This document shows positions 1 through 64,000 of a DNA stretch of 64,000 nucleotides, one piece after another. Positions within the stretch are counted from its first letter, which is position 1, and the number at the start of each line of letters is the position of its first letter. The notes beneath the pieces were generated by a model. The model had not been told where the DNA came from. It saw only the letters and a program-made list of their open reading frames with translations, and did no database searches. The stretch covers positions 14,260,001 to 14,324,000 of the forward strand of contig CM097884.1 in the NCBI GenBank assembly GCA_044892505.1, written 5' to 3'. This DNA comes from Schmidtea nova. Its lineage: Eukaryota. Both the position numbers and the translations under genes were made by a program.

Positions 1-964
1 TGCGAGAGTTCGCACGACCGGGTGGTTTTCAGCTCTCCGGGGGCGTTGCTCTCTGCTTCGTGTCTCGGCACGGAGCGGAGATAGATGTCTCCGTAAAAAA
101 CCTTTTCAAATTTTGGGATAGAAGTCAGTGGTGAATGGCGGAAACCGAGTGCCGTAGGTTCCCTGGTGATGTAAATTTTTAGCAATGTTCGGAAAGTTCG
201 GCGTAGTAGTAGAACCGATGTATAACTAATGTATACCCACTTTTTAAAAAAACCAGGGCAAAGCATATTCTAACTTTTGCCTAAATCAGTCGAAGCGTGA
301 TAGAAAATCGTCCGAATCTAATCCGTAGAGCGACGACGTGAATGGAATAACCAAACAAATTGCCGTTAATTTTTTGGTGAGAGAAATTTAGATTTTTGTC
401 GCGATTCCGTCCAACAGAACGAGTAAAAACGAAGTACAGAATTAATCTAAAAATTTTTTAAAGTGGCCACTCAAAATTTTCCGAGGAGCCACTAGAGATT
501 TCGGAGAACAATGAGTTTCTGTTAAAAAATTCGAAACGAGAAAATCCATTTAATATGCCAATTACCCCTAATTAGCGTAGAGCGATAAGTCAAGCGTTAT
601 TGCAAGGACACCCGAGCACGAGAGACATAAGAATACCCAGTAGGATATGGTAGAACTATTCACGATCACACAAAAACTAAATTAAATAACCACTCTAATA
701 TTTTGACCAAGATTTGAAGTTGATCTCAAGTGCTAATGAGACGAAGTGAAGTGCGAATGTAATCCCAGGATTTAATAAATAGTGAATGTTGTGAAAGGTA
801 GAGATACAAAAATTATACTGGGTCATTTAAATTTTTCGTAGTAACTCCATGGATAAATAAAATAAAGATATAAACATGAAAAACATGAAAACCGCCCGGG
901 ATTAAATCGGCATACGATTCCCTGTTAGTTAATTGCGTACCAAATTATCAAATTAATTAAAGAT

Positions 965-1403
965 ATGGAACAAATCTGTATAAGCGTAAATGACCATCGA
1001 GTTGATTCATTTTATGAGGAAAGGCCGAATTCAGTTGATAATTTTTGGGTGATGGCAGTACCCGTGAAAAATATACCCACAAACATGGCGGGCGAAATTC
1101 TATCGGAACATCAGGATGCGTTCGAAAAATATGGGATCGTCCAGCTATTTAGTTTACTTCTGGACAGTCTCGACACGATAATATGGCACGGAAGTAGTGC
1201 GTGGCCAATTGACGTCGATAGAAAGTACCCGGCCGATCTACCATCATACTTTGTAGAAACGCCTACCGAGATCCCAGGGCGTAATCAAGGGGATGATTCC
1301 CCAGGAAGAGTTATGGAGTCTGGGTCGGATCGTGCTTGACCTTACTCCTAACACATGCCCTACCGAGTCACCACACAGTCCTAATTTCGAGGAATAATAA
1401 TTG
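965..1403 (+). pseudogene. Unknown-family ORF, copy A (frameshifted; paralogous to 2660-2905 and 14032-14540)
   Basis: WHGSSAWPIDVDRKYPADLPS matches YRGGPGWPIS-DKGYPATAAS at 14.3 kb; a shifted frame gives VIKGMIPQEELWSLG versus IHWGNISPHELLKLG. Confidence 0.5.
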
Positions 1404-2209
1404 TCGATCTTGAAACTCGGAGAAATTGTCCATTTAGGACCTATCGTAGTTGTTTATGACCTGTCATCGCGTAATGTGATTCTTGTCTATTATAGTTTTG
1501 TTAATTTATTTTTATTGTGGTCAGCTTGTGATATATTTTCCTGGTGTGGGGTGTGAGCATAGATAGAAATACGACATGACCTGCGAGCCCATGCTTGTAT
1601 AAACATAACTCTTACATCAATTGAATGGGCTTATTTCTTTGAAAAATTGACAGTTTCGTGTGTGGATTTTTCCTTTAGGAACTGTTACACTGGTTCTGAG
1701 TATTGAGTGTATTCAATATCGTTTTTTATTGGCTTCTAGTAATTTTCGGCAGCGTTCCGCTTATAGATATTTACCAAGATTGGTGGTCGCAAAATCTTTC
1801 AACGTTTCTTTGATCACGATTAGTATTTAGCTGGAAATTTTTTGCAGGGGTCTGCCTTGAAATAGAATATAAAGTTGGTAGATGTAAATTCTTTTTTGGT
1901 TTCTGAAAAATTTTGTAGGGATCCGTCCTTTGTAGTATCTCCCGTTGTGTAGTTGTAAATTCTGAATTTATTGATTTTGATGGCGGTATATACTTGTTTC
2001 AGACTGTTATTTTCGTTGATGCATTTAAACAAATAGATCTAGAAGGAATTTTCAATTCCTCCGAAATTAAATTTACCGATTTTAAGCAAAATTGAATTAT
2101 AGTTTTAATAAACTTTAAATAATTTATTTTGATCTAAAATTTGATTTTAAAATCAAAGTTTTTTCAAATTAAATTCAATTTGTCAAATTTTCTTTTATAT
2201 TTTTCTGAG

Positions 2210-2515
2210 ATTTTTAGGTAAAAATCGAAAATTTCCTCTAGAAAATATGTTAATTTTTTTAATCTGTCATTTAATTCCATAATTGATGTTTTTATGTTAT
2301 GTATGTGTTTTTCACGTGTATATTTGATGCGCTTTTGTTCAGTTTGATTTTTAAACGTGTTTTAATTAATTATTTAAGTTTTTTGTTGTTACTTTGTTTT
2401 ACTCGGTATTTCTCTCGATCATATTTTAAGTTTACTTCGTGTGCGCTCCCTACGTGCTGTATTACCGCGTTTTTTAAACAAAATAAAGTTTTTGCCCAAT
2501 ACCATTTTGGACTAG
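2210..2515 (-). repeat. Diverged inverted copy of 6623-6925; possible terminal inverted repeat of a large DNA element
   Basis: Reverse complement aligns by eye with 6623-6925 (e.g. taaaacacgtttaaaaat..aa.tga.caaaagcgcat.aa.tatacacgt). Confidence 0.6.
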
Positions 2516-2659
2516 TCTTCAGATCGATAATACTGATTCTGAAACTATTATTAAATTTCGATATTGTTATTTTCTCTGGAACGACTTGCAAGGATTGATA
2601 AGTAATTTTATTTTGTTTGTAATGAATTTTTAATGCTCCCATGGTTTTGTTCATAAATA

Positions 2660-3480
2660 TATTATTTATTTCATACGCAAAATTGATGATCGTCACCAAG
2701 GATGAGCAGCAGCGACCCCAGCAAGTCATCTACTGGGAATATATCCCCCAATCAGAATTCAAAGAACTCAGACTCACCTTGGCTAGCCCCACGAGACCTC
2801 TTCGAGAGAGCCAATAGTGCACAACCGCATTGCGGAAAAAGTCCCCCAGAGAGATTGCAGATTCGACTGATATTTTCATGGAATTCCATGCTGAGTTTTG
2901 ATTGATCGGATTAACTAAAAAATGTATTACCTTGTGACTTATTTCATTCATTGGTAAAAGGGCTATTAGGACGAAAAATGACTATGAAGACTCAAGTCAA
3001 CCGTCAGGACGAGATGACGGAAATGGAATTGCTGGCGGCGGTCATCCCGCTGTCCGCATGACCCTGAGGATTTTGATGTTTAATAAATGTATTTCAATAT
3101 TTGTGTTGAGTGAAGTGTTAAACCACCTAAACGACGATAGTTAAAATTAACGAGAGCGATTGAGAAAAATTCCCTCACTTATCACTGGATAACTAGAGGC
3201 AGGGAAATAGAAGACATTATCGTAAATTGACGAGTAGATAAAGGCGTAGGACCTTCTAACGGCCACCGGAACCCGATGAAGAGAGTATAATGGAGAGTAG
3301 TCTTTGCAAAGGGGCTCACCTGTTCACTAGCCTCTCACCACCGTACACATCGCCAACATGATTATCTAGGGAATGGCCATGGGTGAACGAGTAGGATAGA
3401 TTCGTAATTATGTTGCGGTATGGGTTGCATCTATTCCTTAGGTTATTATGAAGTCAATAGCGATGTTAATACCATCCCAA
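2660..3480 (+). pseudogene. Unknown ORF cassette, copy B (decayed, internally deleted relative to 12960-14540)
   Basis: Collinear matches to 12960-14340 minus: GNISP, EMTEMELLA versus EMTETEWLA, WRVVFAKGLTC versus WVVVLAIELTC. Confidence 0.55.
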
Positions 3481-4299
3481 TACATGCAAGAATGAGAAAA
3501 TGACTATAAAAGAACGAAAACAAGAAAACACTAAAATATTTAATAAAAATACATGAAAAACAACAAATCCTACAAATAAAACGCAAGAAAGTAGAAAATA
3601 TAATTCAAAATTCATTAAATGAAACAAAAAACGTCATAAAAAGAAAGATGGGCTCAAAAAACCATCATGGCGCCTATGGTTGACGAATGAAATTAGGCAA
3701 AAATAGCGTAATTTAAAAGAAACAATAAAATATAGAAAGAGAAACATGATTGTACAATAAAATCAAGTATAATAAAGAACATGTGGGTGGACCAGTGTTG
3801 ATTGGCTGAAAATCACTAGCCCATGCATTCTAAATAGCATAAATACAGATGCAAAACACATCGAACGATCTTTTTGACATTTGTCAGAGTCCCATTAGTC
3901 ACAATCAAGTATTCAATCATTTGTCATATTTCATTACGTTTTAACCGTATTCATAGTCAAGAGATCGAAAATCGAAATCACTGTAAGAGATTTTTACTAA
4001 TTTCAATAAATTTTACGAACAAATAATCATTTCCCAAAATTTAATTAACATCAGGGTCTCCGACGACTTTCAGGTCATTGGTAGACTCCAATTTCTGATG
4101 AATACCTCGACATGGGTTNNNNNNNNNNNNNNNNNNNNNNNNNNNNNNNNNNNNNNNNNNNNNNNNNNNNNNNNNNNNNNNNNNNNNNNNNNNNNNNNNN
4201 NNNNNNNNNNNNNNNNNNNNNNNNNNNNNNNNNNNNNNNNNNNNNNNNNNNNNNNNNNNNNNNNNNNNNNNNNNNNNNNNNNNNNNNNNNNNNNNNNNN

Positions 4300-4520
4300 A
4301 TGAAGTGTCTCTGGTGTTTATGTATAGAGTGAAAAATAATTTTTATAGTAATAGATATGTAAGGATAGTTTTAAAAGTGGTTAATTTTCTTTTTAAATTT
4401 TTTGTGATTGTAAAACGACGATTAAGTACTCCAAAAGTATTAACCGTTTAACCATTTGTTAAATACGAAAATTTTTGATTTGGAAGTGAGACGAAACAAT
4501 TACCGTTTCTGTTCGAGTTG
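4300..4520 (-). mobile_element. PIF/Harbinger-type DDE nuclease C-terminal fragment
   Basis: Frameshifted translation KIFVFNKWL...TFGVLNRRFTI resembles the FN..L...R..VE..FG.LK.RF motif. Confidence 0.4.
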
Positions 4521-6622
4521 CCCCAAAATCAATTACTCTTTATTAGCCTCTGACCTTTGAAGTGCAATAGTCGAGTTAATTAGGTATCAACTATTTCTCG
4601 CGGACTGATAAAAACAGCAGAGATCAGTTGATCCTATTTTTGTGAATTTCTATTTTGTTAATTATTTACAATACATCTATTGATCTATATCGGAGTCATT
4701 TTGTGTTAGGGATTATCACAACAATTTTATGATTTTAGCAGATGTATTAAGTTTTATATTGTCAAATCAATATTTCGATTAAAAGCAGTGGTTAACATGT
4801 GTGCTTATTTTTCTTATTCTATTGTTTGTGAATAAATTAGTGTAAATTAATGTCACTGTATGTCCGTCTGCCAGTCTATTCCGTCCATATCTAATTTTAC
4901 GTAATATTAGTAAATATTATACTACTATTAAAAATAAGTAATATAATTATAATATCAAGTTCATTATTAATATTTTTATTATCGTCATTTAAATAAAATA
5001 CCAATGTTTATCCTTCCTCCCATAAAAAAATTCAAAAAATGGGACCGTCTTTATATATATATATATATAGCTAGTTATTATAAACTATTATTGTTGTTAT
5101 TATTAACATCAACAATATCAAACATTAATAATTATCAACAAATGACTTCAAAAGACAAGCGTTGTTGCATAAACATTTTAGTAATCTTTAAATAAAATTT
5201 ATGCCAAATTTTTAAAGAATAATAACAAAAAATGTAATCTAATAATACTGAAAGAGATAAATAATTTTCCTATGTTAAATTGTAAATTAGTAAGATCAAA
5301 ATATCTTACTTGTTCATTGTAGAGATTAACTGTGAAATCAAAGCTGTAACTACCAAACCGTATACAGCTAAAATTCCCTTCATATTAACTAGAATAATTA
5401 ATTTCGTTATTAATTCAGGTCACGTAATAGCTATTTGCGATATACCAGTGCCGGATCTAGCTGTTCCATAAGCAAAGCCTAATGATGTCAATAATAGTAA
5501 TGGAAATTAATAAAAATAAGAATATTATACATACCGCAGAACACCATTGAAGTTGAGGCACCAAAATCTCTAAAAACGGAGTATAAATTGTCGAATTTAT
5601 CAATTTGTAAAATTTATTTGGTTATTAAAGGATAATATATTTAAGTAATAAAACAGTTTGTAAATTTAAATCTTTCAATTAAACAAATTAAAATCGCTTT
5701 ATTTGATTTTGAATATTATTTTAAGTGTTTTATATTTGTTTAATAATTTAAAGAATTGTTTTATTTTAAAATAAAAAAATATCTTATGTATTCAAAATTT
5801 CGTTAATCTTTAAATAGATTTTAATGAAGAAAGTCTGTGTTGGGGAAGTCTGTCTAGTGCCACATTCTTAAAAAAATTATTGTATTTTTTGCGTATTTGT
5901 AATTTTTGTGGAATGAATAAAAGTGCAACTGTAAGTGATTTTTTTGATAAAATTGACAAAAATGAAAAGTTTAAAATCTTGTTATTCAAGTTCTGAATTA
6001 CTGATGAATATTACAGAATTTCAATTGCCATGGTTACTGTACAATAATTACTTTAATACTGACTACTTATCACAAAGCAACATTGGTAATGTAATACAAT
6101 TGATAGATACCTGAAAATGTTGTTACTGTTACCATGACTATAATTGTTAATGTATCTCTTTGGATTGACGCAATAATGTCATGCAAGGAGAACGGTTGTG
6201 TACGATATACATATACTTTTTTATCACGTAGAAAGGTGTACACCTACTATTTCTTGTATGGCGGGTCAACGGAATATTGTTTTGTGTATCCGTACCTTTT
6301 TGTGTGTGACACTAATTTAAACAAAGTGATTTTTTGTTACTAAAAAATGTGTGTGAAGTGTTTGGCAAAAACTGAGATAAGTGATTCCTTGTTCGAATGA
6401 AGTGATAACATAGCGAAGTGACCGAGAAAAACGTAAACTTAAATTACTTTGAGAAGTAAACAGAAATAATAAAAACACAGGAAAATTTAAGGAAAACAGA
6501 AATTAAAATGAACAAATGTGCAAGAAGTACGCACTAACTAACATAAATATAACAAATTAGCTAAAAACAATACGAACTACACGAGAAAATAAATCTTAAA
6601 TAATTTGTATAATAATTATTTT

Positions 6623-6925
6623 AGTAGTGTTGGGTAAAAACTAAATCCAACAGGTTTTTGTTTTAGTGAAGCGGTAACATAGCACGTAAAGAAAACGCAT
6701 GAAGTGAATTTAAAATTTGTAATGAGAAACACCAATTAAACAAATTAATAACAAACACCTCAAAAAATTAAGTAAAACACGTTTAAAAATTAAATTGAGC
6801 AAAAGCGCATAAAGTATACACGTAAAAACACAAAAAAAACAAAAAAACACTAATTGCAGAATTTAATTACAAGTTAGGAAAAATTTACAAATTTTCTGGA
6901 AAGATTTTTCGATTTTCATATTGGT
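6623..6925 (+). repeat. TIR-like repeat beginning AGTAGT (Maverick-type terminus), with a partial tandem copy at about 6355-6620
   Basis: Homology to 2210-2515 starts at about agtagtgttgggtaaaaac; lies just left of the Maverick-like gene cluster. Confidence 0.4.
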
Positions 6926-7639
6926 GGGTTGTTGACCGTCAATATGATCTTGATCTTGATATGGCTCATCATCAACAACTCAACACATAAAACCTTATTT
7001 AACCATCTTGTTGCCCGCTACAAATTAACGTTGGTAATGCAGGGCCGATGCAAGGGTATCTGGCACCCCTAGGCAAAGAGAAATGCATGCGCTCCTTATC
7101 AAAATGTATACTTACATATCCACATGTATAGCCAAACATAGCATAGACAAATATAAACAAATTTGATTTAAAGAAAAAAATTAAGTTAACAAAAAGATAT
7201 TTAAATTGCACGATAAAGGAAAGTTTTTACAATAATTTTTATTAACTCTTTTTTAAGCATCAATAATTGATTAACATACTTAATAATACATTCAAATTAA
7301 AGTTAAATACATATTACAATCCAATATTTATTATGATAAATTAATCTTTCTTGCTTTTGCTCTCTCGAATGTTTGAATTAATGTATCGACGTCAAGATTA
7401 TATTATATTATATTATATATAATATTATATAAAATTCGTGAACAACGCTGTATGCAGTAAGACTGATATATGGTCTTACCTCGAAGGTTTTTGGTGGGTG
7501 CTTAACCTTCAAAGGGTCTAGAAACTTCAATTTTTTCAAACATTATAAGTTATATATCATTCGAAATGTCTTTGGAGGATGAGTTTGAAGGTCATACCCT
7601 TGAAGGGTCAAAGATTCAAAATTTTTTAAACTTTATGAT

Positions 7640-8421
7640 TGTTGAGGTTTAGTAAAACTAGTCAAATACAAAAATAAAATTATAAAATTTTGAAAATTGA
7701 TTAAAAATTTAGAAAATTCGAAAATATACATTTAGCGGGGAAATTGGCATGGGTGAATGCCGAATATTGAAACGAACCCAAAAATAATAAAATAAAATTA
7801 ATGGAGGAAGGGTCCCTAGAAGAAAAGAATTAACAAATTAACAAATTAATTAAAAATTAATTGGCTAATGAGACAATGGAGAACCCAAATAGTGTGGGAA
7901 GCCCGGTGGAGCAGTATGATAGATAAATATCCCTGAGAAAATTCATTTTGAGGGAAACTTAGAGAAAATAGCTGATGGAGGGTTAATGGGCAATTTTGGT
8001 TTAATTAAGGAAATGTCAAATCGGGAAATACTACCAGACAGTTTCATCAAATAGTGCAAATCCATCAAAAGGAGAACTATAAAAGGGTGAGGCACAAAAT
8101 CAAAGAGTTCAGAGTGGTCGAAGCTAAAAGTAAGTAAACGAATTTTGAACGAAAGAACCAGTAAACAAAATTGGAGGAACAGTCACAAAGTTAGAAGTTA
8201 AATTCATTCTTCAAGCGTACCAAAAAGGGAGAACTTCCTTTGGGAGATGTATCCCTGCGCAAAGTTTGAAATTTATACAGAAACTTGTTGTGTCAGAAAT
8301 TGTGTTAGAGAATAAATTATTCGAATAAATTATTCTGTTTTGGGTTATTTTTTTGAATCTAATTTAAAGAACACCGAGGAATCAGAAAAACAGCACCGAC
8401 TAATTAAACAAATACTCAACA
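7640..8421 (+). mobile_element. Solo LTR related to the LTR of the large gypsy element
   Basis: TGTTGAG...CTCAACA termini; flanks TGAT/TAAT (3 of 4 match); collinear blocks shared with the 50925-51789 LTR (tttagcggggaaattggcatggg, agggtccctagaag, gtgggaagcccgg, agaacaccg..gaatcagaaa); TATA-like ctataaaag and aataaa. Confidence 0.8.
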
Positions 8422-8439
8422 TAATATATGTTACGGCTA

Positions 8440-8850
8440 TATAATAATAATTATCTATAATGTTTAATAAAATAAAATAAATTATATGATCTCCACTTAC
8501 TTTCGATCGATATATTAAATCAAAAAAACGTGTTTTAGACTTGTTAGTTATATCTATTATAGGTTTTTCACCCCTTAAAAGATAACCCAGGATTTCGGGA
8601 TTCAAATTTGGAAATATTACAAATGTGCATAGGCATATCTACTGGGTCAAATGAAATATTAGACAAGTTATACCTAGAAGGATTATTTCTATCACCTGTA
8701 GTAGTATCATATTTCAAAATTGAAAGGACACGATATAAAAGACAGAAAACGTCTTGATTATTAATATCAAATGTACATTTTTTATTAAATAGACGTTTAG
8801 TGGTTCACATAGATTTATGGCCAGTCAAACGACTGAGTTGTGAAAATTTA
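8440..8850 (-). pseudogene. Maverick/Polinton protein-primed DNA polymerase B, N-terminal fragment
   Basis: KKCTFDINNQDVFCLLYRVLSIL...RNNPSRY...VDMPMHICNISKFESRNPGLS...FDLIY...H matches the pPolB pattern N.D..CF.W..LA.L / I.KFE..N / HY..I; stops and frameshift present. Confidence 0.7.
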
Positions 8851-9139
8851 GTAAATACAAAACTTATATATTCAAGTTTATTAAATTTGACAATTAATTC
8901 CTTTTTCATTTATTTTAGTTATTTTTACTTTTTAATATTTCGATATTTTCCTCTAAGAAGGTATTCTTCAGCTTCCTAGAAGAATTTGAGATGACTGAAG
9001 ATTGATATTCGTCATCTTTTTGAAATTCAATTTTCAATCAAAATTGAACTTAATTTGTTCCTGATAATTCGCAATTTCTAACAATAATTTGATTGTTGAA
9101 TGTGAAATCAAGTGCCCTACCAAGGGCTACCATTTACAA

Positions 9140-9938
9140 TTAAAAGGACTGTACAGAGTTTCTTAATCGGCAAGTATCATCTTGCAATCTGATATTCTTT
9201 GTCCCTTCAGATTTTGCTGATTGGTTGGTTATTTGAAAACCTAACTCTAAGTTATATGACTCATTCTCAATAACCGTCATATAAACCTTGAAAAACCATT
9301 TGTTACCCATCGCCTTGCAAAGTTGGTGATGCAACAAATAGGTGGCCATCTACAAAATGTTACCACTGTTTCCAGGAATTTATTTTATAGAATGCCACTG
9401 TTGAATTCAAAGGTGACCGATAGAAGGTATAGTGCCCTTTTTCAATATCCCATTACTAACTCAAGTTACTTGTACGTTTTAATAAATTCCGATGAAAATT
9501 AAATAAAATTAAGATCAAACTCACTATTTACAAAACAATATCTGTTCAACCTTCCTTTCTTATCACTTATACTCAATGACACATTATATTACCCTTAACA
9601 ATTGATTAAGTACATTCTTTTTTGTATATTAAGATGATTTATTGGAAAGAAAATCTCGTGGCGCATTACCCGAATAACCGAATTTATAACCGAATAATAA
9701 CATCTCCTTCACGTAATCTAGATGACTAGTTTTTATTAAAACCTTTTATGATTGTCATTTTTATTTTATAAAATTGATCTTAAGTCATTCCATGTTCATC
9801 ATCAGCTCCCTTGACCCAATCAATTTTATTGAATTTTAATGTAAATAATTTTGATTGTAATAATTTATAAACAAATAATGTTTTTCCACTCCCAATTGGT
9901 CCAATAATTTGAAACAGTGCATCATTTCTTAATTCCAC
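9140..9938 (-). pseudogene. Maverick/Polinton A32-like (FtsK/HerA) packaging ATPase, disrupted
   Basis: Walker A in FQIIGPIGSGKTLFVYKLL (about 9879-9902); GDVII leading into Walker B; C-terminal QLCKAMGNKWFFKVY...ESYNL. Confidence 0.7.
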
Positions 9939-9986
9939 ATTTAAAATTATATTTAGTTATTATTATTATTGTTTATATTTTTTTAA

Positions 9987-10230
9987 CCCTTTCTAAGGTG
10001 GTGGCAATATACTGTACACCATTTTAAACTAATAAAAATATCTAAGTGTAACGCTGTCGGTAATCATTTTTACTTTTGGTACAACTACTTGGTACAACCC
10101 CTTCTCCCTAAAAGCCTCTTTTGTTTTTATTTTTGTTTTTTATTTTTTTATCATCATTTGTAACTATATAATTATTATTAATAAACTTTGAGTTTTACAT
10201 CACTTTTAGTTTCCTTTGCCTTAGAAAGGG
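9987..10230. mobile_element. piggyBac-type MITE (244 bp)
   Basis: TTAA on both sides; perfect 12-bp TIR CCCTTTCTAAGG. Confidence 0.85.
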
Positions 10231-10326
10231 TTAAATAATAATTGTCATTGTATTGGTTTCATTTAAAAACTATTTTCATTAATGATTAGCAACATAAATT
10301 ATAAGGATAAGACTGATGCTTCGCAC

Positions 10327-10748
10327 ATGAATTTTTCAAATGGGAAACCACACTAAATCGTTGATAGAAGTGAGAAGAATCCAATAATATATTTTAAGAC
10401 AAGCAGATATAAAATAATGGACGCAAGGAATTTATTAGCGATGAAAAAGTATATTTTTATGATTTAACAATACAATCGATTATTGTAACAGCAGATCTTG
10501 GATTTAGTTGCAATTTAAATGATTTATCGAAATTAATAGAACGTGTTTACGAGCCAGAAATATTTCCAGCTTTGAGATACATAAAATATAATCTCATGTG
10601 TGTTAATATATTTGCAAGTGGTAAATTAATTATATTAGAATTAAAAAATAAAGACTATTCAAATATAGTTGATAATATTATTAACGATATAAAATTAATT
10701 ATTGAAGATAAAGCCTTTGTTCATTTCATATTAACATGTGACTCGTGA
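10327..10748 (+). pseudogene. TATA-binding protein (TBP)-like gene inside the Maverick-like cluster
   Basis: Open frame 10413-10748: LTIQSIIVTADLGFSCNLNDL...VYEPEIFPALRY...VNIFASGKLIIL matches the TBP repeat (NIVASCDL.F / YEPELFPGL / IFVSGKIV); upstream repeat broken by a stop and frameshift; missed by the ORF track. Confidence 0.75.
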
Positions 10749-10774
10749 TTGCAATAAACCTGCAATTGAAATAC

Positions 10775-10860
10775 ACGATTCTGATTGGTCGAGTGTGTAT
10801 TTTGAGTATAAATGTATGTTGTGCATACTCGAATCTGATTGGTTCAATGTGTATGGTTTT
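10775..10860 (+). promoter_or_regulatory. Duplicated CCAAT (TGATTGG) boxes and TATA upstream of the 11004 ORF
   Basis: ttctgattggtc, gtataaatg, atctgattggtt; same arrangement (tgattgg...ctataaata) at about 11998-12032. Confidence 0.45.
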
Positions 10861-11003
10861 GTACATGGTGTGTGTTTCTATCATATATACAATGAACATT
10901 CTATCATAATTTATATCTGCAATGTGTCAACAATCAAATATTCTAAAAAAAGGTAATATTAAAATTACTAATTTTCAATTTTTATATTTTTATAGAAAAA
11001 TTC

Positions 11004-11633
11004 ATGTCCGTAGTCTATACAAAATTGGCCGAAATATGCCCGAATCTGATGCCAACTCTAACTTATACCGCATCAGAACTATTTCCAAATAAGATCCAAG
11101 CATTGACAGGGATCGATATCAACCAGATCTTGCTGGATCATTGTGTCAATATCAATAATGAATTGTCTTATATGGCAGAGCACACTTATCAATGCGGACA
11201 TTGCGTTGACAGAATCCAAAAATTTCATATGTGGGTTCTGAGAAATACGCTCACTCAATTTGAGGCTAAGCAATTAAAGAAAATCGACGATGAGGAGGAG
11301 GAAGAGCAACAGAAAGGATCATGGCCCAATTCAACTCCGGAGCCGTTAGATGATTGCGATAAGTCGCCAAATAACTCGGATACTTCAATTATCGAATGTG
11401 ATTGTCTGATGGATCAATCAACTGAAAAACAAGAATCCGAAGAATCTCCAGAATTGCATGATTGTCCAGCACCAACTATAGATGGACCTTTTCCGATAGA
11501 ATCGCCCCAATCCCCGGATTGTGACGAATGTCACCGAAAGATTGATGACAATCCTGTTGATTATGATGGCCATCAAAGATACAGACTTTGCAGTCAATCC
11601 ATAGACAATATAATTAGGTTTTTAATGCTGTGA
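11004..11633 (+). CDS. Intact 209-aa hypothetical protein (acidic, Cys-rich) in the Maverick-like cluster
   Basis: Uninterrupted ATG ORF; CGHC, poly-Glu tract, ECDC, CDEC; no family recognised. Confidence 0.5.
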   Translation: MSVVYTKLAEICPNLMPTLTYTASELFPNKIQALTGIDINQILLDHCVNINNELSYMAEHTYQCGHCVDRIQKFHMWVLRNTLTQFEAKQLKKIDDEEEEEQQKGSWPNSTPEPLDDCDKSPNNSDTSIIECDCLMDQSTEKQESEESPELHDCPAPTIDGPFPIESPQSPDCDECHRKIDDNPVDYDGHQRYRLCSQSIDNIIRFLML

Positions 11634-12069
11634 TAATTTATTTATTTATTTACTGTAGTCATTTTAATATTTAATGTTGTCATTTTCGTATTACATAAAT
11701 GTTTTAGATTTTAGATTTGTTTTTATTTAACTTTTAATTAAGTTGTTTTTAATTAACTTTAAGTTAGTTTTTGATTTTATTTAACAAGTTTTTATTAAGT
11801 TTTAAATTCAAAGAAATAAAAATAATTAATTTTAAAAAAAGAAAGAAATAGAAATTAAAATAATTTATAGGAATAAATAATATTTACTTTAAAAACTTAT
11901 AAATAAACACACATGCATAAATTACACACATGCATGACACACATGCACGACACATAACAAAGACATGCATAACATGTGCAATACTAATGGATGTTTATGA
12001 TTGGACAAAAACATACAGTCATCACTATAAATACAAAGACATTTTTAGGATATTGTCACAATTATAGAA

Positions 12070-12489
12070 ATGCAATCAAGTAAACCAAATTATGATATCA
12101 ATGAAGAAAGATTATTTCCGACTGAATTAAAACCAGTCCAGATGTATTACGATAGCAGAATTTATTTTTTCGTTCAAGAAATAACGCTTCGTTTGTCTTT
12201 TCCAGTAAAATTATCAAAATCATAGTATGATAGTCTTGCTGTAATTATTGATAAAGAAAATGTTATGCCAATAAATAAATTTTTCTACAAAATCAATACC
12301 AATTTAAGTTGTGAAGAAACGATGTACATCAACAACAGAAAAACTCGTTTCCATGATGTTTTTCAAACTATCGATTACAAGGATCAAGAACACTGGTTCA
12401 TTACGACAATTATTCAAGGATATAAGATCAATAAAAGGAATTCATTACTCCAATTTGGAGATTCGATAATGCACGATATGCATAAATGA
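12070..12489 (+). pseudogene. Disrupted hypothetical virus-like ORF
   Basis: ATG after a CCAAT/TATA; MQSSKPNY... continues through a frameshift and a stop into the 12265-12489 ORF. Confidence 0.35.
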
Positions 12490-12563
12490 ATTTTATAAAT
12501 GTTATAAATGTAATTTAATAAATTTTAGAATTATCAATTTTAGTTTTTTAGTATTTGTTTAAA

Positions 12564-12850
12564 ATGAAACTAATCATCATCATATTATTATTATGTGTGT
12601 ACACTATTGAAGAAGAACAAGCTTTGACAGATTGCCAATCAACCCATCCGTTTAAATGAGAAGATAGCACTTGTGCGATTTACAATGAAATATGTGTTAA
12701 CTTTAACAGTTAATGCAATCAAATACGATTACAATGTGATCAGTGTCCTTCAAAACGTGATTTGATTAAGAATGAAATCGAAAAAATTATTACCAAAAAC
12801 TATGAAAGAGTCAAATGTCCGAATCAAACATTTTTTAAAAAACATTAAAA
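12564..12850 (+). pseudogene. Small secreted Cys-rich protein pseudogene
   Basis: MKLIIIILLLCVYT signal-like start followed by DC...TC...IC...C...QCDQC...KC, with two in-frame stops. Confidence 0.4.
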
Positions 12851-12959
12851 ACAATTCAAATGTCAAAATCAAACATTTCAAATTGAAAACGAAAAACAGC
12901 ATTATTATTACATTATATCAGTTTATTCATACTGATCGTGATCTTACTAATGCTGGGTT

Positions 12960-14540
12960 CATGTAGGGGCCAGATTGAACGATTCTGATAGTGGCTAGGG
13001 ATTCCCCATCCATGACCATACATAAATGTTTGCTATTCACACTCGAGCGCCCTTGATTATTTCCCTTGATAACCAAGTTGGTGATGCGCAAGGTGGTTAA
13101 ACAATGATGGGCAGGTGAGCTCTATTGCTAGAACTACTACCCATTTATGTTTACGGGTTCATGCTGCCGTAGAAGGATTTACGCTATTTGATTTGTTACG
13201 AAAATGTCTGATTATTTTCGATTTATGTTACTATGTTGCGTGTAAATCTGCTTTAAGTTTATTATTAATTACGAAAAAACGGAAAATGGAAGACAAAAAA
13301 ATCAATTTGGTAACACCCAACTCTTTTATTTTTCACCAAATTCAGAAAAGATTCCATCGGGAGGAAATATCTCCGCTAACCATTCTGTTTCCGTCATCTC
13401 CGTCATATTGTCCACTTGAGCTTGCAGATGCCTAGCGAATAGCTTTCTTTGTCGTCGGCGCTTAGAACCGATCGGACTAGAAGGGATTATTGTACTCAGG
13501 CCGTCGGTACCGGTACTGACCGAACAGGCCACTTTTTGTTCCCCTACCCATTTCTGGTATGTAATCGGTCAAATCTGTGATCGCAATTCCGAGTCTATGA
13601 AGGATGTCGTCACGGAATGGAGACATCGTCGTAATTCTATCGTTGTCACTTCCCATTCCGTGCGGTAATCGTCGGCGGTTTTCTGTGCTCGCTCCGTTCG
13701 ACTCATCTGCTCCTTCATACGAGCAGGGGCAAACCAGTTTTTTCGCAAGTATTGGATTTGGGCTTCGGCTTTAGTCAGTTGTGCTTTCACCTGTGTCAAC
13801 TCCTTTTCCAGAGCTCGACGAATCATCCAAGCTTTATCTAACTCCCGTTGTTGACTTGTTTCTGGGTTCATGCTAAATGGTAAATGCATTTTTATTAGGG
13901 AGAAATTTCATTTTTAGTGGCCGCATAAGATGACAAAACTTCAGGTTCATTATGTGGACGATGGAAAAGAAAACAAGAACTAAAATCAACGCAATTTAAT
14001 ACGCAATTCAAAGAACACTTTTGATTTATCATTACACCATCGTTAGAATAAACATTAAATCTGGGTTCCACGCACGGGGAAAATAGGTAGTCCTCGATTG
14101 ATTGGAGCTCGTCGAACGCTCGCTAATGAAAAATTGAGCCTGGGTCGTTCTTTGGACAAGTTGCGGTACGTTGCATAGATTCAATCCCAATTTTAGCAAC
14201 TCGTGGGGCGAGATGTTTCCCCAATGTATCGCTGTTACGGGATTTTCTTCGGAATCCGTTAAGACTATGACGAGCGATGCAGCCGTTGCGGGGTATCCTT
14301 TGTCGGAAATAGGCCATCCTGGGCCCCCTCGATATAACATTCGATCCTGACCATTATTCCAGATGGAAAATGGGCACTTCCTTCACAGTTCCCATCTCCA
14401 TTTATACATCAAGACGTTGAGGGTTCTCATGATTTCTTGAGGCAGGATTTTCAACTCTCGCTCTTTGTTCAACATCCTAGTGCTGGCTGTCGTTGCCGAA
14501 TTTCGTTGGGTTGTTAGAAATTGATCCACTGCTTGTCGTT
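12960..14540 (-). other. Unknown compact ORF cassette, copy C (ORFs 14032-14340, 13569-13889 coiled-coil, 13326-13532 and a decayed ORF at 12960-13160)
   Basis: Homologous to 965-1403 and 2660-3480; small divergent ORF MKVFLNCRESDG... at 14577. Confidence 0.5.
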
Positions 14541-15569
14541 TCATCTGGATTATTTATCATTTAATTTTAACAGATATGAAGGTCTTTTTAAATTGTAGGG
14601 AATCCGATGGGGTCATACGCCCGATATTACTTAAGGTGGAAATCGATGAGGTTATTGGCCTTGCCCAAGTTGAGAGTTTAATAAAAAAACAAAATAAGAA
14701 GAGAAAAAAATATATGGTGTTCCTTTAATATTCATTCAACCCTGTCGCTATATACAGCGATCAGAATAATCTAATATTGGATGTTAAGATTTACCTGCGC
14801 TATCTACAGCGATCAGGTTAAAAATTTTATTTGTCTACATTTAATTATCGGTAATCACAATCGATTTTAATTTTTGTTTATTTGTCTGGATCTGATCGTT
14901 ATAAATAATGACGAAAATTTGTCCTGCAACTGTCTCATTTATGTAGGGTATCCGGATATATGTCGTTGCATGGTTGATCAGGACTATGTGTTAAAATTTC
15001 GTGATGGTAGAATTCTCAACTATCATACCGTGCATAACAATTTCGGTTGATTCATTTGCTCTTGCATGTAACGAGATTCGCTAGATTGTGAATGTGCAAA
15101 AATTCGATCGATTAAGATTTATCGTAAAATCAGCTGGGTTAATCATATTGTATTTACTATTCAACGACGTATTTTTAAACTTTAAAACTAGTACGACCTC
15201 ATCCCATGTGCAGCTCTAACTCACCATCCAATTACGATTTCATACAGGGTTTTAAATCAAATCTGACCTCTCAAAATAAAATAAAAAAATTAAAACTTCG
15301 CTCACCATTTTGTGGAATAGTAAAGTCCAACAATAACGGCTTACTCCCTAGCAGCGTGAGCTACGGAGGAAGTGTATCTATAGGCTTATCAATAATAATG
15401 GTAAAATATTTATAACAAAATGACTAATTATAACTTATATTCATCAATTAAAATCATGAGAACAATAAAATATAAGATTACAATGACAACAAAAAATATT
15501 TACTTTCGATAATGATCGGATGTCTTCAGAGAAAATTTATAGATTAAGAATACTCACACACGGTATAAT

Positions 15570-16039
15570 TGTTATGAGTCTCAAAAATAGATGTTGTTAA
15601 CTTTGTGATTTTCGGATCGGTATTTATACTGATCCTAGTTGGTCAGATTGACCAATAAGGGTCAGGCCGTCCATCAAAGTCTGTCTATTATTTTATTTTA
15701 TTGTAAATAATATTTTATTTCCGATTCAGGTTTCTCGCTGGGTGGTCCTGATTTTCGAAGTAATTAATCAATTAATTGTACTTTTATTTTTATTTTATTC
15801 TTAATTTTTCTGTTTCAGGCCCCCTGTTGCTTGTTCTAGTGTAAATTTCAAATCTTTCTCTTTGCTGGTAATTTATTTATTATTATTAATTTATTTAATT
15901 CTGGTTTTTAATTCAGATTTCCTATATTTTTGGTAATTATTATTTTCATTTTTTGTTTTAATCGTATTATTATTTCCGTCTCCTTAGGTCACTTGGCGGC
16001 CCCAACATCACTCGGGGACCCCTAAAATTGCGTCCCACA
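15570..16039 (-). mobile_element. LTR-like remnant downstream of the MATH-bearing retroelement
   Basis: Minus strand has TGTTGGGG at 16008, CCAAT and gtataaata, ends ...ATAACA; no clear PPT or TSD. Confidence 0.3.
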
Positions 16040-16206
16040 ATTAATTATACATAACTGCTTATATCATCACACTTAAACATAAAGAATCACATAAGGGGAT
16101 AGGATTAATACACATCATAAAAATTGTCACAGGATAGTCGAATATCAGAAAATTATTGTTACAAGATAGATAAATGTATGTCAGAAATGTTTCATGCAGT
16201 TTATTC

Positions 16207-16761
16207 GATTCTCTGACTCGCATTGGGCTGGGTTCGGATTTTCTCATCGAGGTTTGATAATTCATAGTGGGTTTGAATTCGGTTTAGATAGTTTCTCATA
16301 CGCCTTTGGGCTCTGTTGTCTCGCCTTGATGTTTGATTGAAAATGGCTTGTTTTTATTTAAGGATTTTTATTCGGTAGGATGCAATAAGGATTGTAATTG
16401 CGATGACAGCTATGCTGATTGCGAGGATTATTATGATGGCTATAATCCATTTCTCTTGATATTCGATTTCGGCTTGGGATAGACTTTTTATGGGTTCTCT
16501 ACCTTCCTTCAGGATTTTTCTGATTTCCTCTAATTTAATTTGCTGTTTATAAAGGATTTGTTGGGTTTGTTGGTCTTGACTGTGGGTTATTTTCTGTCGA
16601 AGTTCGTTGATCTCTTGTATTACTTCATTGATATGGTTGTCCAGTACTTTATAGATTTTGTCGGGTAGGGCTCGTAGCTGTTTCTCGGTGAGTTGCAAAT
16701 CTTCTCTCTGTAAGGTGATGGTTATTAACCATAGGAGTATTGGTATTGCGAGCTTTCTCAT
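16207..16761 (-). pseudogene. Small type I membrane protein (signal peptide, coiled coil, TM); premature TAA at 16354 with in-frame continuation
   Basis: MRKLAIPILLWLITITLQ; TM WIIAIIIILAISIAVIAITILIA; frame continues KQAIFNQTSRRDNRAQRR... after the stop. Confidence 0.6.
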
Positions 16762-16899
16762 CTCTTTTCTTTACATATATGTCAATACAGTTTGACACTT
16801 TATTTTACATCGTTTATTTACAATTAATTTCCACTCCTTTTATACGAGGGTTTCGTTTGGTTCGTGAAAACCTTCATCTTGAGGTTCTACTTGGTTCAT

Positions 16900-17880
16900 G
16901 GGGAGTGGCATCCATACTACCGTGATCCTCCACATTTCGACTTCATCTCGGTACACATGAGATATCTGAATTTTCCAGATAGTTTGCCTGCTCTGTTAGG
17001 GTTTCTATTTGTTTTTCCAATTCTGTTATTTTTGTCTTTCTCTCTTCTTCTTTCATCATTTCTGTTACTGCTGCTGTGATGCTTGTTTCTTTTGTTGGTA
17101 TTGGTTTTTCTGCCAACTTCTTCCTCAGTTCCTCGTTTTCTTTTGTCAAGTTTGTTACGTTTTCTTCATAACTCTGTTTTGCTTCTTCTAGTCTTTCTTT
17201 GGTTCTTTTTAGTTCTATTTTCTTCTGGGTAATCACTACTTGATACCCATTTATATCTCTTTTCATCTCCTCTTTCTGATTTCATACTCCGGTGAGCACA
17301 TCTTTAAGTCGTTCTTTGTTGTTTAACTTCTCTTCCATTCTTTGTACTTGATAAGTTAGTTGTTTAATTTTCTTTGCTTGTTCTCTGATGAATTGTTGTC
17401 TCTTTTTATTCCAGCTTTTATTCGACATTTTTTGGTTGATTTTCTGTTCTAATTCATCTTTTAATTCATCGATCTCTTTATATAATTTCCAGTCATCACT
17501 ATAGGCTGTCTTTTCTATTATTTCTCTGGCTTTCTCGTATGATTCTTTTGCTTCTTTTTTCCAGTATCTCGCTTGTTCTGTGATCGAATAAATCTTGTGG
17601 TCGGTTTTTATCTGTTGTCTATCTCTTTCCTCTCGTCGCTTTTTCATCATTCCTCAGTAGTATTCATTTTGTTGTTTTGACATTTTGTATACTTCTTCTA
17701 TTTTCTCTCGACTTCTTTGATTTGTTCTTTCTGCTTTTTTAGTAATTCGGCTTGTTTTTCCACCTCCTCATGCTTTTGGTAATATGCGTTGATCCATATT
17801 TCGATTTGTTCCAAATGATTGCTAATCGCCTCAGCTTGATGTACTGAAATCTCGTGCATACATACCTCAATATTTCCCAT
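16900..17880 (-). pseudogene. Long coiled-coil accessory ORF of a retroelement, broken into three pieces
   Basis: ORFs 17698-17880, 17282-17650 and 16943-17266 are tandem, same strand, E/K/Q-rich heptads. Confidence 0.5.
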
Positions 17881-18004
17881 TACTATAAATGTAGATAATG
17901 TTTAAAAGGTTTATATTTTCAGTTATATGTTTTGTTTATTTTATATTTTTGGGTATTTGACTATACATACTATTTACACGGTTATCCAACTCATTACGTC
18001 CACC

Positions 18005-18640
18005 ACCCTTTTGCCGTTTTCTCATCTTTCCTATACCTTGTCATTTCTATATATAAGGTGTCTGCATTTAATAGTCCCCATATCTTTTTTTGAGTTATGT
18101 CTAGTGGGTCTCCAGCTGCTAATCCGCACTCTTCTGTTGGTCTTTCGCTCGTGTCTGCATGTTTATCTGTCGTGAAACTTCTTTCCTCTGTTTTCCTACA
18201 CTTTTAATTCTTATAATGACTCCGATTTCTAAGGGCCATTCTATTAGATCGTCGTATTCTCCTTTACATAGTGCGAAAAATATTGACACATGTGTTCCTC
18301 GCCCTCTTCCATCTCCATTTGGGTAGACTTTCAATCTCATTTTACAACCGTTTTTCCATAGGTAGAATGGTGGGCTTATTAATGCTGTTTGCTGTTCGTT
18401 TCCCCATATGAATGATACATCTTTCTTTACTAGCTCCTGTATGGGTTTTGCGATTCCCGCATAATCCTTTATAAATTTCCTATAATATCCGCATAATCCG
18501 AGAAATTCTTGTATCTGTGTTATCGTTTTTCTTATTGGACATTCTTTTACTTTGTCTATATTTCTGGGATCTGGTTCCTTTCCTTTTGCAGACACTATAT
18601 GTCCCAGAAATGTCGATGTCTTGATATAAGAATACCAAAA
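18005..18640 (-). mobile_element. Ty3/gypsy RT thumb fragment fused in frame to a TRAF/MATH domain
   Basis: TFLGHIVSAKG.EPDP...EFLGLCGYYRKFIKDY (RT) joined to SPPFY...KMRLKVYPNGDGRGRGTHVSIFF...GEYDDLIEWP (TRAF MATH); C-terminal LLNADTLYIEM after a frameshift. Confidence 0.9.
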
Positions 18641-18989
18641 AAATCGTCGACAATTTAATTCAAATAATTTTTGGGAAAAAGTTAATTAAATAACTAACTT
18701 TATGTTTTTTCAAATTGATGTAAAAAAGATAACCCAGCCAATTCTTGTCCAATTTGTAAATGCAATGTTCAATCAATTCAAAAAATTTATATTCCATAAA
18801 TTGAAGAAAGCTACCAACACCAAAAGTACCATGTTTACAAAAACATTATGTTTGATATTTGTTAATTTAGATAATTTTAAATGTTGTTAGTAAATAGTGT
18901 AGTTGTATTAGCTATATTTAGCTATATTAGTTATATGTATAGTTCTATAAAAGTTGTAATATTTATTTGCATAATTTTTTGTGCATTTT

Positions 18990-19900
18990 ATATTTAGTCT
19001 GTTTGTTTCATTTCCAATTTAATAAGTACCATGTATAACTAACGGGTTTGTAAAGACATTATTATAACAAAAATTGAAATATATTTAGATACAAGTTTTG
19101 TATTTGTAATTGGAAAATTATTATTTGTGTGGCATTTAGACAACGGTCTGAGTTCATAACACTAATTTTTGACAAAAAAACTCTCCCCGGTAATTTAATT
19201 ATAAATACATTTAGAATATTTACTACCTATTACAGTAATAATTAATGCTATCTCCCAGTTAACTAACACCCTTCTAAAAAAATTGTATTATTTTTGGCCC
19301 TTAAATTTTCGATTATTAATTTAGGATTCAATATTGTCGGCTATTTTTTTGTACTACAGTTTCGACAATTTTTTCGGGTTTCAACATTGGCGACGATTAT
19401 AACCAATTAAAGCTTTTTTTCTTTGGTGACTATTTTTTTGGCTTCCATATTCGACTATTCTAACCCTCACTAAAATGTCGAATATTCCAAAGAATAATAT
19501 TCCCATAAATAATAACATTCCTATGAATAAAAATTTTCATATGAATAATTTTGATTTAAAATTTTGTACACGTACCCAACGTTATTTATAAATAAATTTT
19601 GTTATTTAGTCTTTGTATTATTATTACTAAATTGTATTGCAATGTCTTTGTTAATTTGCCTCAGCAATATCTTTGTTAACTATGTCGTTGTTTAAAAAGG
19701 GTATGAAATTATATTTGTACACCATGGACGCTTTTGATATACATAGTTTTTAATATTTTGAACTTTGTTTGTTATGACCATGAAAAAACCTTTTCAATTA
19801 TATCTAATTTTTTTGAAAAAAATTTGAAGTTTCTTTTAAATTCTCTGTTTAGTAGTGCAACTTCGTCAATATCAATTGTCTGATGGAGATCATTAATAAA
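18990..19900 (-). mobile_element. Decayed Helitron (Pif1-like helicase) remnant
   Basis: Fragmentary ITGESFLSKI and VFTNPLVIHG resemble Helitron helicase C-terminal motifs; many stops. Confidence 0.3.
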
Positions 19901-20348
19901 TTCCTAAATTCTTAATCACGGGGTTCAAAAACAATACAAAATTAGATAAATTCTAATTTCCATAATTCTAACAATAAGAACAATAAGAAACGTTATTGTC
20001 AAAATAAGTGTCTTAAATATTAGTATATAAACTGAGTGATATTTCAGTAAATCACGCTGAAATTGTAATCTCAGAAGAGTTGCAAACTCAATAGTTGATA
20101 TTGCAACACAATATCGAGCAATCAAATTTACATATCCAAGCTCAAGAAACTGCAAGCAATTATATATACACGTACATACAAATGAATAAGATTCATATTC
20201 TATTTCAGCTAAGGTAATTTTTATTTTCTTAACTTGTAAAATGATTGTAATAAATAAATTAAATTTGTTAAACATTCTCTGTGTTTTTATAGATATACGA
20301 ACCAAATTGTTGAGATTCTCGGAATTTTAACAATTTATTAATTTTAAT

Positions 20349-23300
20349 CAGGGTTTCGAATATAACCCAAACCCTTAACCAGTTCCGGTTCAAGCTTTTT
20401 TGAAAAAAATGTGAACCCTGAACCCAAACCCGGTCGGTCTTAAATTGGGTTCAGGTTCAAAATTTATTTATCTTTTAGAGCAAAATGAAATGATAAATAT
20501 TTTGTGTTAAAATTTCTTATTAAGTTTCTCTGAAAGTAAATTACAGAGAAATTGTATAAGAAATTTTGCACTAAATATTTATCTTTCTCTATATTTCATT
20601 TAATTTTCTGCTGAAAAAATTGTTCAGTCATTATTAAATTTGAATTTTCTAACATTAACATAAAGTGAGAAAATTATAATTCATGAATGAACAAGATAAT
20701 GTTTGTTTTCTTTGCAATTTTGTTTTCTTTAGTTATTTGGTTTTGCTCATTATAATTTTAGTTTTCTTCCGGAAATAGGAAATAGGTTAAAGTTTATAGT
20801 AATTAGTTACTTTCAAAAAGTTGGAAAACATTTACGATAATTATAAATTAACAGATTTTAAATGTGTGATTTTTTATTGAAGTACACATTTTTTTTTAAA
20901 TTTGTCTTCTTTTAATTACCATTTAATTTACCTTATAGATGTGAAAAAAACTCTGTTCAGAAACGTTTCGAAAATGATTCTATCACAGATAAATTTACGA
21001 GTAAAAATGCTTATTTGTTATGAAAATTAAATATAATTCTAAATTTGGTCGATATCTCAAACAAAAGCACCCAGATGAATATCAAAACATTAATAAAGAT
21101 ACGAATATTAAACCACCTACCTCAGAAAATTTAAAAAAACATAAAATGCAAGATAAAAAATACATTTCCATAGAAAATTATTTTTGATTAATCAAAATCT
21201 TTCAATGAAACCTACGTTAAATTAGTTATTGTAAATGGTCGCCGATTTAGAATTTTTAAAGATTCTGGAATGCGTGAAATTATAGAACCTATAATGAGAT
21301 CTTTAAATCTTACTGTAAATTACAAAATTAATAGATTGCTGGGTTGAATGAATGTTGATGTAAAAATTATTATTGACACGGGATTAATATGATCCATAGC
21401 CCATCATAAATATTAACCCAACACACTCGTGTACCCATAGTTATTCCCTAACTAACTATGTTGGTACTGTACACGGTGACGAGAATATAGTGAGCAGCTA
21501 AGCCCCGTTACCGAAACTACTCCTCATTTTATTCTCTCTTTCGGGTTCCCGCTGCCGATAGAAGGACTTAAGCATTTTCTATCTTTATGGTCCTATCGCC
21601 TGATTAAATTTTAGCTCTATGTTCCCCACATTTATTGGTTCTCAAAAATTGTATAGATAACCTTCCTTAACTCCCTCAGGTTTACTTTACACATATACGT
21701 TAAATTTGCCTAACCTGTCACCCAAGATTTAATTGTCTATAATTATTATGTTGTACTTACCGTACCGTGGTGCCATAAACAGCCCCACTCGTACGGAATC
21801 ACGATCGCGATTTTCACCACAGAGCCAAATTTAAATCCGGGATTACTATATCAAAAATAAACTCAAGACTAATATTTCAAATATTTATTAACATCAATTA
21901 ACAATTTATAGAAAAACTTCCAATTAAGCTTTATAAAAATAAAAATAGTACTTTGAGTAGACTCGCAAAGATTTGCTTTCCTTGAATAAACAAATAAAAT
22001 GACCAAAGTTGGTTGGTAGAATAACTCAAAAATGACTGTCTGCAAATTTTTGGTTTCAGAATAAATGTTGAAATTATGAATTTTGAATGCCTTTATATAC
22101 TATTTTTCAGTGGATGTGTGCCCACTACTGATGTGGGGTTGCTTTACAACTGTCAGCAAAATTGGATGCATGCGGTGGCTTTTCTCTCGACTTTCTATCA
22201 TCTTACCGACCCCCAACACCAGTCGCTCGGACATTACGTGTAAGCTTACATGCAGACTCTGTCGAGACTACATGCACGTAATTTCCAAATTACTTTTATG
22301 CTACTATTTTTGTAACATTTTACCATTTTCACGCATCAACAAGTTTTCATTAAACCATCCAGCCGTCAACCGCAACCAAAGCACGCCAACGGCAAACCGC
22401 GCGGCAATTCATCGGTTCACTCACTCGTATACATCTGAGTGAATAAATAATAAAATCAATGCAAATTTTCGCGAATTGCGACAACGCTATTTCATCATCA
22501 TATAAATTTTTTTTATTTATAAAAATTGTTTTTGTAATTTATTTTACTTATTTGTCGCTCTAAATATCAGTTTTTACTTTTTTTAAATCTTTATTATTAA
22601 ATTATCCGGGTTAATTAACCAGTTTATTTTATTTTTTTGTTTTGTCCCATTTATTTTTTTGTTTTGTCCCATTTATTTTTTTGTTTTGTCCAATTTATTT
22701 TTTTATTCCACCAACCTAACAAGATGAATTTGGGAGATTTTTATGGACTATGGTTGAAATTTAAATTAGATTTAGAAAGAAATTCTGATAAGAAATTTGG
22801 TGCTAATTTCTACTCACATATTATTAGTTGAAAAAATCATTTATTGAAAATGAACTTTTATATGCTGCCGTGTATTTGGATCCCAAATTTGGACTGATAT
22901 TAAGTGATAAAAATACTGCCAAAGCTCAAAACCAAATTTTAATAACAATAAACAACTTAAAAGATTAACATCTACATATGGAAGTTGAAAAGCAAATACA
23001 AAATAGCCCAGAAACTACGAATACTGAAGCAAATAAATTAATATCTAGTTCTTTGGATGAAGAGGACACCCCGGAAGAGTTCTTAAAGAATAAGTGAAAA
23101 AATCAATTGCAGATGCTGCATTAAAAACAAAAAATATTAACAATAAATTCACTGTTAATGTTATTAATAAAAGTGAAATTGAAGTGTATGAAGCCTTTCC
23201 CAGGATTTCAAAAGAAAAAAATATTTTAGAATTTTCGGAACAAAAGAAACTTGAAATTCCTATCATATTAGCTGTTTCTGCAACACAACTCAGAATTGAG

Positions 23301-23703
23301 CGGGCCTTTTCAGCGCTGGAATTTGTTTAAGCTCCACAAAGAGTGCATTTAACCGAACAGTCATTAAGAAATATTTTATTTGTTAGGCTTAATGAAAGTT
23401 TGTTCGAAAAATAAATGAAAACAACTAATAATAACAATAAATAATATAGGTTTATTTATATTTTTAAAATTTAAAATATTTTTTATTTTGTAATTTACTA
23501 GAAACTAGAAACATTAAAAGATAAAAACCATTTTGGCTGTTCAAGCTAACATCAGGATAACTAAAAAAATAAAATATCAATAAAAATTAGATTTTTTTTT
23601 GGTAAACTTTGTAAACCCGAACCCGTACACGAACCCTTTAAATTTTTATGTGCTGAACCCGTATCCAAACCCGAGCTCACAATGTTTAGGGTTCGAAACC
23701 CTA
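20349..23703 (+). mobile_element. hAT DNA transposon, decayed, with internal insertions
   Basis: TIR (C/T)AGGGTTTCGAA; perfect 8-bp TSD ATTTTAAT; subterminal AACCC repeats; YAAVYLDPKF and SATQLRIERAFSAL...RVHL...LRNILFVRLN dimerisation motif. Confidence 0.9.
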
Positions 23704-24271
23704 ATTTTAATCCTTGCAGTATTCCAAGTCTTTCAAGAAAAAATTGAGACTGAACAATTTTATAAGTATCAATACTTAATAAAATGAGATAGATAACATG
23801 AATGAATAAAATAAATGATAAAATAAAATAATAAAATAAAATAGAAACATAATAATAAAAGTAACCTGGCGCAGTTTCATTGGGGGTATGATCGGATGCA
23901 TGGCATACATCATCATTAATAAATGTTCGACTTAAATATTAATTTTCTAATGAAATGTTGCTGTGAACAATAATGCTTCTTCTGATTTAAAGATTTTAAT
24001 GATGCCGGAATTACATGGAATGGTAGAGATTCATTCGGATAATAGTTTTCGGAATGAAAGTGAAATAATAAGTGATAGAGTCGAAATCGAACAATATAAC
24101 GAACGAATGTTTACTTACGAAAAATTGTTTAAAACAACTGAGTTTTATCAAAATAAGTGGCGAATTATATGCCACTTTTCAGTGCGTTGGTTGAAAATAT
24201 TTTCCATGTTGTGCGATACAATGTGCAACATGAAAACTAGCAGCAGTAACATTATTTTTAGGAACAAGATA

Positions 24272-25478
24272 CTTAGTGCGTTTAAAAAGTACTCATATAA
24301 GGTGCTTAAGGAAACCAACAGGAAGGGTATATTGTAGCATTAGAACAACACAATTATATAGACTTTGTTTTCAATGTAAGACCCATTGTCGTCTATGCTT
24401 TTCCTCCAGCGATGCAAGAGTTCCAAAAATGCATTTTTGAATACCAGGTTTTGATTTTTCAAGAAAGGTTCAACATCATGTTGCCAGTCTGCGGAAATTT
24501 GATAAATTCTCCTTAGAAAAGTTTTCTTCCTATGCATGAGTAGATAAAAGCCTCTGGGCTTAAGATCAGGACTGTAGAGAGGGTGATCTAAAAGAACAAA
24601 TCCATTTTGCTCAATCACTGCCATTGTTTCTGCACTTATGTGGATTGGAACGCTGTCTTAGAATAGCCTTAGAGGGAGAACATGTGGCTTTCGGCGATTA
24701 TGTCTGCGTATATTCACGTGATTGCTGTAGTAGGTGGAATTAATTTACAAAAATTTTTTTCAGCGATATCCGTACAGATTATGCTACTTTCATAGCAAAA
24801 AAATTTCAACATGAATGATTTTCGAAGACATGATCAGATATCATCTTCGTGAAATTGCATTCTCTAAACTCACACTTTGTCTTATAAACATACAGGGATA
24901 AGGTGTTCCATCCACCGTCAAGATATTTTTGATGAATCGGTCTTCCCGTTCATAAAAAATGAGAAATTTTCCACGGCAGCGTTTCCTACGGTTTTCCTAC
25001 ACCTCAGAGGAAAGAAATTTTATTTGCTAAATTCACTCAGAATAGAATGAGCATCTTAAGTACTTACATTCAAACGCTGCGAAATATCCATAATAGTGAT
25101 TCGGATTCTTCTTTCTTACAATTTGCAAACATTCTCTCATTTTTTGTGAGAAATTTCACAAGGACAACTTTCTCAATATCAAACACTGACTGGCGACCAT
25201 GTTTGAACTGGCTAATCCAATCGTAAATTTTAGTACAAGAGGGTAACATATTTCTATAAGTTGTCTGCAACTGATTCAATATTTTCTGACTGTTATCCCC
25301 ACACAGAACATAGAATTTAATCACATTACAATATTCAACAGTGTGTAGTATGATTTGACAAATAAATTTAAAACTATATTTTTGTAACCATAAATAATAT
25401 ACTATGATTTCATTAAAATATTGTTAAAGTACTATAATTTTTTATGTGGTTGTCCGGGTACTTATTGAACGCATCATG
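24272..25478 (-). mobile_element. Mariner element, degenerate
   Basis: IKFY...YDWISQFKHGRQSVFD (HTH) and HPLYSPDL...RWRKSIDDNGSYIE (C-terminus); TIR-like tgcgtt.aa.aagtac at both ends. Confidence 0.8.
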
Positions 25479-25946
25479 CAAGTTTTAATTACACTGGATT
25501 GAACTTTTTGTTCTTTTACGTTTTCAGAAAAATTTTCTTTTTTCTTTTCTTTTGTTAAAAGACCTGCATGTAAATTTTTGAAATATAAATTTACATTCTA
25601 CATACGAGATGAAACATTTGCCCTGCAAAATTATATAAAGAACTATTTTTGTCGATTTCAAAAACTTCATATTTTCCAAACCATTCTGATTAAAACAGTC
25701 TGGAAGTTTTTTCATTTGGCTTTCGTTTCATTACCATTGACATAGAAAAACGTAAAATAAATTTGAATTTTTAACTTAATTTTTCATAGATGTTGGCTGA
25801 TCGAGGGAAGCCCATCCAAGCATTTACCCTGAACAAAAATACTACAGGACAGGGCCTAATAGCTACAGGGTTAATATATACGCAGAAACCCAGTCCGAAC
25901 CCCAAAGATCAATAACAAAATAATGCAGTCTCCATCTTCAATCGCC

Positions 25947-26039
25947 TCAAATAATCACCCTTCTTCAATCAAAGCCAACAAAGCCTCAAATAATCACCCT
26001 TCTTCAATCAAAGCCAACAAAGCCTCAAATAATCACCCT
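25947..26039. repeat. 39-bp tandem repeat, about 2.4 copies
   Basis: Unit gcctcaaataatcacccttcttcaatcaaagccaacaaa. Confidence 0.9.
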
Positions 26040-26289
26040 ATGACTATGTGTATTAATGTGATCACAACTTTATTATTTAATTTACTTTTAAATTCTGTAT
26101 ATGAGTGTCATTATTCTGTATGTGAAGTGTATATAATTATTCTGTACTTAAATTTCATAATTGTTCCGTATATTATTATTTGAATTTTATATATTTGTGT
26201 AAAAATCTATAAGGTAATATATCTGTATAAATAAAAAATATGACAATAATAATATATTAAATAACAGCATAAAAAGGGCAAATTATAAA

Positions 26290-26430
26290 TAATAAATTTT
26301 AGATTTATTAAAAAAACGGTAAATTATCACCTCAAAGATCATGACATCAAATAATAATTTTAGATATTTAATTTAGATAATAATCAACTGACAGATATTT
26401 ATTAAACCGGAGAAAAATTGATAGAATAAT
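26290..26430 (+). mobile_element. Ty1/copia RNase H remnant
   Basis: IKKTVNYHLKDH and DNNQLTDIY resemble KHI..RYHF.RD and N.LADIFTK. Confidence 0.3.
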
Positions 26431-27533
26431 TAAAATATAATGTAAATATTTTAATATGATTGAAGATAAAATATCACTATATAAACTGATGAAAAAATCA
26501 GTTGAAGGGCCCAAAAAATTATAGCTTTAAAATATGATTTTAAAATCCAGAATTAAAATATGCGCAAATCGAGTTTTCAAGGCAATCTTGAAAAACTTAT
26601 TAAAACCCGGATCAGAAACATTGGATCCACAATAAAATATATAGCACGCACTACATAGCAGTCACCTAATAGGTTCAATTACAAGAATTGATTTGTCACG
26701 ACTTTTCTTTTTTAAAAAAATTGTGTAATAAAGAATTTGAGTTATTCTTAGCCAATTGTAAACGGAATAAAAAGTAATTTTATTATATTAATAAAATTTT
26801 GAAAACAAATTTTGTTTTTTGATATTTATATACGAATCACCCCAATAACAAGTTGAGATTGCATATAGCAAATATTTGGAACCTCAACATAGATATAGAA
26901 AACATAAGAAAAAATTCTTAATTGGAGTAATGGAACGGAGTGAAGATTATCAAGAATTTGGCCGTCAAATGGGTATCCGAAACATAGAGTTTAGATGACA
27001 AAATGGGTTTCTAACAGCAGGGAAAAGAGGCAGAAAACATATCAGTTTAATAAATAAAAAAAGGAACACAATCATTCTCAAATAAAAATTATAATGACTT
27101 ATTTTNNNNNNNNNNNNNNNNNNNNNNNNNNNNNNNNNNNNNNNNNNNNNNNNNNNNNNNNNNNNNNNNNNNNNNNNNNNNNNNNNNNNNNNNNNNNNNN
27201 NNNNNNNNNNNNNNNNNNNNNNNNNNNNNNNNNNNNNNNNNNNNNNNNNNNATACAATTCCAACATAAATAAAAAATATATAAATTAAAATTAACAAGAA
27301 TAATGTAAATTTATTAAAATAATAAAGGTACAATCAAATCAGTCTTAATATTTCGACTATCATAAATTAATTTAATCATAATTATTTTATATTATTCTTT
27401 TAACCAAAATGAAGGCTTTGGGAAATAATACCAATTGGAAATTATACAACTGGGAAAAAATACCAACTATAAAAAATGCCAACTGGAAAATAACAACTAT
27501 AAAAAATATATATAAAATACCAACTATAAAAAA

Positions 27534-27563
27534 TAGGGTTAGGGTTAGGGTTAAGGTTAGGGG
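27534..27563 (+). repeat. Short (TTAGGG)n-like tract
   Basis: tagggttagggttagggttaaggttagggg, preceded by repeated accaactataaaaaat units. Confidence 0.7.
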
Positions 27564-28087
27564 GTTTGGATTGATTGCGTTTAAAACGTCAAGTTATGTT
27601 GCAGAAATATGATTAATCTCGCGCTAAAGCTTTCCTCACTAGCATGGTTGGCTGCATTAAACCCTGAATTTCAGGTCTTAAACATCATTTGATATTCAAT
27701 TGTATTGCATGTATGATTATGTTCTTGTAATTGAAATAAAGATTGTTTAGTATCCAATTGTTTTATTTATCTGCTTATGTTCTTATGTACCGTTTTTTCT
27801 TATAAGCTCAATGCAAATTGTCACCAAAAATGTTATATTCTGGTCAATTCTAAATTTGTGAATTTGAATCATTAGGAAAAACTTAAATTTTATTAATGCT
27901 GGTCAATTCTAAATTTATGATTTAAAAATTGTTTATCCGGAAATTATGATTTTTTATTGGTTGTTATACTGAATCAATTTCGGATTCAGAATTTTCTAGT
28001 TTTTTTTGTATTTTAAAAATTTTTGAATAATAATAAATTTGAATGGTTTTCTTGGAATTAATTTTTTGGCCGTTTATAGAATCATAT

Positions 28088-28720
28088 ATGAGATTGGATT
28101 TTAATGCATGGGATTATGAGGTGGATTCTGATGAAGGTGATTATGCCGAGGATAATTATAACATGGAACGAAAGCGAGCTAATGATTTCCGTAATTTAAA
28201 TACGGACAAGCACAGAGAATCATGGAATACGACAATCTTGTTAATACTTTCGCGTGTCTCTGGCGGTAATCCACCTGAATATCGTCTTAAAGTCTATCTA
28301 ATTGGACATTTCCGTTTATTATTGGCAAAAGAAGATTTACTGTGATCGCTTGTTTCTCACCATCAGTTTATATCGTTTTGGATATATAGTTGTGACATTA
28401 GGTGGTTCGTTCTCAGCTTGGTGAAGAAGCCTTATCTGCAACAATTTACATTGTTTGGATGGACTCGTGTGACACTGCTAATAATAGTCACTTCGCATTT
28501 TATGAACAGTATATTCAATGGAATTATGTGGTTTTCAGTTACAGATTCTATGTAATGATATTATGGCATATATTTTTGGGTCTTTCTTCAGAATTCCGCA
28601 AATTAAATTATCCCAAAAAATATATGGGAAGGATTTATTTGTGGTGGATTTTCTACATTGGGTTTTGCTATTCTTCTCTCAAGCCTTGATCAAATATGAT
28701 TTTTTCACAATGAATTCTTC
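28088..28720 (+). pseudogene. CDS1/CDS2: Phosphatidate cytidylyltransferase (CDP-DAG synthase) pseudogene fragment
   Basis: HQFISF...WFVLSLVKKPYLQQFTLFGWTRVTLLIIVTSH...IFNGIMWF, CNDIMAYIFG.FF...IKLS, K.IWEGFICGGFST across two frameshifts and stops. Confidence 0.85.
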
Positions 28721-29067
28721 ACCCAAGAAATCCTGGCAGATCAATCACAACTGGCCTGGATCTAACATATTCAATAATTATAGTTGGTATTTTTCCACTT
28801 GGTATCAGTCTTAATCTTTCAAATATCATAAATTAATTTAATCATACTTATTTTATCCTTTTTAACCAAAATGAAGCGAGTCATTAATTGGCAATGATAG
28901 TGCTATAATATCGATTCCGTTGTCAGATATAACACGAAAATTTTGTTTTTAACAGAACGAGTGACAACAGTGCAGTCCAGTTGTAAATTAAATCAATAAT
29001 TGTATAATCAAATCCCAAAATAAAAGTGAACAAAGTAAGAATATATTTACTAAATAGACAATGAGAA

Positions 29068-30288
29068 TCAAATATTCAACAAATTATCAGTAATAGATGC
29101 CGGATTACCCGGCGTAGATGAGCCAAATCTGCGAGTGGATGATGTACTTTTATCACTTGTAGAATAAACGGAATTCGGTCGAGTATTTAAAGAACTCTTG
29201 GGAGTAGACGGGGTCATTCTAGCAAGCAATTTAATCGCTGCTGGCGACACAATGGACCTCGATGAAGTCGGTCGATTGAGATTTGATCTCACTCTATCGA
29301 GTGCCTGTTGTTTTTTATCCTTATTCTTTCTAGCTACCTTGGAAGCCATTTCATTGGCAAGCTTTTCTCTTTCAGACGGTTCCTGAATTCTAAATCTCGA
29401 CACAATAGTCGGACTATCCGGAATTTCAATTGGTGTTCCATCAATTTCTCCCCATGTGGTTTGCGGTGTCATTGTTGCTGCTGGAGTTGTGTCCATCCTG
29501 CCCAGAATTGTAAACCCCGCAACTCTCGGTGTTCCATTTGAATCGAGTTCTTTGCCATCGTGGCCGATTTTCCCGGGAACTTTGGTTTTTAATTGATTGG
29601 TTTTCGGACGATTTCTAACGATATTCAATGGGGTTTTGAAACGGGTGTTCTCATAAACAATTTCTGGCTTGGTACCAGCGAGAAAAACCCGTTCCTTTGC
29701 TGATAATTCCACACTGCCGGGATTGAAAAATACTGGATTGAATATTTTATATTGAAGCATTTTGTTGTTGTTTTTGTTTGTTGTTGTTTTCTCATTTTGT
29801 TTGTTTTTACCATCTGTTATAGCTGGTAGATTTTCTGATGCTGCCAATTCGAGAGATTCAGATTTCAAATCATTGTATTCTTTTGCTGCTTTAAACCACC
29901 AGGATAATTTATTAAGTTGTCTTTCAATAGTTTTCTTTTGTAAATCGGAATAAGAAAAATTATCTTCACTAGTAAATTTCGATAGATACTCATCCAAATG
30001 AAGATCTCTTTCGTCTTTTGCACTGGGATTTCGATATGGAAATGAATTTGTAGAAGATTTTGGTGTGGTTTCAATGTCTCTATGGCTTTCAAATACTTCG
30101 TTAATTCGGTTTAATTTCAACTGAATTTCTTTCATGAGACAAAAATCTTGAGAATCCATTGCATCATAATATTTTAATTGTAATTCCAATAATTCTGAAT
30201 CAGGGAAAAAATCTCTATTTATTATAAATTGTAAATCATCGATAAATTTATCCTCATCAACAATGCCTTTAACTTTTCCTAGAGTCAT
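29068..30288 (-). CDS. ESS2: Splicing factor ESS-2 / DGCR14 homologue, single exon, 406 aa
   Basis: DEDKFIDDLQFIINRDFFPD, LDEYLSKFTSEDN.S, NTRF, GKIGHDGKEL, MTPQTTWGEIDGTP, FRIQEPSEREKLA, SPAAIKLL. Confidence 0.93.
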   Translation of the reverse strand: MTLGKVKGIVDEDKFIDDLQFIINRDFFPDSELLELQLKYYDAMDSQDFCLMKEIQLKLNRINEVFESHRDIETTPKSSTNSFPYRNPSAKDERDLHLDEYLSKFTSEDNFSYSDLQKKTIERQLNKLSWWFKAAKEYNDLKSESLELAASENLPAITDGKNKQNEKTTTNKNNNKMLQYKIFNPVFFNPGSVELSAKERVFLAGTKPEIVYENTRFKTPLNIVRNRPKTNQLKTKVPGKIGHDGKELDSNGTPRVAGFTILGRMDTTPAATMTPQTTWGEIDGTPIEIPDSPTIVSRFRIQEPSEREKLANEMASKVARKNKDKKQQALDRVRSNLNRPTSSRSIVSPAAIKLLARMTPSTPKSSLNTRPNSVYSTSDKSTSSTRRFGSSTPGNPASITDNLLNI

Positions 30289-32331
30289 AGTTTTAAAAAA
30301 TATATATGATTAATAACTATGTAAATTAAAATGGAAAGATTAATTTTAAAATAATTTTAAAATTTTAAAATTGCAAAATTTATTATTTCAAATTGAATGA
30401 TTATCTATATTTATGTAGATTATTTAAACAATGCGTAAAACTTTAATTGAAATATTTTTAAAATATATTTAATTTTGTATTTCAAATATTTTCATATTTT
30501 AAACATTAAATCAAAAAATTAAAAAATTAAACACACTACAAACAGTAAAATAACAAAAAAACATTAATTCGATTTTTAAAAATTAAATTGTAAAATATAA
30601 AAGAAACGATTAAAATGAATAATTAAAAGAATTTAACATATTAGTAAAAGCTTTATTTAATACATTATTTTACATTAAAATTAATTAATTTAGAATTAAT
30701 ATAAATATTAACACAAAAATATTAATTTAATTTTAGAAAATATGAAGATTTTTTTTGGAAAAAATAGAAAAATTAAATCTTAACTCCAGTTTTCTCAAGA
30801 GAATCATTGTTATGCAAGGAAAAGTTTTCTATGATGGCTAGAGCACAGGATCATACCTTCGGTGGATCTATGGCAGATATTTTTACATTTTGTATATCGT
30901 GTCATTATAAGAAGATGGGTGTAGAAAAAGGGTTTTAAAATTAAAATAGTATACAGTGGGAAACGGAAGGTACAGAATAAAAATACATTTGGATTTGACG
31001 GCAATCACAATTCAATAATCAATGGAAAATATCAACTTCAATGACATTATGATTTTAATGATTCTATATGGTGATATTTTATTGTTGATCTTATTTGACT
31101 TTTGTTTTATGATGATAATTATCTATTGTATATTCATGACAATTATGTGATTAAGCTGTGACTATCTGACAATTTTTATTTTATGGGATAATTTTATTTT
31201 GTTACTGTTAATAAAATTAATTTTTGTAATAAAAATTTATCAACATGACAATTTATAATTTGACAATTTATCATTTGTGATTTTGCGAACATTTATTGAC
31301 ATTTTTATGGTGATGGACAAAATTTTATATAATTTTGAAAGAATATTTTATGTAAATTAATTTTTTAACTATTTGGAAAATGGATTATATTTTCATTTAT
31401 ATNNNNNNNNNNNNNNNNNNNNNNNNNNNNNNNNNNNNNNNNNNNNNNNNNNNNNNNNNNNNNNNNNNNNNNNNNNNNNNNNNNNNNNNNNNNNNNNNNN
31501 NNNNNNNNNNNNNNNNNNNNNNNNNNNNNNNNNNNNNNNNNNNNNNNNNNNNNNNNNATAAAATATATTTATGACCTACAAAGGTCAGCAAAATGAAATA
31601 ATATTCTAAGGTTAAAAAATAATTTTGAAAACAATTCTATTTTGAAAACAATTTCAATCAAATCAAGAAGCAAAATAACAATCATTATTGACAGATTAAG
31701 TGCCTTAAAATTTAGTATATAAACTGACTGATTTTTCAGTCAAATCACCCCAAACATCATTGCGATTAAAAATCTAATAGTTGTAATTGACTATAAAATT
31801 AAAATAGAGCATACCGTAAATCGAGCTCAGAGCAGCATTCACGCATCACATATTACAATCATAACACATTTACACACAGACAAATTTAAATTTGAAAGAA
31901 GTTGTTTGATTTTGATTTATCTTGGTAATTATCATTTTGTTATTTAAATAAAAATTTAGTACGAATCAATGTTATCTTATTTATTTATATAAGATACCAA
32001 GTTGAGACTCTGGGAACCTCAACATCATTTAATTTTCGTTTATTTTATGTTGCTATTATTTAATCATTATTTTATATATCAGGTATTTTATTACGAATAG
32101 GGAGAAGAGCGGGCTAGGAAACAGGCACAATAATGACGACATAGCCAATCAAAATTGAGAATACCCTCGGGGATGGAGTAAAAAATCTTATGATAATTAA
32201 TTTTTATTATATAATTGATGACGTATTAATAAAAGGTCAAATTTTACAAAAAATTCAATAACACTTAGAAAATTCAAAATTTTCAGACACAATTTTAACA
32301 AGATAATTATTACAGGACATAACTAACTTAA

Positions 32332-32556
32332 CCCTTTCATTACAGAGTATTTTTGAGTATTTTTTGCAGGTTTTGACAAATTTATTTATTATACAAATAT
32401 AGCAACGTATTCATTCGGTTGCAGTAATATACGCTTTTACAAGCCAAGTCACTACGTTTTACGTCTTTTAAATCAATAAAAACATCAATCGAAAATATAC
32501 GTTCATCGGACCCATGTAAACAAAAATGTATGCATACGTTTCTAGTAAAGAAAGGG
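32332..32556. mobile_element. piggyBac-type MITE (225 bp)
   Basis: TTAA on both sides; TIR CCCTTTC(A/T)TTAC, 11 of 12 matching. Confidence 0.8.
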
Positions 32557-32843
32557 TTAAATTAATAAAAAATTACATATAGGTCATAACTACCGGGCAA
32601 ACAAGTCGTAAAAAATAACATAGAAGTACTTTACTGTTTTATTTTCCTTCGCGTTATTTTATTGCGTAATGCTTTATCGTGCGTTTTTAAATTTGTTCCC
32701 TTTTGTATATATTTATTTTTTGATAAATTCAAACAAAATTTATTTTCGATTTCGCCAGCCCAACAACACTTCGAGGTCCGTTTAAATTGCATCCCGCAAT
32801 GTCATTAAATATAGATTTAACACTTAATCCATGCATTCTCATA

Positions 32844-33322
32844 CAGGTTATATGTTAATGTAAGATGTGCTCATTGCAAAATAAATAGAGATTGAAAACA
32901 TTACTGTTATGATGTTCACCAACCGAAGCAGGACAGAAATAATCAATACATCGCTGTGAAGGATGAATACTATATATCATTACAATTATTAAAAATTATT
33001 ATTATCATAATCAACATACAATTTAAAATTTAAGTTTTTACATATATTAAAATCAATTGAAACAAGCATTCGCAATCATACATACTTTTCCATAAATTGC
33101 TCAACAGATTACCCACATTTAATTCAGAGTTCAGATCACTTCTCCTAGTGTCGAGGCTTAAACGTTTGGATTTTGATCATCTGGTTCTCCTTCATAGTAT
33201 TCATCCTTCACGGCGACGTGTCGATTATTTCTGTCCGGCTTTTGTTGTTGAACATCATAACAGTAATTTTTAAATCTCTATTTACTTTGCAATGAGCACA
33301 TCTTACATTAACATATAGCCTG
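32844..33322. mobile_element. Tc1/mariner-type MITE with TIRs of about 130 bp
   Basis: TA flanks; CAGG.TATATGTTAATGTAAGATGTGCTCATTGCAAA... inverted at both ends. Confidence 0.85.
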
Positions 33323-34173
33323 TAAAAATATATATGTAAAACAATATTTATTAAAAAGGAGATTTTTAATTATTCCTGTTTTTCCATTATTAAACTAAAT
33401 TCTCCATTTAAAAAAAAATAATTTCATTATTTGAACTTTAAAAATAGTTTTAATCAAAAGAAAAATATAATTATTGATTTACACTCTGTTAAAAGGTCTC
33501 TATTTAGTAACGCAATAACATCACTTGAAAATTTGTGAGAACTAGGTATAGATGCCAAAACTTTTCTCATATATACTTATATATTTGTATTTTTGTGCAC
33601 ATCTACTTTATTTTCTATAATATTAACAGATATCATAAAAAAGTCTTTAAATAACAATAGCAGTTACATAGATCGTTTAACTACTTAAAATAAGTTTTAA
33701 TATTTTACAGCAAATTTAACGCGGAATTCGCAGTAAAATAAATATTTGGAATGANNNNNNNNNNNNNNNNNNNNNNNNNNNNNNNNNNNNNNNNNNNNNN
33801 NNNNNNNNNNNNNNNNNNNNNNNNNNNNNNNNNNNNNNNNNNNNNNNNNNNNNNNNNNNNNNNNNNNNNNNNNNNNNNNNNNNNNNNNNNNNNNNNNNNN
33901 NNNNNNNNNNNNNNAATAATGTTGAAATTCTACAATTTATTTTTATTAACGAATTCTTTTAAAAGTGATCTCGACGGGTTCAGAGCCTTTAAGTAGCTTT
34001 GTATTGCCCGAATGCAAATTTTTGTGTCAGCCTTAGTAGACGGGAATGAGCCCTCGATGACTCATCTTTTCAGATGTTAAAATACATAAAAATGTTGTTA
34101 GCTCGCAATGACTCATCAGTTTTGATTTAATCTAATTGGTCGAAATATAAGTCAAGATCATGAAAGCAAAGTA

Positions 34174-35183
34174 CACTTTGTGTCATAATTTTGCGTACGG
34201 GTTAAAGAATGTTCTTAGAGGAAATAAAATTTAAAAATATTTCTATTTAACAAAGTTTACATTTAAATAACTTTATTCGAATAAATAAATATACGACATT
34301 TATGAACAGAACAAAATGAGTTCGAATTACAAAGAAATTTTGATTTTAAAATTGCACAATTTTGCGTACGATATAATTATGTATTTTGAAAGAGTTATTA
34401 TTTTAATATTTGATCCTTTTGCCTTGATGTTCTAAAACATCACATATTCGGCTTGGCATAGAATCGTATAGATGCTTAATTGCAAGTCTTTAAGTCTCAT
34501 TGATTGTCGCAACAGCCGAAGTAATTCGAAGCAGCAGTTCCATCCTGTTACGTGGCCGATTTTCCTTGTAGACAAGGTTAGACACCATAGACCAGACATT
34601 TTCAATAATGTTTAAATCTGGACTAAAAGGTGGCCAATTTAGAAGTATCACTCCATTGTCTTCGAAGTTTTTAACGGCATCTTTTGAAACATGTATTGGA
34701 CAATTGTCTTGCTGAAAGATGAAATTTCGACCCATATTCATTTTAATTAAAGGAAAAGCAACTAAGTGCAATATATCCATGTATTTACAGGTGTTTTGTT
34801 TCCCATTCATTAACTTAAAAGTCAGCAGTCCATTGCTCATTATCATTCCTCAGATCATAATTACTGGAGCTCTAAGCACTCGTCTGACATGAAATGGGGA
34901 CTTGTTGCTGTCAATCCAACTAAAATATGAGTCGCATCCATATAGAGTAAAGCGTTTTTGATCAGAAAATACAACGTTATACCAGTCTATATTATCTTTG
35001 ATATGATCTCTGGCAGCTCTAATCCGCTTAAGCCGATATTTCTTCAATAAAGTAAATTTGGATCTGAAAGTTTTGTATTCAAATTTCAGACATTTCAATG
35101 TCCTGGAAATTGTGCTCTTTGAGACATTAAATTTAAATTCTTCGATTATAGATGACGCAGATGATTTAACGCCAACAACATTA
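34174..35183 (-). mobile_element. Tc1-like transposon, 3-prime part (split by the gypsy insertion)
   Basis: VSKSTISRTLK, VVFSDQKRF, FQQDNCPIH, WPPFSPDLNIIENVW; TA-flanked end CACTTTGTGTCATAATTTTGCG. Confidence 0.9.
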
Positions 35184-36048
35184 TGTTGGGTTATTGGTGT
35201 TAAGTCGGTAGTTTCTGACTCCGGTGTTCTCTTTCAATTACAAAATAAACAAGACCCAACACAATAACTTTCTTTATTTGTCAATTGATCACAACTCTTT
35301 TTATCACAAAAAGTTACGCCGGTTCTGCACTCTTCGCGTGAGGGTAGAACACCCAATGGGATATCTCCCTCTCTGACACGCAATAGATTAAGTATAAACT
35401 CTACTTTTGGTTTTCTTTCGACGTCTCCTTCAAATGTCTTCTAACGATTTGATTCACGTTGCCTACTTTTATTCTTCAATCGGTTGGCCTCGAAACTTTG
35501 ACTTTGACCCAATGGCAATTTCGGCACTTTGCTCTCCATTTTTATACCATCTCTGTGTTGTCATTCTGTCGGTGTAATTGGATATTATCGAAGCCGCTCG
35601 CTTGTAATCGGATCTGATTAGCTCTGCTTGGTCGTAACTGGATATTTGTCGTTTATGGTTTTTCCGGCTCCCCCCCGGGGCATTCAATTTAATTTGATAG
35701 TTTAATGGCCTCGCTGATGCCCCGGGTTTCCCACATCGCTCGGATCTCCTACAAGCTCGGGTTTCCCACTAGCTCGGGCTTCCTATAGAATAATTAATTA
35801 TTTTAATTAATTTGTATTTTCCAATTATTTCCTTCTGGGGGTCCCTTTTTATTTTTATATACCCATATTCGAATTCGTCTCGTTGTTTGGTATCCTCCCA
35901 TACCAGTTTCCCCCGCTTAAACTTTATTTTAATTTTTTATAAATTTTTAATTAATGTTTGAACATTAATTATTATTTTTTTCAATTTTATATTTTTATTG
36001 ATTTATGCATTTTTAAATTTATTTTCTGTGATTTTCACAACCCCAACA
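35184..36048 (-). repeat. 3-prime LTR
   Basis: About 3 substitutions versus 50925-51789 by eye. Confidence 0.97.
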
Positions 36049-36050
36049 TA

Positions 36051-36064
36051 TCTCCCCCTTTTTT
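36051..36064 (-). promoter_or_regulatory. Polypurine tract
   Basis: AAAAAAGGGGGAGA, 2 nt before the 3-prime LTR. Confidence 0.9.
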
Positions 36065-37973
36065 AAAGATTCGTCCTCGAATCTACATATACACATATTT
36101 TTGATCATAAATCCTGACAATGATTCTATAATAATAATAGTAATGATAATATCACGAATAATAGTAATAATAAGGATAATTATAGTAATAATTGCAATAA
36201 TACTGGTAGTAATGACAATGACCTAAGTATAATAATGATGATGATAATAGTATTAGTAGTACCACTATAACGATAATAATGGTAGTAATACTATTAATAA
36301 TAGTGATAATACTAGTATAATATTNNNNNNNNNNNNNNNNNNNNNNNNNNNNNNNNNNNNNNNNNNNNNNNNNNNNNNNNNNNNNNNNNNNNNNNNNNNN
36401 NNNNNNNNNNNNNNNNNNNNNNNNNNNNNNNNNNNNNNNNNNNNNNNNNNNNNNNNNNNNNNNNNNNNNNNNNNNNNNNNNNNNNNNNNNNNNNNNNNNN
36501 NNNNNNNNNNNNNNNNNNNNNNNNNNNNNNNNNNNNNNNNNNNNNNNNNNNNNNNNNNNNNNNNNNNNNNNNNNNNNNNNNNNNNNNNNNNNNNNNNNNN
36601 NNNNNNNNNNNNNNNNNNNNNNNNNNNNNNTTTTCAAAATAATTTGTTATTTTAATTTATTAATTTTAATTTAAACTTTAATTCTATAAATTAATTAAGG
36701 AAGGGAAATTGATATTCCAAATAAATTTTATTTTCATTGCCATCTCTTTTAAAGTGACGCTACTTTAATATAAATTATAAAAGAAATGGCCGCCTCAGCT
36801 TCTCAGATATCGCCGCCGCAATAAAAGGCGGTGAACTAGGATTTTTATCATTATTTTATTTCCAAATTTTGTAAGTAAATTTTTTTTGTTTTATTTACTT
36901 TATTAATATAAATTTTATGTTTTTCAATTTTATGTTTTCAATTGAAATTATAATATATTTTTTTATATACATATTTTTATATGTTTTTAAGTCAGATTAT
37001 TAACATGGAAAAACTGCAATGGCTTTATATTCATAACTTTGTTTTATTTATTTTTTTTTTCATCGATGCCATCTACAGGATTGTGTATATGAAAATCAGA
37101 GAATTATTGTTCCGAACAAGTGGAAAATAATACTGAAAAATGAATGCTTTTGCAAAAAGGCTATGTTGTAATCCGAAAAGACAGAGTGATTTGCAAAACA
37201 TGTTGGTAGATATTTATTTTATTTTATTTTTTTTGCATTAAATATATATGATTATAAATAAAAATAGTAATAACAATAAAATATATACTTTTTTAGATAT
37301 CGTTTTACAGGATAATGGTCTGTGTGTATAAGCATGTGTGTGAACGAATGTCGAATCGATAACATTATTCATTAGATAATTATTAATCACGAAAATTGTT
37401 TATGAAGAATTTTTTTTTCTTTTTTTTTTTTCGACTTTATAATTTTGTCATAACTATATTTGGTACTTTAAAATAATGAACCCAATTGACATTCGTTCAA
37501 ATTTAAAAATTGTGAAGTGCATGTTTTACAGAATAATCCTTTTCTTAGTATTATTTCTGTGTGTTTATCTCTATATTTGGAATACTTTATCGGACAAGCG
37601 ATAACTCATCAGAACATTTAGATTATTATGCCAACGATTTACTTTTGCCAATTGAAACAGAAATACAATAATAATAATAGAAATGACAATATTAATAACA
37701 ATAATAATGATAATAATAACAACACCAATNNNNNNNNNNNNNNNNNNNNNNNNNNNNNNNNNNNNNNNNNNNNNNNNNNNNNNNNNNNNNNNNNNNNNNN
37801 NNNNNNNNNNNNNNNNNNNNNNNNNNNNNNNNNNNNNNNNNNNNNNNNNNNNNNNNNNNNNNNNNNNTGTCCAGGAGAGTATGATCCCGGTGATTAAGGG
37901 CTGTTGGTTTTTATTTAGATTTAAAATTGTCATCATATAACAACAATGATACTAACAATAATAATAATAGTAA

Positions 37974-38004
<31 letters not shown>

Positions 38005-38875
38005 GATAATGACCCTAATACTACTAATGATAATAGAGTGATATTCTAATAATGGGATCACAATGTTGATGAATTTAATAATAATTGTCTTCGTCTTATG
38101 CTTTTATGATATTTATGATAATTTCATTTTATTATTATTTTATTCTGTTTTATTTATTTATTTTGTTTTTGCCAATGTTTGTTTTATTGATTCCATCATC
38201 CCTTTGACGATATAATACCAATAATAATCTGATTAATAACTGTAATATAATAATTGACAACTTTCAATCACTACTCAGGGAGATTGATTTAGAGTTTTTT
38301 GTTTTTATTTCGTCCTGAATTTTAATTATTGTATATAATGCTTATAAGGATCGAAATTTTCTTTTGATATCGCACTTATAGTGATCGTATAATGATAGTA
38401 ACATTAACAACAGTAATAATAATAATAATAATATTAATAATAATAATAATAATAACTGCCAACCTCTAATCGCTGTCCAGGAGAGTACACCCCCGGTGAT
38501 TAAAGGTTGTTGGTTTTTATTTAGCTTCAGAATTTTTATTTATTCAATTCTTTTTTGTGTTTTATTTATTTATTAAAATTTTTTTTTTTTTGTTGTTGTG
38601 GGGGTTTGACTGGTGGGCGCCATTTTAACGAACTGAGACAGAATTACTAAATTTATTTATAAATAATCACATATATAATTAATATATTTTTAGTTCATTT
38701 TGATTTCCAGCCGCTTTGCCCCATTTCGATATCTGATAATCGTTTCTTCTTTTTCATACACCACCCCGTTGATGGTCATTGTTTCCCCGACGTCGACGTT
38801 GGATGCTGAAGCTTTCCTTTTGCGATCCTCCTTTTGTTCTATTGGGCCATACTCCATCGATAATTGGATTCTTAT

Positions 38876-40138
38876 TTATTTTATGGATTCTATCCATTCG
38901 CAATTCTCTTCAATCTCCTCTAAATACATTTCAGTTGCCCATTTCAACTTTTGAATACTCTTTTCTGTTCCTGTATCTATTTCATCCACTTCCATGTTTG
39001 TCTCGTCTACGACCATTATCGTTCTTTCCGATCTGGGAATTTCAGATATTGATTCCATATGTTGTCTAGTTTTATACTCTTGCAATGAATACTTTTTTGA
39101 TGGCCCTATCTTAGGCATTGATATATCATCGATCCAAAGGTTTTCTAGTCCCAAATATATCTTCCGAATGCTTTTGACGTCCTCTAAAGCTGAGTGAATA
39201 CCCATTTGCATCTCTTCTCCATAGAGTTCCTTCATTATGGTTTTGAGCTTATACCATTCCCCTCTTCTTGTCACTCCTTTTAATTGCAACGCTTGAGCAG
39301 TAGCTAGATCCCGTATGCCATAAAGATGATTTACCCATATCCCTAGGAATTGTAATTCTGCATGTAGGTCATGTCCTACGAGTATTTTCCCGATTGTCAG
39401 TTTTTGGATTTCCTTCATCTCTTCGTACTGGTCTTTTTGATTTCGGCTTGCCACCTCCGTTATTCCATGGATGTTTGAGTTGAAATGTTTGAGTCTTCCT
39501 CTAGGTGTTAAGAAGACATTTTTCACAACTTTCCCGTAATAGTTCATAATGGCCACCGCCAAGGGAATCATCTTTCCAGTCATGCTGGTTCCATATTCGG
39601 CATCAATGAACAATATTTTGTTCCGAATTTCTTCTATACCCATTTCCCTCCGAATAAAGGACAATTTTCTTTTTAACATTTCCTTTGTTATTTGTAGGAG
39701 TTCAAGATTTTCTTTCTGCATTGGCTCCTCGCTGGGTACATCATCAATTTCGTTTTTGATCCTTGTTTCCACTACAATTGTGGCATCCTCGTTTGCTGCT
39801 CTTAATATTTTCCCGATTGCTGGCTCCTTGATTTTCCATGACGAAAGTTTTTTGATCTCCCACCATATTTGATCATTTTCGTCTAGAATTTCCACCGTCC
39901 CTCTGATGACGTGGATATAGTATTCGTCTTTATCTGATATTTTTAGTTCCTTTGTCATTTGAAATTTTGATTTTCTGTCTATAGTGAATACTTGGACTTT
40001 CATTTTTCTGTCGTCCAACCTTAGATAATTTGGAATTTGCAAATTGTTGACTATCTGGAATCTTCTTTGGCCGGCATGATTTCTCATCATCTTCAGATAG
40101 CTGTCATACGTTTCTCTGGCCCATTGTATCTGCTCCAT
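38876..40138 (-). CDS. 420-aa accessory protein with REX4/ISG20-like DEDDh 3-5 exonuclease domain
   Basis: ExoI ILFIDAE, FNSNIHGIT, ExoII ILVGHDLHAEL, IRDLA, KLKTI...ExoIII HSALEDV. Confidence 0.9.
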   Translation of the reverse strand: MEQIQWARETYDSYLKMMRNHAGQRRFQIVNNLQIPNYLRLDDRKMKVQVFTIDRKSKFQMTKELKISDKDEYYIHVIRGTVEILDENDQIWWEIKKLSSWKIKEPAIGKILRAANEDATIVVETRIKNEIDDVPSEEPMQKENLELLQITKEMLKRKLSFIRREMGIEEIRNKILFIDAEYGTSMTGKMIPLAVAIMNYYGKVVKNVFLTPRGRLKHFNSNIHGITEVASRNQKDQYEEMKEIQKLTIGKILVGHDLHAELQFLGIWVNHLYGIRDLATAQALQLKGVTRRGEWYKLKTIMKELYGEEMQMGIHSALEDVKSIRKIYLGLENLWIDDISMPKIGPSKKYSLQEYKTRQHMESISEIPRSERTIMVVDETNMEVDEIDTGTEKSIQKLKWATEMYLEEIEENCEWIESIK

Positions 40139-40323
40139 TTCTTACAAACGATTATAATTTAAATTTGAATTAATTCAATTTTGACGCTAGGACTAAGATG
40201 GAGTACCCAAAGGATACTGTCTTAGTTGGTAGCGGTATAAATAAAAATATAAAATTACCGATTTAATTGAAGTTTTCTTAGTTATTTGAAATTAATTTAA
40301 ATTTTATGATGTCTAAGTTTACC

Positions 40324-40390
40324 TTATATACCCCCCTTTTGATTTTTCTATCCCTTTTTCTACTCCCTCACTCTTTTAGTATTAGCCAAT
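40324..40390 (-). promoter_or_regulatory. Putative internal Pol II promoter for the exonuclease ORF
   Basis: ATTGG (CCAAT box) at 40386-40390 about 55 nt upstream of TATATAAG at 40323-40330, about 190 nt before the ATG. Confidence 0.45.
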
Positions 40391-40514
40391 CAAATCACTT
40401 TCCCACTTTCCCATGCCGAAGAGTGCAGATTCACATGAAACAATTATAAAAGAAAATGTCACTAGATACTAAACTATTAATCTACCATAATTGCATGCAA
40501 ATAATTGTATCTCA

Positions 40515-43500
40515 CTATACAAACGTCTCCTCGTAATCGATCCAAGGTCTCGGGGCCTCGGATTGATTCGTAGAATGTCTTTCAGTTTTTCGAATTTCAA
40601 AGATGATGACAGATATGAGAATAATGACAAATATTGTTATAATGATAATTGTTATTAATAATGTTACACATAGTAATTCATTTTCCGTAGGTGAGGCTGA
40701 TATAGTTTTATTGCTTGGATTTGACACCTTGATGTGAGCAGTTGTGATTCGCGTTGATTGATTTAACTTTTGTGGGTAACTGTCCATCTCAGTATATGAC
40801 ACTCGAACAAATTTGTCCTCTACCAAGGTTAATTGCCAAAGAGTGGAGTATTTGGCTCGCCGATAATACTTGATTTTTATTAGCACTATTTGAGAGTTTG
40901 ATTTTGACCGTAGTTGTCGGAAAGATAAGATCTTTGATTCATTTCGGTTCTCTAATATTCCTTGTACTTTTCCACAATAGTATAAAACAGCTCTCTGATT
41001 GGGGTACGTTTGACGGGTGACATTTATCGTCTGATCATACACATGAAAGATAACTCTGTTTGTTTCATTGATCAAGTTTATCGTGTGTTGACTGGAATGG
41101 ATTAGAACCCACTGATCGGTGCTGTCTGTTCCATTTTCGTACAACGACTTTTCAAAATATTGTATTTGAATATTATACATCTGAAATAATTTTAAATTAA
41201 CATATTTTATAAATGGTTTTCTGCTGTTCAGTGTATCGATAGCATGATTTTGAAAGACAGTTTTTACTTGCTGGGATTCATGAGAGTTCCAATATACATT
41301 AATTCCATTGATTACTGGTTCAATGGATACGCGGTCTTGTAGTCTTTTTGTCCATACATTGACACGTATTAGATCATGGACTCTTGTAAAATTATCTTTA
41401 AGATTTACTCGTGTTATTATCCAAGGGTATTTATAATTCATTGCTAATTCACGCGCGACATGTGTATTTTTGTTATAGTTTAATTTTACTGGGGGCTCGA
41501 AATAGTTCAGCAGATTATTTATCTCTATTTCTTCCGTCGCTTCGCAATAATAGATCCATACTATTTGGGTACATGTTGAATACACATCGATATTTTCTAA
41601 TAATGGGACTTTCTTCATTGCATATGCTGGGAATGTTCGTATTGCCGACGCACACAAAACATTGATCATCATCACTGTTGTTATCAACAACGTTTTACTT
41701 AGGTAGTTTAATTGAGTAGGGTTTTTTGTAAATTTTTGTTTAATTACTTTCTCTTTTTCGCCGTTACTTGGTTTTGACCTCAAGGGATATCTTTCTTCCA
41801 GCGGAACTTTCTTACATCGGTTTACATGAATGACAATCGTTCCCGCCTTTTTATTATTTTGTGGACGCAATTTTAAATTCGTCTCGGTTGTATCACACAC
41901 CAAATAAGGTCCTTTAAATGGTCGCTGTAGTTTGGTAGACAGCCCTTTCGTTGGCTCTGGTTTATTTATGTACACCAAATCTCCAACTTTAATATCATGT
42001 GCATGCGCACGTTTATCATAGCATTCTTTATATGCTTCTTGATTATGCCTTATTTTCAATCCCGCTTTGACCCATACTGATTGCAGTCTTTCCTGCATTA
42101 CTACTTTGTAATCGGATACGTCCATGTATTGTGAGATTGGTGGTTGAAACTTTAAGTCAATCGGCATATTGTTTCGTCGTAGGTACATAAGATAAAATGG
42201 TGTTTCACCGGTGCTTTCATTCACTGCATTTCGATATGCAAACAAACATGGCTTAATGAACAAATCCCAATCTTTTTGTTTCCTGTTTACATAAGACGAA
42301 ATCATGTTAATTAATGTTCCATTAAATCTGTCGACTAACCCATCTGTTTGTGGGTGATATGGGGATGTATTAAGTTTTAGGATTCCGAATAATTCGGTTA
42401 TAGATTTAAATAATTCGCTTTGAAAGTTTGTTCCTTGGTCTGTGAGCAATTTTCTTGGTGCTCCGTACCGAAATATGATGTTTTCTACAAATATTTTCGC
42501 AACAGTTTCTGCCTTTTGATTCTGCATTGCATATGCTTCCGGCCATTTTGTTAGGTAATCACAAAATACGATGATATATTTATTTCCATTGGTTGTTTCT
42601 GGTAGTGGACCAACAATATCCATTGCTGTCATTTCCATTGGTGCTACCGGCACGGTCATAGGTTTTAAAGGAACTTTTATTTTCCTTCCTGTATTTCGCC
42701 TGGTCAGACAAACTTCACAAGTGTGACACCATTGTCTGACGTCTTGCTCTATCGTGTCCCAGTAATATTTCTGTTTTAATCTTGATAATGTTTTTCGAGC
42801 AGATAAATGTCCTCCCAATGCCCCATCATGATACAACAACAGTAATGCTGTTCGATGTTTTGCCGGTACTACTATTAATAAGTTTTCATTTTTCACACAT
42901 TTCAACAACCCATCATGGATGACGTATTTATGTTTTTCTTCCGCAATGTGCTTCCAGTCACTTTCTCTTTTTATTGTGACAGCATGTTTCCGCAATTGAT
43001 TCAATTCAACATCGTTTTCCTGATCACCCTGTAATTCCTTCATATTATTTGCCGTTTTAATTGCCATAAATATCGTATTTTCATAATTTACTTCATTTTG
43101 AATAATATTTTCTTCAGGGATTCTCGACATTGCGTCCGCATTTCCATTTGACTTCCCCGTACGGTACTTAATTTCAAAATCGTACTCCTGTAATGCAATT
43201 GACCACCTAATCAGCTTGCTTGCCGAATCTCGATGCTTCATTAACCATTGTAATGGGTTATGATCCGTAAATACAATAAACTTTCTCCCAACCAAATATT
43301 GTCGAAAATTAGTTATCCCATATACTAATGCTAGCGTTTCTTTTTCGATTGTGGAATAATTTTTTTCATGTGGTTTTAATGAACGGCTTGCATAAGCAAT
43401 TACGTGATCTTTCTCACCTTCTACTTGCTGTCCAAGTACTGCTCCTAATGCAAAATTGCTTGCATCTGTCATCAGTATAAATGGTTTTTTGAAGTTCGGA

Positions 43501-46500
43501 CATCTCAATATTGGTTGTTTAATAAGACTCTCTTTTAATTTATCAAATGCTTCTTGTTGAGCTGTTACCCATTTGAATTTAGTCTGCTTTTTTAGCAACA
43601 TGTTTAAAGGTTGTGCTACATGCGAAAAATTCCTTATGAATTTCCTATAATAGCTCGCTAATCCAAGAAATTGTCGGACTTGATCCGCATCTTTGGGGAT
43701 CGGATACTTTTTGATCTTTTCTACATTTTCTGGGTTTGGTTGTAACCCTCTCCGTGAAATTATGTGCCCTACGTAAACAACTTCTGATTTTCCCCATTCA
43801 CATTTTGAAGGTTTTATTTTTAAATTGGCTTCTATTAGTCGTTTAAACACTATTTCCACATCTTTTAAGTGTCCCTGAAAATTGTTTGAAAATATTATTA
43901 TATCATCAATATAGACTAATGCATGTGGTATATCACGCAAAACAAAATTCATACCTCTCTGGAATGTAGCTGGTGCTCCCGTTAGACCGAATGGAAGCAC
44001 ATTAAACTCATATAGTCCTTTCCCATCTGAAAATGCCGTTTTTCTCCTGTCTTCCTCTTTGACTTTAAATTTGTTATATCCTTTGTTAAGATCGATTACT
44101 GTGAAGAATTGTACTTCTCCCATCTGATCAAACATTTCTTGCGGAACTGGTATAGGATATGTGTCTTTTCTTGTCACTTGGTTTAATTTCCGATAATCAA
44201 CACAAAATCGTAATTCACCGTCCTTCTTTTTCACTACTACTATTGACGATGAGAATGGTGATGAACTATCTCTTATTATTTTGAATTCCTTCATGGCTTT
44301 AATTTGCCGATCGCTTTCTTCTTGATGTATATATGGAATTCTGTACGGTCGTATTTTTATAGGAGTTTCATCAAGCAATGGTATTTCGTGTTCAATTATC
44401 TGAGTGAGTCCTAGATCATACTCATGTTTCGCGAATGCATTTTTATACCTTTTCAATAATGCCGCAAATTCTTGTCTTTGTGCCTCTGTTAGATCATCAC
44501 TTGTCACTTGTGGTTCTTTATAGATTTTGATATTTCTAGGTAGTTTTTGCACTTCCTCCCCTTTCATTTTTGACAGTTTTCCCAACTTTGTTTTGGGTTT
44601 CATTTGAACAGATTTTGTGCTACAATTAGCTATTCTTACTGGCACGGTTTTGTCTTTAATTTTTACTATTTCGTCACACATAGGTACGTCGTACTTTTCT
44701 ATTAGTTTTTGATTTGGTTCGAATATACACTCTTCTTCGGAAACATTTTCTACATTAGCGTAGTATATCACTTCGCTTTTTGGTGGTACTTCCAACGTTT
44801 GATTTAAAAAGACCTCTCCTGCTTCATGCACTACCTCATCAGTCTGCCTTTTTATTAATTTGCCCGTCTTTAAGTCCAGTGAGATTCCTTGTAATTGTTC
44901 CATGATATCCATGCCAATCAAACATTTGACAGGGCTTTTTCTCATTACTGATACCCAATGAATTACTTCCTGATTTCCTATATTCAACTTTACTTCTAGT
45001 TTTCCAATAATATTTAATACGTTATGCGTCATTGATTTAATAATTTTTGTTGTTGGCTTTATTTTCGCTTTTTCCTGTCTCGTTAAGAAACTCTCCGATA
45101 CTATACTGTGACTCGAGCCTGAATCCAATAACGCTTCCACTTTTCTTTCATTAAACTGTATGGATATTCTAGGTTGTTTTCCTCCAATTTCTATTGTCAT
45201 CAATGCGTAACTACATGGTAACCCAAGCATGTTCTTTCTTTCAATTTCGGCGCTTGATGGCTCAATCTTCTCTAGTTCGATTTTAATCTCATCAACTGGC
45301 TTCATTTCTCTCAACTTCTCACTTGGGTATATTGGAGCTGTTGGTATTAATGTCGGTGTGTACCATTTAGAAAGAGTGTCAATTCCTGTTAATTTTGGCA
45401 TTGGTTCAAGCAAGAACCTGGTTTCGGGTTCTATTCTACTTTTCATTATGCTCCTTCGAAAATTATTTTGCTCTGATCTGCCGCCACCGTTCTCATTATC
45501 AGGACCATTATTTTTATCCTCATGATCGCATAGTGATTCTTCGCTTTTCTGATCATTTCTCAATTGCGCTCGTACATTTGCCATTTCTTTGTATTGATGA
45601 CTTGTAATGAAGAATCTAGCCAAAAATGGAATACAACCAATCATCATTTTCCATGACCATCCGGAAATTGTATATATCCTGTGAGTGGACAATACTTGTG
45701 ATATTATCACCTTTACCGTTACTGCAATTACATAAATACCAATTAAACCTGCACAGGCTTGTCCCAAAAACATGAATTTTCCCCAAATCTTTTCCATTGT
45801 TTTGTAAGTAGCTCGTTTAAAATGATCAGGTGTCAGCAAGTATTCGTAGTTAACTTTCCCTTCTCCATTCGGCAATATGGTATCAATCATTTCTGAAATC
45901 ACGCGTTCCTTTTTTGACGGAAATAACAAATTTCTTTGGGCTTCTTCGATGTCTTCGCTCGCATACAAACCCATTTGTGCCATTTTATTCATTGATGTAA
46001 AATTTATTAAGTATTCCAAATTCGTCAATTCCAATTTATCTGGTGTTCTTACTCCTCGGTAATCTGGTAGCGCTATCCATGAATCTTGTGCTAAGCGATA
46101 TAATGGGGCTAATAATCGATTACATTGCAAGGTTTTTGGTTTAACTTGTTCCCCCAGCAGTATTCGGGTTATCGGTTCCATAAATCGTAGTTTCCCGCCA
46201 ACACTTACTGGCAATTCATTTGTACATTTCTCGTATTTTACTATTTTCACTGTAATTTCTTTGCATCGGTAACTGTACAGCGCTTCTCCAAAGATTCTAG
46301 CAAATACACCATTTTCTGAAATTAGCATGGGTGCTACTAAATTCGGGTTTGTAACCGCCATCGCCATTCGATTTCGAAGTATTTCTTTATTCAATTTACA
46401 ATCGTTCAAGATCATTTCTCTATATATGTTCTCCATGGTATTTTGGCTAAAATGAAATAAATAATCAATTTTATTATTAAAATAATGAGTTAGTTTTATA

Positions 46501-47462
46501 TCATCCCTGTGAATTCTCGTCTTCGCTTCATGTACAGTCGTTTTTGCCACATATACTCCTTTGTAATTTGTTACATAGACTGTTTGACCACATTTGCTCG
46601 TTATCTCCTTTTTAATAAAGCGCATGCTGTCCGTTGGCAAGGTTGACATTAAAACCGTCGCTGTTTGTCTTGTCCACAGTGGAATTGACCTTACTGTGCC
46701 ATTTTGTTTATAATTCATATTAAAGTTGTCTGGTCTCTCCCTAAATTGCTCTCCGGTTAACTCTTTGAAATTCATTGTTTTTAAATGAGCCAGGTTACAT
46801 ATATTGGTTTTAACATCGTAAACGAGGATTGACTCTCCCGTGTGACAACTAGTTTGCTTCATATTACAAAATGGATGAGTTTGTAGTTTTCCGGTATCAT
46901 CATCAAAAGATCCTTCGAACATTCTCAATTCGGTTAAGTATCCCTCTATTACCACTGTGTGTTTAATTATTTTCTCATTTATTTTATACGGTTCACCTTC
47001 ACAGTCACCGTCTGATTTCATCACTACCTTCACCACTAATGTTTCTCGAATTTGATGATTTAATTTCGCTTTTAATCGAATTTCAGGGCTGATTTTTAAT
47101 TCCCCCGTTTGGAAGGCTGTTAAGCAATTTTCCGGCAATACATCCACCGGTCGTGGAATGGCGTGCATTTTGATTAATGACGTATGGCTCCATTTACCAC
47201 AGAAGAATACAAAAGTGGTTCGTTTTACAATGCATTCTCTAACTTTGGTACGCCGTAAATCTGACTCTTGATTGACATAGTATTTTATTTCGTTTTCAAT
47301 CTTTAATTTTCGAGGGTATGCGTCTGGGCACTCTGACATATCAACCACTGAGTAAATTTTCCACATTTCGGTTTGTGAACAATCGTATGCCACCAATGAC
47401 GTCGTTTGTGCAATAACTGCACATAGAATAATCATCATGAACATTATCCAAGGGAATATCAT
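40515..47462 (-). CDS. env-pol: Env1-PR-RT-RNaseH-IN-Env2 polyprotein, 2315 aa
   Basis: Signal peptide + AYDC glycoprotein + TM; LLDSGS protease; YIDD RT; TDAS/EKE/TDH RNase H; HHCC + D,D integrase and GPY; second signal peptide, N-glycosylated ectodomain and C-terminal TM. Confidence 0.95.
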   Translation of the reverse strand: MIFPWIMFMMIILCAVIAQTTSLVAYDCSQTEMWKIYSVVDMSECPDAYPRKLKIENEIKYYVNQESDLRRTKVRECIVKRTTFVFFCGKWSHTSLIKMHAIPRPVDVLPENCLTAFQTGELKISPEIRLKAKLNHQIRETLVVKVVMKSDGDCEGEPYKINEKIIKHTVVIEGYLTELRMFEGSFDDDTGKLQTHPFCNMKQTSCHTGESILVYDVKTNICNLAHLKTMNFKELTGEQFRERPDNFNMNYKQNGTVRSIPLWTRQTATVLMSTLPTDSMRFIKKEITSKCGQTVYVTNYKGVYVAKTTVHEAKTRIHRDDIKLTHYFNNKIDYLFHFSQNTMENIYREMILNDCKLNKEILRNRMAMAVTNPNLVAPMLISENGVFARIFGEALYSYRCKEITVKIVKYEKCTNELPVSVGGKLRFMEPITRILLGEQVKPKTLQCNRLLAPLYRLAQDSWIALPDYRGVRTPDKLELTNLEYLINFTSMNKMAQMGLYASEDIEEAQRNLLFPSKKERVISEMIDTILPNGEGKVNYEYLLTPDHFKRATYKTMEKIWGKFMFLGQACAGLIGIYVIAVTVKVIISQVLSTHRIYTISGWSWKMMIGCIPFLARFFITSHQYKEMANVRAQLRNDQKSEESLCDHEDKNNGPDNENGGGRSEQNNFRRSIMKSRIEPETRFLLEPMPKLTGIDTLSKWYTPTLIPTAPIYPSEKLREMKPVDEIKIELEKIEPSSAEIERKNMLGLPCSYALMTIEIGGKQPRISIQFNERKVEALLDSGSSHSIVSESFLTRQEKAKIKPTTKIIKSMTHNVLNIIGKLEVKLNIGNQEVIHWVSVMRKSPVKCLIGMDIMEQLQGISLDLKTGKLIKRQTDEVVHEAGEVFLNQTLEVPPKSEVIYYANVENVSEEECIFEPNQKLIEKYDVPMCDEIVKIKDKTVPVRIANCSTKSVQMKPKTKLGKLSKMKGEEVQKLPRNIKIYKEPQVTSDDLTEAQRQEFAALLKRYKNAFAKHEYDLGLTQIIEHEIPLLDETPIKIRPYRIPYIHQEESDRQIKAMKEFKIIRDSSSPFSSSIVVVKKKDGELRFCVDYRKLNQVTRKDTYPIPVPQEMFDQMGEVQFFTVIDLNKGYNKFKVKEEDRRKTAFSDGKGLYEFNVLPFGLTGAPATFQRGMNFVLRDIPHALVYIDDIIIFSNNFQGHLKDVEIVFKRLIEANLKIKPSKCEWGKSEVVYVGHIISRRGLQPNPENVEKIKKYPIPKDADQVRQFLGLASYYRKFIRNFSHVAQPLNMLLKKQTKFKWVTAQQEAFDKLKESLIKQPILRCPNFKKPFILMTDASNFALGAVLGQQVEGEKDHVIAYASRSLKPHEKNYSTIEKETLALVYGITNFRQYLVGRKFIVFTDHNPLQWLMKHRDSASKLIRWSIALQEYDFEIKYRTGKSNGNADAMSRIPEENIIQNEVNYENTIFMAIKTANNMKELQGDQENDVELNQLRKHAVTIKRESDWKHIAEEKHKYVIHDGLLKCVKNENLLIVVPAKHRTALLLLYHDGALGGHLSARKTLSRLKQKYYWDTIEQDVRQWCHTCEVCLTRRNTGRKIKVPLKPMTVPVAPMEMTAMDIVGPLPETTNGNKYIIVFCDYLTKWPEAYAMQNQKAETVAKIFVENIIFRYGAPRKLLTDQGTNFQSELFKSITELFGILKLNTSPYHPQTDGLVDRFNGTLINMISSYVNRKQKDWDLFIKPCLFAYRNAVNESTGETPFYLMYLRRNNMPIDLKFQPPISQYMDVSDYKVVMQERLQSVWVKAGLKIRHNQEAYKECYDKRAHAHDIKVGDLVYINKPEPTKGLSTKLQRPFKGPYLVCDTTETNLKLRPQNNKKAGTIVIHVNRCKKVPLEERYPLRSKPSNGEKEKVIKQKFTKNPTQLNYLSKTLLITTVMMINVLCASAIRTFPAYAMKKVPLLENIDVYSTCTQIVWIYYCEATEEIEINNLLNYFEPPVKLNYNKNTHVARELAMNYKYPWIITRVNLKDNFTRVHDLIRVNVWTKRLQDRVSIEPVINGINVYWNSHESQQVKTVFQNHAIDTLNSRKPFIKYVNLKLFQMYNIQIQYFEKSLYENGTDSTDQWVLIHSSQHTINLINETNRVIFHVYDQTINVTRQTYPNQRAVLYYCGKVQGILENRNESKILSFRQLRSKSNSQIVLIKIKYYRRAKYSTLWQLTLVEDKFVRVSYTEMDSYPQKLNQSTRITTAHIKVSNPSNKTISASPTENELLCVTLLITIIIITIFVIILISVIIFEIRKTERHSTNQSEAPRPWIDYEETFV

Positions 47463-47564
47463 CGTCTTCCTTAGTTTTGGACTTACTCTTCCGTTTAATT
47501 GCCTTTGCGGTGCATCGTTTTCCGGTTTCTTTCTTTTCTTTATTATCGATAAATTTAATGTTTT

Positions 47565-50500
47565 CTACCCTCCACGCTCTCTCAGCCAATTACTTAAAGA
47601 CTCATTTATTAGTCGAGCCGCAATGTCAATTAACTTATCAAGCTTGTCTGACTTTGTAAATGCATGAATACTGATCTCTGAAACAACGTAGGTTAGAATT
47701 ATTAGCACTACTTCTTTATCGATCCCATTTTCGATCAACTTTTCTATTACTTCACAGTTACAAAAGCTATCCTCTTTGCCCAATTTCCGCACTACTCCTG
47801 GAAGTCTGATTTTCACTTCATCTACTATTCCTTTCAATTCCTCTTCCGTTTCTGTCTCTATTTTTAGGATTGGGTATACGACTCCAACCAAATTTCTTAT
47901 TACGTCACTTGTTTCTTCAACTTCCTGCTCTAATTTTACTAAGGTTTTCTTCATCTCATACAATGTTCTAGTCTTCGTATTCGCACTTTTTATTTCACCT
48001 TTTTCGATATTCGTATCTTCAATAACTGCCATTTCTGCTGTCTGAGCATTATTATTAACCCTCTTTTCCCCCTTATAATCATCAGTAACTATTTCAATTT
48101 CGCTTTCCTTTATTTCTTCTGTTTGCTCATCTGTGTCTGAAAATTCAACTTTGTCAAGCATCCTCGAATTATATTCTTTATTTGCGATTATGCGATTTAT
48201 CAAATACCCTTGACTTCCATTAGTACTTAAATACCCATATTCATCCAGTTCCTGTGGCACACATCCGTAGTCATATAAATATTCATCGTCATCCAATTCT
48301 TCCCCTTTATATCTCAGCACTATAATTCCATCTTTACCTAACATTTCCGCAGCTCTTTTACGCACTTTTCGAACTTTCGTACACCAGTGTTCCTCTACAT
48401 ACTCAGTTTTCCCAATATCTTCATATTCTATTGCAATTGTTAACGAATTTAACTCAACTCTATCTTTTCTAAGCTCTTTACCCAATTTTCTCATTATTCT
48501 CTTTAAACATTGTCTATATCCCGTTCTTCTAAACAAACAGGGTCGTATCGCATTAGCAAGTTCTAATTTTTCCTTTTGCCCAAATTCAGATTCCTCTATT
48601 AATTTTACTATTTCTTTAATTTCGTTTTCGTCACCAATACATAAAACATCATTTAGCTCCTTTACTATTTGCATCGGATCACTTCTTGTCATTTCACTGT
48701 TACTCATCATACTGGCTATTTGTAATTCATTTTTGTTCCCTGGTATAAGACCACAATCTATTAAATATTCATCATTTTCTAAATCTCTATTTTTAAACTT
48801 TAATTCGACTACCCAGCCTTCACATTTCTCTCTTAGTCTCCTTTTTAAATCTTTTACGCGATCATAGGCTTCACAACGACAAGTAATCACATTTTTATCA
48901 TTTTCATTAACAACATCAATAGAAATAAAATCTAACCATTTATTTTCTCGAAACGCTTTCCCAAATTTTCTCATCAATTCTTTAATTTCTTCTCTATTTG
49001 TTACATTTATTTGATAATAATTAGCACACAAATTAATCACGCCTTTCAATTTTCTCATACTTAACGACATTTGACTCAGGCTTTTAACCGATACCAATAT
49101 TTTAGATGATTCTTCCACGCTAGCTTCTAGTAATTTCTCAAGTCTTTTCATCATCATGGTAGCCTTTTCGCTTTCCAAATCGTCTTTTGTACACCCAGTT
49201 GTCGTGTCAGCTTCTGTCATGTCTTGCTGCGATCCATACATCATGTGATTATCCAATTCATCATCAGATTCAAACTTGGACATTAAACGATCTAAACGTC
49301 GACCCATTTCTTTCACTTGGTTTTCAATCTTTTCATTGAAATCATCTGATTGAACAAAAGCCACGTTGTCTGTCTGCAGTTTATCATTTTGAAATCTTAT
49401 TGATTTTTTTAATATAGGTTTCTGAAATTTGTCGACATTCCTCGGGCATGATCTAGCCATGTGTCCATACCCTCTACATGAATGACATTGAATTTGACCT
49501 TGAAGGTTCACTCTATCTCTTTGTGGGGATGGCGAAGTTGATGGAGACCTCGATCTAGCAAAACAATTCCGAGAGACATGTCCTTTCCTTCCACAATTGT
49601 AACATTGCACATTATCGTTATTACGCTGATCATTAAAATTTAGTTTATTGAAACTTTTCTCACCATTACCCTTCAACCAATCTGGCCACATTCGTTTTGG
49701 GCTTCGTTGAACGTTGTTTTTAGACCAGCATTGATTGCTGTTATGTCCCATCCTTTGACAATAATCACACTGAATTGGAGTTGGACTTTTTGGAGACCTA
49801 TTTTTGAACCAACATTGATTAACATGATGTCCTATTCGTTGGCAATGGCTGCATTGAATTGGCCTCTCTTTTTCATCAATTTGAACATTTGTTGATTTAT
49901 TTGGCTCAAATCTTTGTCTAAACGTTGGTGATGGACTAATTGATTGCTGAAGCCGATTGTTTTTGACTGGAGTTATGGACCGTTCTCTGGGTTCATTGAT
50001 GATGGCAAACGATTCTGATTTTGGCTGTGAACTTTTCAGATTTAACTCAATTTTCATCGCCTTTTTGATTAACTCATCAAAGTTATTGAAGTCCACATAA
50101 CATAATGCCTTTTTGATCTCCTTTTTGACTCCCGTTAAGAACTGGTCTTGTAGCAATTCTTTCACCTGCTTTGCCACTTCAATCTGTTCCGGCTTTACTT
50201 CGAATGCTTTCTCTGCAAGAGTAGTCAAGTGGTACGCAAATTCACTTACCGATTCCTCTGATTTTTGCACTCGATTATAGAACTTCTGCCGCATTATCCG
50301 TTTTATATCCCCTCCAATTAGTTTCGCGGCTAAGGCATCTTTCAATTTCGTCCAGTCATTCGCAATTGTTCTTTTGTCAATTTGTTGCCAGGCTTCTCTC
50401 GCTGCTCCCTTCAGATATAGTGGCAATCTTTGCACCATTGTCGCTTGGCTCCATCCATAGGCTGTGGCGTACATGTAGTAATCCGCCATAAAATCAACGA

Positions 50501-50648
50501 ATTCCACTGGATCACCGCCATACTGATTTACTGGCAGTTTCTGGCAGCTAGCATAGTCATTGCCATTGCCGTTGCTGGTGGACATGGGCGTATCATCCTG
50601 ATTGTTTGTATTACTCATTTTTGTTTCTGGTTGTTTATTACTTCTCAA
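47565..50648 (-). CDS. gag: Gag, 1027 aa, with 4 CCHC knuckles and an extended C-terminus with two ubiquitin-like domains
   Basis: Capsid-like LPLYLKGAAREAW...Q...ESVSEF...FLTG; four CX2CX4HX4C at 49450-49856; Ubl-like repeats at 48718-48930 and 48245-48450. Confidence 0.92.
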   Translation of the reverse strand: MRSNKQPETKMSNTNNQDDTPMSTSNGNGNDYASCQKLPVNQYGGDPVEFVDFMADYYMYATAYGWSQATMVQRLPLYLKGAAREAWQQIDKRTIANDWTKLKDALAAKLIGGDIKRIMRQKFYNRVQKSEESVSEFAYHLTTLAEKAFEVKPEQIEVAKQVKELLQDQFLTGVKKEIKKALCYVDFNNFDELIKKAMKIELNLKSSQPKSESFAIINEPRERSITPVKNNRLQQSISPSPTFRQRFEPNKSTNVQIDEKERPIQCSHCQRIGHHVNQCWFKNRSPKSPTPIQCDYCQRMGHNSNQCWSKNNVQRSPKRMWPDWLKGNGEKSFNKLNFNDQRNNDNVQCYNCGRKGHVSRNCFARSRSPSTSPSPQRDRVNLQGQIQCHSCRGYGHMARSCPRNVDKFQKPILKKSIRFQNDKLQTDNVAFVQSDDFNEKIENQVKEMGRRLDRLMSKFESDDELDNHMMYGSQQDMTEADTTTGCTKDDLESEKATMMMKRLEKLLEASVEESSKILVSVKSLSQMSLSMRKLKGVINLCANYYQINVTNREEIKELMRKFGKAFRENKWLDFISIDVVNENDKNVITCRCEAYDRVKDLKRRLREKCEGWVVELKFKNRDLENDEYLIDCGLIPGNKNELQIASMMSNSEMTRSDPMQIVKELNDVLCIGDENEIKEIVKLIEESEFGQKEKLELANAIRPCLFRRTGYRQCLKRIMRKLGKELRKDRVELNSLTIAIEYEDIGKTEYVEEHWCTKVRKVRKRAAEMLGKDGIIVLRYKGEELDDDEYLYDYGCVPQELDEYGYLSTNGSQGYLINRIIANKEYNSRMLDKVEFSDTDEQTEEIKESEIEIVTDDYKGEKRVNNNAQTAEMAVIEDTNIEKGEIKSANTKTRTLYEMKKTLVKLEQEVEETSDVIRNLVGVVYPILKIETETEEELKGIVDEVKIRLPGVVRKLGKEDSFCNCEVIEKLIENGIDKEVVLIILTYVVSEISIHAFTKSDKLDKLIDIAARLINESLSNWLRERGG

Positions 50649-50902
50649 TTCGTAATATGGTCGGTTTGGTACAACTTTTTCTCTTCTAAATTTTAATATA
50701 TCAATTATAAATTTTACCTTTTATTTTAATTTCAACAGTATAAATCTTTCCACAATTATCAACAAACTTTTATCAACCCTTGATTCGATTTACTGACTTT
50801 TTTCTTTTAATCAATTTCACAATTTCCAAACTTTTTAGCAACTTTTAATTTCTTTTTGCCAATAAATATTCGATTTCTTTTTGCAACGCTTCACCGACTT
50901 TG

Positions 50903-50920
50903 ATCACGTCGGGCTCACCA
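50903..50920 (-). promoter_or_regulatory. Primer-binding site, tRNA-Trp
   Basis: TGGTGAGCCCGACGTGAT, 4 nt after the 5-prime LTR; complements the metazoan tRNA-Trp 3-prime end (ATCACGTCGGGGTCACCA) at 17 of 18 positions. Confidence 0.85.
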
Positions 50921-50924
50921 AATA

Positions 50925-51789
50925 TGTTGGGTTATTGGTGTTAAGTCGGTAGTTTCTGACTCCGGTGTTCTCTTTCAATTACAAAATAAACAAGACCCAA
51001 CACAATAACTTTCTTTATTTGTCAATTGATCACAACTCTTTTTATCACAAAAAGTTACGCCGGTTCTGCACTCTTCGCGTGAGGGTAGAACACCCAATGG
51101 GATATCTCCCTCTCTGACACGCAATAGATTAAGTATAAACTCTACTTTTGGTTTTCTTTCGACGTCTCCTTCAAATGTCTTCTAACGATTTGATTCACGT
51201 TGCCTACTTTTATTCTTCAATCGGTTGGCCTCGAAACTTTGACTTTGACCCAATGGCAATTTCGGCACTTTGCTCTCCGTTTTTATACCATCTCTGTGTT
51301 GTCATTCTGTCGGTGTAATTGGATATTATCGAAGCCGCTCGCTTGTAATCGGATCTGATTAGCTCTGCTTGGTCGTAACTGGATATTTGTCGTTTATGGT
51401 TTTTCCGGCTCCCCCCCGGGGCATTCAATTTAATTTGATAGTTTAATGGCCTCGCTGATGCCCCGGGTTTCCCACATCGCTCGGATCTCCTACAAGCTCG
51501 GGTTTCCCACTAGCTCGGGCTTCCTATAGAAAAATTAATTATTTTAATTAATTTGTATTTTCCAATTATTTCCTTCTGGGGGTCCCTTTTTATTTTTATA
51601 TACCCATATTCGAATTCGTCTCGTTGTTTGGTATCCTCCCATACCAGTTTCCCCCGCTTAAACTTTATTTTAATTTTTTATAAATTTTTAATTAATGTTT
51701 GAACATTAATTATTATTTTTTTCAATTTTATATTTTTATTGATTTATGCAATTTTAAATTTATTTTCTGTGATTTTCACAACCCCAACA
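50925..51789 (-). repeat. 5-prime LTR (TATAAAA at 51281-51287, AATAAA at 51014-51019)
   Basis: Near-identical to 35184-36048; followed by the PBS. Confidence 0.97.
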
Positions 51790-52010
51790 ATTATTATGAT
51801 TAATGTAACTTCTTATTCTTCTTTTATCATGTTGGTTTAAAATTTCTTTCCTCCCACGCTTTAACTGCTTTAACGCTTAAACGGCTTTTTCAATTTTTTG
51901 TCAATTACTTATTAAAACCAGTCTGATTGTGTCTGTTTGGATCTACACCTATCGAAAAGTTATGAGTCCGCAATTACTCATCATTTACTTGTGAAAACGA
52001 AGACATTTGT
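51790..52010 (-). mobile_element. Tc1-like transposon, 5-prime part (HTH)
   Basis: GRKEILNQHDKRRIRSYINHN joins in frame across the TSD to NVVGVKSSASSIIEEF at 35183. Confidence 0.85.
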
Positions 52011-52153
52011 GTGTGCTAGCGTGTATACCTATTAAATTTTATTCTAAGTCAAAATCCCCTAGACAAGGACATTTTCAAAAATTTTCTAAGTCCGTTAAAC
52101 AAAGAACTTTTTCAAAAATTGTATTAGCTAACTCCCCTCCTCAATAGACAAAG

Positions 52154-52170
52154 ACATGTTATTATTTATA

Positions 52171-52217
<47 letters not shown>
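52154..52217. repeat. (TA)n microsatellite; others at about 54693-54741, 56425-56452, 57369-57413, 59110-59185, 61372-61416
   Basis: Direct reading. Confidence 0.95.
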
Positions 52218-52241
<24 letters not shown>

Positions 52242-52739
52242 TTTAATACATAAGACAACAAGCATGGCACTAAAATAATTAACAACAAACGCCAATCCAA
52301 ATATATATTTTGCACAATATATTTCGAGAACTTAATTCTCTTCATCAGGTGCTACCCAATCTCACATTCAAATATAAATCAAATAAATCGATTTTTTCGA
52401 ACAAATTAGTATTAATTTTTAAAATAAAATATATATTTTAAATTCTATTATAGTCAAAAAATTTTAATCGATTATAAATTTTTAAATTTAAATAAATTAA
52501 TCTTAAAAATATAATATTCTTTTATTTTTATAAAAAATATTTTTTTTAAGAATATATTATAAATATTTTGGGATTATCGGGCGAGTGGTATTTTATATGT
52601 ATTATTTATAATATTAAATTACATAATATTTTATATTTATTCATATTATTTTTATTCATACTAAATTTAAAAATTATTTTTATTATCTTTCTCAAAATTC
52701 ACAAATACTTTTTCCAGTTTTTTTGACACATTCAATACA

Positions 52740-54640
52740 AGTCACGCCCACAACCCCACTCAATCCACCATGTACAACAACGATTCTATCGCCACTCCCC
52801 CATCATATGTCCTAACGCGCTTTAACCACAAAACACGCCAAATCCCCATTTTCACGGATTTGCACACCGATATCGATTAATAGGATTAATAGGAATGCTT
52901 TTTACATGACGTACAATGGTTTCCCACTTTCTTCACCACTTTCACCCACTTTCATTTCCCACTTTCATCAACCACCAATGCTATCATAGAAATTCATTGC
53001 CGCGTTTTAGGAGGCGTTCGGCCCCCTACAGAACCGTCTTATTCATCCACTTCACGCCCAATTTTGTTCTTTTTGGGTCCCGACGGCACACCCTCGTTGT
53101 GGTTCCACATTTTCGAATGGCGCACGTCTTCCTTCCAGAAATCACGAGCCGATTACTTTCTTGACAGTTTACCCGCTGAGTTGATAGCCGAGCTTGCTCA
53201 GAAAATATCAGATGCCCTTTATTCTGATAGCCCATACGAGAACTTAAAAGGACTCATAGTAACCAAATACACCACATCGCAAACCCAAGCCCTACAAAAA
53301 TTATTAGCCCCACAACGTTACTCGGGCGAACAACCGAGCCAACGCGGCCATACCTGGACTCTCCAAAATTTTACACCTATTGACACACCAATTCCTTTCT
53401 GCACTGCCCCACCACCTACAAACTTCGCTTGCATTGTTCGACTCCGTAGACCCATATCATCTAGCAAAAATAGCTGACCGCATTTACGCATTTCAACCCC
53501 ACAAACCGCGCACTGATAATTACACACCACCACAACCATCTCCCATTGTTAACGCAACACATAAACCTGAAAACCACTACGCTAGCAACGTTGAAAGATA
53601 TCCCAACCATACACCGCCATTACATCTAGTACAACATCCCAACCGTCCACCGGCAACACGAGCACGTACAACCTAGTTACAACGCACCACTAATTTGCTA
53701 TTTCCACAGCCGATTTTGAAAACATGCACAGAAATGCTGCATTTGTTGCACTTCCGAATTACACAATTCTCATAACCCAGTCATTCCAATCTGTATCCAC
53801 CACCACCTGTTCAAGAACGAAGCCAAATTGTGCATCGAAGGATGAACATGGCACACCAGCAGTCACCACCATGCAAAAAATTAACTGAGTCATCGGATAT
53901 TCCTAGACGCTCCGATGACTTCCTGACAGTGAACACCTCTTCTCACAGCAAACCACGTCCAACGTACACAATATCAACTCCGCCAGTAAGCACCATCTCA
54001 GAAACAACCGCTACTCTCTCCACAGTACTATTTTCTCACACGACACCACCACCATAGCAATACAAGCACCAACACTAAAACAAGAACCAACCAGCACACC
54101 TTGCACAACACTAGCAACAACACCAACAACATTACCCGACACACCACACAGAGCACCATCCGCATCACTATCAGCAGCAACATTCACAAATTCCACAACT
54201 AACAATACCAGAAGCACAGCTCACATTTTCTGACGACGAAACCCGCACAAACTACACACACATTCTAGCACAGCCTCCACAAACCACATCTCCATCTCCA
54301 CTGTCAGCAACACTAACTACACCACTTTTAAACAGAATCCCTGGAAATTTCACCATCAACACCCAACTGTTCGAAGAATACGGTCAACCCAAACAACGCA
54401 CAATAACATTCCTCGCAGATACAGACTCGTCATATTCAATCCTACCCACCACCTTCACCGCAGACACACCCTGCTCATCCTCTGCCATTGCCGCGAAAAG
54501 TACACATATAAAGCTATCTGGTGCAAAAACAATCAAGTTTCGCCTCCCAAGTTTTTTTACTCCGATCCCTGAATCCGGTTTTGCATTACCCAAACGCTCC
54601 GCGTACTTCGGCGGGGGCTATTCTAGTGCCTCCGTCATAT
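52740..54640 (+). mobile_element. Truncated CsRn1/Kabuki-like Ty3/gypsy element (gag + protease)
   Basis: PSLWFHIFE, YENLKGLI...QKLL...GEQPSQ, LP..LQ..LA...LAKIADRI, CYFHSRF.KHAQKC, FLADTDSSYSILP; frameshifted. Confidence 0.8.
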
Positions 54641-54690
54641 TCGTATTTTAAATATTTATATATAAAGTAAATTAAATTAAATATTATATC

Positions 54691-54745
<55 letters not shown>

Positions 54746-54815
54746 CAAATATGAACATAATTATATAAAGGTTGTTTAAAAAAGCAAAAAGTAGCAGAAA
54801 TTCAAATCACAAGAT

Positions 54816-55100
54816 ATGAGCACTTATTATAGAATGAACGCAATTTTCTTCTTATTTCTAATCATTGTTATCACTACAGTTTCTGCAGCATATACGGATT
54901 ATCGATGCAAATGTGTTCGCAATTTACCAAACGATATGGAATTGAAATATTTCAGCTCTCCATTCATCATGCCTGATTTTGATGAAAAGAAAACGCATCC
55001 AACAACAATTCATTTTATATTTAATAAATATTTTTGGTTTATCTTTATTCGTTTAGTCGCGATAATACACATTGTCATGATATATCCTGATGAAAATTAA
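54816..55100 (+). CDS. 94-aa ORF with signal peptide; weak TMEM9-like N-terminus
   Basis: IFFLFLIIVITTVSA then YTDYRCKCV, similar to TMEM9 FEDVRCKCIC; remainder unrecognised. Confidence 0.3.
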   Translation: MSTYYRMNAIFFLFLIIVITTVSAAYTDYRCKCVRNLPNDMELKYFSSPFIMPDFDEKKTHPTTIHFIFNKYFWFIFIRLVAIIHIVMIYPDEN

Positions 55101-56422
55101 CTCTTTTCTAATAGAGTACTTTTGTATTGATTTCTCTCATTTCTCATTTCTCTTGCAATATTTATATACATTGATGATTCACAAATTTAAACAAATTACT
55201 ATTTCAGTAGATTCAATTGAATAGATGAACATTCTTTAAATAATTTGTTATGAATTTTTATTTTCTTTTATGAACTATTTTGAATATTTCTGGTTCATAA
55301 ATACAATTGGGTTTTCTTGTCAATTCATTTAAATCAATCGTCAAGCTAATGTCAACTGTTACTAAGTGATTGTAATTTAAAATATTATATTTTGTATGGT
55401 AAATCTCCAGCTAACAACGGTTGTTTGCACCCCATTATCCGACAGTTACCTGATCTGAAAAATATGATGGGAAACTTTTCGCTTCTATCTATAACTCGGG
55501 TTTTCCACCCGGGAATATCATGCTAGGAACTAAGTACTTACCTTTATAATTTATATTGCACAACATTTGATTTATATTTTCAAAGATGTGGTATTTATAG
55601 TAATTCCTTTTGAAAAATGCTCGAATTTAATTGGCTGACTGGTTACTATTGAAAACTAAATTGGATTTATTATTATAGATTAAAAGAACATCAACTACAA
55701 GTAATCTTATCTAAATCAGATGTTAATAAACACATTTCATAAAATTTCGTAAAAGAAATGTAATCGATTAACACCCGCTAGAAACCTTTAAATTAAATTT
55801 TCACCAATAAAGATATTTTTCATTGATAATTACCCAATTATTAATCATCACTCTGAATAACATTTTCATTCATAAGAATATCAACTTTTTACTTGACTTC
55901 CCATTTATAATTCCCCAATCTGAATATATCTTCCATAAAAATAAACTCTTTCAATAAAATTTCCCTTCTGAATTCCTACCCGTCAATGTATTTTACCCCT
56001 TATGATTTCATTTTAATAATTCTCCATTTTAATAAAAATACTCTATCAATGTATTTTACCCTTAAGTAATTTCCAACCTAACTGACATTTTCATTAAACG
56101 TTTCGTCATTTGAATCAGTTTACCATCAGTGTTATTTTACCCCCTTTGATATATTACTATCAATAGTTCCTGATTAATCCACTTTAAATGATCCAATAAA
56201 ACCTCATTGAGATCTATTCGATCGACATCCATATTCAAAATGGTGTAATTTCCGAGACCCAGTCTATCAAATCTTTAAAAAGACATTGATAAAGCTCCTC
56301 TGCCTTGGAAATTAAAATTTAAAATTTAAATTCTAAAAATAATGTTAAAAATGAATTCAAAATAATCAAAATTTACCATTTGTTGTTAAGTTGGAAATTT
56401 TATATATAAATGAAAAATAGCT

Positions 56423-56456
<34 letters not shown>

Positions 56457-57364
56457 ACACACACTTATTTGTCAACAAAATATTGGATGACAGTATAAAG
56501 CTTTTGTAAATATAAACCATCACAAAAGACGTTCTGCTACCAAGGTTCTGCTACTAAAGTTCTATTAGAAAGATCCTTGTTTATGCTGTATATTTTTATC
56601 ATTGTTATTGTTATTATCTTTATTATTGTTGTCATTATTATTATAAATATACCTTTGTTGACTACGAATAAATATACGTAGAACAAAACCAAATCACCAC
56701 AATCAACAACTTCCATGCAACCCCCCTGCAACCCTTCACACAACGAAACCCAAACAAAGAAAAAGCACATAACATTCAACAGCAGAAAAGCAATGAAAGA
56801 ATTTGACAAAAACGCGAATATCATCCCATACAAAAAGCTTTACAGTCAATGCCTCAAACAACACAACCCTACATAGCATGCAAACATATGATCGTTGTAA
56901 ATTTTTATATTTTTGTCGAGAGTTGTTAAACACAGTACAGAAAACATACGACACAACATAAAACACAAATTAAAATATGTACAGAACACGTTTTTTTGTA
57001 AATAGTGTAACCTCCGGTTTTAAAGGGGGAAGTTATGTTAATGCTGTATATTTTTATCATTGTCATTTTTATTATTGTTATTATCTTTATTGTTGTTATT
57101 ATTATTATTGTGACTGTGGCAATTATCGATGGGAGTGTCCTCGCGAACATTGGATAAACTCACTAAGTCTTATTTTTGTATGGCCCTATTGTTATTATTA
57201 TCTTCATCATGTAACAGCCATGACAAGAATAAATTCAAAATTAAAATAAATTCAAAAAATCGATCAATAACAATTACTATAGAATACGAAAAAAACAAAA
57301 AGTACTTGCCAAGCAGAAATTGATTAAAAAAGAAGATTGACAATTTAAAAAAAATTTTTAATGC

Positions 57365-57417
<53 letters not shown>

Positions 57418-57419
57418 AC

Positions 57420-57790
57420 ATATGTGTTATCGCGAGTGGCGGGGGTCTTCGAAAAAAGTTCGATCATAAGTCATCGCAAACATGGAAAAATAATTGTAAA
57501 TGTCTCTGTCTATATGCATGTATAAACAGTAACATGTCTAAGGGGGTCTTCAAAAAAATCAGAAACACAATCAGATTAGTTTCTAAAAGTGTGTATTTGA
57601 CAAAAAAATTGAAAAACCGTTAAAATTCCTTTGTTTCTATGACCTGGACCAACATTTCGACAAATCAGATCAAAGCAAAACCGATGAGCCATCGCAGGCT
57701 CACAACACTTTTGGATGGATGTTAAAATCTGCAAGGATGTGCCATCGAGTGCTCACTTCTGCCTACTAGTCTCTCGCATAAAGCAGTTCA
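57420..57790 (+). mobile_element. Internally deleted Tc1-like remnant related to 51790-52010
   Basis: acacaatcaga.t.gttt...ttgacaaaaaaattgaaaa shared with the 51880-51940 reverse complement; C-terminal W.NI...RRL...G motif. Confidence 0.4.
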
Positions 57791-58049
57791 TTTTTAAATA
57801 GATTTTATTTTTAGAAATTTATTTTATTTCATTTTCACATTATTTTACAATTTAAGAGCAAAATAAATAAAATTCAAGAAAAAATCACTTTGAAACAAAT
57901 TTTTATTTTCAATAAACTACAGCTCTATTCTTAATAAATAAGGATGATACCTAAATTGGAAAATATGTTGTTAAATTAATTTTAAATTGTAACATTGATA
58001 AAAGGAAACTGTAACGAAAGTAAGTAGCTATGTCAGCTCCAAGCGAAAT

Positions 58050-58545
58050 ATCTCAACTGTTTCCTAATTATTAAGTAATTCTCGAATTTTACAAAGCACT
58101 CACAATGTGACATAATTATTATACAATAATTATTGGTGTTTTACATAGCATGCACACTATGGCATCTTTGTAGCTGCGGTTGTTTAAGTAACTTTTTCTA
58201 TTTTTATCAGACATCCCCCATTACTAACGGGAATCTTTATCCTTCCACCGATAACAACAATTGCTATAGATGAATTCCTAGTGAATGATTCCACTTCAGT
58301 TGCACTAAACACAAATTTGGGTTTTCAAGTTTTATCCTCTTCTACAACCTCCAAAAATGTCTAGTAGTTAAAATTTGATTACCCCATTCTCTTTCTAAAT
58401 TGACATTCAAGCTTATGTTGCAAGCTTTGAAACAAGAGTTGTTGCCATGACAAAAAAATTATTGGCATCGGAAAATGACTGTGCTACTGTTTATCTTTTT
58501 AGTAAATAGTAGAGCATAATGCGACGAATATGAACTCGCATTTTT
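58050..58545 (-). mobile_element. Mos1-like mariner N-terminal remnant
   Basis: MRVHIRRIMLYY start resembles mariner HIRH.LLY.F; heavily decayed. Confidence 0.4.
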
Positions 58546-59106
58546 AATAACTAAAAAAGAAATAATATTTTAATGTAAATAAAATGTAAATAAAACTGCC
58601 AATTTTTCATAGACAAAATTTGTTTAAACCTAATAATTTATGTATGAGTAAATATTTTAAAGTAAAATTTGATATGTTTTACACAATTAACGAGTTTTGA
58701 ATAGAACACGCTGCTTTGGAACTATTGTGTAATGATTGTGTTTCACACTGTTACATCATTATTATGTAATAAATCCTAGTGTTTAACTTTATATATATAT
58801 AATGACATCATACTTACATAATCAAAGTCAAATTTCAAGGTCGCCCGAGGGTCAAGTTCGTTTGAGGTCAATTGTCAAGATCAGTTGTAGGCAAAAGGTC
58901 AACTTGTTTTAATTAAATCAATTTTTAACCGTTATTTTAAAATTTTTGTTTTAGTTTTAACCGCCATTATGAAATTTTTTTTAACTAAAATAAATATTTG
59001 ATTGAATTTTTAAGCACCATTTTCAAATTAAGTTATTGCCATTTAATTCAAGTTTTATAATTTTATTAGTATAATTTTTGTAAGTACACCTAAACATCAT
59101 TTTACG

Positions 59107-59188
<82 letters not shown>

Positions 59189-60389
59189 TGGTACAAAAAT
59201 AAAGTGAAAACCCCAAAGGATTAATTGTAAATCAATAAAAAAAGGTTAATTCGACAATTAACAAATAAAGTACAAAAATTTAATTAAAATTAATATTTTC
59301 CATGGGAAACAGGTTCGGACAGGTATGTAGAACATACATAGACACTCAAAAATCATTAATTACACTTTGTTTACCTCGTCAGTTAGTTTTTTTGTCAGTC
59401 AAATCTCCTATTTAGCAGAACTCTGCGTAATTTATTTAAAAATCAAGTATGTATTTTATTATTATGTAATGGTAATTGGAAGTAGAATCCTTTTGGTAAT
59501 AATCTTTTAAAGTTTTATTTGATTTTTCTTTAGTAGACTTTGACTTAAATAATCTCCATTCAGGTAAAATAACTCCCAAAATTATGAATAGGAATAGGAA
59601 GAGATGGAGTTCAAAAGAGCACAATACCTTCTCTTCTCGAGTCCTATCTGTTGATGATTTGGGCTTTGGCAATGCTTCATCCACAGTTCTTCAGAATAGT
59701 CTTGATTGAGTAAAATAGTTGCTTCTAAAATCATGTGAAATGGGATAAAAAGAACCCCGATAAGAATTTTTATTCTAGTCCAGTTCACTCTTTCTAAACA
59801 GAGTAATAGTTATAAATTCTCAGATTTTTTCAGAGTATGGAACTAAAATAAATAGCATAGTAATTTTATGTGGAATGCTTGCTAGAAAATACGGGTTGAT
59901 CCATACACGAAATTCCCAAATGACAAAATTAACAGGATAATTTCGAAACAAAACATGAAAATAAGGGAAGATCCTTGTTCAAATTTTTTGAACCTTAGAA
60001 AGAACTTGGAAATAACGGCGGAGTTCTGCTCAAAACTTTGGAAGATTCGCAAGTGTAGAAGTAAAAGTGGGTTTAAACGCAATATCGCAAGTTACTTAAA
60101 TCGAAAAAGGAATATACAGCAAAAGAGAACACTATTGAAGATTACATTGGAAATGTACATCATTGAAAGACCAATCCCCATTAAGATTAGGTGAAACACA
60201 AAGATGCCTTATAACGGCATAGGTAATTAATTGATACACATGAATACAAAGTTCAATAAGCGAGCTCACGGTTGAAATAGCCTATCTACCTCAGATATAC
60301 AGTACCAACATGGATGTGACAGTTACGCGCTCAGGGGTATATTTTGTGGGATAACGATGAAGGAGTAGAGGGAATAATATTTGATGACT

Positions 60390-60975
60390 GTTACAACATT
60401 CGTTACAATTGGAATTCAAGGTCAAATACCCACCGACAATATATTAATATAAAATTCAGAGAAAGAAAGTAAGAAAATACAACTTAATTAAAAAAATAAA
60501 TCTAATTGGCTAATGGGAAACTCGAACCAATGGAGAACCCAAGAGGTAAATAAACTAATAAATTCAATATTTGTGTAATGCTGAGGGTCTTTTTAGCGGA
60601 ATAAAATAATAAAATTAGGCGATTAAAGGAGGTGAAAACAATTATCGAAAGAGCCCAATTATTGAATTATCATATTATTTTCAAGAGAATTCCTGAAAAT
60701 CCTCCAAATATAATTATATAATTAAAATTCAGAAGCCTATAAAAAGTATTCCAAAATTTTCGATTAGACCAGTAGTCGAAGATAATACTTGAATCAACGA
60801 GTAAAAAAAAGATTAATTGGAATTACAAAAATAAAGTATGTATAAGTCAAAATTTTGAATGAAATATTAATCCGAGATAAAGTTAGTGAAAATAAAGTGC
60901 ATAGCTAATCAAATCAAACTACAAACCAGAAAAGACGATCGGCTTTTGTAAAACCTAACTTGGCGCAAGTAAGAG
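60390..60975 (+). mobile_element. LTR-like fragment ending in a PBS-like TGGCGCA
   Basis: Shares aattggctaatg...caatggagaacccaa with the 7640 solo LTR; TATA-like ctataaaaa; aataaa; ends aacctaac-t-tggcgcaag. Confidence 0.35.
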
Positions 60976-61370
60976 TGCACATAAAATATTGTTGAGATCT
61001 TTGTTATGATTGTGATACAATTGAAATAAAATTTAGTTGCGTTGAGTGTTATTATATTCATATCAAAGAGAACATGAGGAATCAGAGTTGTAATATCAAC
61101 TTAATAAAAAATGCAGATACGTTCCAAAAAAATTGACGTAAATAATAATTTGCGTAAAACTCATTCCACAAGAAAAGTGAAGATTGGTTTCAAATTTGCA
61201 ATATAATGTTATAAATCTATAATTACATCTATTTTACAGACAAACTTTAAAAATTATATACATTAATCTATTAACAAATTACTAAGCTTTTATTTATTGA
61301 CTATGATAATTTTTATTCTTATCACTGTTTCTAGTGTCAACTACATCCATTTTTAAGATATAATTTGATG

Positions 61371-61416
<46 letters not shown>

Positions 61417-61419
<3 letters not shown>

Positions 61420-62948
61420 GGCCGGCTCAGTGGTCGAGACTTCTGGGAATTTTCCAGAGGCCCCACGCATTCATACTCTAACAATTATAATAGCTAAGCA
61501 AATTTTTGTCACAATACAACTTTTTTTACAAGTTGGATGTTAACGCAGGTCTTTCCTTGAATTTTTAATATCGATGAATTGTAATATCTTTACTATAATG
61601 CGCACTTTTTTCAGATTTTAGTCAGAAAAAATAAGGGTGCGTATTATACTCGTATACTTGTATACGAAATAAGAATAAAAAATATTATGTTTATGTATGT
61701 GTTGGGTTATGGGGTTGTTGGTGAAATGATAAAAGTTGCCAATCAAATATCTGACTCCAAGCGTGCCTTTAATTGACCCCAATAACACTTTCAATAACAC
61801 AAACTTTATTGATTATTACACTGATTTACACGATTCAAATTATCACAATAAATTCAATAAATCTTTCGACACTTATACGAGCTTATTACGACACTTCGTG
61901 AAGAATAGCTCACCTGTATAATGTCTTGAAAACAACAACTACTAACCACTGATTTGGATTAAATATTGGTAATTGATTTCGATTGTTCCCGCACTTTAAC
62001 TTGATTCTTTCTCAATATTCTTTAGCTTTAAATTCTCGTCTGCTTAGCTTCATTTGTTCTTTGCAACACAAATTCTTTTTCTGCAACTAATTCAATTAAC
62101 AAATTTCTTCGTATTTCACTTCGACTCTTAACTGCACTTCTGTTCAAGTTCCCAATTTTTCTTTTCCAACTTCAATTCAACAATTTGATTCCTGTTTCTC
62201 AATTTTCCACCTAAATGTTCTGTCTAAAATATTCTGCCAAAATCTCTGCCAAAATTCTGTCCGCTTCTGCTGTTCTTCCTCCTCTTATATCTCATCACTT
62301 TATGGCACTTTTGCATTTGCCACTTTTTCACTTTTTCCATTTTTCTCTGCAACTCCCATGTTTTCTCCTGAAAGTTCGGCACTCGTGACCACTTGCTTTT
62401 TTCCATTTCTGCTTCTGGCATTTCCCATACTGTTTTAGAACTCCCATGCTGCCTTTGACAGCTCGGCACTCGGACTACTTTGTTTTTTCTTTTTGCCGCT
62501 CCGGCTTGTATTGTTTTTGTTCCCGTTATCTCTGACAAGCTGTCGAGATAAGCATACTGTTGTTATTTTTTGTTTTTCCCGATTTGAAATTCCTTTTCCC
62601 TATGTACTAATTAATTAGTGCTGATCTTTGTTTTTGTTTTCTTGACTGATTTTTTTTGTCTGATTCCTCTTTCTCATTTCTCATTTCTTTTTGTTTCCGT
62701 TTTCTTTTCTGAGTTCCCATTAGCCGTCTCATTCGTCATGACTATATTCCCCCAGGTAATTTTATTTATTTATTAGTAAATTGTTATTTGGGTATCCTCA
62801 ACATATGTATATTATTGCATATATTGAAGAAATAAATATTTCATTGAATGAATTGATAAAATTATGTTCATGTATCATTTCTTCTTTTTTGGGAAGGGGC
62901 CCGCATATAATATTTTCCGGAGATCCGTAAAAACCACAGCCGGCCCTG
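61417..62948. mobile_element. hAT-type MITE hosting a nested solo LTR
   Basis: Ends GAGGGCCGGC / GCCGGCCCTG (9 of 10 inverted); inserted next to (TA)n; TSD only partial. Confidence 0.55.
61700..62803 (-). mobile_element. Solo LTR (1104 bp) of the same LTR clan
   Basis: TGTTGGG/CCTCAACA termini; perfect 4-bp TSD TATG; U5 end (aataaag...ggagtcaga...ataacccaaca) shared with the large element; internal tandem duplication. Confidence 0.88.
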
Positions 62949-64000
62949 ATATCAATTATTCCCATAATGGTAAGGTCATAGATCAAAATTTCTTTAAACA
63001 GTGTACTTGTTTTTTTATATATACATTTTATTTAATTTTGAAAGTTGCATGTCACAGACTTTGAATAAAATTTAATATTACAAAAAATAGAAAATTATTA
63101 GTGAAGAGATGAAATTGTCCACAAAATTCTGGTAAAGATCAGTCGTGTGTGGAACTATATCTTGAAAAATAAAGAAAATAGAAAATAATTTTAATAATTC
63201 ACCTACAAACAATACTAAAAAGAAACATAGAGAAAAGTTGACACAATTTTGAAAAAATGTGGGCAATATCTAATAAGTGTCGTTGAAATAGGATATATAT
63301 TAGAGGTGGACTTTTATTAACCTTCTGTAGGAAACTTCTAAAATTCAAACTAATGAAGTTGCACTGTTTAATTTAAAATAGTTTTATTTTTTCTCATGTC
63401 GATTTTCTGAAAAATTCCTTTTATTTCAACTGAAATCAAAATTATCACTGAAAGATTCAATAAAATCTATAGAAAATAAGTGAAGCGGAAAACAAAAGCG
63501 CGGAAAAATAGAGTTACGCTAGTAGCCTATGAGACATAAATTACAGAATTGAGTGTCGATTGCATTTTGAAACTTTCTCATTTAAAATCTTTTATTTCCA
63601 TATTATTCTACATCAAGAGTGAAGATAATCTCGGTCTGAGAGTTGTATTTTGTAAGAGGTACCTGATAAAATGTGCAGAAGACGTTCAGTTCTCAAAAAC
63701 TGTTTGGAGTTATGATATAACTTTCAGTTAAATGGCTGAAAAAATCGGCACAAGTTTTGCTTCTTGGTGATTTAGAGTTTACTTGTTACGGTCTAAGACT
63801 ATGTCAACTTGTCATAGGTTACGGTGTGGTATGGGTCATTGGTGTTAGGCTTAACTGGGTTATTTTTCGAAAATGTTGGAAATTGGTGGCTTTCGGAGTT
63901 GTGATTTTAACGGTGCGGAGGTTATGAACGTTGGACGGATGTGGATAGGCAAATCTGTTTGATTAAAAATGTTGGTGATTTTGTTGGCTGTAGTGTCATT

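Follow-up and report, generated by a model that had tools for sequence, protein, structure and literature searches.

The closest described relatives of the locus analyzed here are the Burro retroelements. As far as the accessible text of Arkhipova and Yushenova (2019, PMC6431247; relaying Jurka 2007 and Grohme 2018) goes, the motifs found in Burro1/GYPSM1 include MATH_TRAF_C, BIR, and ankyrin; the MATH domain resides in ORF1 in Burro1 of Schmidtea mediterranea and in an accessory ORF further upstream in D. tigrina, and env is placed between gag and pol. Since this is stated there, TRAF-domain cargo in Burro elements has to be considered as already known. A further cargo, Burro1 B-IAP, is a retroelement-borne apoptosis regulator uniting BIR and RING, and is reported to protect stem cells from apoptosis (Lee et al. 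2026, via the accessible part of PMC13465017). Planarian hosts in turn harbor a TRAF/MATH expansion of their own, described in the accessible parts of PMC6109357 and PMC7586133. Finally, ORF111L of the fish iridovirus ISKNV is a TRAF gene captured by a mobile genome, and its target is the death signalling of the host; in the accessible part of PMC3352826 it differs as cargo of a DNA virus, acquired by an independent capture and reported to be pro-apoptotic, so that the direction of a TRAF cargo effect cannot be assumed. Within the accessible portions of the literature, including PMC6109357, PMC7586133, PMC8532177, and PMC11410931, no link between retroelements and the planarian TRAF expansion was found. 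Likewise, this literature yielded no description of a whole TRAF gene 3' of pol or of an RT-less TRAF+IAP family, with the reservation that Grohme 2018, Jurka 2007, and Lee 2026 may show some of this, above all in the diagrams of Burro-2 to -4. Relative to the literature found, novelty lies in the position of the whole TRAF gene on the 3' side of pol, in the scale, and in the RT-less family carrying TRAF+IAP.

The locus in our window, i.e., the whole 64-kb stretch of DNA analyzed, represents what decay has left of the 3' part of a giant Burro-type Ty3/gypsy LTR retroelement. Compared with the accessible description of Burro (PMC6431247), its group shares a size of about 30 kb, a gag-env-pol frame of ~5,000 aa, CCHC knuckles, a mononegavirus-like fusion env before the protease, and ankyrin repeats. 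In contrast, it carries a complete RING-ZnF-CC-MATH TRAF as a separate ORF 3' of the polyprotein and shows no BIR match within the Pfam limits applied; BIR is present in a related RT-less family. The BIR+RING ORF of that family (399 codons) resembles B-IAP, whereas the cargo tested in Burro1 was the IAP and not a TRAF (PMC13465017, accessible part). Preserved in the remnant are an RT piece of 233 nt, the terminal MATH part of the TRAF gene, broken downstream ORFs, a purine tract, and a full 3' LTR, arranged in the window as follows.

18612..19470, no strand assigned: unrelated interspersed repeat that adjoins the RT fragment at its 5' break, with 39 other loci
18381..18613, minus strand: RT thumb fragment of gypsy pol, 88-94% DNA identity to the pol of full elements
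18381..18390, minus strand: deletion junction, an imperfect microhomology of ~10 nt between RT and the MATH start
17994..18390, minus strand: TRAF-C/MATH end of the element TRAF gene, with a frameshift near 18190 (from Pfam, frames, and trees)
16843..17898, minus strand: broken copy of a ~362-aa coiled-coil accessory ORF, with stops and frame changes (from tblastn)
16204..16767, minus strand: copy of an accessory ORF of ~200 aa, hydrophobic in a stretch at its C-terminus; 188 aa align with the full-element ORF at 77% identity
16008..16030, minus strand: purine-rich tract at the position of the polypurine tract, matching the sequence that precedes the 3' LTR in full elements
12951..16007, minus strand: complete 3' LTR of about 3.06 kb with TG...CA ends, coinciding with the LTR ends of full elements

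An earlier note on this DNA had read an RT thumb joined in frame to a TRAF-C domain, and this holds: FLGLCGYYRKFI of the thumb, the junction EQQTA/LISPPFY, NGDGRGRGTHVSIFF, and GEYDDLIEWP all lie in a single stop-free minus-strand frame (18685-18122), in which Pfam recognizes the MATH domain (TRAF-mep_MATH, E 2.7e-17; MATH_2, E 5.6e-17). ADTLYIEM, which the same note had placed in this frame, belongs to a different one, downstream of the one-base frameshift near 18190. The stretch around this frameshift (17959/17970-18262) was unaltered in contigs of all four public runs (X1-X4), which stem from one study and possibly have the same source as the assembly. Not until residue 116, within MATH, does the fusion frame contain a Met. 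With the N-terminal two thirds deleted (RING, zinc fingers, and coiled coil), the reading frame shifted, and no upstream Met, the TRAF of the window is not an intact translatable gene. The same-strand accessory ORFs reported downstream are indeed present, as remnants; tblastn with the intact coiled-coil ORF recovered three pieces in two frames at 50-88% identity. In addition, two ORF remnants with 43-57% identity to ORFs in full-element LTRs and without a Pfam match were observed inside the 3' LTR (13338-14532, minus strand).

The A-rich composition from which a long residence in the element had been proposed was borne out on the coding strand, with 41% A in the window MATH vs 30-36% in host MATH exons (n = 5), while element DNA contains 39-44% and one element TRAF ORF 44%. 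The copy itself is old, since the closest other LTR is only 92% identical among 40 scored of 798 candidates. Neither the 5' LTR nor gag, env, or most of pol was found within the 64-kb window beyond the RT fragment, and the best 40 scored of the 798 LTR candidates included no partner 5' LTR nearby on C3. At the 5' break, the adjoining repeat matches its 39 other loci at 88-98% (best piece of each); many of these copies terminate at 18612, and contigs of X1 and X4 bridge this boundary; we infer that the repeat is DNA-transposon-like.

The earlier note had explained the fusion by a deletion inside a gypsy element bearing TRAF cargo at its 3' side, and had asked for full-length relatives of RT and MATH. 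When the own genome (1.25 Gb) was searched at the DNA level, the best 40 scored of 1,019 candidates comprised 39 further loci, all matching at 78-87% from the MATH start onward and none containing the RT part. Their flanks hold an intronless 469-codon TRAF ORF upstream of the same downstream ORF set as in the window. Four full elements were delimited, measuring 26.3-29.8 kb with LTRs of 1.7-3.3 kb, the two LTRs of a copy being 97.7, 99.4, 99.8, and 99.9% identical, and sharing the order LTR, small RING ORF, gag-env-protease-RT-RNaseH-integrase-ankyrin frame, TRAF, coiled-coil ORF, small hydrophobic ORF, LTR. These copies bear out the proposed deletion. The "TRAF domain" named as cargo is present, yet understates what is carried, namely a whole gene with RING, zinc fingers, coiled coil, and MATH, which in all full copies examined forms a separate intronless ORF of 459-476 codons 3' of the polyprotein.

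Assignment to the Burro type is based on several characters. The polyprotein comprises ~5,000-5,700 codons (about 5,090 and 5,680 in two copies, each interrupted by two stops), and Pfam identifies gag CCHC knuckles and the PR-RT-RH-IN domain order therein, as well as an env-like fusion glycoprotein (PF24664, E 1e-70 to 1e-76) upstream of RVP. Ankyrin and MATH_TRAF_C cargo are present, as is the size of 25-30 kb and more with long LTRs, in all four full copies. MATH_TRAF_C resides in the separate 3' ORF and not inside ORF1 as in Burro1/GYPSM1 proper. BIR, BCL2-like, SUMO-like, and dUTPase-like motifs were not detected in the window's group within the Pfam limits applied (0.01/0.02), the published calls having been made with HHpred. 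One distant member (L036-L037) was observed with a TRAF of 45-48% identity and a like 3' cassette, in which the protease is joined to ankyrin without RT or integrase in the stretch read.

The junction itself was examined for its authenticity and frequency. A contig of X1 spans 18342-18422 across the join with zero differences; under a rule of 31 letters for bridging it was the only one of the four runs to do so, X2 covering the join with one side shorter. The runs thus exclude an assembly join yet are mute on population spread because they possibly share the assembly's source. Searching the 1.25-Gb genome with a 38-nt junction pattern (up to 3 mismatches) gave a single match. At the join, RT and MATH have ~10 nt in common, and the corresponding sites lie 7.5-9.1 kb apart in full copies. 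An in-frame join is unremarkable, given that 402 of 716 8-mers shared between pol and TRAF in one full element are in frame. Among 17 loci of a sister family, picked partly for odd ORF length, four carry other large internal deletions at overlaps of 4-18 nt. L107 is one of these four, and L104 and L108 break at the same site near the MATH start. Splicing as origin of the join was considered and rejected, with no GT donor on the RT side at the break and the join falling within the microhomology, just as the sister deletions fall within their overlaps.

The unique junction, the common in-frame chance, and the recurrent deletions of the sister family together identify the fusion as ordinary decay. 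About 8 kb were lost between two short sequences resembling each other, probably through template switching of the RT or through microhomology-mediated repair, the two being indistinguishable here, and the RT thumb met MATH in frame by chance; the copy was later frameshifted and lost its 5' half beside another repeat. A fusion protein is not expected because of this frameshift and the lost 5' half. This account as a whole, a scar in a Burro-type element whose TRAF was captured once and kept by selection, is very probable.

It is, by comparison, highly improbable that the RT-MATH chimera is functional or amplified, either as a domesticated gene or as a non-autonomous family founded on the deletion. 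Such a role would suit a join that is real and in frame, and a second, independent in-frame fusion exists at L107 (G000:C2:167486880-167494880), where the start of RT is joined to MATH in an open frame of 1,304 codons. However, the junction in the window occurs once in the genome, its MATH is frameshifted with the first Met only at residue 116, the 5' LTR is absent, the downstream ORF is broken, and in-frame joins arise readily by chance. The RT-MATH fusion as a meaningful product is therefore unsupported, the more so as sister copies show like deletions; the fusion itself is unimportant, and it is the TRAF-bearing family that matters. A single recombination event between an RT fragment and a host TRAF exon can practically be dismissed, as can an assembly join: although the genome contains many host MATH loci, the window MATH is 70-84% identical to the TRAFs of its own element group vs 32-42% to host MATH (alignments of at least 86 columns; up to 57% in local matches of ~50 columns), the ORFs and LTR downstream of it are those of the element itself, and the X1 contig bridges the join.

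In the intact element TRAF, Pfam identifies RING, TRAF zinc fingers, and a C-terminal MATH, which places it in the TRAF family, the coiled coil being assigned by position and composition only. PDB matches cover TRAF RING/ZnF and TRAF-C, with the MATH of TRAF5, TRAF3, and TRAF2 as nearest solved structures. The RING has Cys at the usual His position, likewise in aligned host TRAFs; this variant, CGC(R/K), is common to the element TRAFs and six host TRAFs, and all zinc-finger ligands are invariant. FxPD and ASG, two groove motifs of TRAF3/5, are retained by the closest host TRAFs and altered in the window's element group.

Phylogenetic comparison with host TRAFs, a check suggested by the earlier note, separated the two sets. 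In a first MATH tree (24 of 33 host loci, 14 element ORFs, and the window, read with X at the break), the 15 element rows including the window form one side of a branch supported by 100/99. A second tree with the RT-less family added and 10 near-duplicate or long-branch rows left out again placed the element TRAFs apart from the host (99/97), and the window MATH nests among the element TRAFs in both. The host C2 TRAF/MATH loci form clades apart from the element TRAFs; the host rows represent the best-scoring host loci, none of which the trees single out as sister to the element TRAFs. A protein database search retrieved 12 distant TRAFs and no planarian or element match; these 12, with 23-30% identity over long matches, served as sponge-like outgroups. 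The expanded host family (PMC6109357 and PMC7586133, accessible parts) resembles the element TRAFs in domain order, CGC RING variant, and nearest relatives (TRAF2/3/5). The two differ in that host loci cluster on distal C2 with no element around the best-scoring 30, while element TRAFs are dispersed, A-rich, and form a separate clade.

Across subfamilies, identity to a common reference amounts to 79, 78, and 54% for TRAF and to 98, 94-96, and 92-93% for RT. This divergence in step fits one capture and vertical descent, and judging from the sequences, the TRAF gene appears to have entered the elements once, long ago, from host TRAF2/3/5-like stock. Between subfamilies, dS was computable for 6 of 10 pairs and saturated in the others; these 6 give a dN/dS (NG86) of 0.12-0.23. 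Within three families, the ratio is 0.10-0.20 (0.008/0.041, 0.018/0.169, and 0.008/0.047), values biased downward because copies were picked for open frames. The TRAF is less constrained than RT, with a dN of 0.11 vs 0.01 in one pair. These ratios argue for purifying selection on element TRAFs at a dN/dS of about 0.1-0.2, also in the RT-less derivative.

This derivative was revealed by a BIR search of the genome (1,295 candidates, 150 scored). Two full copies (L137-L140, G000:C1:569565771-569591573, and L143-L146, C1:119234955-119260052) measure 25-26 kb, with LTRs of 4.1-4.3 kb that are 99.7-99.9% identical and a primer-site sequence as in RT-bearing elements. They share the order of a reduced polyprotein (protease, ankyrin), TRAF, BIR+RING IAP, and coiled-coil ORF; Pfam detected no gag, env, RT, or integrase in the reduced polyprotein. 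BIR matches are strong and a SUMO-like match is weak (E 0.019), and the BIRs of NAIP, survivin, DIAP1, ML-IAP, and cIAP score alike in PDB matches. The TRAF lies directly upstream of BIR at 10 of 12 BIR loci. Of the motif copies of this family, five spaced picks from the first 100 listed were all collinear with an open RING-to-MATH frame, and no RT was present in the 10 kb read at each. The RT-less copies also contain two ORFs, of 275 and 297 codons, that are hydrophobic at the N-terminus.

The abundance of both groups was estimated by motif counting. A 23-nt motif of the window MATH (up to 3 mismatches) matched the genome 458 times (control 1); its calibration recovered 28 of the 29 loci from the first round and 17 of 17 from the sister family, with 0 hits in 33 host loci. 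A motif taken from the TRAF of the RT-less family, from which the first motif differs at 7 positions, gave 1,235 matches (control 0). Because of these differences the counts are additive, yielding about 1,690 motif copies, of which only some represent intact genes. Spaced picks from the 458 all lay in elements (3 of 3), one with RT and two shortened on the 5' side. A Pfam MATH search of the genome delivered 2,393 loose candidates (150 scored). The 30 top-scoring loci are mostly located on distal C2, partly in tandem, and all lie outside elements, while 17 of 20 further picks fall within elements and 3 outside. A host MATH/TRAF cluster was observed at G000:C2 about 405-455 Mb (most of L052-L081), arranged in part as tandem arrays and including full TRAF ORFs that lack introns. 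Taken with the element architecture and the A+T-rich genome, the abundance of TRAF loci suggests that the host is a planarian.

TRAFs are trimeric adaptors with RING, and in vertebrates TRAF2 binds cIAP. It is fairly likely from domain content that the intact element TRAF would act as a trimeric adaptor or ubiquitin-ligase scaffold with an altered peptide-binding groove, and the altered groove motifs suggest a new ligand or a decoy role. The element TRAF would dampen the death or immune signalling of the expressing cell, and this, we propose, would favor persistence of the element. The predicted routes are IAP/caspase or stress-kinase signalling rather than classical NF-kB. Modulation of TNF/Toll-NF-kB signalling, which the earlier note had raised as a possibility, is unsupported. 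The accessible part of PMC13563047 records no clear NF-kB homolog in Schmidtea mediterranea; our genome search with PF00554 gave 0 matches, as did its controls. Promotion of host-cell survival is the most likely role predicted for the TRAF cargo. This host-facing, pro-survival role is favored because the TRAF is retained beside an IAP in a family that has dropped its enzymes. A partnership with IAP is not the whole story of the window's subfamily, the RING ORF of which shows no BIR match.

Two other roles have to be weighed. A mutualism, with element TRAFs buffering the survival of stem cells and the families being tolerated by host selection in return, is possible but doubtful. The high number of about 1,700 motif copies would suit it, as would the reported death of planarians through cell death upon host TRAF knock-down (PMC7586133, accessible part) and the comparable stem-cell protection by the Burro1 IAP (PMC13465017, accessible part). 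However, purifying selection during element replication suffices for the observed constraint, with no host benefit needed, and copies decay once inserted, that of the window included. Service to the element's own cycle, e.g., by ubiquitination or trafficking of Gag or Env in particle assembly or cell-to-cell spread, is unlikely. The env-like fusion glycoprotein domain and a peptide groove diverged from that of host TRAFs are compatible with it, whereas an intact TRAF is found beside IAP in a family without gag knuckles, env, RT, or integrase, where action in trans is conceivable.

Returning to the pro-survival reading, this parasite-of-a-parasite family, with enzymes dropped and TRAF plus IAP selected, would be a clear case of investment in host-cell survival. 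More tentatively, and with rather low confidence, most MATH/TRAF loci of the genome might be retroelement cargo from a single capture (about 1,690 vs 2,393 loose candidates), with the RT-less family of ~25 kb (about 1,200 copies) spreading a TRAF-IAP survival module and part of the planarian "TRAF expansion" being transposon-encoded. If true, this module, like the vertebrate TRAF2-cIAP pair, would protect the stem cells housing it. The family links the unexplained planarian TRAF/MATH expansion with the apoptosis-related cargo of Burro in a countable and testable manner, and retroelement ORFs may account for part of what gene counts, RNA-seq, and RNAi attribute to planarian "TRAFs".

The window contains several further features. 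A young env-bearing gypsy element of 16.6 kb occupies 35182-51789 (minus strand), with LTRs of 867 bp that are 99.7% identical, a gag ORF with weak SUMO-like and Bcl-2 matches, an env-PR-RT-RH-IN ORF of 2,349 codons, and a 3' RNase T/DEDDh exonuclease ORF; TRAF is absent from it, and its RT is 47% identical to that of the TRAF-bearing group. A repeat unit at 8575-12945 holds a TBP-like ORF (10413-10745, Pfam TBP E 6e-11) and elsewhere adjoins Polinton-like ORFs (packaging-ATPase- and integrase-like by eye). Short inverted repeats flank broken transposase-like frames, hAT-like by eye, at about 20349-23711. The host gene ESS2/DGCR14 is represented by a single-exon ORF of 413 codons at 29071-30309 (minus strand; Pfam Es2, E 1e-42).

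What the first reader, a model, noticed from the sequence alone, without database searches (positions are those of the whole stretch)
35184..51789. Intact retrovirus-like Ty3/gypsy element with gag-env-pol-env2 order plus an exonuclease
Seen: complete LTR/PBS/PPT/TSD, about 3 LTR mismatches, three unbroken ORFs. Known: enveloped LTR elements (retroviruses, errantiviruses, env-bearing BEL/Pao) normally place env after pol as a separate ORF. Here a fusogen sits between gag and pol, a second glycoprotein follows integrase, and a host-like nuclease is carried downstream. Inference: a recently active and possibly infectious invertebrate retrovirus lineage that acquired its envelope independently. 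I do not recognise this architecture, but cannot rule out a prior description.
Basis: partly seen in the sequence, partly recalled or inferred. Interest (0 to 1): 0.95.

Follow-up and report, generated by a model that had tools for sequence, protein, structure and literature searches.

The report
Burro-like gag-env-pol endogenous retrovirus
This is a real, recently inserted 16.6-kb retrovirus-like element whose unusual gene order (a viral membrane-fusion protein sitting in frame between gag and pol) has already been described in planarians, nematodes and bryozoans, so only its extra nuclease gene and membrane-protein tail are possibly new.

Summary
It is a minus-strand Ty3/gypsy element at 35184-51789 with 865-bp TG..CA LTRs (3 mismatches), a 4-bp target duplication, PBS, PPT and very long open frames. 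Both assembly gaps lie in an AT-rich, non-coding 3' stretch, far from any domain junction.

The layout is Gag (four zinc knuckles), ubiquitin-like repeats, a Bcl-2-like domain, a class III fusion glycoprotein (chuvirus G / herpesvirus gB fold), PR-RT-RNaseH-IN, and a membrane-anchored, sequon-rich tail. A separate ISG20-like DEDDh exonuclease gene follows.

At least ten independent metagenome contigs keep the same collinear order, often as one uninterrupted ORF, so it is not an assembly chimera. Three of them also carry the exonuclease downstream of pol.

The claim of an unrecognised architecture fails. In-frame env between a BCL2-like motif and PR was described for planarian Burro elements (PMC6431247). 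GAG-ENV-POL with gB-type Env was described in nematodes, bryozoans and flatworms (PMC13524379).

"Intact" is qualified. One in-frame stop splits a frame that is continuous in relatives, and one integrase catalytic position departs from all 16 relatives.

The lineage-conserved DEDDh exonuclease and the post-integrase membrane tail may be new. Interest is moderate.

The parts
35180..35183 (.). target-site duplication, left copy (ATTA)
   Evidence: same 4 bases at 51790-51793
35184..36048 (-). 3' LTR (865 bp, TG..CA)
   Evidence: ungapped alignment to 50925-51789 with 3 mismatches
36051..36064 (-). polypurine tract (A6G5AGA), 2 nt upstream of the 3' LTR
36065..38875 (-). AT-rich non-coding 3' region holding both assembly gaps (36325-36630, 37730-37867); true length unknown
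   Evidence: 23-27% GC, ATA-type simple repeats abut both gaps, no coding similarity to relatives
38876..40138 (-). ORF3, 420 aa: N-terminal domain of unknown fold plus an ISG20-like DEDDh 3'-5' exonuclease
   Evidence: homologues sit downstream of pol in L002, L003 and L004
39122..39631 (-). exonuclease domain (ORF3 residues about 170-339)
   Evidence: PF00929 at 30.2 bits (cut-off 24); aligned to 7yw5 and 1wlj; the five catalytic residues are invariant in 4 elements
40515..50648 (-). one long reading frame (gag through pol and tail), given as a single part; interrupted by one in-frame stop. First ATG at 50618.
   Evidence: the same region is one uninterrupted ORF in P0155-P0161
50184..50423 (-). 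Gag capsid-like domain (Retrotrans_gag)
   Evidence: PF03732 E 6e-8
49446..49853 (-). four CCHC zinc knuckles (nucleocapsid)
47463..49445 (-). accessory region between nucleocapsid and fusogen: coiled/acidic stretches, two ubiquitin-like repeats, Bcl-2-like domain, linker
   Evidence: Weak PF11976 hit. PF00452 Bcl-2 E 4.6e-4, below cut-off, also found in P0005 and P0018. A Trp..Gly-Gly-Trp motif lies upstream of G in several relatives. The ubiquitin-like module is shared by at least 7 relatives.
45507..47462 (-). class III fusion glycoprotein (signal peptide, ectodomain, TM anchor at 45693-45761)
   Evidence: PF24664 E 1.4e-85. AF2 model pLDDT 87. Foldseek: herpesvirus gB E 2e-15, chu-like virus glycoproteins E 1e-43.
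44886..45179 (-). retropepsin (DSG)
43758..44234 (-). reverse transcriptase (YIDD)
43182..43571 (-). RNase H
42351..42869 (-). integrase zinc-binding and core domains; the C-terminal domain runs to about 41763. One catalytic position departs from all relatives.
40518..41696 (-). post-integrase membrane module ('env2'): hydrophobic segment 41640-41696, sequon-rich ectodomain of about 317 aa, TM 40590-40679, 24-aa tail
   Evidence: No homologue. AF2 pLDDT 37. Most relatives have an analogous hydrophobic segment plus C-terminal TM.
50902..50920 (-). primer-binding site (starts TGG), 4 nt downstream of the 5' LTR
50925..51789 (-). 5' LTR
51790..51793 (.). target-site duplication, right copy (ATTA)

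Best explanation
Window 35184-51789 (minus strand) is one young insertion of a Ty3/gypsy-type endogenous retrovirus. It belongs to the lineage that carries a captured class III fusion glycoprotein (chuvirus-G / herpesvirus-gB fold) in frame between gag and pol. This is the layout described for planarian Burro elements and for the GAG-ENV-POL 'errantiviruses' of nematodes, bryozoans and flatworms.

Shown:
- The termini, the domain order, the fold of the fusogen and the intact DEDDh motifs.
- The same order recurs in diverged relatives.
- The exonuclease gene is linked downstream of pol in four elements.

Inferred mechanism:
- The long frame is made as a membrane-threaded polyprotein.
- Gag, the ubiquitin-like repeats and the Bcl-2-like domain stay in the cytosol.
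- The signal sequence puts the fusogen ectodomain into the ER lumen, and its TM anchor returns the chain to the cytosol.
- PR, RT, RNase H and IN therefore hang on the cytosolic side as the fusogen's 'tail'.
- A second hydrophobic segment re-inserts the chain, so the sequon-rich tail domain is lumenal and is held by a last TM.
- Signal peptidase and the element's own protease would then separate the parts.
- Pol would reach assembling particles through its link to Gag and/or to the envelope protein.

The accessory modules (ubiquitin-like, Bcl-2-like, exonuclease) most likely act on host pathways: ubiquitin/ESCRT use, cell death, and nucleic-acid or small-RNA defence, or on 3'-end processing.

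This copy carries one in-frame stop where relatives are continuous, and one departure at an integrase catalytic position. It may therefore be a recently inserted but no longer autonomous copy.
For: Termini, target duplication, PBS and PPT.

Domains. PF24664 covers 5-632 of 653 profile positions (E 1.4e-85), followed by PR, RT, RNase H and IN in gypsy order.

Fold: the model has pLDDT 87. It matches gB structures at probability 1.0 over more than 600 columns and chu-like virus glycoproteins at E 1e-43, TM 0.63.

Lineage:
- One search found 1420 G relatives. The closest (36-41% identity) are 1.3-3.2-kaa proteins.
- Searches show collinear G-PR-RT-RH-IN in P0006, P0015, P0158, P0159 and P0160.
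- They show gag, the ubiquitin-like region, G and pol in one ORF in P0155-P0161.

Exonuclease:
- Homologues at 34-36% identity lie just downstream of pol in L002, L003 and L004.
- The one in L002 lies inside an LTR-like repeat pair.
- The catalytic D, E, D, H and D are invariant across the four.
- 13 further copies are in two JGI samples.

Topology:
- Signal peptide, TM, second hydrophobic segment and final TM are in the right order.
- There are 7 sequons in the 279 residues counted within the ~317-residue tail ectodomain, against 8 in the 1358 cytosolic residues.
- Relatives' tails show the same hydrophobic segment plus C-terminal TM pattern.

Literature: PMC6431247 and PMC13524379.
Against: - No RNA, protein or copy-number data. 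The polyprotein topology and all accessory functions are inference.
- The Bcl-2 and ubiquitin-like assignments rest on sub-threshold Pfam hits plus a shared motif.
- Several Burro hallmarks were looked for and not found in this element: MATH, BIR, ankyrin, Smc, and dUTPase between PR and RT. It is also half Burro's size.
- No Burro/GYPSM1 or nematode reference sequence was available to measure relatedness.
- The host is unidentified.
- Among relatives the gag and G-pol frames are variously fused, in the same frame with several stops, or in different frames. There is therefore no single conserved expression rule.
- The 3' region holds two gaps of unknown length.
Confidence: 0.8

Rival explanations
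1. One reading: a previously undescribed retrovirus lineage that gained its envelope independently, with an architecture not seen before, intact and possibly infectious.
For: - The envelope type differs from the F-type Env of insect errantiviruses.
- The frames are open and the LTRs nearly identical.
- I found no paper that reports a DEDDh exonuclease or a post-integrase membrane tail in such elements.
Against: - In-frame env between gag (with a PF11976 domain and BCL2-like) and PR is described for Burro (PMC6431247).
- The GAG-ENV-POL order with gB-type Env is described in three phyla (PMC13524379) and in nematodes (Sacco et al. 2022, cited there).
- The envelope is shared by a diverged lineage.
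- There is one in-frame stop and one catalytic-site departure.
Confidence: 0.07
2. Assembly chimera or nested insertion: a chuvirus-derived endogenous viral element, or a second transposon, has been joined to a gypsy element by mis-assembly or by insertion.
For: The scaffold has N gaps inside the element. The element is long for a gypsy element (16.6 kb).
Against: - The gaps are more than 7 kb from the G-pol junction, which lies inside one 2315-codon ORF of called bases.
- The same order and frame occur in at least ten independent contigs from other samples.
- There are no internal LTRs or extra target duplications.
Confidence: 0.02
3. The single stop between the gag-side and G-pol-side frames is a normal gene boundary rather than a lesion. 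G-pol would be translated from its own AUG on a spliced or internally promoted mRNA, or by low-level readthrough. Pol would then be made independently of Gag and brought to particles only as the cytosolic tail of the fusogen.
For: - The second ORF starts with an AUG exactly at the signal peptide, with a purine at -3.
- The 34 codons between the stop and that AUG are open in the same frame (about 8% chance by my estimate).
- Internal env promoters exist in Oikopleura Tor elements (PMC4402516).
- In L001 and L004, gag and G-pol are also separate ORFs.
Against: - Seven relatives read straight through this region, within a conserved motif.
- The RNA after the stop has no stable structure (z = +1.0) and no known readthrough context.
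- Only one copy is available.
Confidence: 0.3
4. The exonuclease gene is a recent, passenger capture of a host gene with no role in the element.
For: Its best solved relatives are cellular ISG20-family enzymes. LTR elements are known to pick up ORFs downstream of pol (PMC6431247; PMC5408684).
Against: - Homologues hold the same position in three elements whose pol is only 41-49% identical.
- All five catalytic residues are invariant.
- The N-terminal domain is also shared in further copies.
Together these mean long-term retention under selection.
Confidence: 0.08

Closest known systems
Burro / GYPSM1 giant gypsy-like LTR retrotransposons of planarians (Jurka 2007; Grohme et al. 2018; re-annotated by Arkhipova and Yushenova 2019, PMC6431247)
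   Same: - Gag with a retrotrans_gag domain and several CCHC knuckles.
- A PF11976 ubiquitin/SUMO-like motif, then a BCL2-like motif.
- A mononegavirus-type fusion glycoprotein in frame directly before PR-RT-RH-IN.
- Extra accessory ORFs.
- An AT-rich invertebrate host is plausible.
   Different: - Total length is 16.6 kb against more than 30 kb.
- No MATH, BIR, ankyrin, Smc or AIR1 domains, and no dUTPase between PR and RT, were detected here.
- An ISG20-like exonuclease gene and a post-integrase membrane tail are present here and are not mentioned for Burro.
- Sequence relatedness was not measured because no reference was at hand.
GAG-ENV-POL 'errantiviruses' with HSV/gB-type Env in Nematoda, Bryozoa and Platyhelminthes (Chary and Hayashi, eLife 2026, PMC13524379; nematode elements of Sacco et al. 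2022, J Gen Virol 103:1739)
   Same: Ty3/gypsy pol; a class III fusogen placed between gag and pol; LTRs and PBS; often young multi-copy insertions.
   Different: - Those surveys looked for three ORFs and did not report accessory exonuclease, Bcl-2-like or ubiquitin-like modules, or a membrane tail after integrase.
- The Sacco paper could not be read here.
Mosquito BEL/Pao elements with a captured Chuviridae glycoprotein (Dezordi et al. 2020, PMC7642597)
   Same: The same glycoprotein family (chuvirus-like, class III) recruited by an LTR retroelement.
   Different: A different retroelement superfamily (BEL/Pao, not Ty3/gypsy). That paper was not read in detail here.
Bdelloid rotifer Juno/Vesta LTR elements with a DEDDy exonuclease ORF3 (Rodriguez et al. 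2017, PMC5408684)
   Same: A DEDD-superfamily 3'-5' exonuclease carried as an accessory ORF downstream of pol in Ty3/gypsy-like elements, with catalytic residues kept.
   Different: That one is DEDDy (RNase D-like). This one is DEDDh (RNase T / ISG20-like) with its own N-terminal domain, and the elements are unrelated in layout.
Oikopleura Tor elements (PMC4402516)
   Same: Invertebrate gypsy-like elements with a membrane glycoprotein env. Some use an internal promoter for env.
   Different: In Tor, env lies after pol, and the Env described there is a different, furin-cleaved glycoprotein.

Membership tests
Ty3/gypsy (Metaviridae) LTR retroelement | Paired LTRs with TG..CA ends, a 4-6 bp target duplication, PBS and PPT | tested here: met
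Ty3/gypsy (Metaviridae) LTR retroelement | Pol domain order PR-RT-RNaseH-IN with gypsy-type RT_RNaseH and Integrase_H2C2 domains | tested here: met
   No BEL/Pao or copia families hit. Named relatives are Ty3/gypsy polyproteins.
Ty3/gypsy (Metaviridae) LTR retroelement | RT/IN phylogenetic placement among reference gypsy clades | not testable with these tools
   No GyDB, Repbase or Dfam reference set was available.
GAG-ENV-POL elements with gB-type Env (PMC13524379; Sacco 2022) | env located between gag and pol | tested here: met
GAG-ENV-POL elements with gB-type Env (PMC13524379; Sacco 2022) | Env has the class III (gB-like) fold | tested here: met
GAG-ENV-POL elements with gB-type Env (PMC13524379; Sacco 2022) | Host in Nematoda, Bryozoa or Platyhelminthes | tested here: inconclusive
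   The host Es2 protein is 85% identical to one UniParc-only protein and about 32% to all named metazoans. The window is about 30% GC. A planarian is plausible but not shown.
Burro (planarian giant gypsy) | env in frame between a BCL2-like motif and PR | tested here: met
   One in-frame stop lies in the accessory region of this copy.
Burro (planarian giant gypsy) | PF11976 ubiquitin/SUMO-like motif upstream of the BCL2-like motif | tested here: inconclusive
   PF11976 gives E 0.0016-0.006, below cut-off, and was not recovered on a cut piece. Relatives give weak ubiquitin or UBX hits at the same place.
Burro (planarian giant gypsy) | MATH_TRAF_C, BIR, ankyrin, Smc and AIR1 modules in the polyprotein | tested here: not met
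   No such Pfam hits in the window's ORFs. Ankyrin is present in relatives P0151, L001 and L005.
Burro (planarian giant gypsy) | dUTPase between PR and RT | tested here: not met
   no family hit in the 221-aa PR-RT spacer
Burro (planarian giant gypsy) | Total length above 30 kb | tested here: not met
   16,606 bp, with two gaps of estimated size
PF24664 / class III viral fusion glycoproteins | Full-length match to the family profile, conserved cysteines, signal peptide and C-terminal TM anchor | tested here: met
   288 bits, cut-off 27; 12 near-invariant Cys present
PF24664 / class III viral fusion glycoproteins | Membrane-fusion activity | not tested
   No sequence test exists, and no functional test is proposed here.
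DEDDh exonucleases (RNase_T / ISG20-like) | Family profile match above threshold, with all of D, E, D, H and D present | tested here: met
   (30.2 bits, cut-off 24)
Bcl-2 family | Profile match above the curated threshold | tested here: inconclusive
   21.1 bits against a cut-off of 31.4, covering profile positions 7-99 of 100. There are independent sub-threshold hits at the same position in P0005 and P0018 and a shared Trp..Gly-Gly-Trp motif in several relatives.
Retroviral or viral envelope protein (for the post-integrase tail, 'env2') | Homology or fold shared with a known envelope protein | tested here: not met
   No hit among 5.8 billion proteins, in the PDB, in Pfam or among relatives' tails. 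The AF2 model has pLDDT 37, so no fold search was run.
Retroviral or viral envelope protein (for the post-integrase tail, 'env2') | Type-I-like membrane glycoprotein features | tested here: met
   A hydrophobic segment, 7 sequons in the 279 residues counted within the ~317-residue tail ectodomain, a strong C-terminal TM and a short basic tail

The most novel reading that the evidence does not exclude
This lineage of retroviruses makes a flavivirus-style membrane-threaded polyprotein. Pol is delivered as the cytosolic tail of a class III fusogen and is followed by a second, fast-evolving surface glycoprotein. The lineage also keeps a set of anti-host modules as conserved parts of its genome: ubiquitin-like and Bcl-2-like domains, and a DEDDh exonuclease that blunts small-RNA or nucleic-acid defence. 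The exonuclease and the post-integrase membrane protein would be new accessory gene classes for LTR retroelements.
Probability: 0.25. Interest if true: 0.7.

Novelty: new variant of a known kind. Interest (0 to 1): 0.4.

Why it matters
The headline (env between gag and pol) is known, so this does not open a new category.

It still adds three things:
- A compact, nearly complete example of the Burro-like / gB-type gag-env-pol lineage.
- Evidence that the lineage is widespread in environmental sequence data, where at least one member is mislabelled as bacterial.
- Evidence that two accessory features are retained across diverged members: an ISG20-like exonuclease gene and a membrane-anchored tail after integrase.

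If these are confirmed, the lineage would be a useful case for two questions: how retroelements assemble host-interaction modules, and how Pol can be packaged when it is fused to an envelope protein rather than only to Gag.

Tried and rejected
- Exact look-ups of ORF3 and of the host Es2 protein found nothing.
- Rfam and tRNA scans of the window found nothing that could name the host or the primer tRNA.
- PDB sequence searches with the fusogen, the Gag extension and the tail gave only noise or weak ubiquitin-like hits.
- The tail had no homologue and its single-sequence model was unusable, so I ran no fold search on it.
- A readthrough-promoting RNA structure after the stop was looked for and not found.
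- Oikopleura Tor elements were considered as the known family and rejected, because their env lies after pol.
- The Sacco 2022 and Grohme 2018 papers and the eLife supplements were not held.
- One paper search was wasted on a term that matched 'nerve'.
- The sigma-70 promoter scan of the LTR is not meaningful for a eukaryotic element and is not used.
- No copy of the element, solo LTR or fragment occurs elsewhere in the window.

Full report
1. Observation

Two 865-bp direct repeats, 35184-36048 and 50925-51789, align without gaps and differ at 3 positions. They begin TG and end CA. The same four bases, ATTA, flank the pair at 35180-35183 and 51790-51793.

All long frames are on the minus strand, so 50925-51789 is the 5' LTR. 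Four bases inside it lies a 19-nt primer-binding site that starts TGG (50902-50920). A 14-nt polypurine tract lies two bases before the 3' LTR (36051-36064).

2. The gaps

This was tested first, as asked. The N runs 36325-36630 and 37730-37867 both fall in the 2.8 kb between the stop of the last gene (38876) and the polypurine tract.

- That stretch is 23-27% GC.
- ATA-type simple repeats run up to both edges of both gaps.
- It has no coding similarity to relatives.
- The two ORFs that the ORF listing reports there read through N and are artefacts.
- No long ORF and no domain junction is near a gap. The fusogen-pol junction is more than 7 kb away, inside one ORF of called bases.

Continuity across the gaps cannot be proven from the window. 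The LTR pair and the matching target duplication argue for a single insertion. The length of the 3' region is uncertain.

3. Anatomy

Pfam, the translations and hydropathy and sequon counts give the following order, 5' to 3'.

- A capsid-like Gag domain and four CCHC knuckles.
- An accessory region of about 600 residues.
- A signal peptide and a full-length match to PF24664 (viral fusion glycoprotein of Monjiviricetes, E 1.4e-85) with a TM anchor.
- Retropepsin, RT, RNase H and integrase.
- A hydrophobic segment, an ectodomain of about 317 residues with 7 N-glycosylation sequons, a strong TM helix and a 24-residue tail.
- After a 376-nt spacer, a 420-codon gene. Its residues 170-339 match RNase_T above Pfam's threshold.

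For the 420-codon gene, the best solved relatives are ISG20L2 and ISG20, and the D-E-D-D-h residues are in place.

The fusogen is therefore not a separate gene. It is the N-terminal 650 residues of the ORF that also encodes pol, and the 'second glycoprotein' is that ORF's C-terminal tail. The gag-side ORF and the G-pol ORF are in the same frame, separated by one stop and 34 open codons.

4. The fusogen

An AlphaFold2 model built on 64 sequences has mean pLDDT 87.

- Against the PDB, the best matches are herpesvirus gB ectodomains (E 2e-15, probability 1.0, more than 600 aligned columns).
- Against predicted viral structures, the best are chu-like virus glycoproteins (E 1e-43, TM 0.63).

It is a class III fusion protein of the chuvirus-G kind. 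This is the kind that PMC13524379 groups under 'HSV/gB-type ENV'.

5. Is the order real?

A full HMMER scan of 1.84 billion representatives with the fusogen found 1420 relatives.

- Those of 22-27% identity are stand-alone proteins of about 650 aa.
- The closest (36-41% identity) sit inside proteins of 1,300-3,200 aa.

BLAST against the window's ORFs and a second search show collinear G-PR-RT-RH-IN in at least ten independent contigs. In P0155-P0161, gag, the accessory region, G and pol are one uninterrupted ORF of 2,700-3,900 codons. Pol identity to the window is 41-52%. An assembly chimera or a nested insertion is excluded.

6. Accessory parts

(a) Exonuclease.
- Homologues at 34-36% identity lie just downstream of pol in L002, L003 and L004.
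- In L002 the gene lies inside an LTR-like repeat pair.
- The five catalytic residues are invariant in all four.
- Thirteen more copies, several including the N-terminal domain, occur on short contigs of two JGI samples.
- It is a retained gene of the lineage, not a one-off passenger.

(b) Tail.
- It has no homologue, and the single-sequence model is unusable (pLDDT 37).
- Most relatives nevertheless have, after integrase, a hydrophobic segment followed 250-350 residues later by a strong C-terminal TM. One has weak Ig-domain hits there.
- The architecture is conserved and the sequence is not.

(c) Gag extension.
- There are weak hits to a SUMO/ubiquitin-like family, PF11976.
- There are weak hits to Bcl-2: 21 bits against a threshold of 31, covering the whole profile.
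- Independent sub-threshold Bcl-2, ubiquitin or UBX hits occur at the same place in relatives.
- The ubiquitin-like module is shared by at least 7 relatives.
- A Trp..Gly-Gly-Trp motif lies just upstream of the fusogen in several relatives.

7. What is known

- Arkhipova and Yushenova 2019 (PMC6431247) describe Burro/GYPSM1 of planarians as one giant polyprotein. It has Gag with CCHC knuckles, a PF11976 motif, a BCL2-like motif, then an env related to mononegavirus fusion glycoproteins 'in-frame between gag and pol', plus other modules and accessory ORFs.
- Chary and Hayashi (PMC13524379) report GAG-ENV-POL elements with gB-type Env in Nematoda, Bryozoa and Platyhelminthes. They cite Sacco et al. 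2022 for the nematode case.
- Looked for and not found in this element: MATH, BIR, ankyrin and Smc modules, and a dUTPase between PR and RT. At 16.6 kb it is half Burro's size. I therefore file it as Burro-like, not as Burro.
- I found no report of a DEDDh exonuclease or a post-integrase membrane tail in these elements. The nearest precedent is the DEDDy exonuclease ORF3 of bdelloid Juno/Vesta elements (PMC5408684).

8. Host

The neighbouring Es2/ESS-2 gene (29068-30288) is 85% identical to a single UniParc-only protein and about 32% to every named metazoan homologue. The window is about 30% GC. A planarian would fit both points, and also the Burro likeness, but this is inference. Nothing in the window looked human.

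9. How it most likely works (inference)

The order of signal peptide, TM, hydrophobic segment and TM gives a self-consistent topology. Gag and the accessory domains are cytosolic, the fusogen ectodomain is lumenal, the pol enzymes are cytosolic, and the sequon-rich tail domain is lumenal. This suggests a membrane-threaded polyprotein cut by signal peptidase and by the element's protease. The accessory modules plausibly act on ubiquitin-dependent budding, cell death, and RNA or DNA 3' ends or small-RNA defence. None of this is shown.

10. State of this copy (counts only)

- The long frame has one in-frame stop in a region that seven relatives read through.
- The RNA after the stop shows no readthrough-type structure.
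- Integrase has one departure at a catalytic position where all 16 relatives examined agree.
- Otherwise pol has 19 private departures at columns invariant in 12 relatives, within the range of other divergent members.
- PR and RT motifs are present.
- From the LTR divergence I estimate about two dozen substitutions since insertion in the internal region, so a few lesions would be expected.
- Whether the two changes are lesions or lineage features needs sister copies.

11. Slips, stated as required

- Before I realised that the boundary between the first two long ORFs might be a break rather than a gene end, I wrote the ORF bounds and the identity of that stop into notes.
- My scripts printed its context and motif strings with residue numbers.
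- In my working I also considered what the position might once have encoded.
- In my working I recalled short motif strings of ubiquitin, Bcl-2 and ISG20 from memory.

12. Verdict

This is a real, young, nearly complete Burro-like gag-env-pol endogenous retrovirus. The main architectural claim is already in the literature. The conserved exonuclease and the membrane tail are the parts worth following up.

Noticed in passing
window 29068-30288 (-): Single-exon host gene for nuclear protein Es2/ESS-2 (PF09751, E 1e-42). It is 85% identical to one UniParc-only protein (UPI00060B294A) and only about 32% to every named metazoan homologue, so the host lineage is poorly represented in annotated databases.
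   Followed up: partly
L004 (P0151), L005, L001 14902-17118: Relatives carry two to seven retropepsin-like domains in tandem, and ankyrin repeats, inside or just after the polyprotein. The window element has a single protease.
   Followed up: partly
L002 16872-18689: A protein-primed DNA polymerase B gene (PF03175, the Polinton/Maverick type) lies just outside the element's LTR-like repeat.
   Followed up: no
L001 17034-24564: Bacterial-type genes (Bac_luciferase, NAD-binding, MnhB antiporter) sit next to a eukaryotic retroelement on one metagenome contig. This is either a chimeric assembly or horizontally acquired genes in the host.
   Followed up: no
P0006 (NCBI HBK71150.1): A 2627-aa G-pol polyprotein of this lineage is filed in NCBI as a hypothetical protein of a Flavobacteriaceae MAG. 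It is probably a mis-binned eukaryotic contig.
   Followed up: no
P0161 residues 2673-2748: The post-integrase tail of one relative gives weak hits to several immunoglobulin-domain families. This hints that these tails are variable surface-protein modules.
   Followed up: no
L004 22895-23398: A RING-finger (zf-C3HC4_3) ORF follows the exonuclease gene in one relative. Burro is reported to carry a RING-type AIR1 motif.
   Followed up: no
window 52000-56000: The flank beyond the 5' LTR is strongly C-rich on the plus strand (GC skew -0.33 to -0.38), with no long ORFs and only short simple repeats. Unexplained.
   Followed up: partly
window 35723-35783 and 51464-51524: A 17-nt unit repeated 3.5 times lies inside each LTR.
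   Followed up: no
L006-L018 (JGI Ga0209893, Ga0073919): Thirteen short contigs from two samples encode ORF3-like exonucleases, several including the N-terminal domain. The copy number suggests a repeated, element-borne gene.
   Followed up: partly

What the first reader, a model, noticed from the sequence alone, without database searches (positions are those of the whole stretch)
40515..41700. Second, unrelated type I membrane glycoprotein appended after integrase
Seen: after the GPY motif comes an internal signal-like TLLITTVMMINVLCASA, about 330 aa with several N-glycosylation sequons (NFT, NGT, NET, NVT, NES, NQS, NKT), a long TM (LLCVTLLITIIIITIFVIILISVIIF) and a short tail. Inference: the polyprotein threads the membrane like an alphavirus or flavivirus polyprotein (lumen-cytosol-lumen), giving a two-glycoprotein envelope such as fusogen plus receptor-binding or immune-modulating protein.
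Basis: partly seen in the sequence, partly recalled or inferred. Interest (0 to 1): 0.82.

Follow-up and report, generated by a model that had tools for sequence, protein, structure and literature searches.

The report
Second membrane glycoprotein after retroelement integrase
A young, intact 16.6-kb retrovirus-like element in an AT-rich animal genome carries, fused in frame after its integrase, a real and family-conserved type I membrane protein with a predicted fibronectin-III-like ectodomain, in addition to its known herpes-gB/chuvirus-like fusion protein, so this lineage probably displays two different surface proteins.

Summary
Window 40515-41700 (minus strand) is the C-terminal end of one uninterrupted 2315-aa ORF (47462..40515). 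After the integrase GPY motif come a 14-residue hydrophobic core ending A-S-A, a 322-aa ectodomain with 7 sequons, a 26-aa TM and a 27-aa tail ending T-F-V.

The ORF lies in a complete LTR element (35184-51789). It has 865-bp LTRs with 3 mismatches, a TAAT target duplication, a PBS and a PPT.

The gene order is gag / Env1 (Pfam Monjiviricetes_fusion, E 4e-87)-PR-RT-RH-IN-Env2 / ISG20-like exonuclease.

Env2 has no Pfam or PDB sequence match. A full HMMER scan found only four relatives (E 3e-9 to 1.5e-7). The three whose context could be read all sit in the same retroelement setting.

Eleven of 13 more distant relatives (40-52% identical in pol) keep a signal-ectodomain-TM-tail module after integrase. 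Their sequences are not alignable to Env2. Ten of 13 TM-bearing modules end in valine.

An AlphaFold model (pLDDT 57) gives three beta-sandwiches. Foldseek matches only tandem FN3 arrays and no viral fusogen.

Verdict: a genuine second membrane glycoprotein, probably an attachment or host-interaction partner of the class III fusogen. Membrane threading of the polyprotein is coherent but unproven. It is a new variant of the published GAG-ENV-POL elements.

The parts
35184..51789 (-). Whole LTR retroelement (16,606 bp), flanked by a 4-bp TAAT target-site duplication
50925..51789 (-). 5' LTR, 865 bp, TG..CA ends with short inverted termini
   Evidence: It differs from the 3' LTR at 3 positions (99.65% identical).
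50903..50920 (-). Primer-binding-site-like sequence starting TGG, 4 nt after the 5' LTR
   Evidence: read from the sequence.
47565..50648 (-). gag ORF (1027 codons as listed). It has Retrotrans_gag, four CCHC knuckles and a long C-terminal extension. It ends in TAG, in the same frame as the next ORF.
40515..47462 (-). Single uninterrupted 2315-aa ORF: Env1-PR-RT-RNaseH-IN-Env2
45507..47462 (-). Env1: N-terminal signal (residues 1-19), a class III-type fusion glycoprotein and a TM at residues 563-595 (45678-45776)
   Evidence: Pfam PF24664 Monjiviricetes_fusion, E 3.8e-87, profile positions 5-632 of 653. Hydropathy.
41763..45179 (-). Pol: protease (44886-45179), RT (43758-44234), RNase H (43182-43571), integrase with zinc domain, core and GPY motif (41763-42869)
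   Evidence: The GPY motif is at residue 1851.
41643..41696 (-). Internal signal-like segment of Env2 (residues 1923-1940), ending A-S-A
   Evidence: The homologues P0102 and P0103 also have small residues at -3 and -1.
40677..41642 (-). Env2 ectodomain (residues 1941-2262). It holds three predicted FN3-like beta-sandwiches (41358-41591, 41076-41330, 40800-41054), an S/T/N-rich stalk and 7 sequons.
40599..40676 (-). Env2 transmembrane helix (residues 2263-2288)
   Evidence: Kyte-Doolittle mean 3.48; helix at pLDDT up to 90.
40518..40598 (-). Env2 cytosolic tail, 27 aa, with a T-F-V carboxy-terminus
38876..40138 (-). Downstream ORF, 420 aa: DEDDh exonuclease (RNase_T family, ISG20/ISG20L2-like). 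It is syntenic after Env2 in relatives.
36049..36064 (-). Polypurine tract immediately upstream of the 3' LTR
   Evidence: read from the alignment.
35184..36048 (-). 3' LTR, 865 bp

Best explanation
Env2 is a genuine second membrane glycoprotein of a Ty3/gypsy-type, envelope-carrying retroelement of the GAG-ENV-POL kind.

**Shown**
- It is the in-frame C-terminal module of the Env1-Pol-Env2 ORF.
- It has a signal-like core, a 322-aa ectodomain, a TM and a short tail.
- The same slot, followed by the same exonuclease ORF, is kept in independent relatives.

**Inferred**
- After Env1 is translocated and anchored by its TM, Pol stays cytosolic.
- The hydrophobic core after integrase then re-targets the chain to the ER translocon. 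Signal peptidase cuts after A-S-A.
- The ectodomain (three FN3-like beta-sandwiches plus a glycosylated stalk) enters the lumen. The TM stops transfer, and the tail with its C-terminal valine (an ER-export or PDZ-binding type of signal) stays cytosolic.
- Pol is thereby held on the cytosolic face between two membrane anchors until the element's protease releases it.

**Most likely role**
Env2 is probably the attachment or host-surface-interaction partner of the class III fusogen Env1. This would parallel gB-type fusogens that work with a separate Ig-like receptor-binding protein. Its extreme divergence between lineages would reflect adaptation to host surface molecules.

**How sure**
That it is a real, conserved type I membrane protein of the element: about 0.85. 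That its role is attachment or host-surface interaction in partnership with Env1: about 0.45. The confidence given for the whole statement is 0.5.
For: - **Intact ORF and features:**
- **Young, complete element:** LTRs 99.65% identical, with TSD, PBS and PPT.
- **Env1 is a fusion glycoprotein:** Pfam E 3.8e-87.
- **Few direct relatives, in the same context:** an exhaustive HMMER scan finds only four Env2 relatives, E 2.8e-9 to 1.5e-7. P0103 starts in the integrase tail. P0102 and P0104 are followed by the exonuclease ORF. P0105's context was not examined.
- **Conserved synteny:** the pol-Env2-exonuclease order holds in L001, L002, L004 and L005.
- **Conserved architecture:** 11 of 13 long relatives have a signal-like segment, an ectodomain of 110-530 aa, a strong TM and a tail after integrase.
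- **Conserved C-terminus:** 10 of 13 TM-bearing modules end in Val and 12 of 13 end in a hydrophobic residue.
- **Topology:** positive charge lies before the signal core, and no other hydrophobic span occurs in Pol.
- **Fold:** the AF2 model is all-beta, three sets of about 7 strands. Foldseek returns only tandem FN3 arrays, E about 2e-8, probability 1.0. Relative P0009 has weak Ig-domain hits in the same slot.
- **Precedent:** a glycoprotein fused after Pol in one polyprotein is known from Atlas virus (PMC9094657).
Against: - There is no experimental or transcript evidence.
- No SignalP or DeepTMHMM run was possible. Cleavage rests on the -3/-1 rule and the length of the hydrophobic core.
- The model is of medium-to-low confidence (mean pLDDT 56.6, 5-sequence alignment). 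Foldseek TM-scores are low (0.16-0.39).
- No Pfam fn3 hit appears even at E = 10.
- Sequon count is not above compositional expectation.
- Post-integrase modules of different sub-lineages are not demonstrably homologous (hhalign not significant). The slot may therefore hold unrelated proteins with different roles.
- In the window, gag is separated from this ORF by an in-frame stop, so how the ORF is translated is unknown.
- Some class III fusogens act without a partner, so a second protein is not required for entry.
Confidence: 0.5

Rival explanations
1. Env2 is an accessory cell-surface protein rather than a virion attachment protein. Possible roles are superinfection exclusion or receptor masking, modulation of host defence, or an adhesion-like molecule sent to cell contacts through its C-terminal motif to favour cell-to-cell transfer.
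For: - The FN3/Ig-like array and a [S/T]-x-V type C-terminus are typical of host adhesion and receptor proteins (family knowledge).
- The module varies greatly or is replaced between lineages.
- Relative P0009 shows CD47-like/Ig_3 weak hits in this slot.
Against: - No host protein was detected as a relative among 1.84 billion representatives, so there is no sign of recent host capture.
- The data in hand do not separate this from the attachment role.
Confidence: 0.27
2. The module is mainly a topological device. It would be a second membrane anchor that holds Pol at the membrane for packaging, with an ectodomain under little specific constraint.
For: - Architecture is conserved while sequence is not.
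- Ectodomain length ranges from about 110 to 530 aa.
Against: - Within the Env2 sub-family, the ectodomain is recognisably conserved over about 370 residues at 23-37% identity, with shared motifs.
- An anchor alone would not need a folded 320-aa ectodomain or a conserved C-terminal valine.
Confidence: 0.1
3. Env2 is made from its own spliced or internally initiated message, not by threading of the Pol polyprotein. The in-frame fusion would be incidental. This rival concerns the route of expression only and is compatible with any of the proposed roles.
For: In L001 the homologue P0102 is a separate ORF with its own ATG, overlapping the end of the upstream ORF. Retroviral env genes are usually expressed from spliced RNA (established knowledge).
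Against: - In the window there is no Met between the integrase end and the hydrophobic core. The only Mets lie inside the core.
- The fusion recurs in P0103 and in the long relatives.
Confidence: 0.2
4. The segment is non-functional read-through sequence or an assembly chimera.
For: There is no Pfam or PDB sequence match. The window's exact proteins are not on record elsewhere.
Against: - 416 open codons at 34% GC.
- Composition is uniform with the rest of the ORF.
- Protein-level relatives exist in four independent metagenome contigs. Synteny could be read in two of them, L001 and L002, and is the same there.
Confidence: 0.03

Closest known systems
GAG-ENV-POL errantivirus-like Ty3/gypsy elements with HSV/gB-type (chuvirus-like) ENV, reported in Nematoda, Bryozoa and Platyhelminthes (Chary & Hayashi 2026, PMC13524379; it cites Sacco et al. 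2022, which is not held)
   Same: Ty3/gypsy Pol with a GPY integrase, a class III-type glycoprotein placed between gag and pol, and young multi-ORF-intact copies with LTRs and a tRNA PBS.
   Different: That paper mentions no membrane protein after integrase and no exonuclease ORF (text searches). Here Env1, Pol and Env2 form one ORF.
Atlas virus of Ancylostoma ceylanicum (Belpaoviridae), with a single Gag-Pol-Env polyprotein (PMC9094657)
   Same: A membrane glycoprotein region is fused in frame after Pol, without a stop, in a young intact element. This implies an internal signal and membrane threading of a retroelement polyprotein.
   Different: Atlas is a BEL/Pao element whose appended region is a phlebovirus GN-GC (class II fusogen). 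Here the appended protein is FN3-like with no fusogen features, and the fusogen sits upstream of Pol.
Herpesvirus entry machinery: gB fusogen plus a separate Ig-like receptor-binding glycoprotein (established knowledge, not tested here)
   Same: A class III fusogen combined with a distinct beta-sandwich type I membrane glycoprotein.
   Different: No sequence or fold match to any herpesvirus receptor-binding protein was returned. This is an analogy only.
Flavivirus, pestivirus and alphavirus structural polyproteins (established knowledge)
   Same: Alternating signal and stop-transfer segments would place successive domains in the lumen and the cytosol.
   Different: Those are RNA-virus polyproteins processed by signal peptidase and viral serine proteases. 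Here the polyprotein belongs to a reverse-transcribing element with an aspartic protease, and the topology is inferred only.
Bdelloid rotifer Vesta/Juno/TelKA LTR elements with extra ORF3s (PMC5408684)
   Same: LTR retroelements that add TM-containing ORFs and a DEDD-superfamily exonuclease ORF downstream of pol.
   Different: The rotifer exonucleases are DEDDy/RNase D-like, whereas this one is DEDDh/ISG20-like. The rotifer env is paramyxovirus F-like and lies downstream of pol. Their TM ORFs are short (about 220 aa).

Membership tests
Ty3/gypsy (Metaviridae) LTR retroelement | LTRs with TG..CA ends, a 4-6 bp target duplication, a PBS after the 5' LTR and a PPT before the 3' LTR | tested here: met
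Ty3/gypsy (Metaviridae) LTR retroelement | Gag with CCHC knuckles; Pol in the order PR-RT-RNaseH-IN with H2C2 zinc domain, rve core and GPY/F motif | tested here: met
GAG-ENV-POL gB-type env-carrying elements | A class III (gB/chuvirus-like) glycoprotein with signal and TM, located between gag and pol | tested here: met
   PF24664 at E 3.8e-87 over residues 7-652. The link to the gB-like class rests on PMC13524379.
Type I membrane glycoprotein with cleavable signal (for Env2) | Positively charged n-region, hydrophobic core of 7-15 residues, small residues at -3 and -1 | tested here: met
   (rule-based check). No SignalP-type predictor was available.
Type I membrane glycoprotein with cleavable signal (for Env2) | A single C-proximal TM helix followed by a short cytosolic tail | tested here: met
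Type I membrane glycoprotein with cleavable signal (for Env2) | N-glycosylation actually used | not testable with these tools
   Seven sequons are present, but the count is not above compositional expectation.
Fibronectin type III domain (Pfam fn3) | A sequence-profile match to fn3 | tested here: not met
   No fn3 hit at E up to 10 in Env2 or its four relatives. No PDB profile hit either.
Fibronectin type III domain (Pfam fn3) | A seven-stranded beta-sandwich fold, here in tandem | tested here: inconclusive
   The AF2 model has mean pLDDT 56.6 and 50-80 in the domains. Foldseek hits are all FN3 arrays with probability 1.0 but TM-scores of 0.16-0.39. Internal repeat signals are in register but weak.
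Viral fusion protein, class I, II or III (for Env2) | A fold or profile match to a known fusogen; fusion peptide or loops; coiled-coil or a class II/III domain layout | tested here: not met
   No such hit in Pfam, PDB or BFVD. The model is all-beta sandwiches without long helices apart from the TM.
Class I PDZ-binding C-terminus ([S/T]-x-hydrophobic-COOH) | The motif sits at the extreme C-terminus of the cytosolic tail | tested here: met
   The window ends T-F-V. The same pattern occurs in P0002, P0004, P0011, P0102 and P0104, and Val is the last residue in 10 of 13 modules. Binding to a PDZ domain, or an ER-export function, is not testable here.
Atlas-type Belpaoviridae Gag-Pol-Env | BEL/Pao Pol and a phlebovirus GN-GC homologue after Pol | tested here: not met
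   The Pol domains and nearest relatives are Ty3/gypsy type, and there is no phlebovirus glycoprotein family hit.

The most novel reading that the evidence does not exclude
This lineage of reverse-transcribing elements makes a membrane-threading Gag-Env1-Pol-Env2 polyprotein with a two-component surface. One component is a conserved class III fusogen. The other is a hypervariable, exchangeable slot of beta-sandwich (FN3/Ig-like) type I proteins after integrase, which sets cell or host specificity. The conserved C-terminal valine motif would direct trafficking. That would be a retroelement counterpart of gB plus receptor-binding-protein entry systems, expressed with a flavivirus-like polyprotein topology.
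Probability: 0.3. Interest if true: 0.8.

Novelty: new variant of a known kind. Interest (0 to 1): 0.62.

Why it matters
Envelope-carrying Ty3/gypsy elements are currently described as carrying one captured fusogen, either F-type or gB-type. A conserved second surface protein would change that picture in several ways.

- Env2 is fused to integrase and followed by an ISG20-like exonuclease. Some lineages would then have a more virus-like, multi-component envelope than assumed.
- The post-integrase position would be a slot that evolves very fast or is exchanged. That is a candidate determinant of cell or host specificity.
- A reverse-transcribing element would be using signal and stop-transfer threading of its Pol polyprotein.
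- There is a practical consequence for annotation. Pipelines that stop Pol at the integrase, or that look for env only as a separate ORF, will miss such modules.

Tried and rejected
- **Word-index protein searches of Env2**, alone and as a region of the full ORF, found nothing.
- **Exact-sequence look-ups** of the window's ORFs and of three neighbouring ORFs found nothing on record. The host species was not identified.
- **The search for related loci** found no relatives with Env2 or small alignments, in metagenome contigs (both scans used) or in viral contigs. The 5-sequence alignment was too divergent to derive patterns.
- **Single-sequence AlphaFold** was uninformative (pLDDT 37).
- **Profile-profile comparison** of Env2 with the post-integrase modules of P0002-P0015, and between those modules, was not significant. 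The exception was a shared protease-like stretch in some relatives. I therefore do not claim homology across the whole slot.
- **Sequon enrichment** was rejected as independent evidence.
- **Env2 as a fusogen** was rejected.
- **Recent host-gene capture** is not supported.
- **dN/dS** was not computed. The window has only one copy, and the available relatives are too divergent (23-37% identity).
- **Literature gaps:** Sacco et al. 2022 and the eLife supplements are not held. I cannot exclude that a post-integrase membrane protein is mentioned there.
Full report
**1. The observation**

The finding lies on the minus strand. It is the C-terminal end of one uninterrupted 2315-aa ORF, window 47462..40515.
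- GPY at residue 1851.
- A hydrophobic segment at residues 1923-1941, ending C-A-S-A before I-R-T.
- Seven sequons between residues 2024 and 2251.
- A very hydrophobic TM at residues 2263-2288 (Kyte-Doolittle 19-residue mean 3.48).
- A 27-aa tail.

Only four segments of the whole ORF exceed a 19-residue hydropathy of 1.6. They are the N-terminal signal, the Env1 TM (peak at 569-587), the post-integrase segment and the final TM. A weaker stretch after the Env1 TM reaches only 1.07. Nothing in the 1300-aa Pol region qualifies as a membrane span.

The sequon count is the weakest part of the observation. The count is 7 in 322 aa against 4.3 expected from shuffles of this N/S/T-rich stretch (P = 0.125).

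**2. What surrounds it**

The ORF sits in a complete LTR retroelement, window 35184-51789, 16,606 bp, on the minus strand. Its hallmarks:
- 865-bp LTRs differing at 3 positions.
- TG..CA ends with short inverted termini.
- A TAAT target-site duplication.
- A TGG-initiated primer-binding-like site 4 nt after the 5' LTR.
- A polypurine tract abutting the 3' LTR.

The gene content is as follows.
- **gag** (50648..47565): Retrotrans_gag plus four CCHC knuckles and a long C-terminal extension.
- **The 2315-aa ORF**: carries Env1, PR, RT, RNase H, IN and Env2.
- **Env1**: residues 7-652 match Pfam PF24664 Monjiviricetes_fusion at E 3.8e-87, and PR, RT, RNase H and integrase (H2C2, rve) follow it.
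- **A 420-aa DEDDh exonuclease ORF** (40138..38876): RNase_T family. Its nearest solved relatives are ISG20L2 and ISG20.

None of the three ORFs contains an internal stop or frameshift. The gag ORF ends in TAG, and the next ORF is in the same frame. Whether that stop is read through cannot be told from sequence.

About 2.8 kb of very AT-rich, low-complexity DNA with two N runs lies between the exonuclease ORF and the 3' LTR. It was left untouched.

**3. Is Env2 real and conserved?**

Env2 (residues 1900-2315) has no Pfam family and no PDB sequence relative. The two word-index searches were blank.

The exhaustive HMMER scan of 1.84 billion cluster representatives returned only four proteins, at E 2.8e-9 to 1.5e-7. 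Three of the four could be placed in context, and each sits in the same retroelement setting. P0105's contig was not retrieved.
- **P0102** (410 aa) spans signal to TM. On its contig it is a stand-alone ORF that overlaps the end of the upstream ORF and is followed by a homologue of the window's exonuclease.
- **P0103** begins inside the conserved integrase tail, so it is fused like the window's copy.
- **P0104** has the C-terminal half with the TM and is followed by the exonuclease.

A whole-ORF search gave metagenome ORFs of 2627-3865 aa with 40-52% identity in Pol. These encode gag, the PF24664 glycoprotein and Pol in a single frame. All have 300-980 aa after the integrase.
- In 11 of 13 of them this extension has a signal-like segment, an ectodomain of about 110-530 aa, a strong TM and a tail of 27-130 aa.
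- Counting the 13 modules that have a strong TM (window, ten long relatives, P0102 and P0104), 10 end in valine and 12 end in a hydrophobic residue. Six of them have the [S/T]-x-V pattern. For a residue of about 6% frequency, 10 of 13 is far beyond chance, although shared descent inflates the figure.
- The pol-module-exonuclease order is kept on L001, L002, L004 and L005.

The ectodomains of the sub-lineages are not demonstrably homologous to each other or to Env2 (hhalign). Elements whose exonuclease is about equally distant from the window's (32-36% identity) have an Env2 that is either 24-30% identical (L001, L002) or unrecognisable (L004, L005). The slot is therefore conserved, while its content evolves very fast or is exchanged.

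**4. What Env2 looks like**

With the 5-sequence alignment A1, AlphaFold gives a medium-to-low confidence model. Mean pLDDT is 56.6, 50-80 in the ectodomain and up to 90 in the TM. The ectodomain is all-beta, in three blocks of about seven strands, at Env2 residues 59-136, 146-230 and 238-322. A disordered S/T/N-rich stalk and the TM helix follow.

Foldseek against the PDB returns only tandem FN3 arrays: fibronectin repeats, the CD45 ectodomain, LAR, contactins, Tie2 and IFNAR. E-values start at about 2e-8 with probability 1.0. TM-scores are low (0.16-0.39), as expected when inter-domain angles differ.

The viral structure library returns only generic FN3/Ig arrays, almost all from phages plus a few from large DNA viruses (an algal virus and a fish iridovirus). 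No envelope glycoprotein of an animal virus appears.

Three further points bear on the fold.
- Domain-versus-domain profile comparison gives weak, in-register signals only.
- There is no sequence-level fn3 match.
- Relative P0009 has weak Ig_3 and CD47-V-set hits in the same slot.

I therefore treat "three FN3/Ig-like beta-sandwiches" as probable (about 0.65), not established. Nothing suggests a fusogen.

**5. How it most likely works**

*Shown:* the order of hydrophobic segments, the charge distribution (net +3 in the 15 residues before the signal core), the 14-residue core and the small residues at -3 and -1. The last feature is also present in P0102 and P0103.

*Inferred:*
- Env1 is translocated and anchored by its single TM, and Pol stays cytosolic.
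- The post-integrase core restarts translocation and is cut by signal peptidase.
- The Env2 ectodomain enters the lumen and is glycosylated, and the TM stops transfer.
- The tail's C-terminal valine acts as an ER-export or PDZ-binding type of signal. This rests on established knowledge of such motifs and was not tested.
- Pol would be tethered between two membrane anchors until the aspartic protease frees it.

A glycoprotein fused after Pol in one polyprotein has a precedent in Atlas virus (PMC9094657). The gag-env-pol order with gB-type ENV is published for Nematoda, Bryozoa and Platyhelminthes (PMC13524379). That paper states that chuvirus-like glycoproteins are structurally gB-like.

My preferred role for Env2 is an attachment or host-surface-interaction partner of the Env1 fusogen. 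The rivals are an accessory cell-surface function, a mere membrane tether for Pol, and separate expression from a spliced message. They are listed with their weights in the Rival explanations section.

**6. Comparison and novelty**

The element passes all tested membership features of a Ty3/gypsy GAG-ENV-POL env-carrying element. Env2 fails the sequence test for Pfam fn3 and the tests for any fusogen class. It is not an Atlas-type GN-GC.

In the literature I could search, no paper describes a membrane protein after integrase in these elements, nor an ISG20-like exonuclease ORF. Sacco et al. 2022 and the eLife supplements were not available, so prior mention cannot be excluded.

I rate it a new variant of a known kind, with interest 0.62.

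**7. Limits**

- The host was not identified. The window is from an AT-rich metazoan genome, with an Es2 homologue and a TRAF-type MATH domain nearby.
- No sister copy was available for dN/dS.

Noticed in passing
window 38876-40138 (-): An intact 420-aa ORF directly after Env2 encodes a DEDDh exonuclease (Pfam RNase_T). Its nearest solved relatives are ISG20L2 and ISG20. Homologues follow the post-integrase module on L001, L002, L004 and L005. An interferon-stimulated-gene-like RNase carried by a retroelement seems unusual. The rotifer elements described in PMC5408684 carry DEDDy, not DEDDh, enzymes.
   Followed up: partly
window 47565-50648 (-), gag residues about 480-1027: Gag has a roughly 550-aa extension after its zinc knuckles. 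The extension contains internally repeated segments shared with relatives. It gives a weak Rad60-SLD (ubiquitin-like) hit (E 0.006) and a weak Bcl-2 family hit over the last 100 residues (E 0.012). Both are below Pfam cut-offs.
   Followed up: no
window 47463-47567 (-): gag ends in TAG, and the Env1-Pol-Env2 ORF follows in the same frame after a 34-codon spacer. Relatives P0002-P0009 carry gag, Env1 and Pol in one continuous ORF. Read-through, re-initiation or splicing cannot be distinguished from sequence.
   Followed up: partly
window 36049-38875: About 2.8 kb lies between the exonuclease ORF and the 3' LTR. It is 18-25% GC, rich in AAT/ATT-type repeats, and holds two N runs (36325-36630 and 37730-37867). 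It also has an 83%-identical 66-nt direct repeat at 37868-37933 and 38474-38539. No convincing ORF was found. The N runs were not filled.
   Followed up: no
P0001, P0002, P0003, P0008 (metagenome relatives): Some relatives carry extra aspartic-protease-like stretches. One lies between Env1 and the main protease in P0001, P0002 and P0003. Another lies after integrase, ahead of the membrane module, in P0001, P0002 and P0008 (and, by BLAST and profile comparison, probably P0003). The window's element lacks these.
   Followed up: partly
P0009 residues about 2673-2749: The post-integrase module of this relative gives weak Ig_3, CD47 V-set and Ig_5 hits (E 1.5e-5 to 8e-4). This suggests that different lineages hold different Ig-superfamily-like ectodomains in the slot.
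   Followed up: partly
window 18119-18610 (-): A 158-aa ORF has a TRAF/meprin MATH domain (E 2e-17). Its 5' part overlaps a 77-aa match (44% identity) to the RT-RNase H linker region of the element's Pol. It may be a retroelement fragment next to, or fused with, a MATH exon.
   Followed up: no
window 29068-30288 (-) and 53064-53477 (+): A 406-aa single-exon ORF matches the nuclear protein Es2 (E 1e-42) and is a host gene. A 137-aa ORF with DUF7041 lies about 1.3 kb outside the 5' LTR.
   Followed up: no
L004 16872-18689: On the metagenome contig of relative P0006, a protein-primed type B DNA polymerase gene (DNA_pol_B_2) lies just beyond the element. It is possibly part of a Maverick/Polinton-like element.
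   Followed up: no

What the first reader, a model, noticed from the sequence alone, without database searches (positions are those of the whole stretch)
45312..45344. Adjacent PTAP and YPx3L late-domain motifs between the Env TM and the protease
Seen: ...LIPTAPIYPSEKL... in the predicted cytosolic linker. Known: PTAP binds TSG101 and YPx(n)L binds ALIX, the same pair as in HIV-1 p6. Inference: the element buds through ESCRT, with the late domains on the Env tail or Pol leader rather than on Gag. This supports real extracellular particles.
Basis: partly seen in the sequence, partly recalled or inferred. Interest (0 to 1): 0.7.

Follow-up and report, generated by a model that had tools for sequence, protein, structure and literature searches.

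The report
Budding signals on retroelement envelope tail
An animal retrovirus-like jumping gene carries the two short signals that HIV uses to bud from cells, but on the inner tail of its envelope protein; one of the two recurs at that place across related elements and chuviruses, which suggests how they leave cells, although no binding or particle has been shown.

Summary
Observation confirmed: 45344-45312 (- strand) encodes PTAPIYPSEKL, in a disordered linker between the transmembrane helix of a gB/chuvirus-type Env and the protease of a young 16.6-kb Ty3/gypsy Gag-Env-Pol element. The adjacent pair arose in about 1 of 200,000 linker shuffles. The two motifs fare differently in relatives. 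Hydrophobic-Tyr-Pro is in 13 of 18 protease-fused relatives (1.3 expected) and 57 of 104 stand-alone glycoprotein tails (4.0 expected), named chuviruses among them, mostly in the ALIX spacings YPx1L/YPx3L; Tyr motifs without Pro are not enriched. PT/SAP is in only 1 of 18 close relatives but 18 of 104 distant tails (1.3 expected). Best reading (0.65): the Env tail is the late domain, with an ALIX site kept family-wide and a TSG101 site gained and lost. 'Rather than on Gag' is too strong: the family makes one polyprotein, and Gag carries conserved ubiquitin-like domains. Binding, expression and particles are not shown. Rivals: endosomal sorting of Env, a Tyr-Pro protease site, adaptor sorting. 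Element type known; the tail late domain was not found in the papers searched. New variant of a known kind; interest 0.6.

The parts
45333..45344 (-). PTAP, candidate TSG101 (ESCRT-I) site; lineage-labile
   Evidence: 1 of 18 close relatives, 18 of 104 stand-alone tails
45312..45332 (-). IYPSEKL, hydrophobic-YPx3L, candidate ALIX V-domain site; family-conserved
45168..45584 (-). Env cytosolic tail / linker to protease (residues 661-799), disordered from about residue 671
   Evidence: pLDDT < 50 over model residues 618-742; highest 19-residue hydropathy 0.63
45600..45653 (-). second, weakly hydrophobic amphipathic helix after the TM (residues 638-655); read as membrane-surface helix, not a second TM
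   Evidence: hydropathy at most 1.07, hydrophobic moment 0.48; inference
45702..45758 (-). Env transmembrane helix (residues 603-621)
   Evidence: hydropathy 2.33; long helix in model
45780..47405 (-). Env ectodomain, class III fusogen of the chuvirus / herpes gB type
   Evidence: PF24664 E 1.6e-85; Foldseek: herpes gB E 2.6e-15, chu-like glycoproteins E 1.4e-45
47406..47465 (-). Env signal sequence (internal signal in the one-protein form)
   Evidence: hydropathy 2.45
47565..50618 (-). gag: capsid-like domain, four CCHC knuckles (49446-49853), two ubiquitin-like domains; ends in a stop in frame with env that appears private to this copy
48252..48446 (-). ubiquitin-like domain 2 in Gag (domain 1 at about 48741-48929)
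47859..47879 (-). VYPILKI in Gag, a YPx1L-like match not shared by 12 of 13 related Gag parts
44886..45179 (-). aspartic protease
   Evidence: PF13975, PF00077
42351..44234 (-). reverse transcriptase, RNase H, integrase (order PR-RT-RH-IN)
40515..41696 (-). post-integrase membrane segment (hydrophobic stretches at 41640-41696 and 40602-40658), unknown function
   Evidence: only weak atlas leads 0.83-0.89
38876..40141 (-). DEDDh-type exonuclease frame inside the element
   Evidence: PF00929 E 7.8e-07
50925..51789 (-). 5' LTR, 865 bp, TG...CA; primer-binding site at 50920-50903 (tRNA-Trp-like, recalled)
35184..36048 (-). 3' LTR, 3 differences from the 5' LTR; polypurine tract just upstream; 4-bp target-site duplication on both flanks

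Best explanation
The cytosolic tail of the element's gB-type Env is its late domain. The family is made as one Gag-Env-Pol protein: Gag stays cytosolic, an internal signal threads Env into the ER, the TM returns the chain to the cytosol, and the disordered linker plus Pol hang below the membrane. Env trimers at the budding membrane display hydrophobic-YPx1/3L, which binds the ALIX V domain and so ESCRT-III; in this element an abutting PTAP adds a TSG101/ESCRT-I site. ESCRT cuts the neck and releases an enveloped particle; Pol is packaged by its tether to Env and freed by the protease. The ALIX site came with the glycoprotein family (it is also in chuvirus G tails); the TSG101 site is gained and lost. 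Shown: sequence, position, disorder, fold, family enrichment, spacing. Inferred: topology, partners, budding.
For: Motif pair far above chance in place. [LIVM]YP in 13 of 18 protease-fused relatives (shuffle mean 1.34, max 7 in 3000) and 57 of 104 stand-alone tails (4.04, max 11 in 1000); PT/SAP 18 of 104 (1.33); both 13 of 104 (0.13); PT/SAP then YP within 6 residues 4 of 104 (0.04). Controls not enriched: PY, YxP, FP, Y[^P]x-hydrophobic; equal-length ectodomain windows give 0.61 of 17 and 2.69 of 105. Spacing: in 15 fused sites L/I at Y+3 in 9, at Y+4 in 0; of 6 lacking it at Y+3, 4 have a hydrophobe at Y+5 (stand-alone 6 of 10), the YPX1/3L pattern of ALIX sites (pattern named in 10.1101/2022.04.26.489493). 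A named chuvirus tail reads PTAPLYPSNKV, nearly the same layout. Linker disordered and non-hydrophobic. Gag and Env in one frame in 10 of 23 relatives examined and in L001. 12 of 13 related Gag parts lack PT/SAP, [LIVM]YP and PPxY. PTAP-TSG101 and YPXnL-ALIX: PMC8402826, PMC7923801.
Against: No binding, expression or particle evidence. PT/SAP in only 1 of 18 close relatives; 2 of 18 lack any YP and 6 of 18 lack YPx1/3[LI]. 37 of 104 stand-alone tails lack YP. The YPx1L majority form is also a YxxPhi adaptor motif. The spacing test was post hoc, small and uncorrected. Relatives are kin (the 18 plus the query form one clade), so counts are not independent events. A second hydrophobic helix follows the TM and no topology predictor was on hand. 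The Gag parts examined are often incomplete (367-1364 aa). This copy has a stop between gag and env.
Confidence: 0.65

Rival explanations
1. The motifs do bind ALIX/TSG101 but sort Env into multivesicular bodies (turnover or exosome-like release) rather than cut the neck of an infectious particle.
For: Same sequence evidence fits; ESCRT acts on cellular cargo too (PMC7923801 abstract). No particle data here.
Against: Enrichment in named chuviruses, which must bud and have an NP-G-RdRp genome (PMC7642597); intact class III fusogen fold.
Confidence: 0.13
2. Tyr-Pro is mainly a type 1 (aromatic-Pro) cleavage site by which the element's protease frees Pol from the Env tail; the late-domain look is secondary. 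Dual use is possible.
For: Type 1 sites are aromatic-Pro (PMC3185560). Pol must be cut from Env somewhere in this linker. In 2 of 15 fused sites the Tyr is 30-32 residues before the catalytic Asp, about a protease N-terminus (recalled).
Against: Distance varies 30-91 residues, 68 in this element; FP is not enriched (2 of 18, 2.33 expected); the same motif is enriched in stand-alone tails, including RNA viruses with no such protease; the Y+3/Y+5 hydrophobe and PT/SAP are not explained.
Confidence: 0.09
3. The motif is a tyrosine-based adaptor (AP-2/AP-1) endocytosis or sorting signal, as in many viral glycoprotein tails (recalled).
For: YPx[LIVM] fits YxxPhi: 43 of 57 stand-alone and 9 of 15 fused sites have a hydrophobe at Y+3.
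Against: This element's own motif has Glu at Y+3 and so is not YxxPhi; Y[^P]x-hydrophobic is at chance (12 of 18 vs 11.4; 25 of 104 vs 26.1); sites without Y+3 shift to Y+5; PT/SAP co-enrichment points to ESCRT.
Confidence: 0.08
4. Chance or relic: short motifs in a Pro-rich disordered linker with no present role, ESCRT being reached from Gag (zinc knuckles, ubiquitin-like domains) or not at all. Likelier for PTAP alone (about 0.25) than for the Tyr motif.
For: YPx1/3L is expected 0.85 times by chance in the whole protein; PTAP absent from 17 of 18 close relatives; Gag has ubiquitin-like domains and fused ubiquitin can drive budding (PMC2958808 abstract).
Against: Composition-preserving shuffles never reached the observed counts; motif kept while the linker diverged beyond alignment.
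Confidence: 0.05

Closest known systems
GAG-ENV-POL errantiviruses with HSV/gB-type Env of nematodes, bryozoans and flatworms (PMC13524379; Sacco et al. 2022 as cited there, not read)
   Same: Ty3/gypsy Pol, LTRs, gene order, gB-type Env, multi-copy and recent
   Different: That paper analyses ectodomains; 'ESCRT', 'late domain', 'budding', 'cytoplasmic' and 'fused' occur 0 times in its main text. This element also has ubiquitin-like domains in Gag, a post-integrase membrane segment and an exonuclease frame. Host phylum not determined.
Chuvirus (Jingchuvirales) glycoproteins and Anakin BEL/Pao elements (PMC7642597, PMC10084718)
   Same: Same glycoprotein family (PF24664; 17-21% identity in the best structural matches); tails share hydrophobic-YP and often PT/SAP
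   Different: There the tail ends the protein (median 16 residues from Tyr to the end); here it runs on into Pol. Neither paper mentions late domains or ESCRT.
HIV-1 p6 PTAP + LYPXnL, EIAV p9 YPDL, MLV PSAP/LYPAL/PPPY late domains (PMC8402826, PMC7923801)
   Same: Same two motif classes, just upstream of the protease, in a disordered spacer
   Different: Those are on Gag or matrix proteins; this is on a fusogen tail, the motifs abut, and function is untested
Hartmanivirus GP2 tail and hantavirus Gn tail as matrix surrogates (PMC6261641)
   Same: Idea that a glycoprotein tail recruits ESCRT where no matrix protein exists
   Different: Speculated there, through a different (ALG-2-type) motif and an unrelated class of glycoprotein

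Membership tests
Ty3/gypsy LTR retrotransposon | Paired LTRs (TG...CA), target-site duplication, PBS and PPT | tested here: met
   865-bp LTRs with 3 differences, 4-bp duplication, PBS, PPT
Ty3/gypsy LTR retrotransposon | Pol order PR-RT-RH-IN with catalytic motifs | tested here: met
   Pfam; DSGS, YIDD. BEL/Pao shares this order (recalled)
Ty3/gypsy LTR retrotransposon | RT phylogeny inside Ty3/gypsy | not tested
GAG-ENV-POL HSV/gB-type errantivirus (PMC13524379) | gB-type Env ectodomain between signal and TM | tested here: met
   PF24664; model pLDDT 81; top PDB matches all herpes gB
GAG-ENV-POL HSV/gB-type errantivirus (PMC13524379) | Gene order gag-env-pol inside LTRs | tested here: met
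GAG-ENV-POL HSV/gB-type errantivirus (PMC13524379) | Belongs to one of the published host-associated clades | not testable with these tools
   Supplement 1 lists names and coordinates; the sequences could not be fetched; the paper says the arrangement is not monophyletic
YPXnL (ALIX) late domain | Hydrophobic-Y-P-x(1 or 3)-L | tested here: met
   IYPSEKL; family spacing
YPXnL (ALIX) late domain | Accessible cytosolic site on a structural protein | tested here: met
   Disordered, no hydrophobic stretch between it and PR/RT; side of membrane inferred, not measured
YPXnL (ALIX) late domain | Conserved in relatives | tested here: met
   YP 16 of 18, [LIVM]YP 13 of 18, YPx1/3[LI] 12 of 18
YPXnL (ALIX) late domain | Binds ALIX V domain; mutation blocks release | not testable with these tools
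P(T/S)AP (TSG101) late domain | Exact PT/SAP in an accessible region | tested here: met
P(T/S)AP (TSG101) late domain | Conserved in close relatives | tested here: not met
   1 of 18; enriched only in the wider family, 18 of 104, scattered on the tree
P(T/S)AP (TSG101) late domain | Binds TSG101 UEV; mutation impairs release | not testable with these tools
   bench test
YxxPhi adaptor sorting signal | Bulky hydrophobe at Y+3 | tested here: not met
   Glu at Y+3 in this element; met in many relatives
Type 1 retroviral protease site | Aromatic-Pro at a domain boundary | tested here: inconclusive
   Tyr-Pro present; 68 residues before the Asp, 30-91 in relatives

The most novel reading that the evidence does not exclude
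Chu-type class III fusogens carry their own late domain: an ALIX site (plus an optional TSG101 site) in the cytosolic tail that travels with the gene between negative-strand RNA viruses and retroelements. In this clade a single Gag-Env-Pol protein buds from its Env tail, packages Pol by the Env tether, and may use Gag's built-in ubiquitin-like domains as a second ESCRT handle.
Probability: 0.35. Interest if true: 0.8.

Novelty: new variant of a known kind. Interest (0 to 1): 0.6.

Why it matters
How chuviruses (NP-G-RdRp genomes, PMC7642597; no matrix gene, recalled) and gB-carrying errantiviruses leave cells is unknown; PMC13524379 says transmission through env remains elusive for most elements. 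A conserved ESCRT motif on the glycoprotein tail gives one testable answer for both, explains why capturing this one gene could give a retrotransposon both entry and exit, and would be a clear case of late domains on a fusogen instead of Gag or matrix.

Tried and rejected
No host genome is held, so copies, TSG101 and ALIX of the host could not be examined. A search with the TM-linker-protease stretch for longer proteins found one unrelated chimeric hit without the linker: no relative above about 45% identity with a linker was found; closer ones (58-77%) are ectodomain fragments. Viral contigs gave no relative; metagenome contigs gave 2 loci. No RNA holder listed. Laid contigs: no difference inside 45312-45344 among the 40 rows shown, but 1487 rows were hidden, so conservation among copies is untested. 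First counts had misassigned rows (P0004, P0082, P0054, L001, L002) and are superseded. PPxY and dileucine motifs are not enriched. The slower tree did not finish; FastTree was used. The atlas did not place the host or the post-integrase segment. No complex was predicted: no ALIX or TSG101 sequence was available. A programmed read-through of the gag stop was considered and set aside because the stop appears private to this copy. A lumenal linker was rejected because it would put RT and IN in the lumen. Earlier-findings look-ups were empty. Sacco et al. 2022 is not held and may discuss these tails.

Full report
1. What is there. Window 45344-45312 (- strand) encodes PTAPIYPSEKL, residues 741-751 of a 2349-aa frame. 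It lies in a 16.6-kb LTR element, 51789-35184: two 865-bp LTRs that differ at 3 places, a 4-bp target-site duplication, primer-binding site and polypurine tract. The order is gag (four CCHC knuckles), then in the same frame a signal stretch, a Monjiviricetes fusion glycoprotein (PF24664, E 1.6e-85), a TM helix, a 139-aa linker, protease, RT, RNase H, integrase, a further membrane segment, and a separate exonuclease frame. The Env model (pLDDT 81, 95 sequences) matches herpes gB in the PDB and chu-like glycoproteins among viral models. GAG-ENV-POL Ty3/gypsy elements with gB-type Env are published for nematodes, bryozoans and flatworms (PMC13524379), so the element type is known. The host is an AT-rich animal genome by inference (Es2, MATH, Tc3-like remnants); no genome is held.

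2. Chance. In the linker, shuffles gave PT/SAP 0.43%, YPx1/3L 4.2% and the adjacent pair 1 in 200,000; over 3400 residues 0.85 YPx1/3L are expected, so that motif alone proves little. The test is conservation.

3. Conservation. From 154 proteins of two searches, cluster members and two metagenome loci I kept those in which a TM-region profile reached the TM. Dropped: near-duplicates (P0002, P0155-P0163), one chimera (P0054), four with no tail (P0009, P0014, P0083, P0130) and fragments without the TM. That left 18 relatives with Env fused to a protease and 104 stand-alone tails. Fused: YP 16 of 18 (shuffle mean 5.75, max 12), [LIVM]YP 13 (1.34, max 7), [LIVM]YPx1/3[LI] 10 (0.36, max 4), PT/SAP 1 (0.06). 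Stand-alone: [LIVM]YP 57 of 104 (4.04), strict form 39 (0.71), PT/SAP 18 (1.33), both 13 (0.13), PT/SAP followed within 6 residues by YP 4 (0.04). PY, YxP, FP and Tyr motifs without Pro were at or near chance. The fused linkers otherwise hardly align to the query (1 of 18 clearly above shuffles). The 18 and the query form one clade (support 99, FastTree, 117 rows), so they are not independent; PT/SAP is scattered over the tree. Of ten tails picked for carrying both motifs or YP, 3 are named chuviruses or chu-like viruses, one reading PTAPLYPSNKV. Of ten picked by rank, 3 are named viruses (Tacheng tick virus 4, Wufeng shrew chuvirus 2, Lishi spider virus 1; that the first and last are chuviruses is recalled) and each has YP or PTAP; 2 clusters are insect-genome copies, one without a motif.

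4. Which partner. In 15 fused sites L/I stands at Y+3 in 9 and at Y+4 in none; of the 6 without a Y+3 hydrophobe, 4 have one at Y+5; stand-alone 6 of 10 (post hoc, uncorrected). That is the YPX1/3L pattern of ALIX sites (10.1101/2022.04.26.489493), and this element has the n=3 form, which is not a YxxPhi adaptor signal. Fixed Pro at Y+1 and co-enriched PT/SAP point to ESCRT. A Tyr-Pro protease site (PMC3185560) is a real rival for the fused clade, but the distance to the catalytic Asp varies from 30 to 91 and protease-less RNA viruses share the motif.

5. Topology. The linker is disordered (pLDDT < 50) and has no hydrophobic stretch (max 0.63) before the protease, so it is on the same side as PR, RT and IN, which must be cytosolic. 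A second weak helix after the TM (max 1.07, amphipathic) is read as a surface helix. This is inference.

6. 'Rather than on Gag'. 12 of 13 related Gag parts (several incomplete) have no PT/SAP, [LIVM]YP or PPxY. But this Gag has VYPILKI, and Gag and Env share one frame in 10 of 23 relatives examined and in L001. The stop between them in the window is not shared by nearly all contig depth in 4 of 4 runs of one study, possibly the window's source, so this copy is broken there and the family protein is Gag-Env-Pol. Gag also holds two ubiquitin-like domains conserved in the clade; fused ubiquitin can drive TSG101- and ALIX-dependent budding (PMC2958808). A second ESCRT route on Gag is therefore open.

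7. Mechanism. Most likely (0.65): the Env tail recruits ALIX, here also TSG101, to cut budding particles, with Pol packaged through its tether to Env. Shown: motifs, place, disorder, fold, enrichment, spacing. Inferred: topology, partners, budding. Rivals: ESCRT sorting without infectious egress (0.13), protease site (0.09), adaptor signal (0.08), chance or relic (0.05; about 0.25 for PTAP alone).

8. Novelty. Searches: chuvirus + late domain, 2 papers, neither on this by listing, one checked by passages; invertebrate + retrotransposon + envelope + cytoplasmic tail + PSAP + TSG101, 0 papers; searches listed nothing on these tails by title or abstract start. Term look-ups found no ESCRT or late-domain text in PMC13524379, PMC10084718 or PMC7642597. 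The nearest idea is the speculation on the hartmanivirus GP2 tail (PMC6261641). Most subscription papers, and Sacco et al. 2022, were out of reach. Papers seen: PMC13524379 abstract, first parts of sections 5, 6 and 9, passages, and rows of supplement 1 (other supplements not read); PMC8402826, PMC7923801, PMC6261641, PMC9430581, PMC7642597, PMC3185560 and 10.1101/2022.04.26.489493 passages; PMC10084718 term search only; PMC2958808 abstract.

9. Verdict. New variant of a known kind; interest 0.6.

Noticed in passing
window 48252-48446 and about 48741-48929 (-): Two ubiquitin-like domains in the C-terminal half of Gag; one copy recurs in related Gags (9 aligned). Profile hits ISG15 and ubiquitin (E about 1e-6); model pLDDT 71 matches ubiquitin folds (rmsd about 1.8, prob 1.00, but E only 0.002). 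Could be an ESCRT handle or a decoy.
   Followed up: partly
window 47565-47567: The stop between gag and env is not shared by nearly all contig depth in 4 of 4 runs (one study): this young copy is broken there, and the family encodes one protein of about 3400 aa.
   Followed up: partly
P0001, P0004, P0007, P0162, L001, L002: Relatives carry 2-4 aspartic-protease-like domains, some after integrase; this element has one.
   Followed up: no
window 40515-41696 (-): Membrane segment after integrase with signal-like and TM stretches and many N-glycosylation sequons: a possible second surface protein; relatives P0001/P0002 have an analogous but unalignable one. Only weak FN3-like leads.
   Followed up: partly
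window 38876-40141 (-): DEDDh exonuclease frame inside the LTRs; this copy differs from nearly all laid contigs by a small indel just upstream of it.
   Followed up: no
window 34490-35183 (-): The element sits in a Tc3/mariner-type transposase remnant (HTH and DDE_3 hits).
   Followed up: partly
window 29068-30309 (-): Host Es2 (ESS2) splicing-factor gene in one open frame.
   Followed up: no
window 18119-18685 (-) and 52893-53477 (+): MATH-domain exon and a DUF7041 frame.
   Followed up: no
window 36050-38870: About 2.8 kb AT-rich, AAT-repeat-rich 3' region with two assembly gaps inside the element.
   Followed up: no

Follow-up and report, generated by a model that had tools for sequence, protein, structure and literature searches.

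We examined a Ty3/gypsy LTR retrotransposon of Schmidtea nova in which Gag and Env-Pol are separated by one in-frame TAG, and consider this TAG to be probably a nonsense lesion in a polyprotein of a single ORF with an internal Env signal peptide. The element lies in the 64,000-nucleotide stretch of contig CM097884.1 analyzed here (the window, to which all coordinates refer), where it spans positions 35184–51789 on the minus strand (16.6 kb) and carries two LTRs of 865 nt with 3 mismatches between them. It is a young Ty3/gypsy LTR retrotransposon, and the features that characterize this class were found: TG...CA LTRs, a primer binding site (probably of the tRNA-Trp type), a polypurine tract, a target duplication and the order PR-RT-RH-IN. 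The complete domain order is Gag, ubiquitin-like, Bcl-2-like, chuvirus-type Env, PR, RT, RH and IN, and the features are as follows, from the 5΄ to the 3΄ end of the element.

50925..51789, minus strand: 5΄ LTR, 865 nt, TG...CA, with 3/865 mismatches to the 3΄ LTR
50903..50920, minus strand: primer binding site, tRNA-Trp-like; compared by eye, it differs at 1–2 positions from the Trp_CCA rows in the eLife supplement
47568..50618, minus strand: Gag region of 1017 aa with Retrotrans_gag, four CCHC knuckles, two ubiquitin/SUMO-like repeats and a Bcl-2-like domain (Pfam)
48261..48377, minus strand: second ubiquitin/SUMO-like repeat (weak PF11976 match, E 0.0065)
47568..47861, minus strand: Bcl-2-like domain whose end motif loses its last column to the stop (PF00452, 7–99/100)
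47565..47567, minus strand: in-frame TAG (sequence)
47463..47564, minus strand: 34-codon linker, basic toward its end (sequence and alignment of relatives)
47391..47462, minus strand: Env hydrophobic signal segment, from the ATG at 47462 (hydropathy, 1052–1070 of the read-through frame)
45507..47444, minus strand: Env, chuvirus/gB-type (Monjiviricetes) fusion glycoprotein PF24664 with a TM (E 1.6e-85; TM at 1621–1639)
44886..45179, minus strand: aspartic protease (Pfam)
43182..44234, minus strand: reverse transcriptase and RNase H (Pfam)
42351..42869, minus strand: integrase zinc finger and core (Pfam)
40515..41699, minus strand: post-integrase tail of ~390 aa with a C-terminal TM (hydropathy); a weak fibronectin-III likeness (Atlas 0.87–0.89) is a lead only
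38876..40141, minus strand: separate accessory ORF, DEDD exonuclease (RNase_T, E 7.8e-7)
36051..36064, minus strand: polypurine tract (sequence)
35184..36048, minus strand: 3΄ LTR, with a 4-bp target duplication at 35180–35183 and 51790–51793

The TAG at 47567–47565 ends the Gag ORF as GGG TAG when the sequence is read directly, and this ORF extends from 50720 to 47565 (minus strand), with its first Met at 50618 and a product of 1017 aa. Between the TAG and the ATG at 47462 are 34 sense codons (102 nt), KTLNLSIIKKRKKPENDAPQRQLNGRVSPKLRKT, and this ATG opens a 2349-codon ORF that runs to 40515 (minus strand) in the same frame as Gag. The initial annotation had described a shared frame, a single TAG, an open spacer of 34 codons and a TAG-AAAACA context; all of these were confirmed on the minus strand, with no additional stops in the spacer. 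However, its figure of ~3377 aa for the readthrough product was too high by 10, as a recount of the fused Gag-Env-Pol gave 3367 aa. Since the chance of 34 open codons at the composition of the spacer is p ~0.10, the open spacer by itself carries little weight.

A point missed by the initial annotation is that the stop lies within the Bcl-2-like motif. The TAG occupies the last column of the end motif rather than a domain boundary: the PF00452 match covers positions 7–99 or 8–99 of the 100 in the profile, and its last matched residue directly precedes the TAG. This match is weak (E 0.001–0.013, under the gathering score). When a profile built from seven relatives was compared with PDB, the 60 listed of 101 matches were all Bcl-xL or Bcl-2, with Bcl-xL the best (E 2e-4). 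In a Foldseek search with a poor single-sequence model of the domain (pLDDT 51.7), 39/47 rows belonged to the Bcl-2 family, none of them significantly and none at E 0.001 or better, and a phmmer search against PDB sequences returned mainly helical repeats of designed proteins, BOK appearing at E 1.7. The column of the stop is a sense codon in all aligned relatives that bear the motif (10/10), one residue is common to 9 of its 11 occupied rows (the 11th row being a chimeric model), and equal conservation was found in only 2 of 83 alignment columns. For L002, L003, P0039, P0032 and P0026, a Pfam Bcl-2 match was absent and the end motif was assigned by pattern or alignment. As judged from this alignment, the TAG truncates a conserved protein motif.

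We then consider the relatives of the element. A search with Gag gave one match, P0003, which stops ~100 aa ahead of Env; its cluster-mates run on there, and two of them, P0007 and P0009, are single ORFs of 3222 aa. P0007 is the closest full-length relative, with 49% identity across 2261 aa of Env-Pol and 32% across Gag. A query across the junction, in which the stop was read as X, had 27 matches among the representatives, and 10 of these carried the Bcl-2-like end motif in frame into Env. Gag knuckles and Env occurred in one frame in six families (P0007/P0009, P0012, P0018, P0034, P0039 and L003), and the distance from the column of the stop to the Env motif, 59 aa here, was 37–79 aa in motif-bearing relatives. 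Because protein searches detect open frames only, such counts are biased toward open relatives. Two counts that suffer less from this bias point the same way. Among 30 proteins with the Env N-terminus, 12 extended at least 300 aa beyond it, and 11 of these 12 started at least 148 aa upstream, the sole exception being a chimeric gene model; the 18 short ones were uninformative. Two of two DNA loci recovered with a mid-Env pattern, which is not biased toward the junction, were stop-free through the junction; both came from one metagenome, in which 2/140 pattern matches were confirmed (0/62 in the first metagenome scan). Thus, no relative seen had a stop at this column (0/10 protein relatives, subject to the open-frame bias, and 0/2 DNA loci).

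Several starts fell nearer to Env. P0013, the nearest relative in the linker and a chimeric gene model, begins 33 aa before Env, and P0015, P0017, P0021, P0022 and P0024 begin 148–190 aa upstream of it, four of them on contigs of 7–20 kb; these five starts may come from the choice of the gene caller or from a break that lies upstream of the Bcl-2-like domain. The starts of these six relatives and the early end of P0003 count against the lesion. In an Env tree of the sequences gathered here, the element grouped with P0014 (99/97) and then, less securely, with P0007 (80/99). Scans of viral contigs yielded no retroelement relative, only one chuvirus-like contig and two chance 17-mer matches in others. 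The chuvirus-like sequence, L001, is an IMG/VR contig with the gene order L-G-N, whose G is 23% identical to the Env of the element. Between Env and RT, several relatives (P0012, P0024, L002) have aspartic protease domains in tandem arrays of two to four, and in L002 a cassette resembling the post-integrase tail sits between the protease copies. In the element, this tail has a second hydrophobic segment and a C-terminal TM; the tail is also present in P0007, and hydrophobic segments occur at similar places in P0039 and L003.

We estimated how readily a stop would arise by decay of the copy. Given that 5.8% of substitutions make stops and that ~17 substitutions (3.6–51) are expected from the LTR divergence, the probability of at least one stop at this LTR age is 0.63 (0.19–0.95). 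Counting against a lesion, the stretch from the beginning of the Bcl-2-like domain to the ATG receives only 3.2% of the nonsense-mutation mass, 1.4% falls in the last 43 codons, and the largest share of any single codon is 0.33%. Of the near-fixed differences between the ORF and the sequencing runs, 12 of the 16 listed were non-synonymous, which fits neutral decay of the copy. At the integrase site 42330–42332 (minus strand), which we take to be the third catalytic position, the element differs from two relatives, and this departure is a further sign of decay. Among the 40 of 3470 variant rows listed, none lay at 47565–47567, while 47634 and 47672 did appear; this would favor a stop fixed in the family, but the evidence is weak, because those same 40 rows include just one of 41 candidate odd sites. 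Many of these 41 sites are probably family-level differences. If a fixed stop in the lineage is given a prior of 5–8% (our own estimate), a rough comparison favors the lesion only modestly.

The element family was high-copy in the 4 sequencing runs that contain it, all from one study, and no RNA run was among these listed holders. The region 36050–38690 is an AT-rich 3΄ untranslated region of ~2.6 kb. It contains AAT microsatellites, two N gaps and a repeat of 66 nt (at 37868 and 38474), and its read depth was ~50–270 versus 1000–4000 over the coding part, which suggests that the 3΄ untranslated region varies among copies. The element is inserted in a Tc1/Tc3-like transposase gene (34490–35183 and 51790–51830, minus strand; HTH_Tnp_Tc3_2, DDE_3). 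Elsewhere in the window are an intronless Es2 host gene (29068–30309, minus strand), a MATH-domain ORF (18119–18685, minus strand) and a DUF7041 ORF (52893–53477, plus strand).

The initial annotation had offered three readings: programmed readthrough, expression through a separate mRNA or by reinitiation, and a nonsense mutation private to this copy. The last is now favored because of the open relatives, the cut motif and the lack of a signal. Another possibility, to which we give clearly less credence, is that a planarian lineage has fixed the stop in the Bcl-2 end motif, so that surplus soluble Gag is made and Env-Pol arises by signal-less readthrough or from the ATG at the signal peptide. 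As for the latter route, it is unlikely that a fixed split exists in which Env-Pol, with an N-terminal signal peptide, is translated from the ATG at 47462, whether through reinitiation, internal initiation, a separate mRNA or a spliced one. The stop is near the Gag/Env boundary, in a region with ~3% of the nonsense-mutation mass, and the ATG lies directly ahead of the Env signal segment with A at –3, all of which would suit such a split; however, A at –3 also occurs at 35 of 96 internal ATGs, and the start contexts are AAAAATG for Gag and GACGATG for Env-Pol. The gene model P0013 begins within the linker, as a split would suggest, and yet P0013 and P0007 both lack Met at this position. A Met within 10 aa before the hydrophobic core was found in only 6/17 relatives, so the ATG lacks conservation. 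Relatives usually have basic residues upstream of the core; here they lie in the spacer, upstream of the ATG, and together with the unconserved Met they fit an internal signal and a translated linker. A minor promoter at the gag-pol junction is described for Tca2 in the portion of the literature available on it, offering a precedent for a separate mRNA. Against a split, the spacer retains the length and frame of the family, the stop cuts a motif rather than falling in the linker, and a start at the signal peptide is absent from 11 of the 12 long relatives. A spliced mRNA is further disfavored by the purine-rich sequence ahead of the TAG, which lacks an acceptor tract. Splicing around the TAG was rejected, as no pyrimidine tract is present and the GTAAGT at 47486 (the element has 3) lies past the stop.

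Programmed UAG readthrough that sets the Gag : Gag-Env-Pol ratio, as in gammaretroviruses, appears no likelier than a split and, if anything, slightly less so. A lone in-frame stop followed by an open linker of family length is what readthrough would require, and retroelements usually need surplus Gag. Nonetheless, the CARYYA-type context, which we take from the initial annotation to be the motif for readthrough, is absent at the TAG. Folding of the 3΄ context, which had been proposed as a check for a pseudoknot, gave z values of +0.5 to +1.0 downstream of the TAG and –0.6 for a fold spanning the stop, with no stable structure; no H-type stem pair was found after the TAG, only three short stems, the same as in shuffles. 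The 100 nt after the TAG are 72% purine and 33% GC. Moreover, a stop at this place is absent from every relative seen, and it interrupts a conserved protein motif. According to the available parts of the published accounts, Moloney MuLV gag-pol (UAG) and Candida Tca2 (gag-UGA-pol) likewise have one in-frame stop after gag, MuLV using readthrough with a pseudoknot and Tca2 bypassing its stop with no signals in the flanks; in contrast to these accounts, the present junction has no pseudoknot, is followed by Env with a signal segment rather than by protease, and has open relatives. The gammaretrovirus analogy drawn in the initial annotation is thus unsupported, as the relatives are single-ORF and no readthrough signal was found. 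Finally, a mistake in base calling or assembly within a collapsed high-copy repeat is very improbable: scaffold N gaps (1086 N), the very high copy number of the family and the presence of only 66–68% of sampled words in the runs would allow for one, but 10.1 kb are free of frameshifts, and both the LTRs and the target duplication are clean.

If the TAG is a nonsense lesion, it would have arisen after insertion in this copy, or in a defective sub-lineage, of a family that would encode one Gag-ubiquitin-like-Bcl-2-like-Env-PR-RT-RH-IN polyprotein, an arrangement shown for relatives; the 34 open codons would simply be the ordinary family linker. Hydrophobic segments were found at 1052–1070, 1621–1639 and 3321–3339 of the read-through frame, and the four relatives scanned had comparable segments, with not all three above threshold in each. 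These three segments suggest a polyprotein threaded through the ER. The segment after the linker may act as an internal signal sequence, at which signal peptidase cleavage would release Env and leave Gag and the Bcl-2-like domain cytosolic. The Env TM would bring the chain back into the cytosol, where Pol would lie, and integrase would be followed by a second lumenal domain. In cellular Bcl-2 proteins, a tail anchor follows the Bcl-2 motif. Because the segment after the linker lies 35–60 aa past the Bcl-2 motif, it may serve as both signal and anchor, and could hold Gag and the Bcl-2-like domain at the membrane as do the cellular tail anchors. Unless bypassed, the TAG in this copy would leave Gag without an anchor and abolish Env and Pol.

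The element most resembles two described groups. Burro elements (GYPSM1, Burro1–4) are giant Ty3/gypsy elements of Dugesiidae planarians, published, in the portion of the report available, as encoding an in-frame SUMO-like-BCL2-Env-PR polyprotein, with a size of >30 kb and 4873–5140 aa (PMC6431247). Shared with them are the CCHC Gag, SUMO-like PF11976, BCL2-like, mononegavirus-like Env, PR, RT, RH and IN domains, an env in frame between gag and pol, and an accessory ORF (PMC6431247, same portion). SUMO-like, BCL2-like and Env domains precede PR in this order here as well, as judged from weak Pfam matches and the Bcl-xL profile (E 2e-4), and the relative P0007 also has ubiquitin and PF11976 matches in Pfam. 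In contrast to Burro, the present element has 16.6 kb and 3367 codons, has no Pfam match to BIR, ankyrin, MATH or dUTPase, and carries a DEDD exonuclease ORF, a post-integrase TM tail and the in-frame TAG; the single uninterrupted polyprotein of Burro is broken by the TAG in this copy and is open in relatives. Since it lacks the giant size and extra modules, it is Burro-like and not Burro. Extra DEDDy ORFs are known from bdelloid LTR elements, according to the accessible part of PMC5408684.

GAG-ENV-POL errantiviruses of gB type have been described in nematodes, bryozoans and flatworms (PMC13524379, in the part available), and a chuvirus/gB-type env lies between gag and pol in the present element (PF24664, E 1.6e-85). 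One of them, Smed_errantivirus_1 of Schmidtea mediterranea, has the same GAG-ENV-POL order, and its Env ectodomain is identical at 199/251 positions (79%) by a hand count from the supplement row available (PMC13524379). It is placed at CM039680.1:243273264–243288048, and 45 copies are listed for it. The available text of PMC13524379 gives no junction sequence or mechanism and has no mention of 'frameshift', 'readthrough' or 'Bcl-2', and that of PMC11410931 does not mention the junction. The metagenomic P0007/P0009 (3222 aa) and P0039 (3181 aa) share the compact layout, the ubiquitin-like repeats and the C-terminal TM tail, but have no stop, and P0007 has no Bcl-2-like segment. The element belongs to the GAG-ENV-POL errantiviruses as a new member that is compact and Burro-like, but it is not Burro itself.

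Were the stop fixed, the element would have been caught in the midst of a change from one polyprotein to regulated expression from two ORFs, in which the Bcl-2-like domain goes from membrane-anchored to free. It would then exemplify control of the Gag/Env-Pol ratio in GAG-ENV-POL elements, of which no description was found in the literature searched. If the TAG is instead a lesion, as we favor, the stop is ordinary decay and the value lies in the element. Together with its metagenomic relatives, this compact element indicates that the family of Gag-ubiquitin-like-Bcl-2-Env-Pol polyproteins is wider than the giant Burros, and it suggests a topology in which a captured apoptosis regulator may use the internal Env signal as its tail anchor as well.

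Follow-up and report, generated by a model that had tools for sequence, protein, structure and literature searches.

The closest described systems to the locus studied here are the Burro (GYPSM1) elements, whose giant planarian Gypsy polyproteins carry Retrotrans_gag, CCHC, and a Ubi2/SUMO-like domain (PF11976) ahead of BCL-2 (PMC6431247). A mononegavirus-type env lies in frame between gag and pol and is followed by PR-RT-RH-IN, all within one polyprotein; the Burro authors suggest that such elements meddle with apoptosis and ubiquitination (PMC6431247). The Burro1 IAP reportedly shields stem cells from apoptosis (Lee et al. 2026, as cited in PMC13465017). Available excerpts of PMC11410931 and PMC8532177 add nothing further on domains. 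The presence of a ubiquitin-like domain (Ubl) in this kind of polyprotein is thus already known (PMC6431247). The Burro account mentions no duplication, helical partner, or late motifs. Our search of main texts likewise turned up no description of any of the three in elements of this type, although one may exist in Lee et al. 2026 or Grohme et al. 2018. What the present analysis adds is the duplication, the helical domain that accompanies each Ubl (tentatively TFIIS-N-like), and the late motifs.

The window that we analyzed (64,000 nucleotides of Schmidtea nova contig CM097884.1) contains an LTR element of 16.6 kb on the minus strand at 35184-51789, and the open reading frame (ORF) with both Ubls belongs to it. 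Its LTRs, target-site duplication, and PR-RT-RH-IN order place it among the Ty3/Gypsy LTR retroelements. Its parts, in minus-strand order, are the following.

51790-51793 and 35180-35183: target-site duplication ATTA, 4 bp, flanking both LTRs
50925..51789, minus strand: 5' LTR, 865 bp, ends TG...CA
50905..50923, minus strand: primer-binding-site-like sequence directly inside the 5' LTR, presumably tRNA-Trp-like
47565..50618, minus strand: ORF1, 1017 aa, Gag plus two helix-Ubl units plus Bcl-2-like domain (codons 50618-47568 plus stop)
50034..50531, minus strand: capsid (Retrotrans_gag, Pfam, E 5.9e-8)
49446..49853, minus strand: four CCHC zinc knuckles (aa 256, 284, 339, and 378; Pfam)
47565..47567, minus strand: in-frame stop that ends ORF1 after the Bcl-2-like domain; the frame beyond is env-pol
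47397..47462, minus strand: hydrophobic segment behind the Bcl-2-like domain (hydropathy 2.45), predicted membrane anchor and Env signal
45507..47444, minus strand: Env, Monjiviricetes-type fusion glycoprotein (Pfam E 1.6e-85), in frame between gag and pol
45690-45776, minus strand: Env transmembrane segment (hydropathy)
45312..45344, minus strand: PTAP and YPX3L late-domain-like motifs in a p6-like spacer between Env and protease
42351..45131, minus strand: Pol, Gypsy order PR-RT-RH-IN (Pfam)
45114-45131, minus strand: protease active site
43758-44234, minus strand: RT (Pfam)
43182-43571, minus strand: RNase H (Pfam)
42351-42869, minus strand: integrase (Pfam)
38876..40141, minus strand: accessory ORF with a DEDD exonuclease domain (RNase_T, E 7.8e-7), within the element and downstream of pol
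36050-36069, minus strand: polypurine tract, preceding the 3' LTR
35184..36048, minus strand: 3' LTR (865-bp repeat comparison)

This insertion is young, because its LTRs show 3 differences over 865 bp and it is still flanked by the ATTA duplication. The stop that ends ORF1 is private to this copy. Among 30 close copies, 28 were readable at this position (L029 and L030 were not) and 27 of them are open, the sole stop being that of the window. Open frames of 3,395-3,402 codons hold 24 of 140 scored genome matches (2,301 candidates). The element therefore normally encodes a single Gag-Env-Pol polyprotein, which the stop interrupts in this copy. The preliminary description had placed the Ubls in Gag; they do lie in a minus-strand ORF with gag, but in most close copies that ORF is the front third of Gag-Env-Pol and not a stand-alone protein. 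It made no mention of the Bcl-2-like domain, of an env in frame, or of the Burro elements already in print.

Several further features of the window deserve mention. After the integrase (window 40515-41900), about 450 residues have no Pfam match and end in a strongly hydrophobic C-terminal segment; judging from its sequence, this stretch is possibly a second membrane protein. What we take to be a decayed Tc1/mariner-like transposase gene (motifs at window 34490-35183 and 51790-52100) seems to be the element's insertion site. Window 52893-54651 is GC-rich and C-skewed, with broken frames resembling a decayed second Gypsy gag-protease. An intron-free 413-codon ORF (window 29068-30309) presumably resembles the splicing factor ESS2/DGCR14.

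The element shares with Burro the gag with CCHC knuckles, the Ubl and then BCL-2 before env, and the env in frame between gag and pol. It differs in size: we find 16.6 kb, 865-bp LTRs, and a frame of about 3,400 codons, whereas Burro exceeds 30 kb and encodes 4,873-5,140 aa (PMC6431247). It also differs in cargo, since its three ORFs have no MATH, BIR, or ankyrin Pfam match; a related element in genome G000, described below, does have such cargo. Its own extras are the two Ubls, each behind a four-helix domain, and the exonuclease ORF. Likened in this way to the published descriptions of Burro, the element appears to be a compact Burro relative that falls outside strict Burro by size and cargo.

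The C-terminal half of ORF1 is made up of five domains, given here with the method that delimits each.

48939..49187, minus strand: four-helix domain 1, aa 478-560 (model); its last helix carries RKFGK
48705..48938, minus strand: Ubl1, beta-grasp, aa 561-638 (profile, AlphaFold model)
48459..48677, minus strand: four-helix domain 2, aa 648-720 (model); its last helix carries RKLGK; tentatively a TFIIS-N-terminal-like fold
48183..48455, minus strand: Ubl2, beta-grasp, aa 722-812 (profile, AlphaFold model)
47568..47966, minus strand: Bcl-2-like domain, holding a third RKLGK (aa 944)

The claim of two ubiquitin-like beta-grasp domains is borne out. The segments on which it was based are present, and profile matches and the AlphaFold fold agree: a beta-grasp is modelled, and Ubl families are matched. 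Single sequences are not enough to reach this assignment by Pfam, where Rad60-SLD scores 16.8-18.3 bits, below the cut-off of 23.8; at E<=0.5, Rad60-SLD is found in 5 of 24 units searched one by one and ubiquitin in 4 of 24. A profile of 24 units searched against the PDB gave 354 rows, the best 60 of which are all ubiquitin or Ubl proteins, single domains included (best E values: IQUB 2.6e-5, NEDD8 3.7e-5, ISG15 7.3e-5). The AlphaFold model, built from a 14-row alignment, has four helices followed by a beta-grasp, twice (mean pLDDT 83); its pTM of 0.49 leaves the relative placement of the modelled domains loose. In Ubl2, the loop ahead of the last strand is modelled at low confidence, and the DDDEY in Ubl2 is invariant.

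Fold searches give the same answer. Ubl1 matches the Rad23 UBL (Z 9.2, rmsd 1.8 over 76 residues) and Ubl2 the USP11 UBL (Z 7.7, rmsd 2.1 over 75 residues). Against the PDB we obtained 245 matches at E<=0.001, with di-ubiquitin and ISG15 at the top, and against BFVD we matched viral ubiquitins and the inserts of the BVDV polyprotein. The best structural rows include the Rad23 UBL, BAG6, and Dsk2, tied within Z 1; identity to all Ubls is 15-22%, and no single family stands out. No diglycine ends either of the window's two Ubls, and none is conserved in 16 further sequences scanned. In being embedded beta-grasp domains without a diglycine, they resemble the type II integral Ubls (Rad23, Dsk2, BAG6, UHRF1, IQUB, and USP11). 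They differ from these in their low identity, in a charged residue at the Ile44 position, and in a fixed N-terminal four-helix partner.

Each Ubl is part of a larger repeat, a unit of four helices plus Ubl with a period of 162 aa. The first and second units are homologs: BLASTP aligns them at E 3e-9 (27% over 97 aa), and their local score of 100 compares with a mean of 34 and a maximum of 74 in 2,000 shuffles. The Ubls had been called tandem; they are indeed two homologous copies, but they are not head-to-tail, as a four-helix domain lies between them. They had also been described as each preceded by a helical RK(F/L)GK unit. The words at aa 550 and 710 do form the last helix of the bundle, but the literal word is unconserved: across families, only a glycine and an arginine four places later are kept, both nearly invariant. 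Helices and Ubl occur together in all 14 loci examined, with two units in 12 and one unit in 2. Unit-bearing loci fall into three clades of an RT tree (drawn without L103 and L105, which have no RT match), about 50% identical to each other. In the unit tree, single units fall in with the second units and not with the first (support 91/95, long branches), which fits one old duplication. Alignments omit L097-L099, L101, and L110, near-duplicates of L093.

Outside genome G000, the unit occurs once in the Gag proteins P0007 and P0010 and twice in P0003. An exhaustive search of a 1.84-billion-protein library yielded 10 proteins at E<=0.001, each with one cluster member and an uninformative name; word-index protein searches returned no relatives, which by the nature of such searches is weak evidence. 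Our searches found no host donor gene of the unit. In the predicted protein P0004, a phosphomevalonate kinase domain is joined to a Gag closely related to this one; the fusion is probably a gene-prediction chimera.

The Bcl-2-like domain that follows the units lies below the Pfam cut-off on its own (E 0.012), and a related family passes it. Its profile matches Bcl-xL (E 1.4e-7, profile positions 83-152), which points to BH1/BH2 homology. A third RKLGK near the C terminus, reported in the preliminary description, is present at aa 944, but it falls within this domain, outside any unit, and is unconserved. We considered RK(F/L)GK as a BH3-like motif or a third repeat and rejected both, as the word is not conserved and profile comparison finds the Bcl-2-like domain unlike the helical unit (hhalign probability 0.6%).

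One proposed role for the Ubls was that of built-in ubiquitin, recruiting ESCRT ubiquitin receptors and acting as late domains. The element has an env, and no late motif is conserved in its Gag-to-Bcl-2 part. Fused ubiquitin can replace late domains, although release requires an intact L8/I44 patch (PMC2958808). Like those engineered fusions, this enveloped element joins a beta-grasp to Gag in cis. However, the engineered fusions use true ubiquitin and need L8/I44, whereas here the residue equivalent to Ile44 (from the 24-unit profile alignment) is basic, Lys in Ubl1 and Arg in Ubl2, and separate PTAP and YPX3L motifs stand behind Env. First units furthermore have an acidic residue at the Arg42 position. 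The unit is also kept in an element in which we detected no capsid or Env. As an account of this element, built-in ubiquitin for ESCRT budding is therefore unsupported, given the patch and the dedicated motifs, and we regard it as quite improbable.

The late-type motifs recur at one place. YPX3L lies 65-68 residues ahead of the protease motif in all 13 two-unit sequences read, and PTAP lies five residues upstream of it in 9; note that these 13 are related copies and not independent, and that L111 has no protease motif in this reading. Each of six two-unit stretches (6/6) of ~3,000 aa holds a single YPxxxL, always at the Env-protease spacer. Motifs of the PTAP and YPX3L types are reported to bind TSG101 and ALIX. 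In this element they are likely functional and would handle budding, an assignment made from their sequence. The budding idea nevertheless survives for relatives, because neither motif was found in the Env-protease spacer of the one-unit families L106 and L109, which have Env, and because the Ile44 position is Ile or Met in 6 of 10 second units. In L106 and L109 that position is Tyr.

The other proposed role was a decoy for the host ubiquitin system. In that role, or as a proteasome tether, each Ubl would stand in for a Rad23/Dsk2-type UBL or for NEDD8/ISG15 and keep DUBs, E3s, or proteasome receptors engaged. The presence of the Rad23 UBL, BAG6, and Dsk2 among the best structural rows fits such a tether, as does the richness of Burro-type cargo in RING, TRAF, and IAP genes. 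Receptors of the proteasome and DUB type, however, read the hydrophobic patch of a Ubl, and here the Ile44 position is charged. The even, low identity to all Ubls singles out no family to be mimicked. The absence of a diglycine argues against a substrate mimic in particular and leaves a non-canonical decoy standing, which we think unlikely.

Ubiquitin inserts in pestivirus polyproteins are cut by host DUBs, and the BVDV inserts are among our viral fold matches. A role as a processing signal, with host DUBs cutting behind each Ubl, would follow the same pattern. But there is no GG behind either Ubl, and the element has its own protease; we consider this explanation scarcely credible.

The helical half of the unit raises another possibility, namely that it is a captured TFIIS N-terminal domain (TND) whose targets would be nuclear, either transcription elongation factors or the element's integrase, and to which the Ubl is attached as a partner. 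The helical domain is similar in size and helical topology to the TNDs of MED26, Elongin A, and TFIIS and to the LEDGF IBD, and it shows a weak in-register sequence likeness to the TND family. In Foldseek, the Elongin A TND is best by probability (0.96) and TM-score (0.58), but at E 0.29, and no match reaches E<=0.001. The MED26 TND ranks second in the VIA search (Z 9.3, rmsd 3.8 over 82), and seven TND-family chains are among the top 50; rank 1 is a PI3K-gamma regulatory solenoid, and Z under 13 is common among helical bundles. A profile built from 14 host TNDs gives 9.8-16.5 bits for 4 of the 26 helical domains, against at most 6.1 for reversed controls, yet the two in the window itself are at 1.5 and 3.5 bits. 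The P0013 unit has a Trp in its last helix at the place of the host-TND Trp.

Against this stand hhalign probabilities of 2.2, 2.9, and 6.9%, all under 7%, and helical-domain sequence profiles that found no PDB match under E 0.03. The TND is a five-helix bundle (PMC9987994), whereas four helices are modelled here and the short middle helix is missing. The precursor is, moreover, predicted to be membrane-anchored. We tentatively treat TND homology as a lead rather than an assignment, and a captured TND at work in the nucleus as quite unlikely. If it were true, an LTR element would own a fold of the type used for LEDGF-type integrase tethering and Pol II elongation-factor docking, duplicated and kept in three clades. 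The fold would serve to guide the element's integration or its transcription, or to tie up elongation factors of the host. As a separate observation, G000 has tandem small TFIIS-N-domain (Med26 family) ORFs at C1:216.19-216.25 Mb (~1.2 kb spacing) and C2:283.99-284.98 Mb.

The units could also be structural spacers or passengers without a host target. They evolve much faster than the capsid (capsid dN/dS 0.02), and many of their invariant residues coincide with fold-keeping positions of ubiquitin, such as those of the K27-D52 pairing, so conservation does not by itself point to a binding surface. Compared with the sister subfamily L107, however, dN/dS is 0.17 in Ubl1, 0.12 in Ubl2, 0.12 and 0.51 in the helices, and 0.36 in Bcl-2. 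Other comparisons give 0.10-0.27, with several saturated, and Ubl1 against L093 gives 0.82. The unit is under purifying selection in most comparisons, with dN/dS well below 1. It is also kept in all three RT clades and in one non-autonomous element. We strongly doubt that it is a spacer.

That non-autonomous element is found in G000 (L123-L129; C1:531.92-531.95 Mb and 552.69-552.72 Mb). It is high-copy and LTR-flanked, has 3.8-4.4-kb direct repeats that are 99.8-99.96% identical, and carries the helix-plus-Ubl unit in both copies (profile i-E 1.5e-8 and 7.6e-6). Its cargo consists of protease, ankyrin, RING-TRAF-MATH, and BIR-RING (IAP) genes; among its frames of at least 150 codons we found no match to capsid, Env, or RT. 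It looks like a non-autonomous Burro1-type element. Because the unit is present in this element beside TRAF, IAP, and ankyrin genes, it travels with host-modulating cargo. An autonomous Burro polyprotein with MATH, Ubl, and BCL2 was not found among 150 scored BIR and Rad60-SLD rows (longest frames 451 and 2,290 codons), from searches of the genome that were crowded by other repeats.

A second high-copy element of G000 is separate from these (L142-L148, from 150 scored of 2,223 candidates). It encodes a near-canonical ubiquitin, which ends in diglycine in four of the five copies read. This ubiquitin follows an HSP70 fragment and is fused in frame to the DUF1759 (BEL/Pao-type) Gag after it. We read this as a true ubiquitin-Gag fusion, closer to the original budding idea than are the Ubls of the window, and its ubiquitin is likely cut by a host DUB. 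Our literature search returned no account of a fusion of this type.

Our preferred reading, to which we give a probability of roughly 55%, is that the diglycine-less Ubls of the duplicated 162-residue module form a host-protein-binding scaffold beside the Bcl-2-like domain, with PTAP and YPX3L handling budding. We observe the fold, the repeat, the domain order, the lack of diglycine, the basic Ile44 position, the late-type motifs, and the purifying selection. A host-facing role is favored because the unit accompanies IAP, TRAF, and ankyrin cargo and because a Burro IAP is reported to protect stem cells (cited in PMC13465017). Hydropathy suggests that, in open-frame copies, the hydrophobic segment behind the Bcl-2-like domain would anchor Gag, units, and Bcl-2 on the cytosolic face of a membrane. 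The same segment would double as the Env signal, opening Env into the lumen. The element's protease may then free the accessory block of units and Bcl-2, whose units would bind host proteins of cell survival or of the ubiquitin-proteasome system, using surfaces outside the Ile44 patch. Counter to this reading are the one-unit families, with no late motifs and Tyr at the Ile44 position, and the dN/dS of Ubl1 against L093.

Burro-type elements are among the few transposons reported to help their host via captured anti-death genes (cited in PMC13465017). Their Ubl had previously only been named; here it is delimited as part of a compact four-helix-plus-Ubl unit that is foldable in the model and expressible alone. 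Our analysis also separates this unit from budding, as canonical late motifs sit behind the in-frame Env. The unit's binding partner, and the use of TSG101 and ALIX by an invertebrate env-bearing Gypsy element, are thus now testable.
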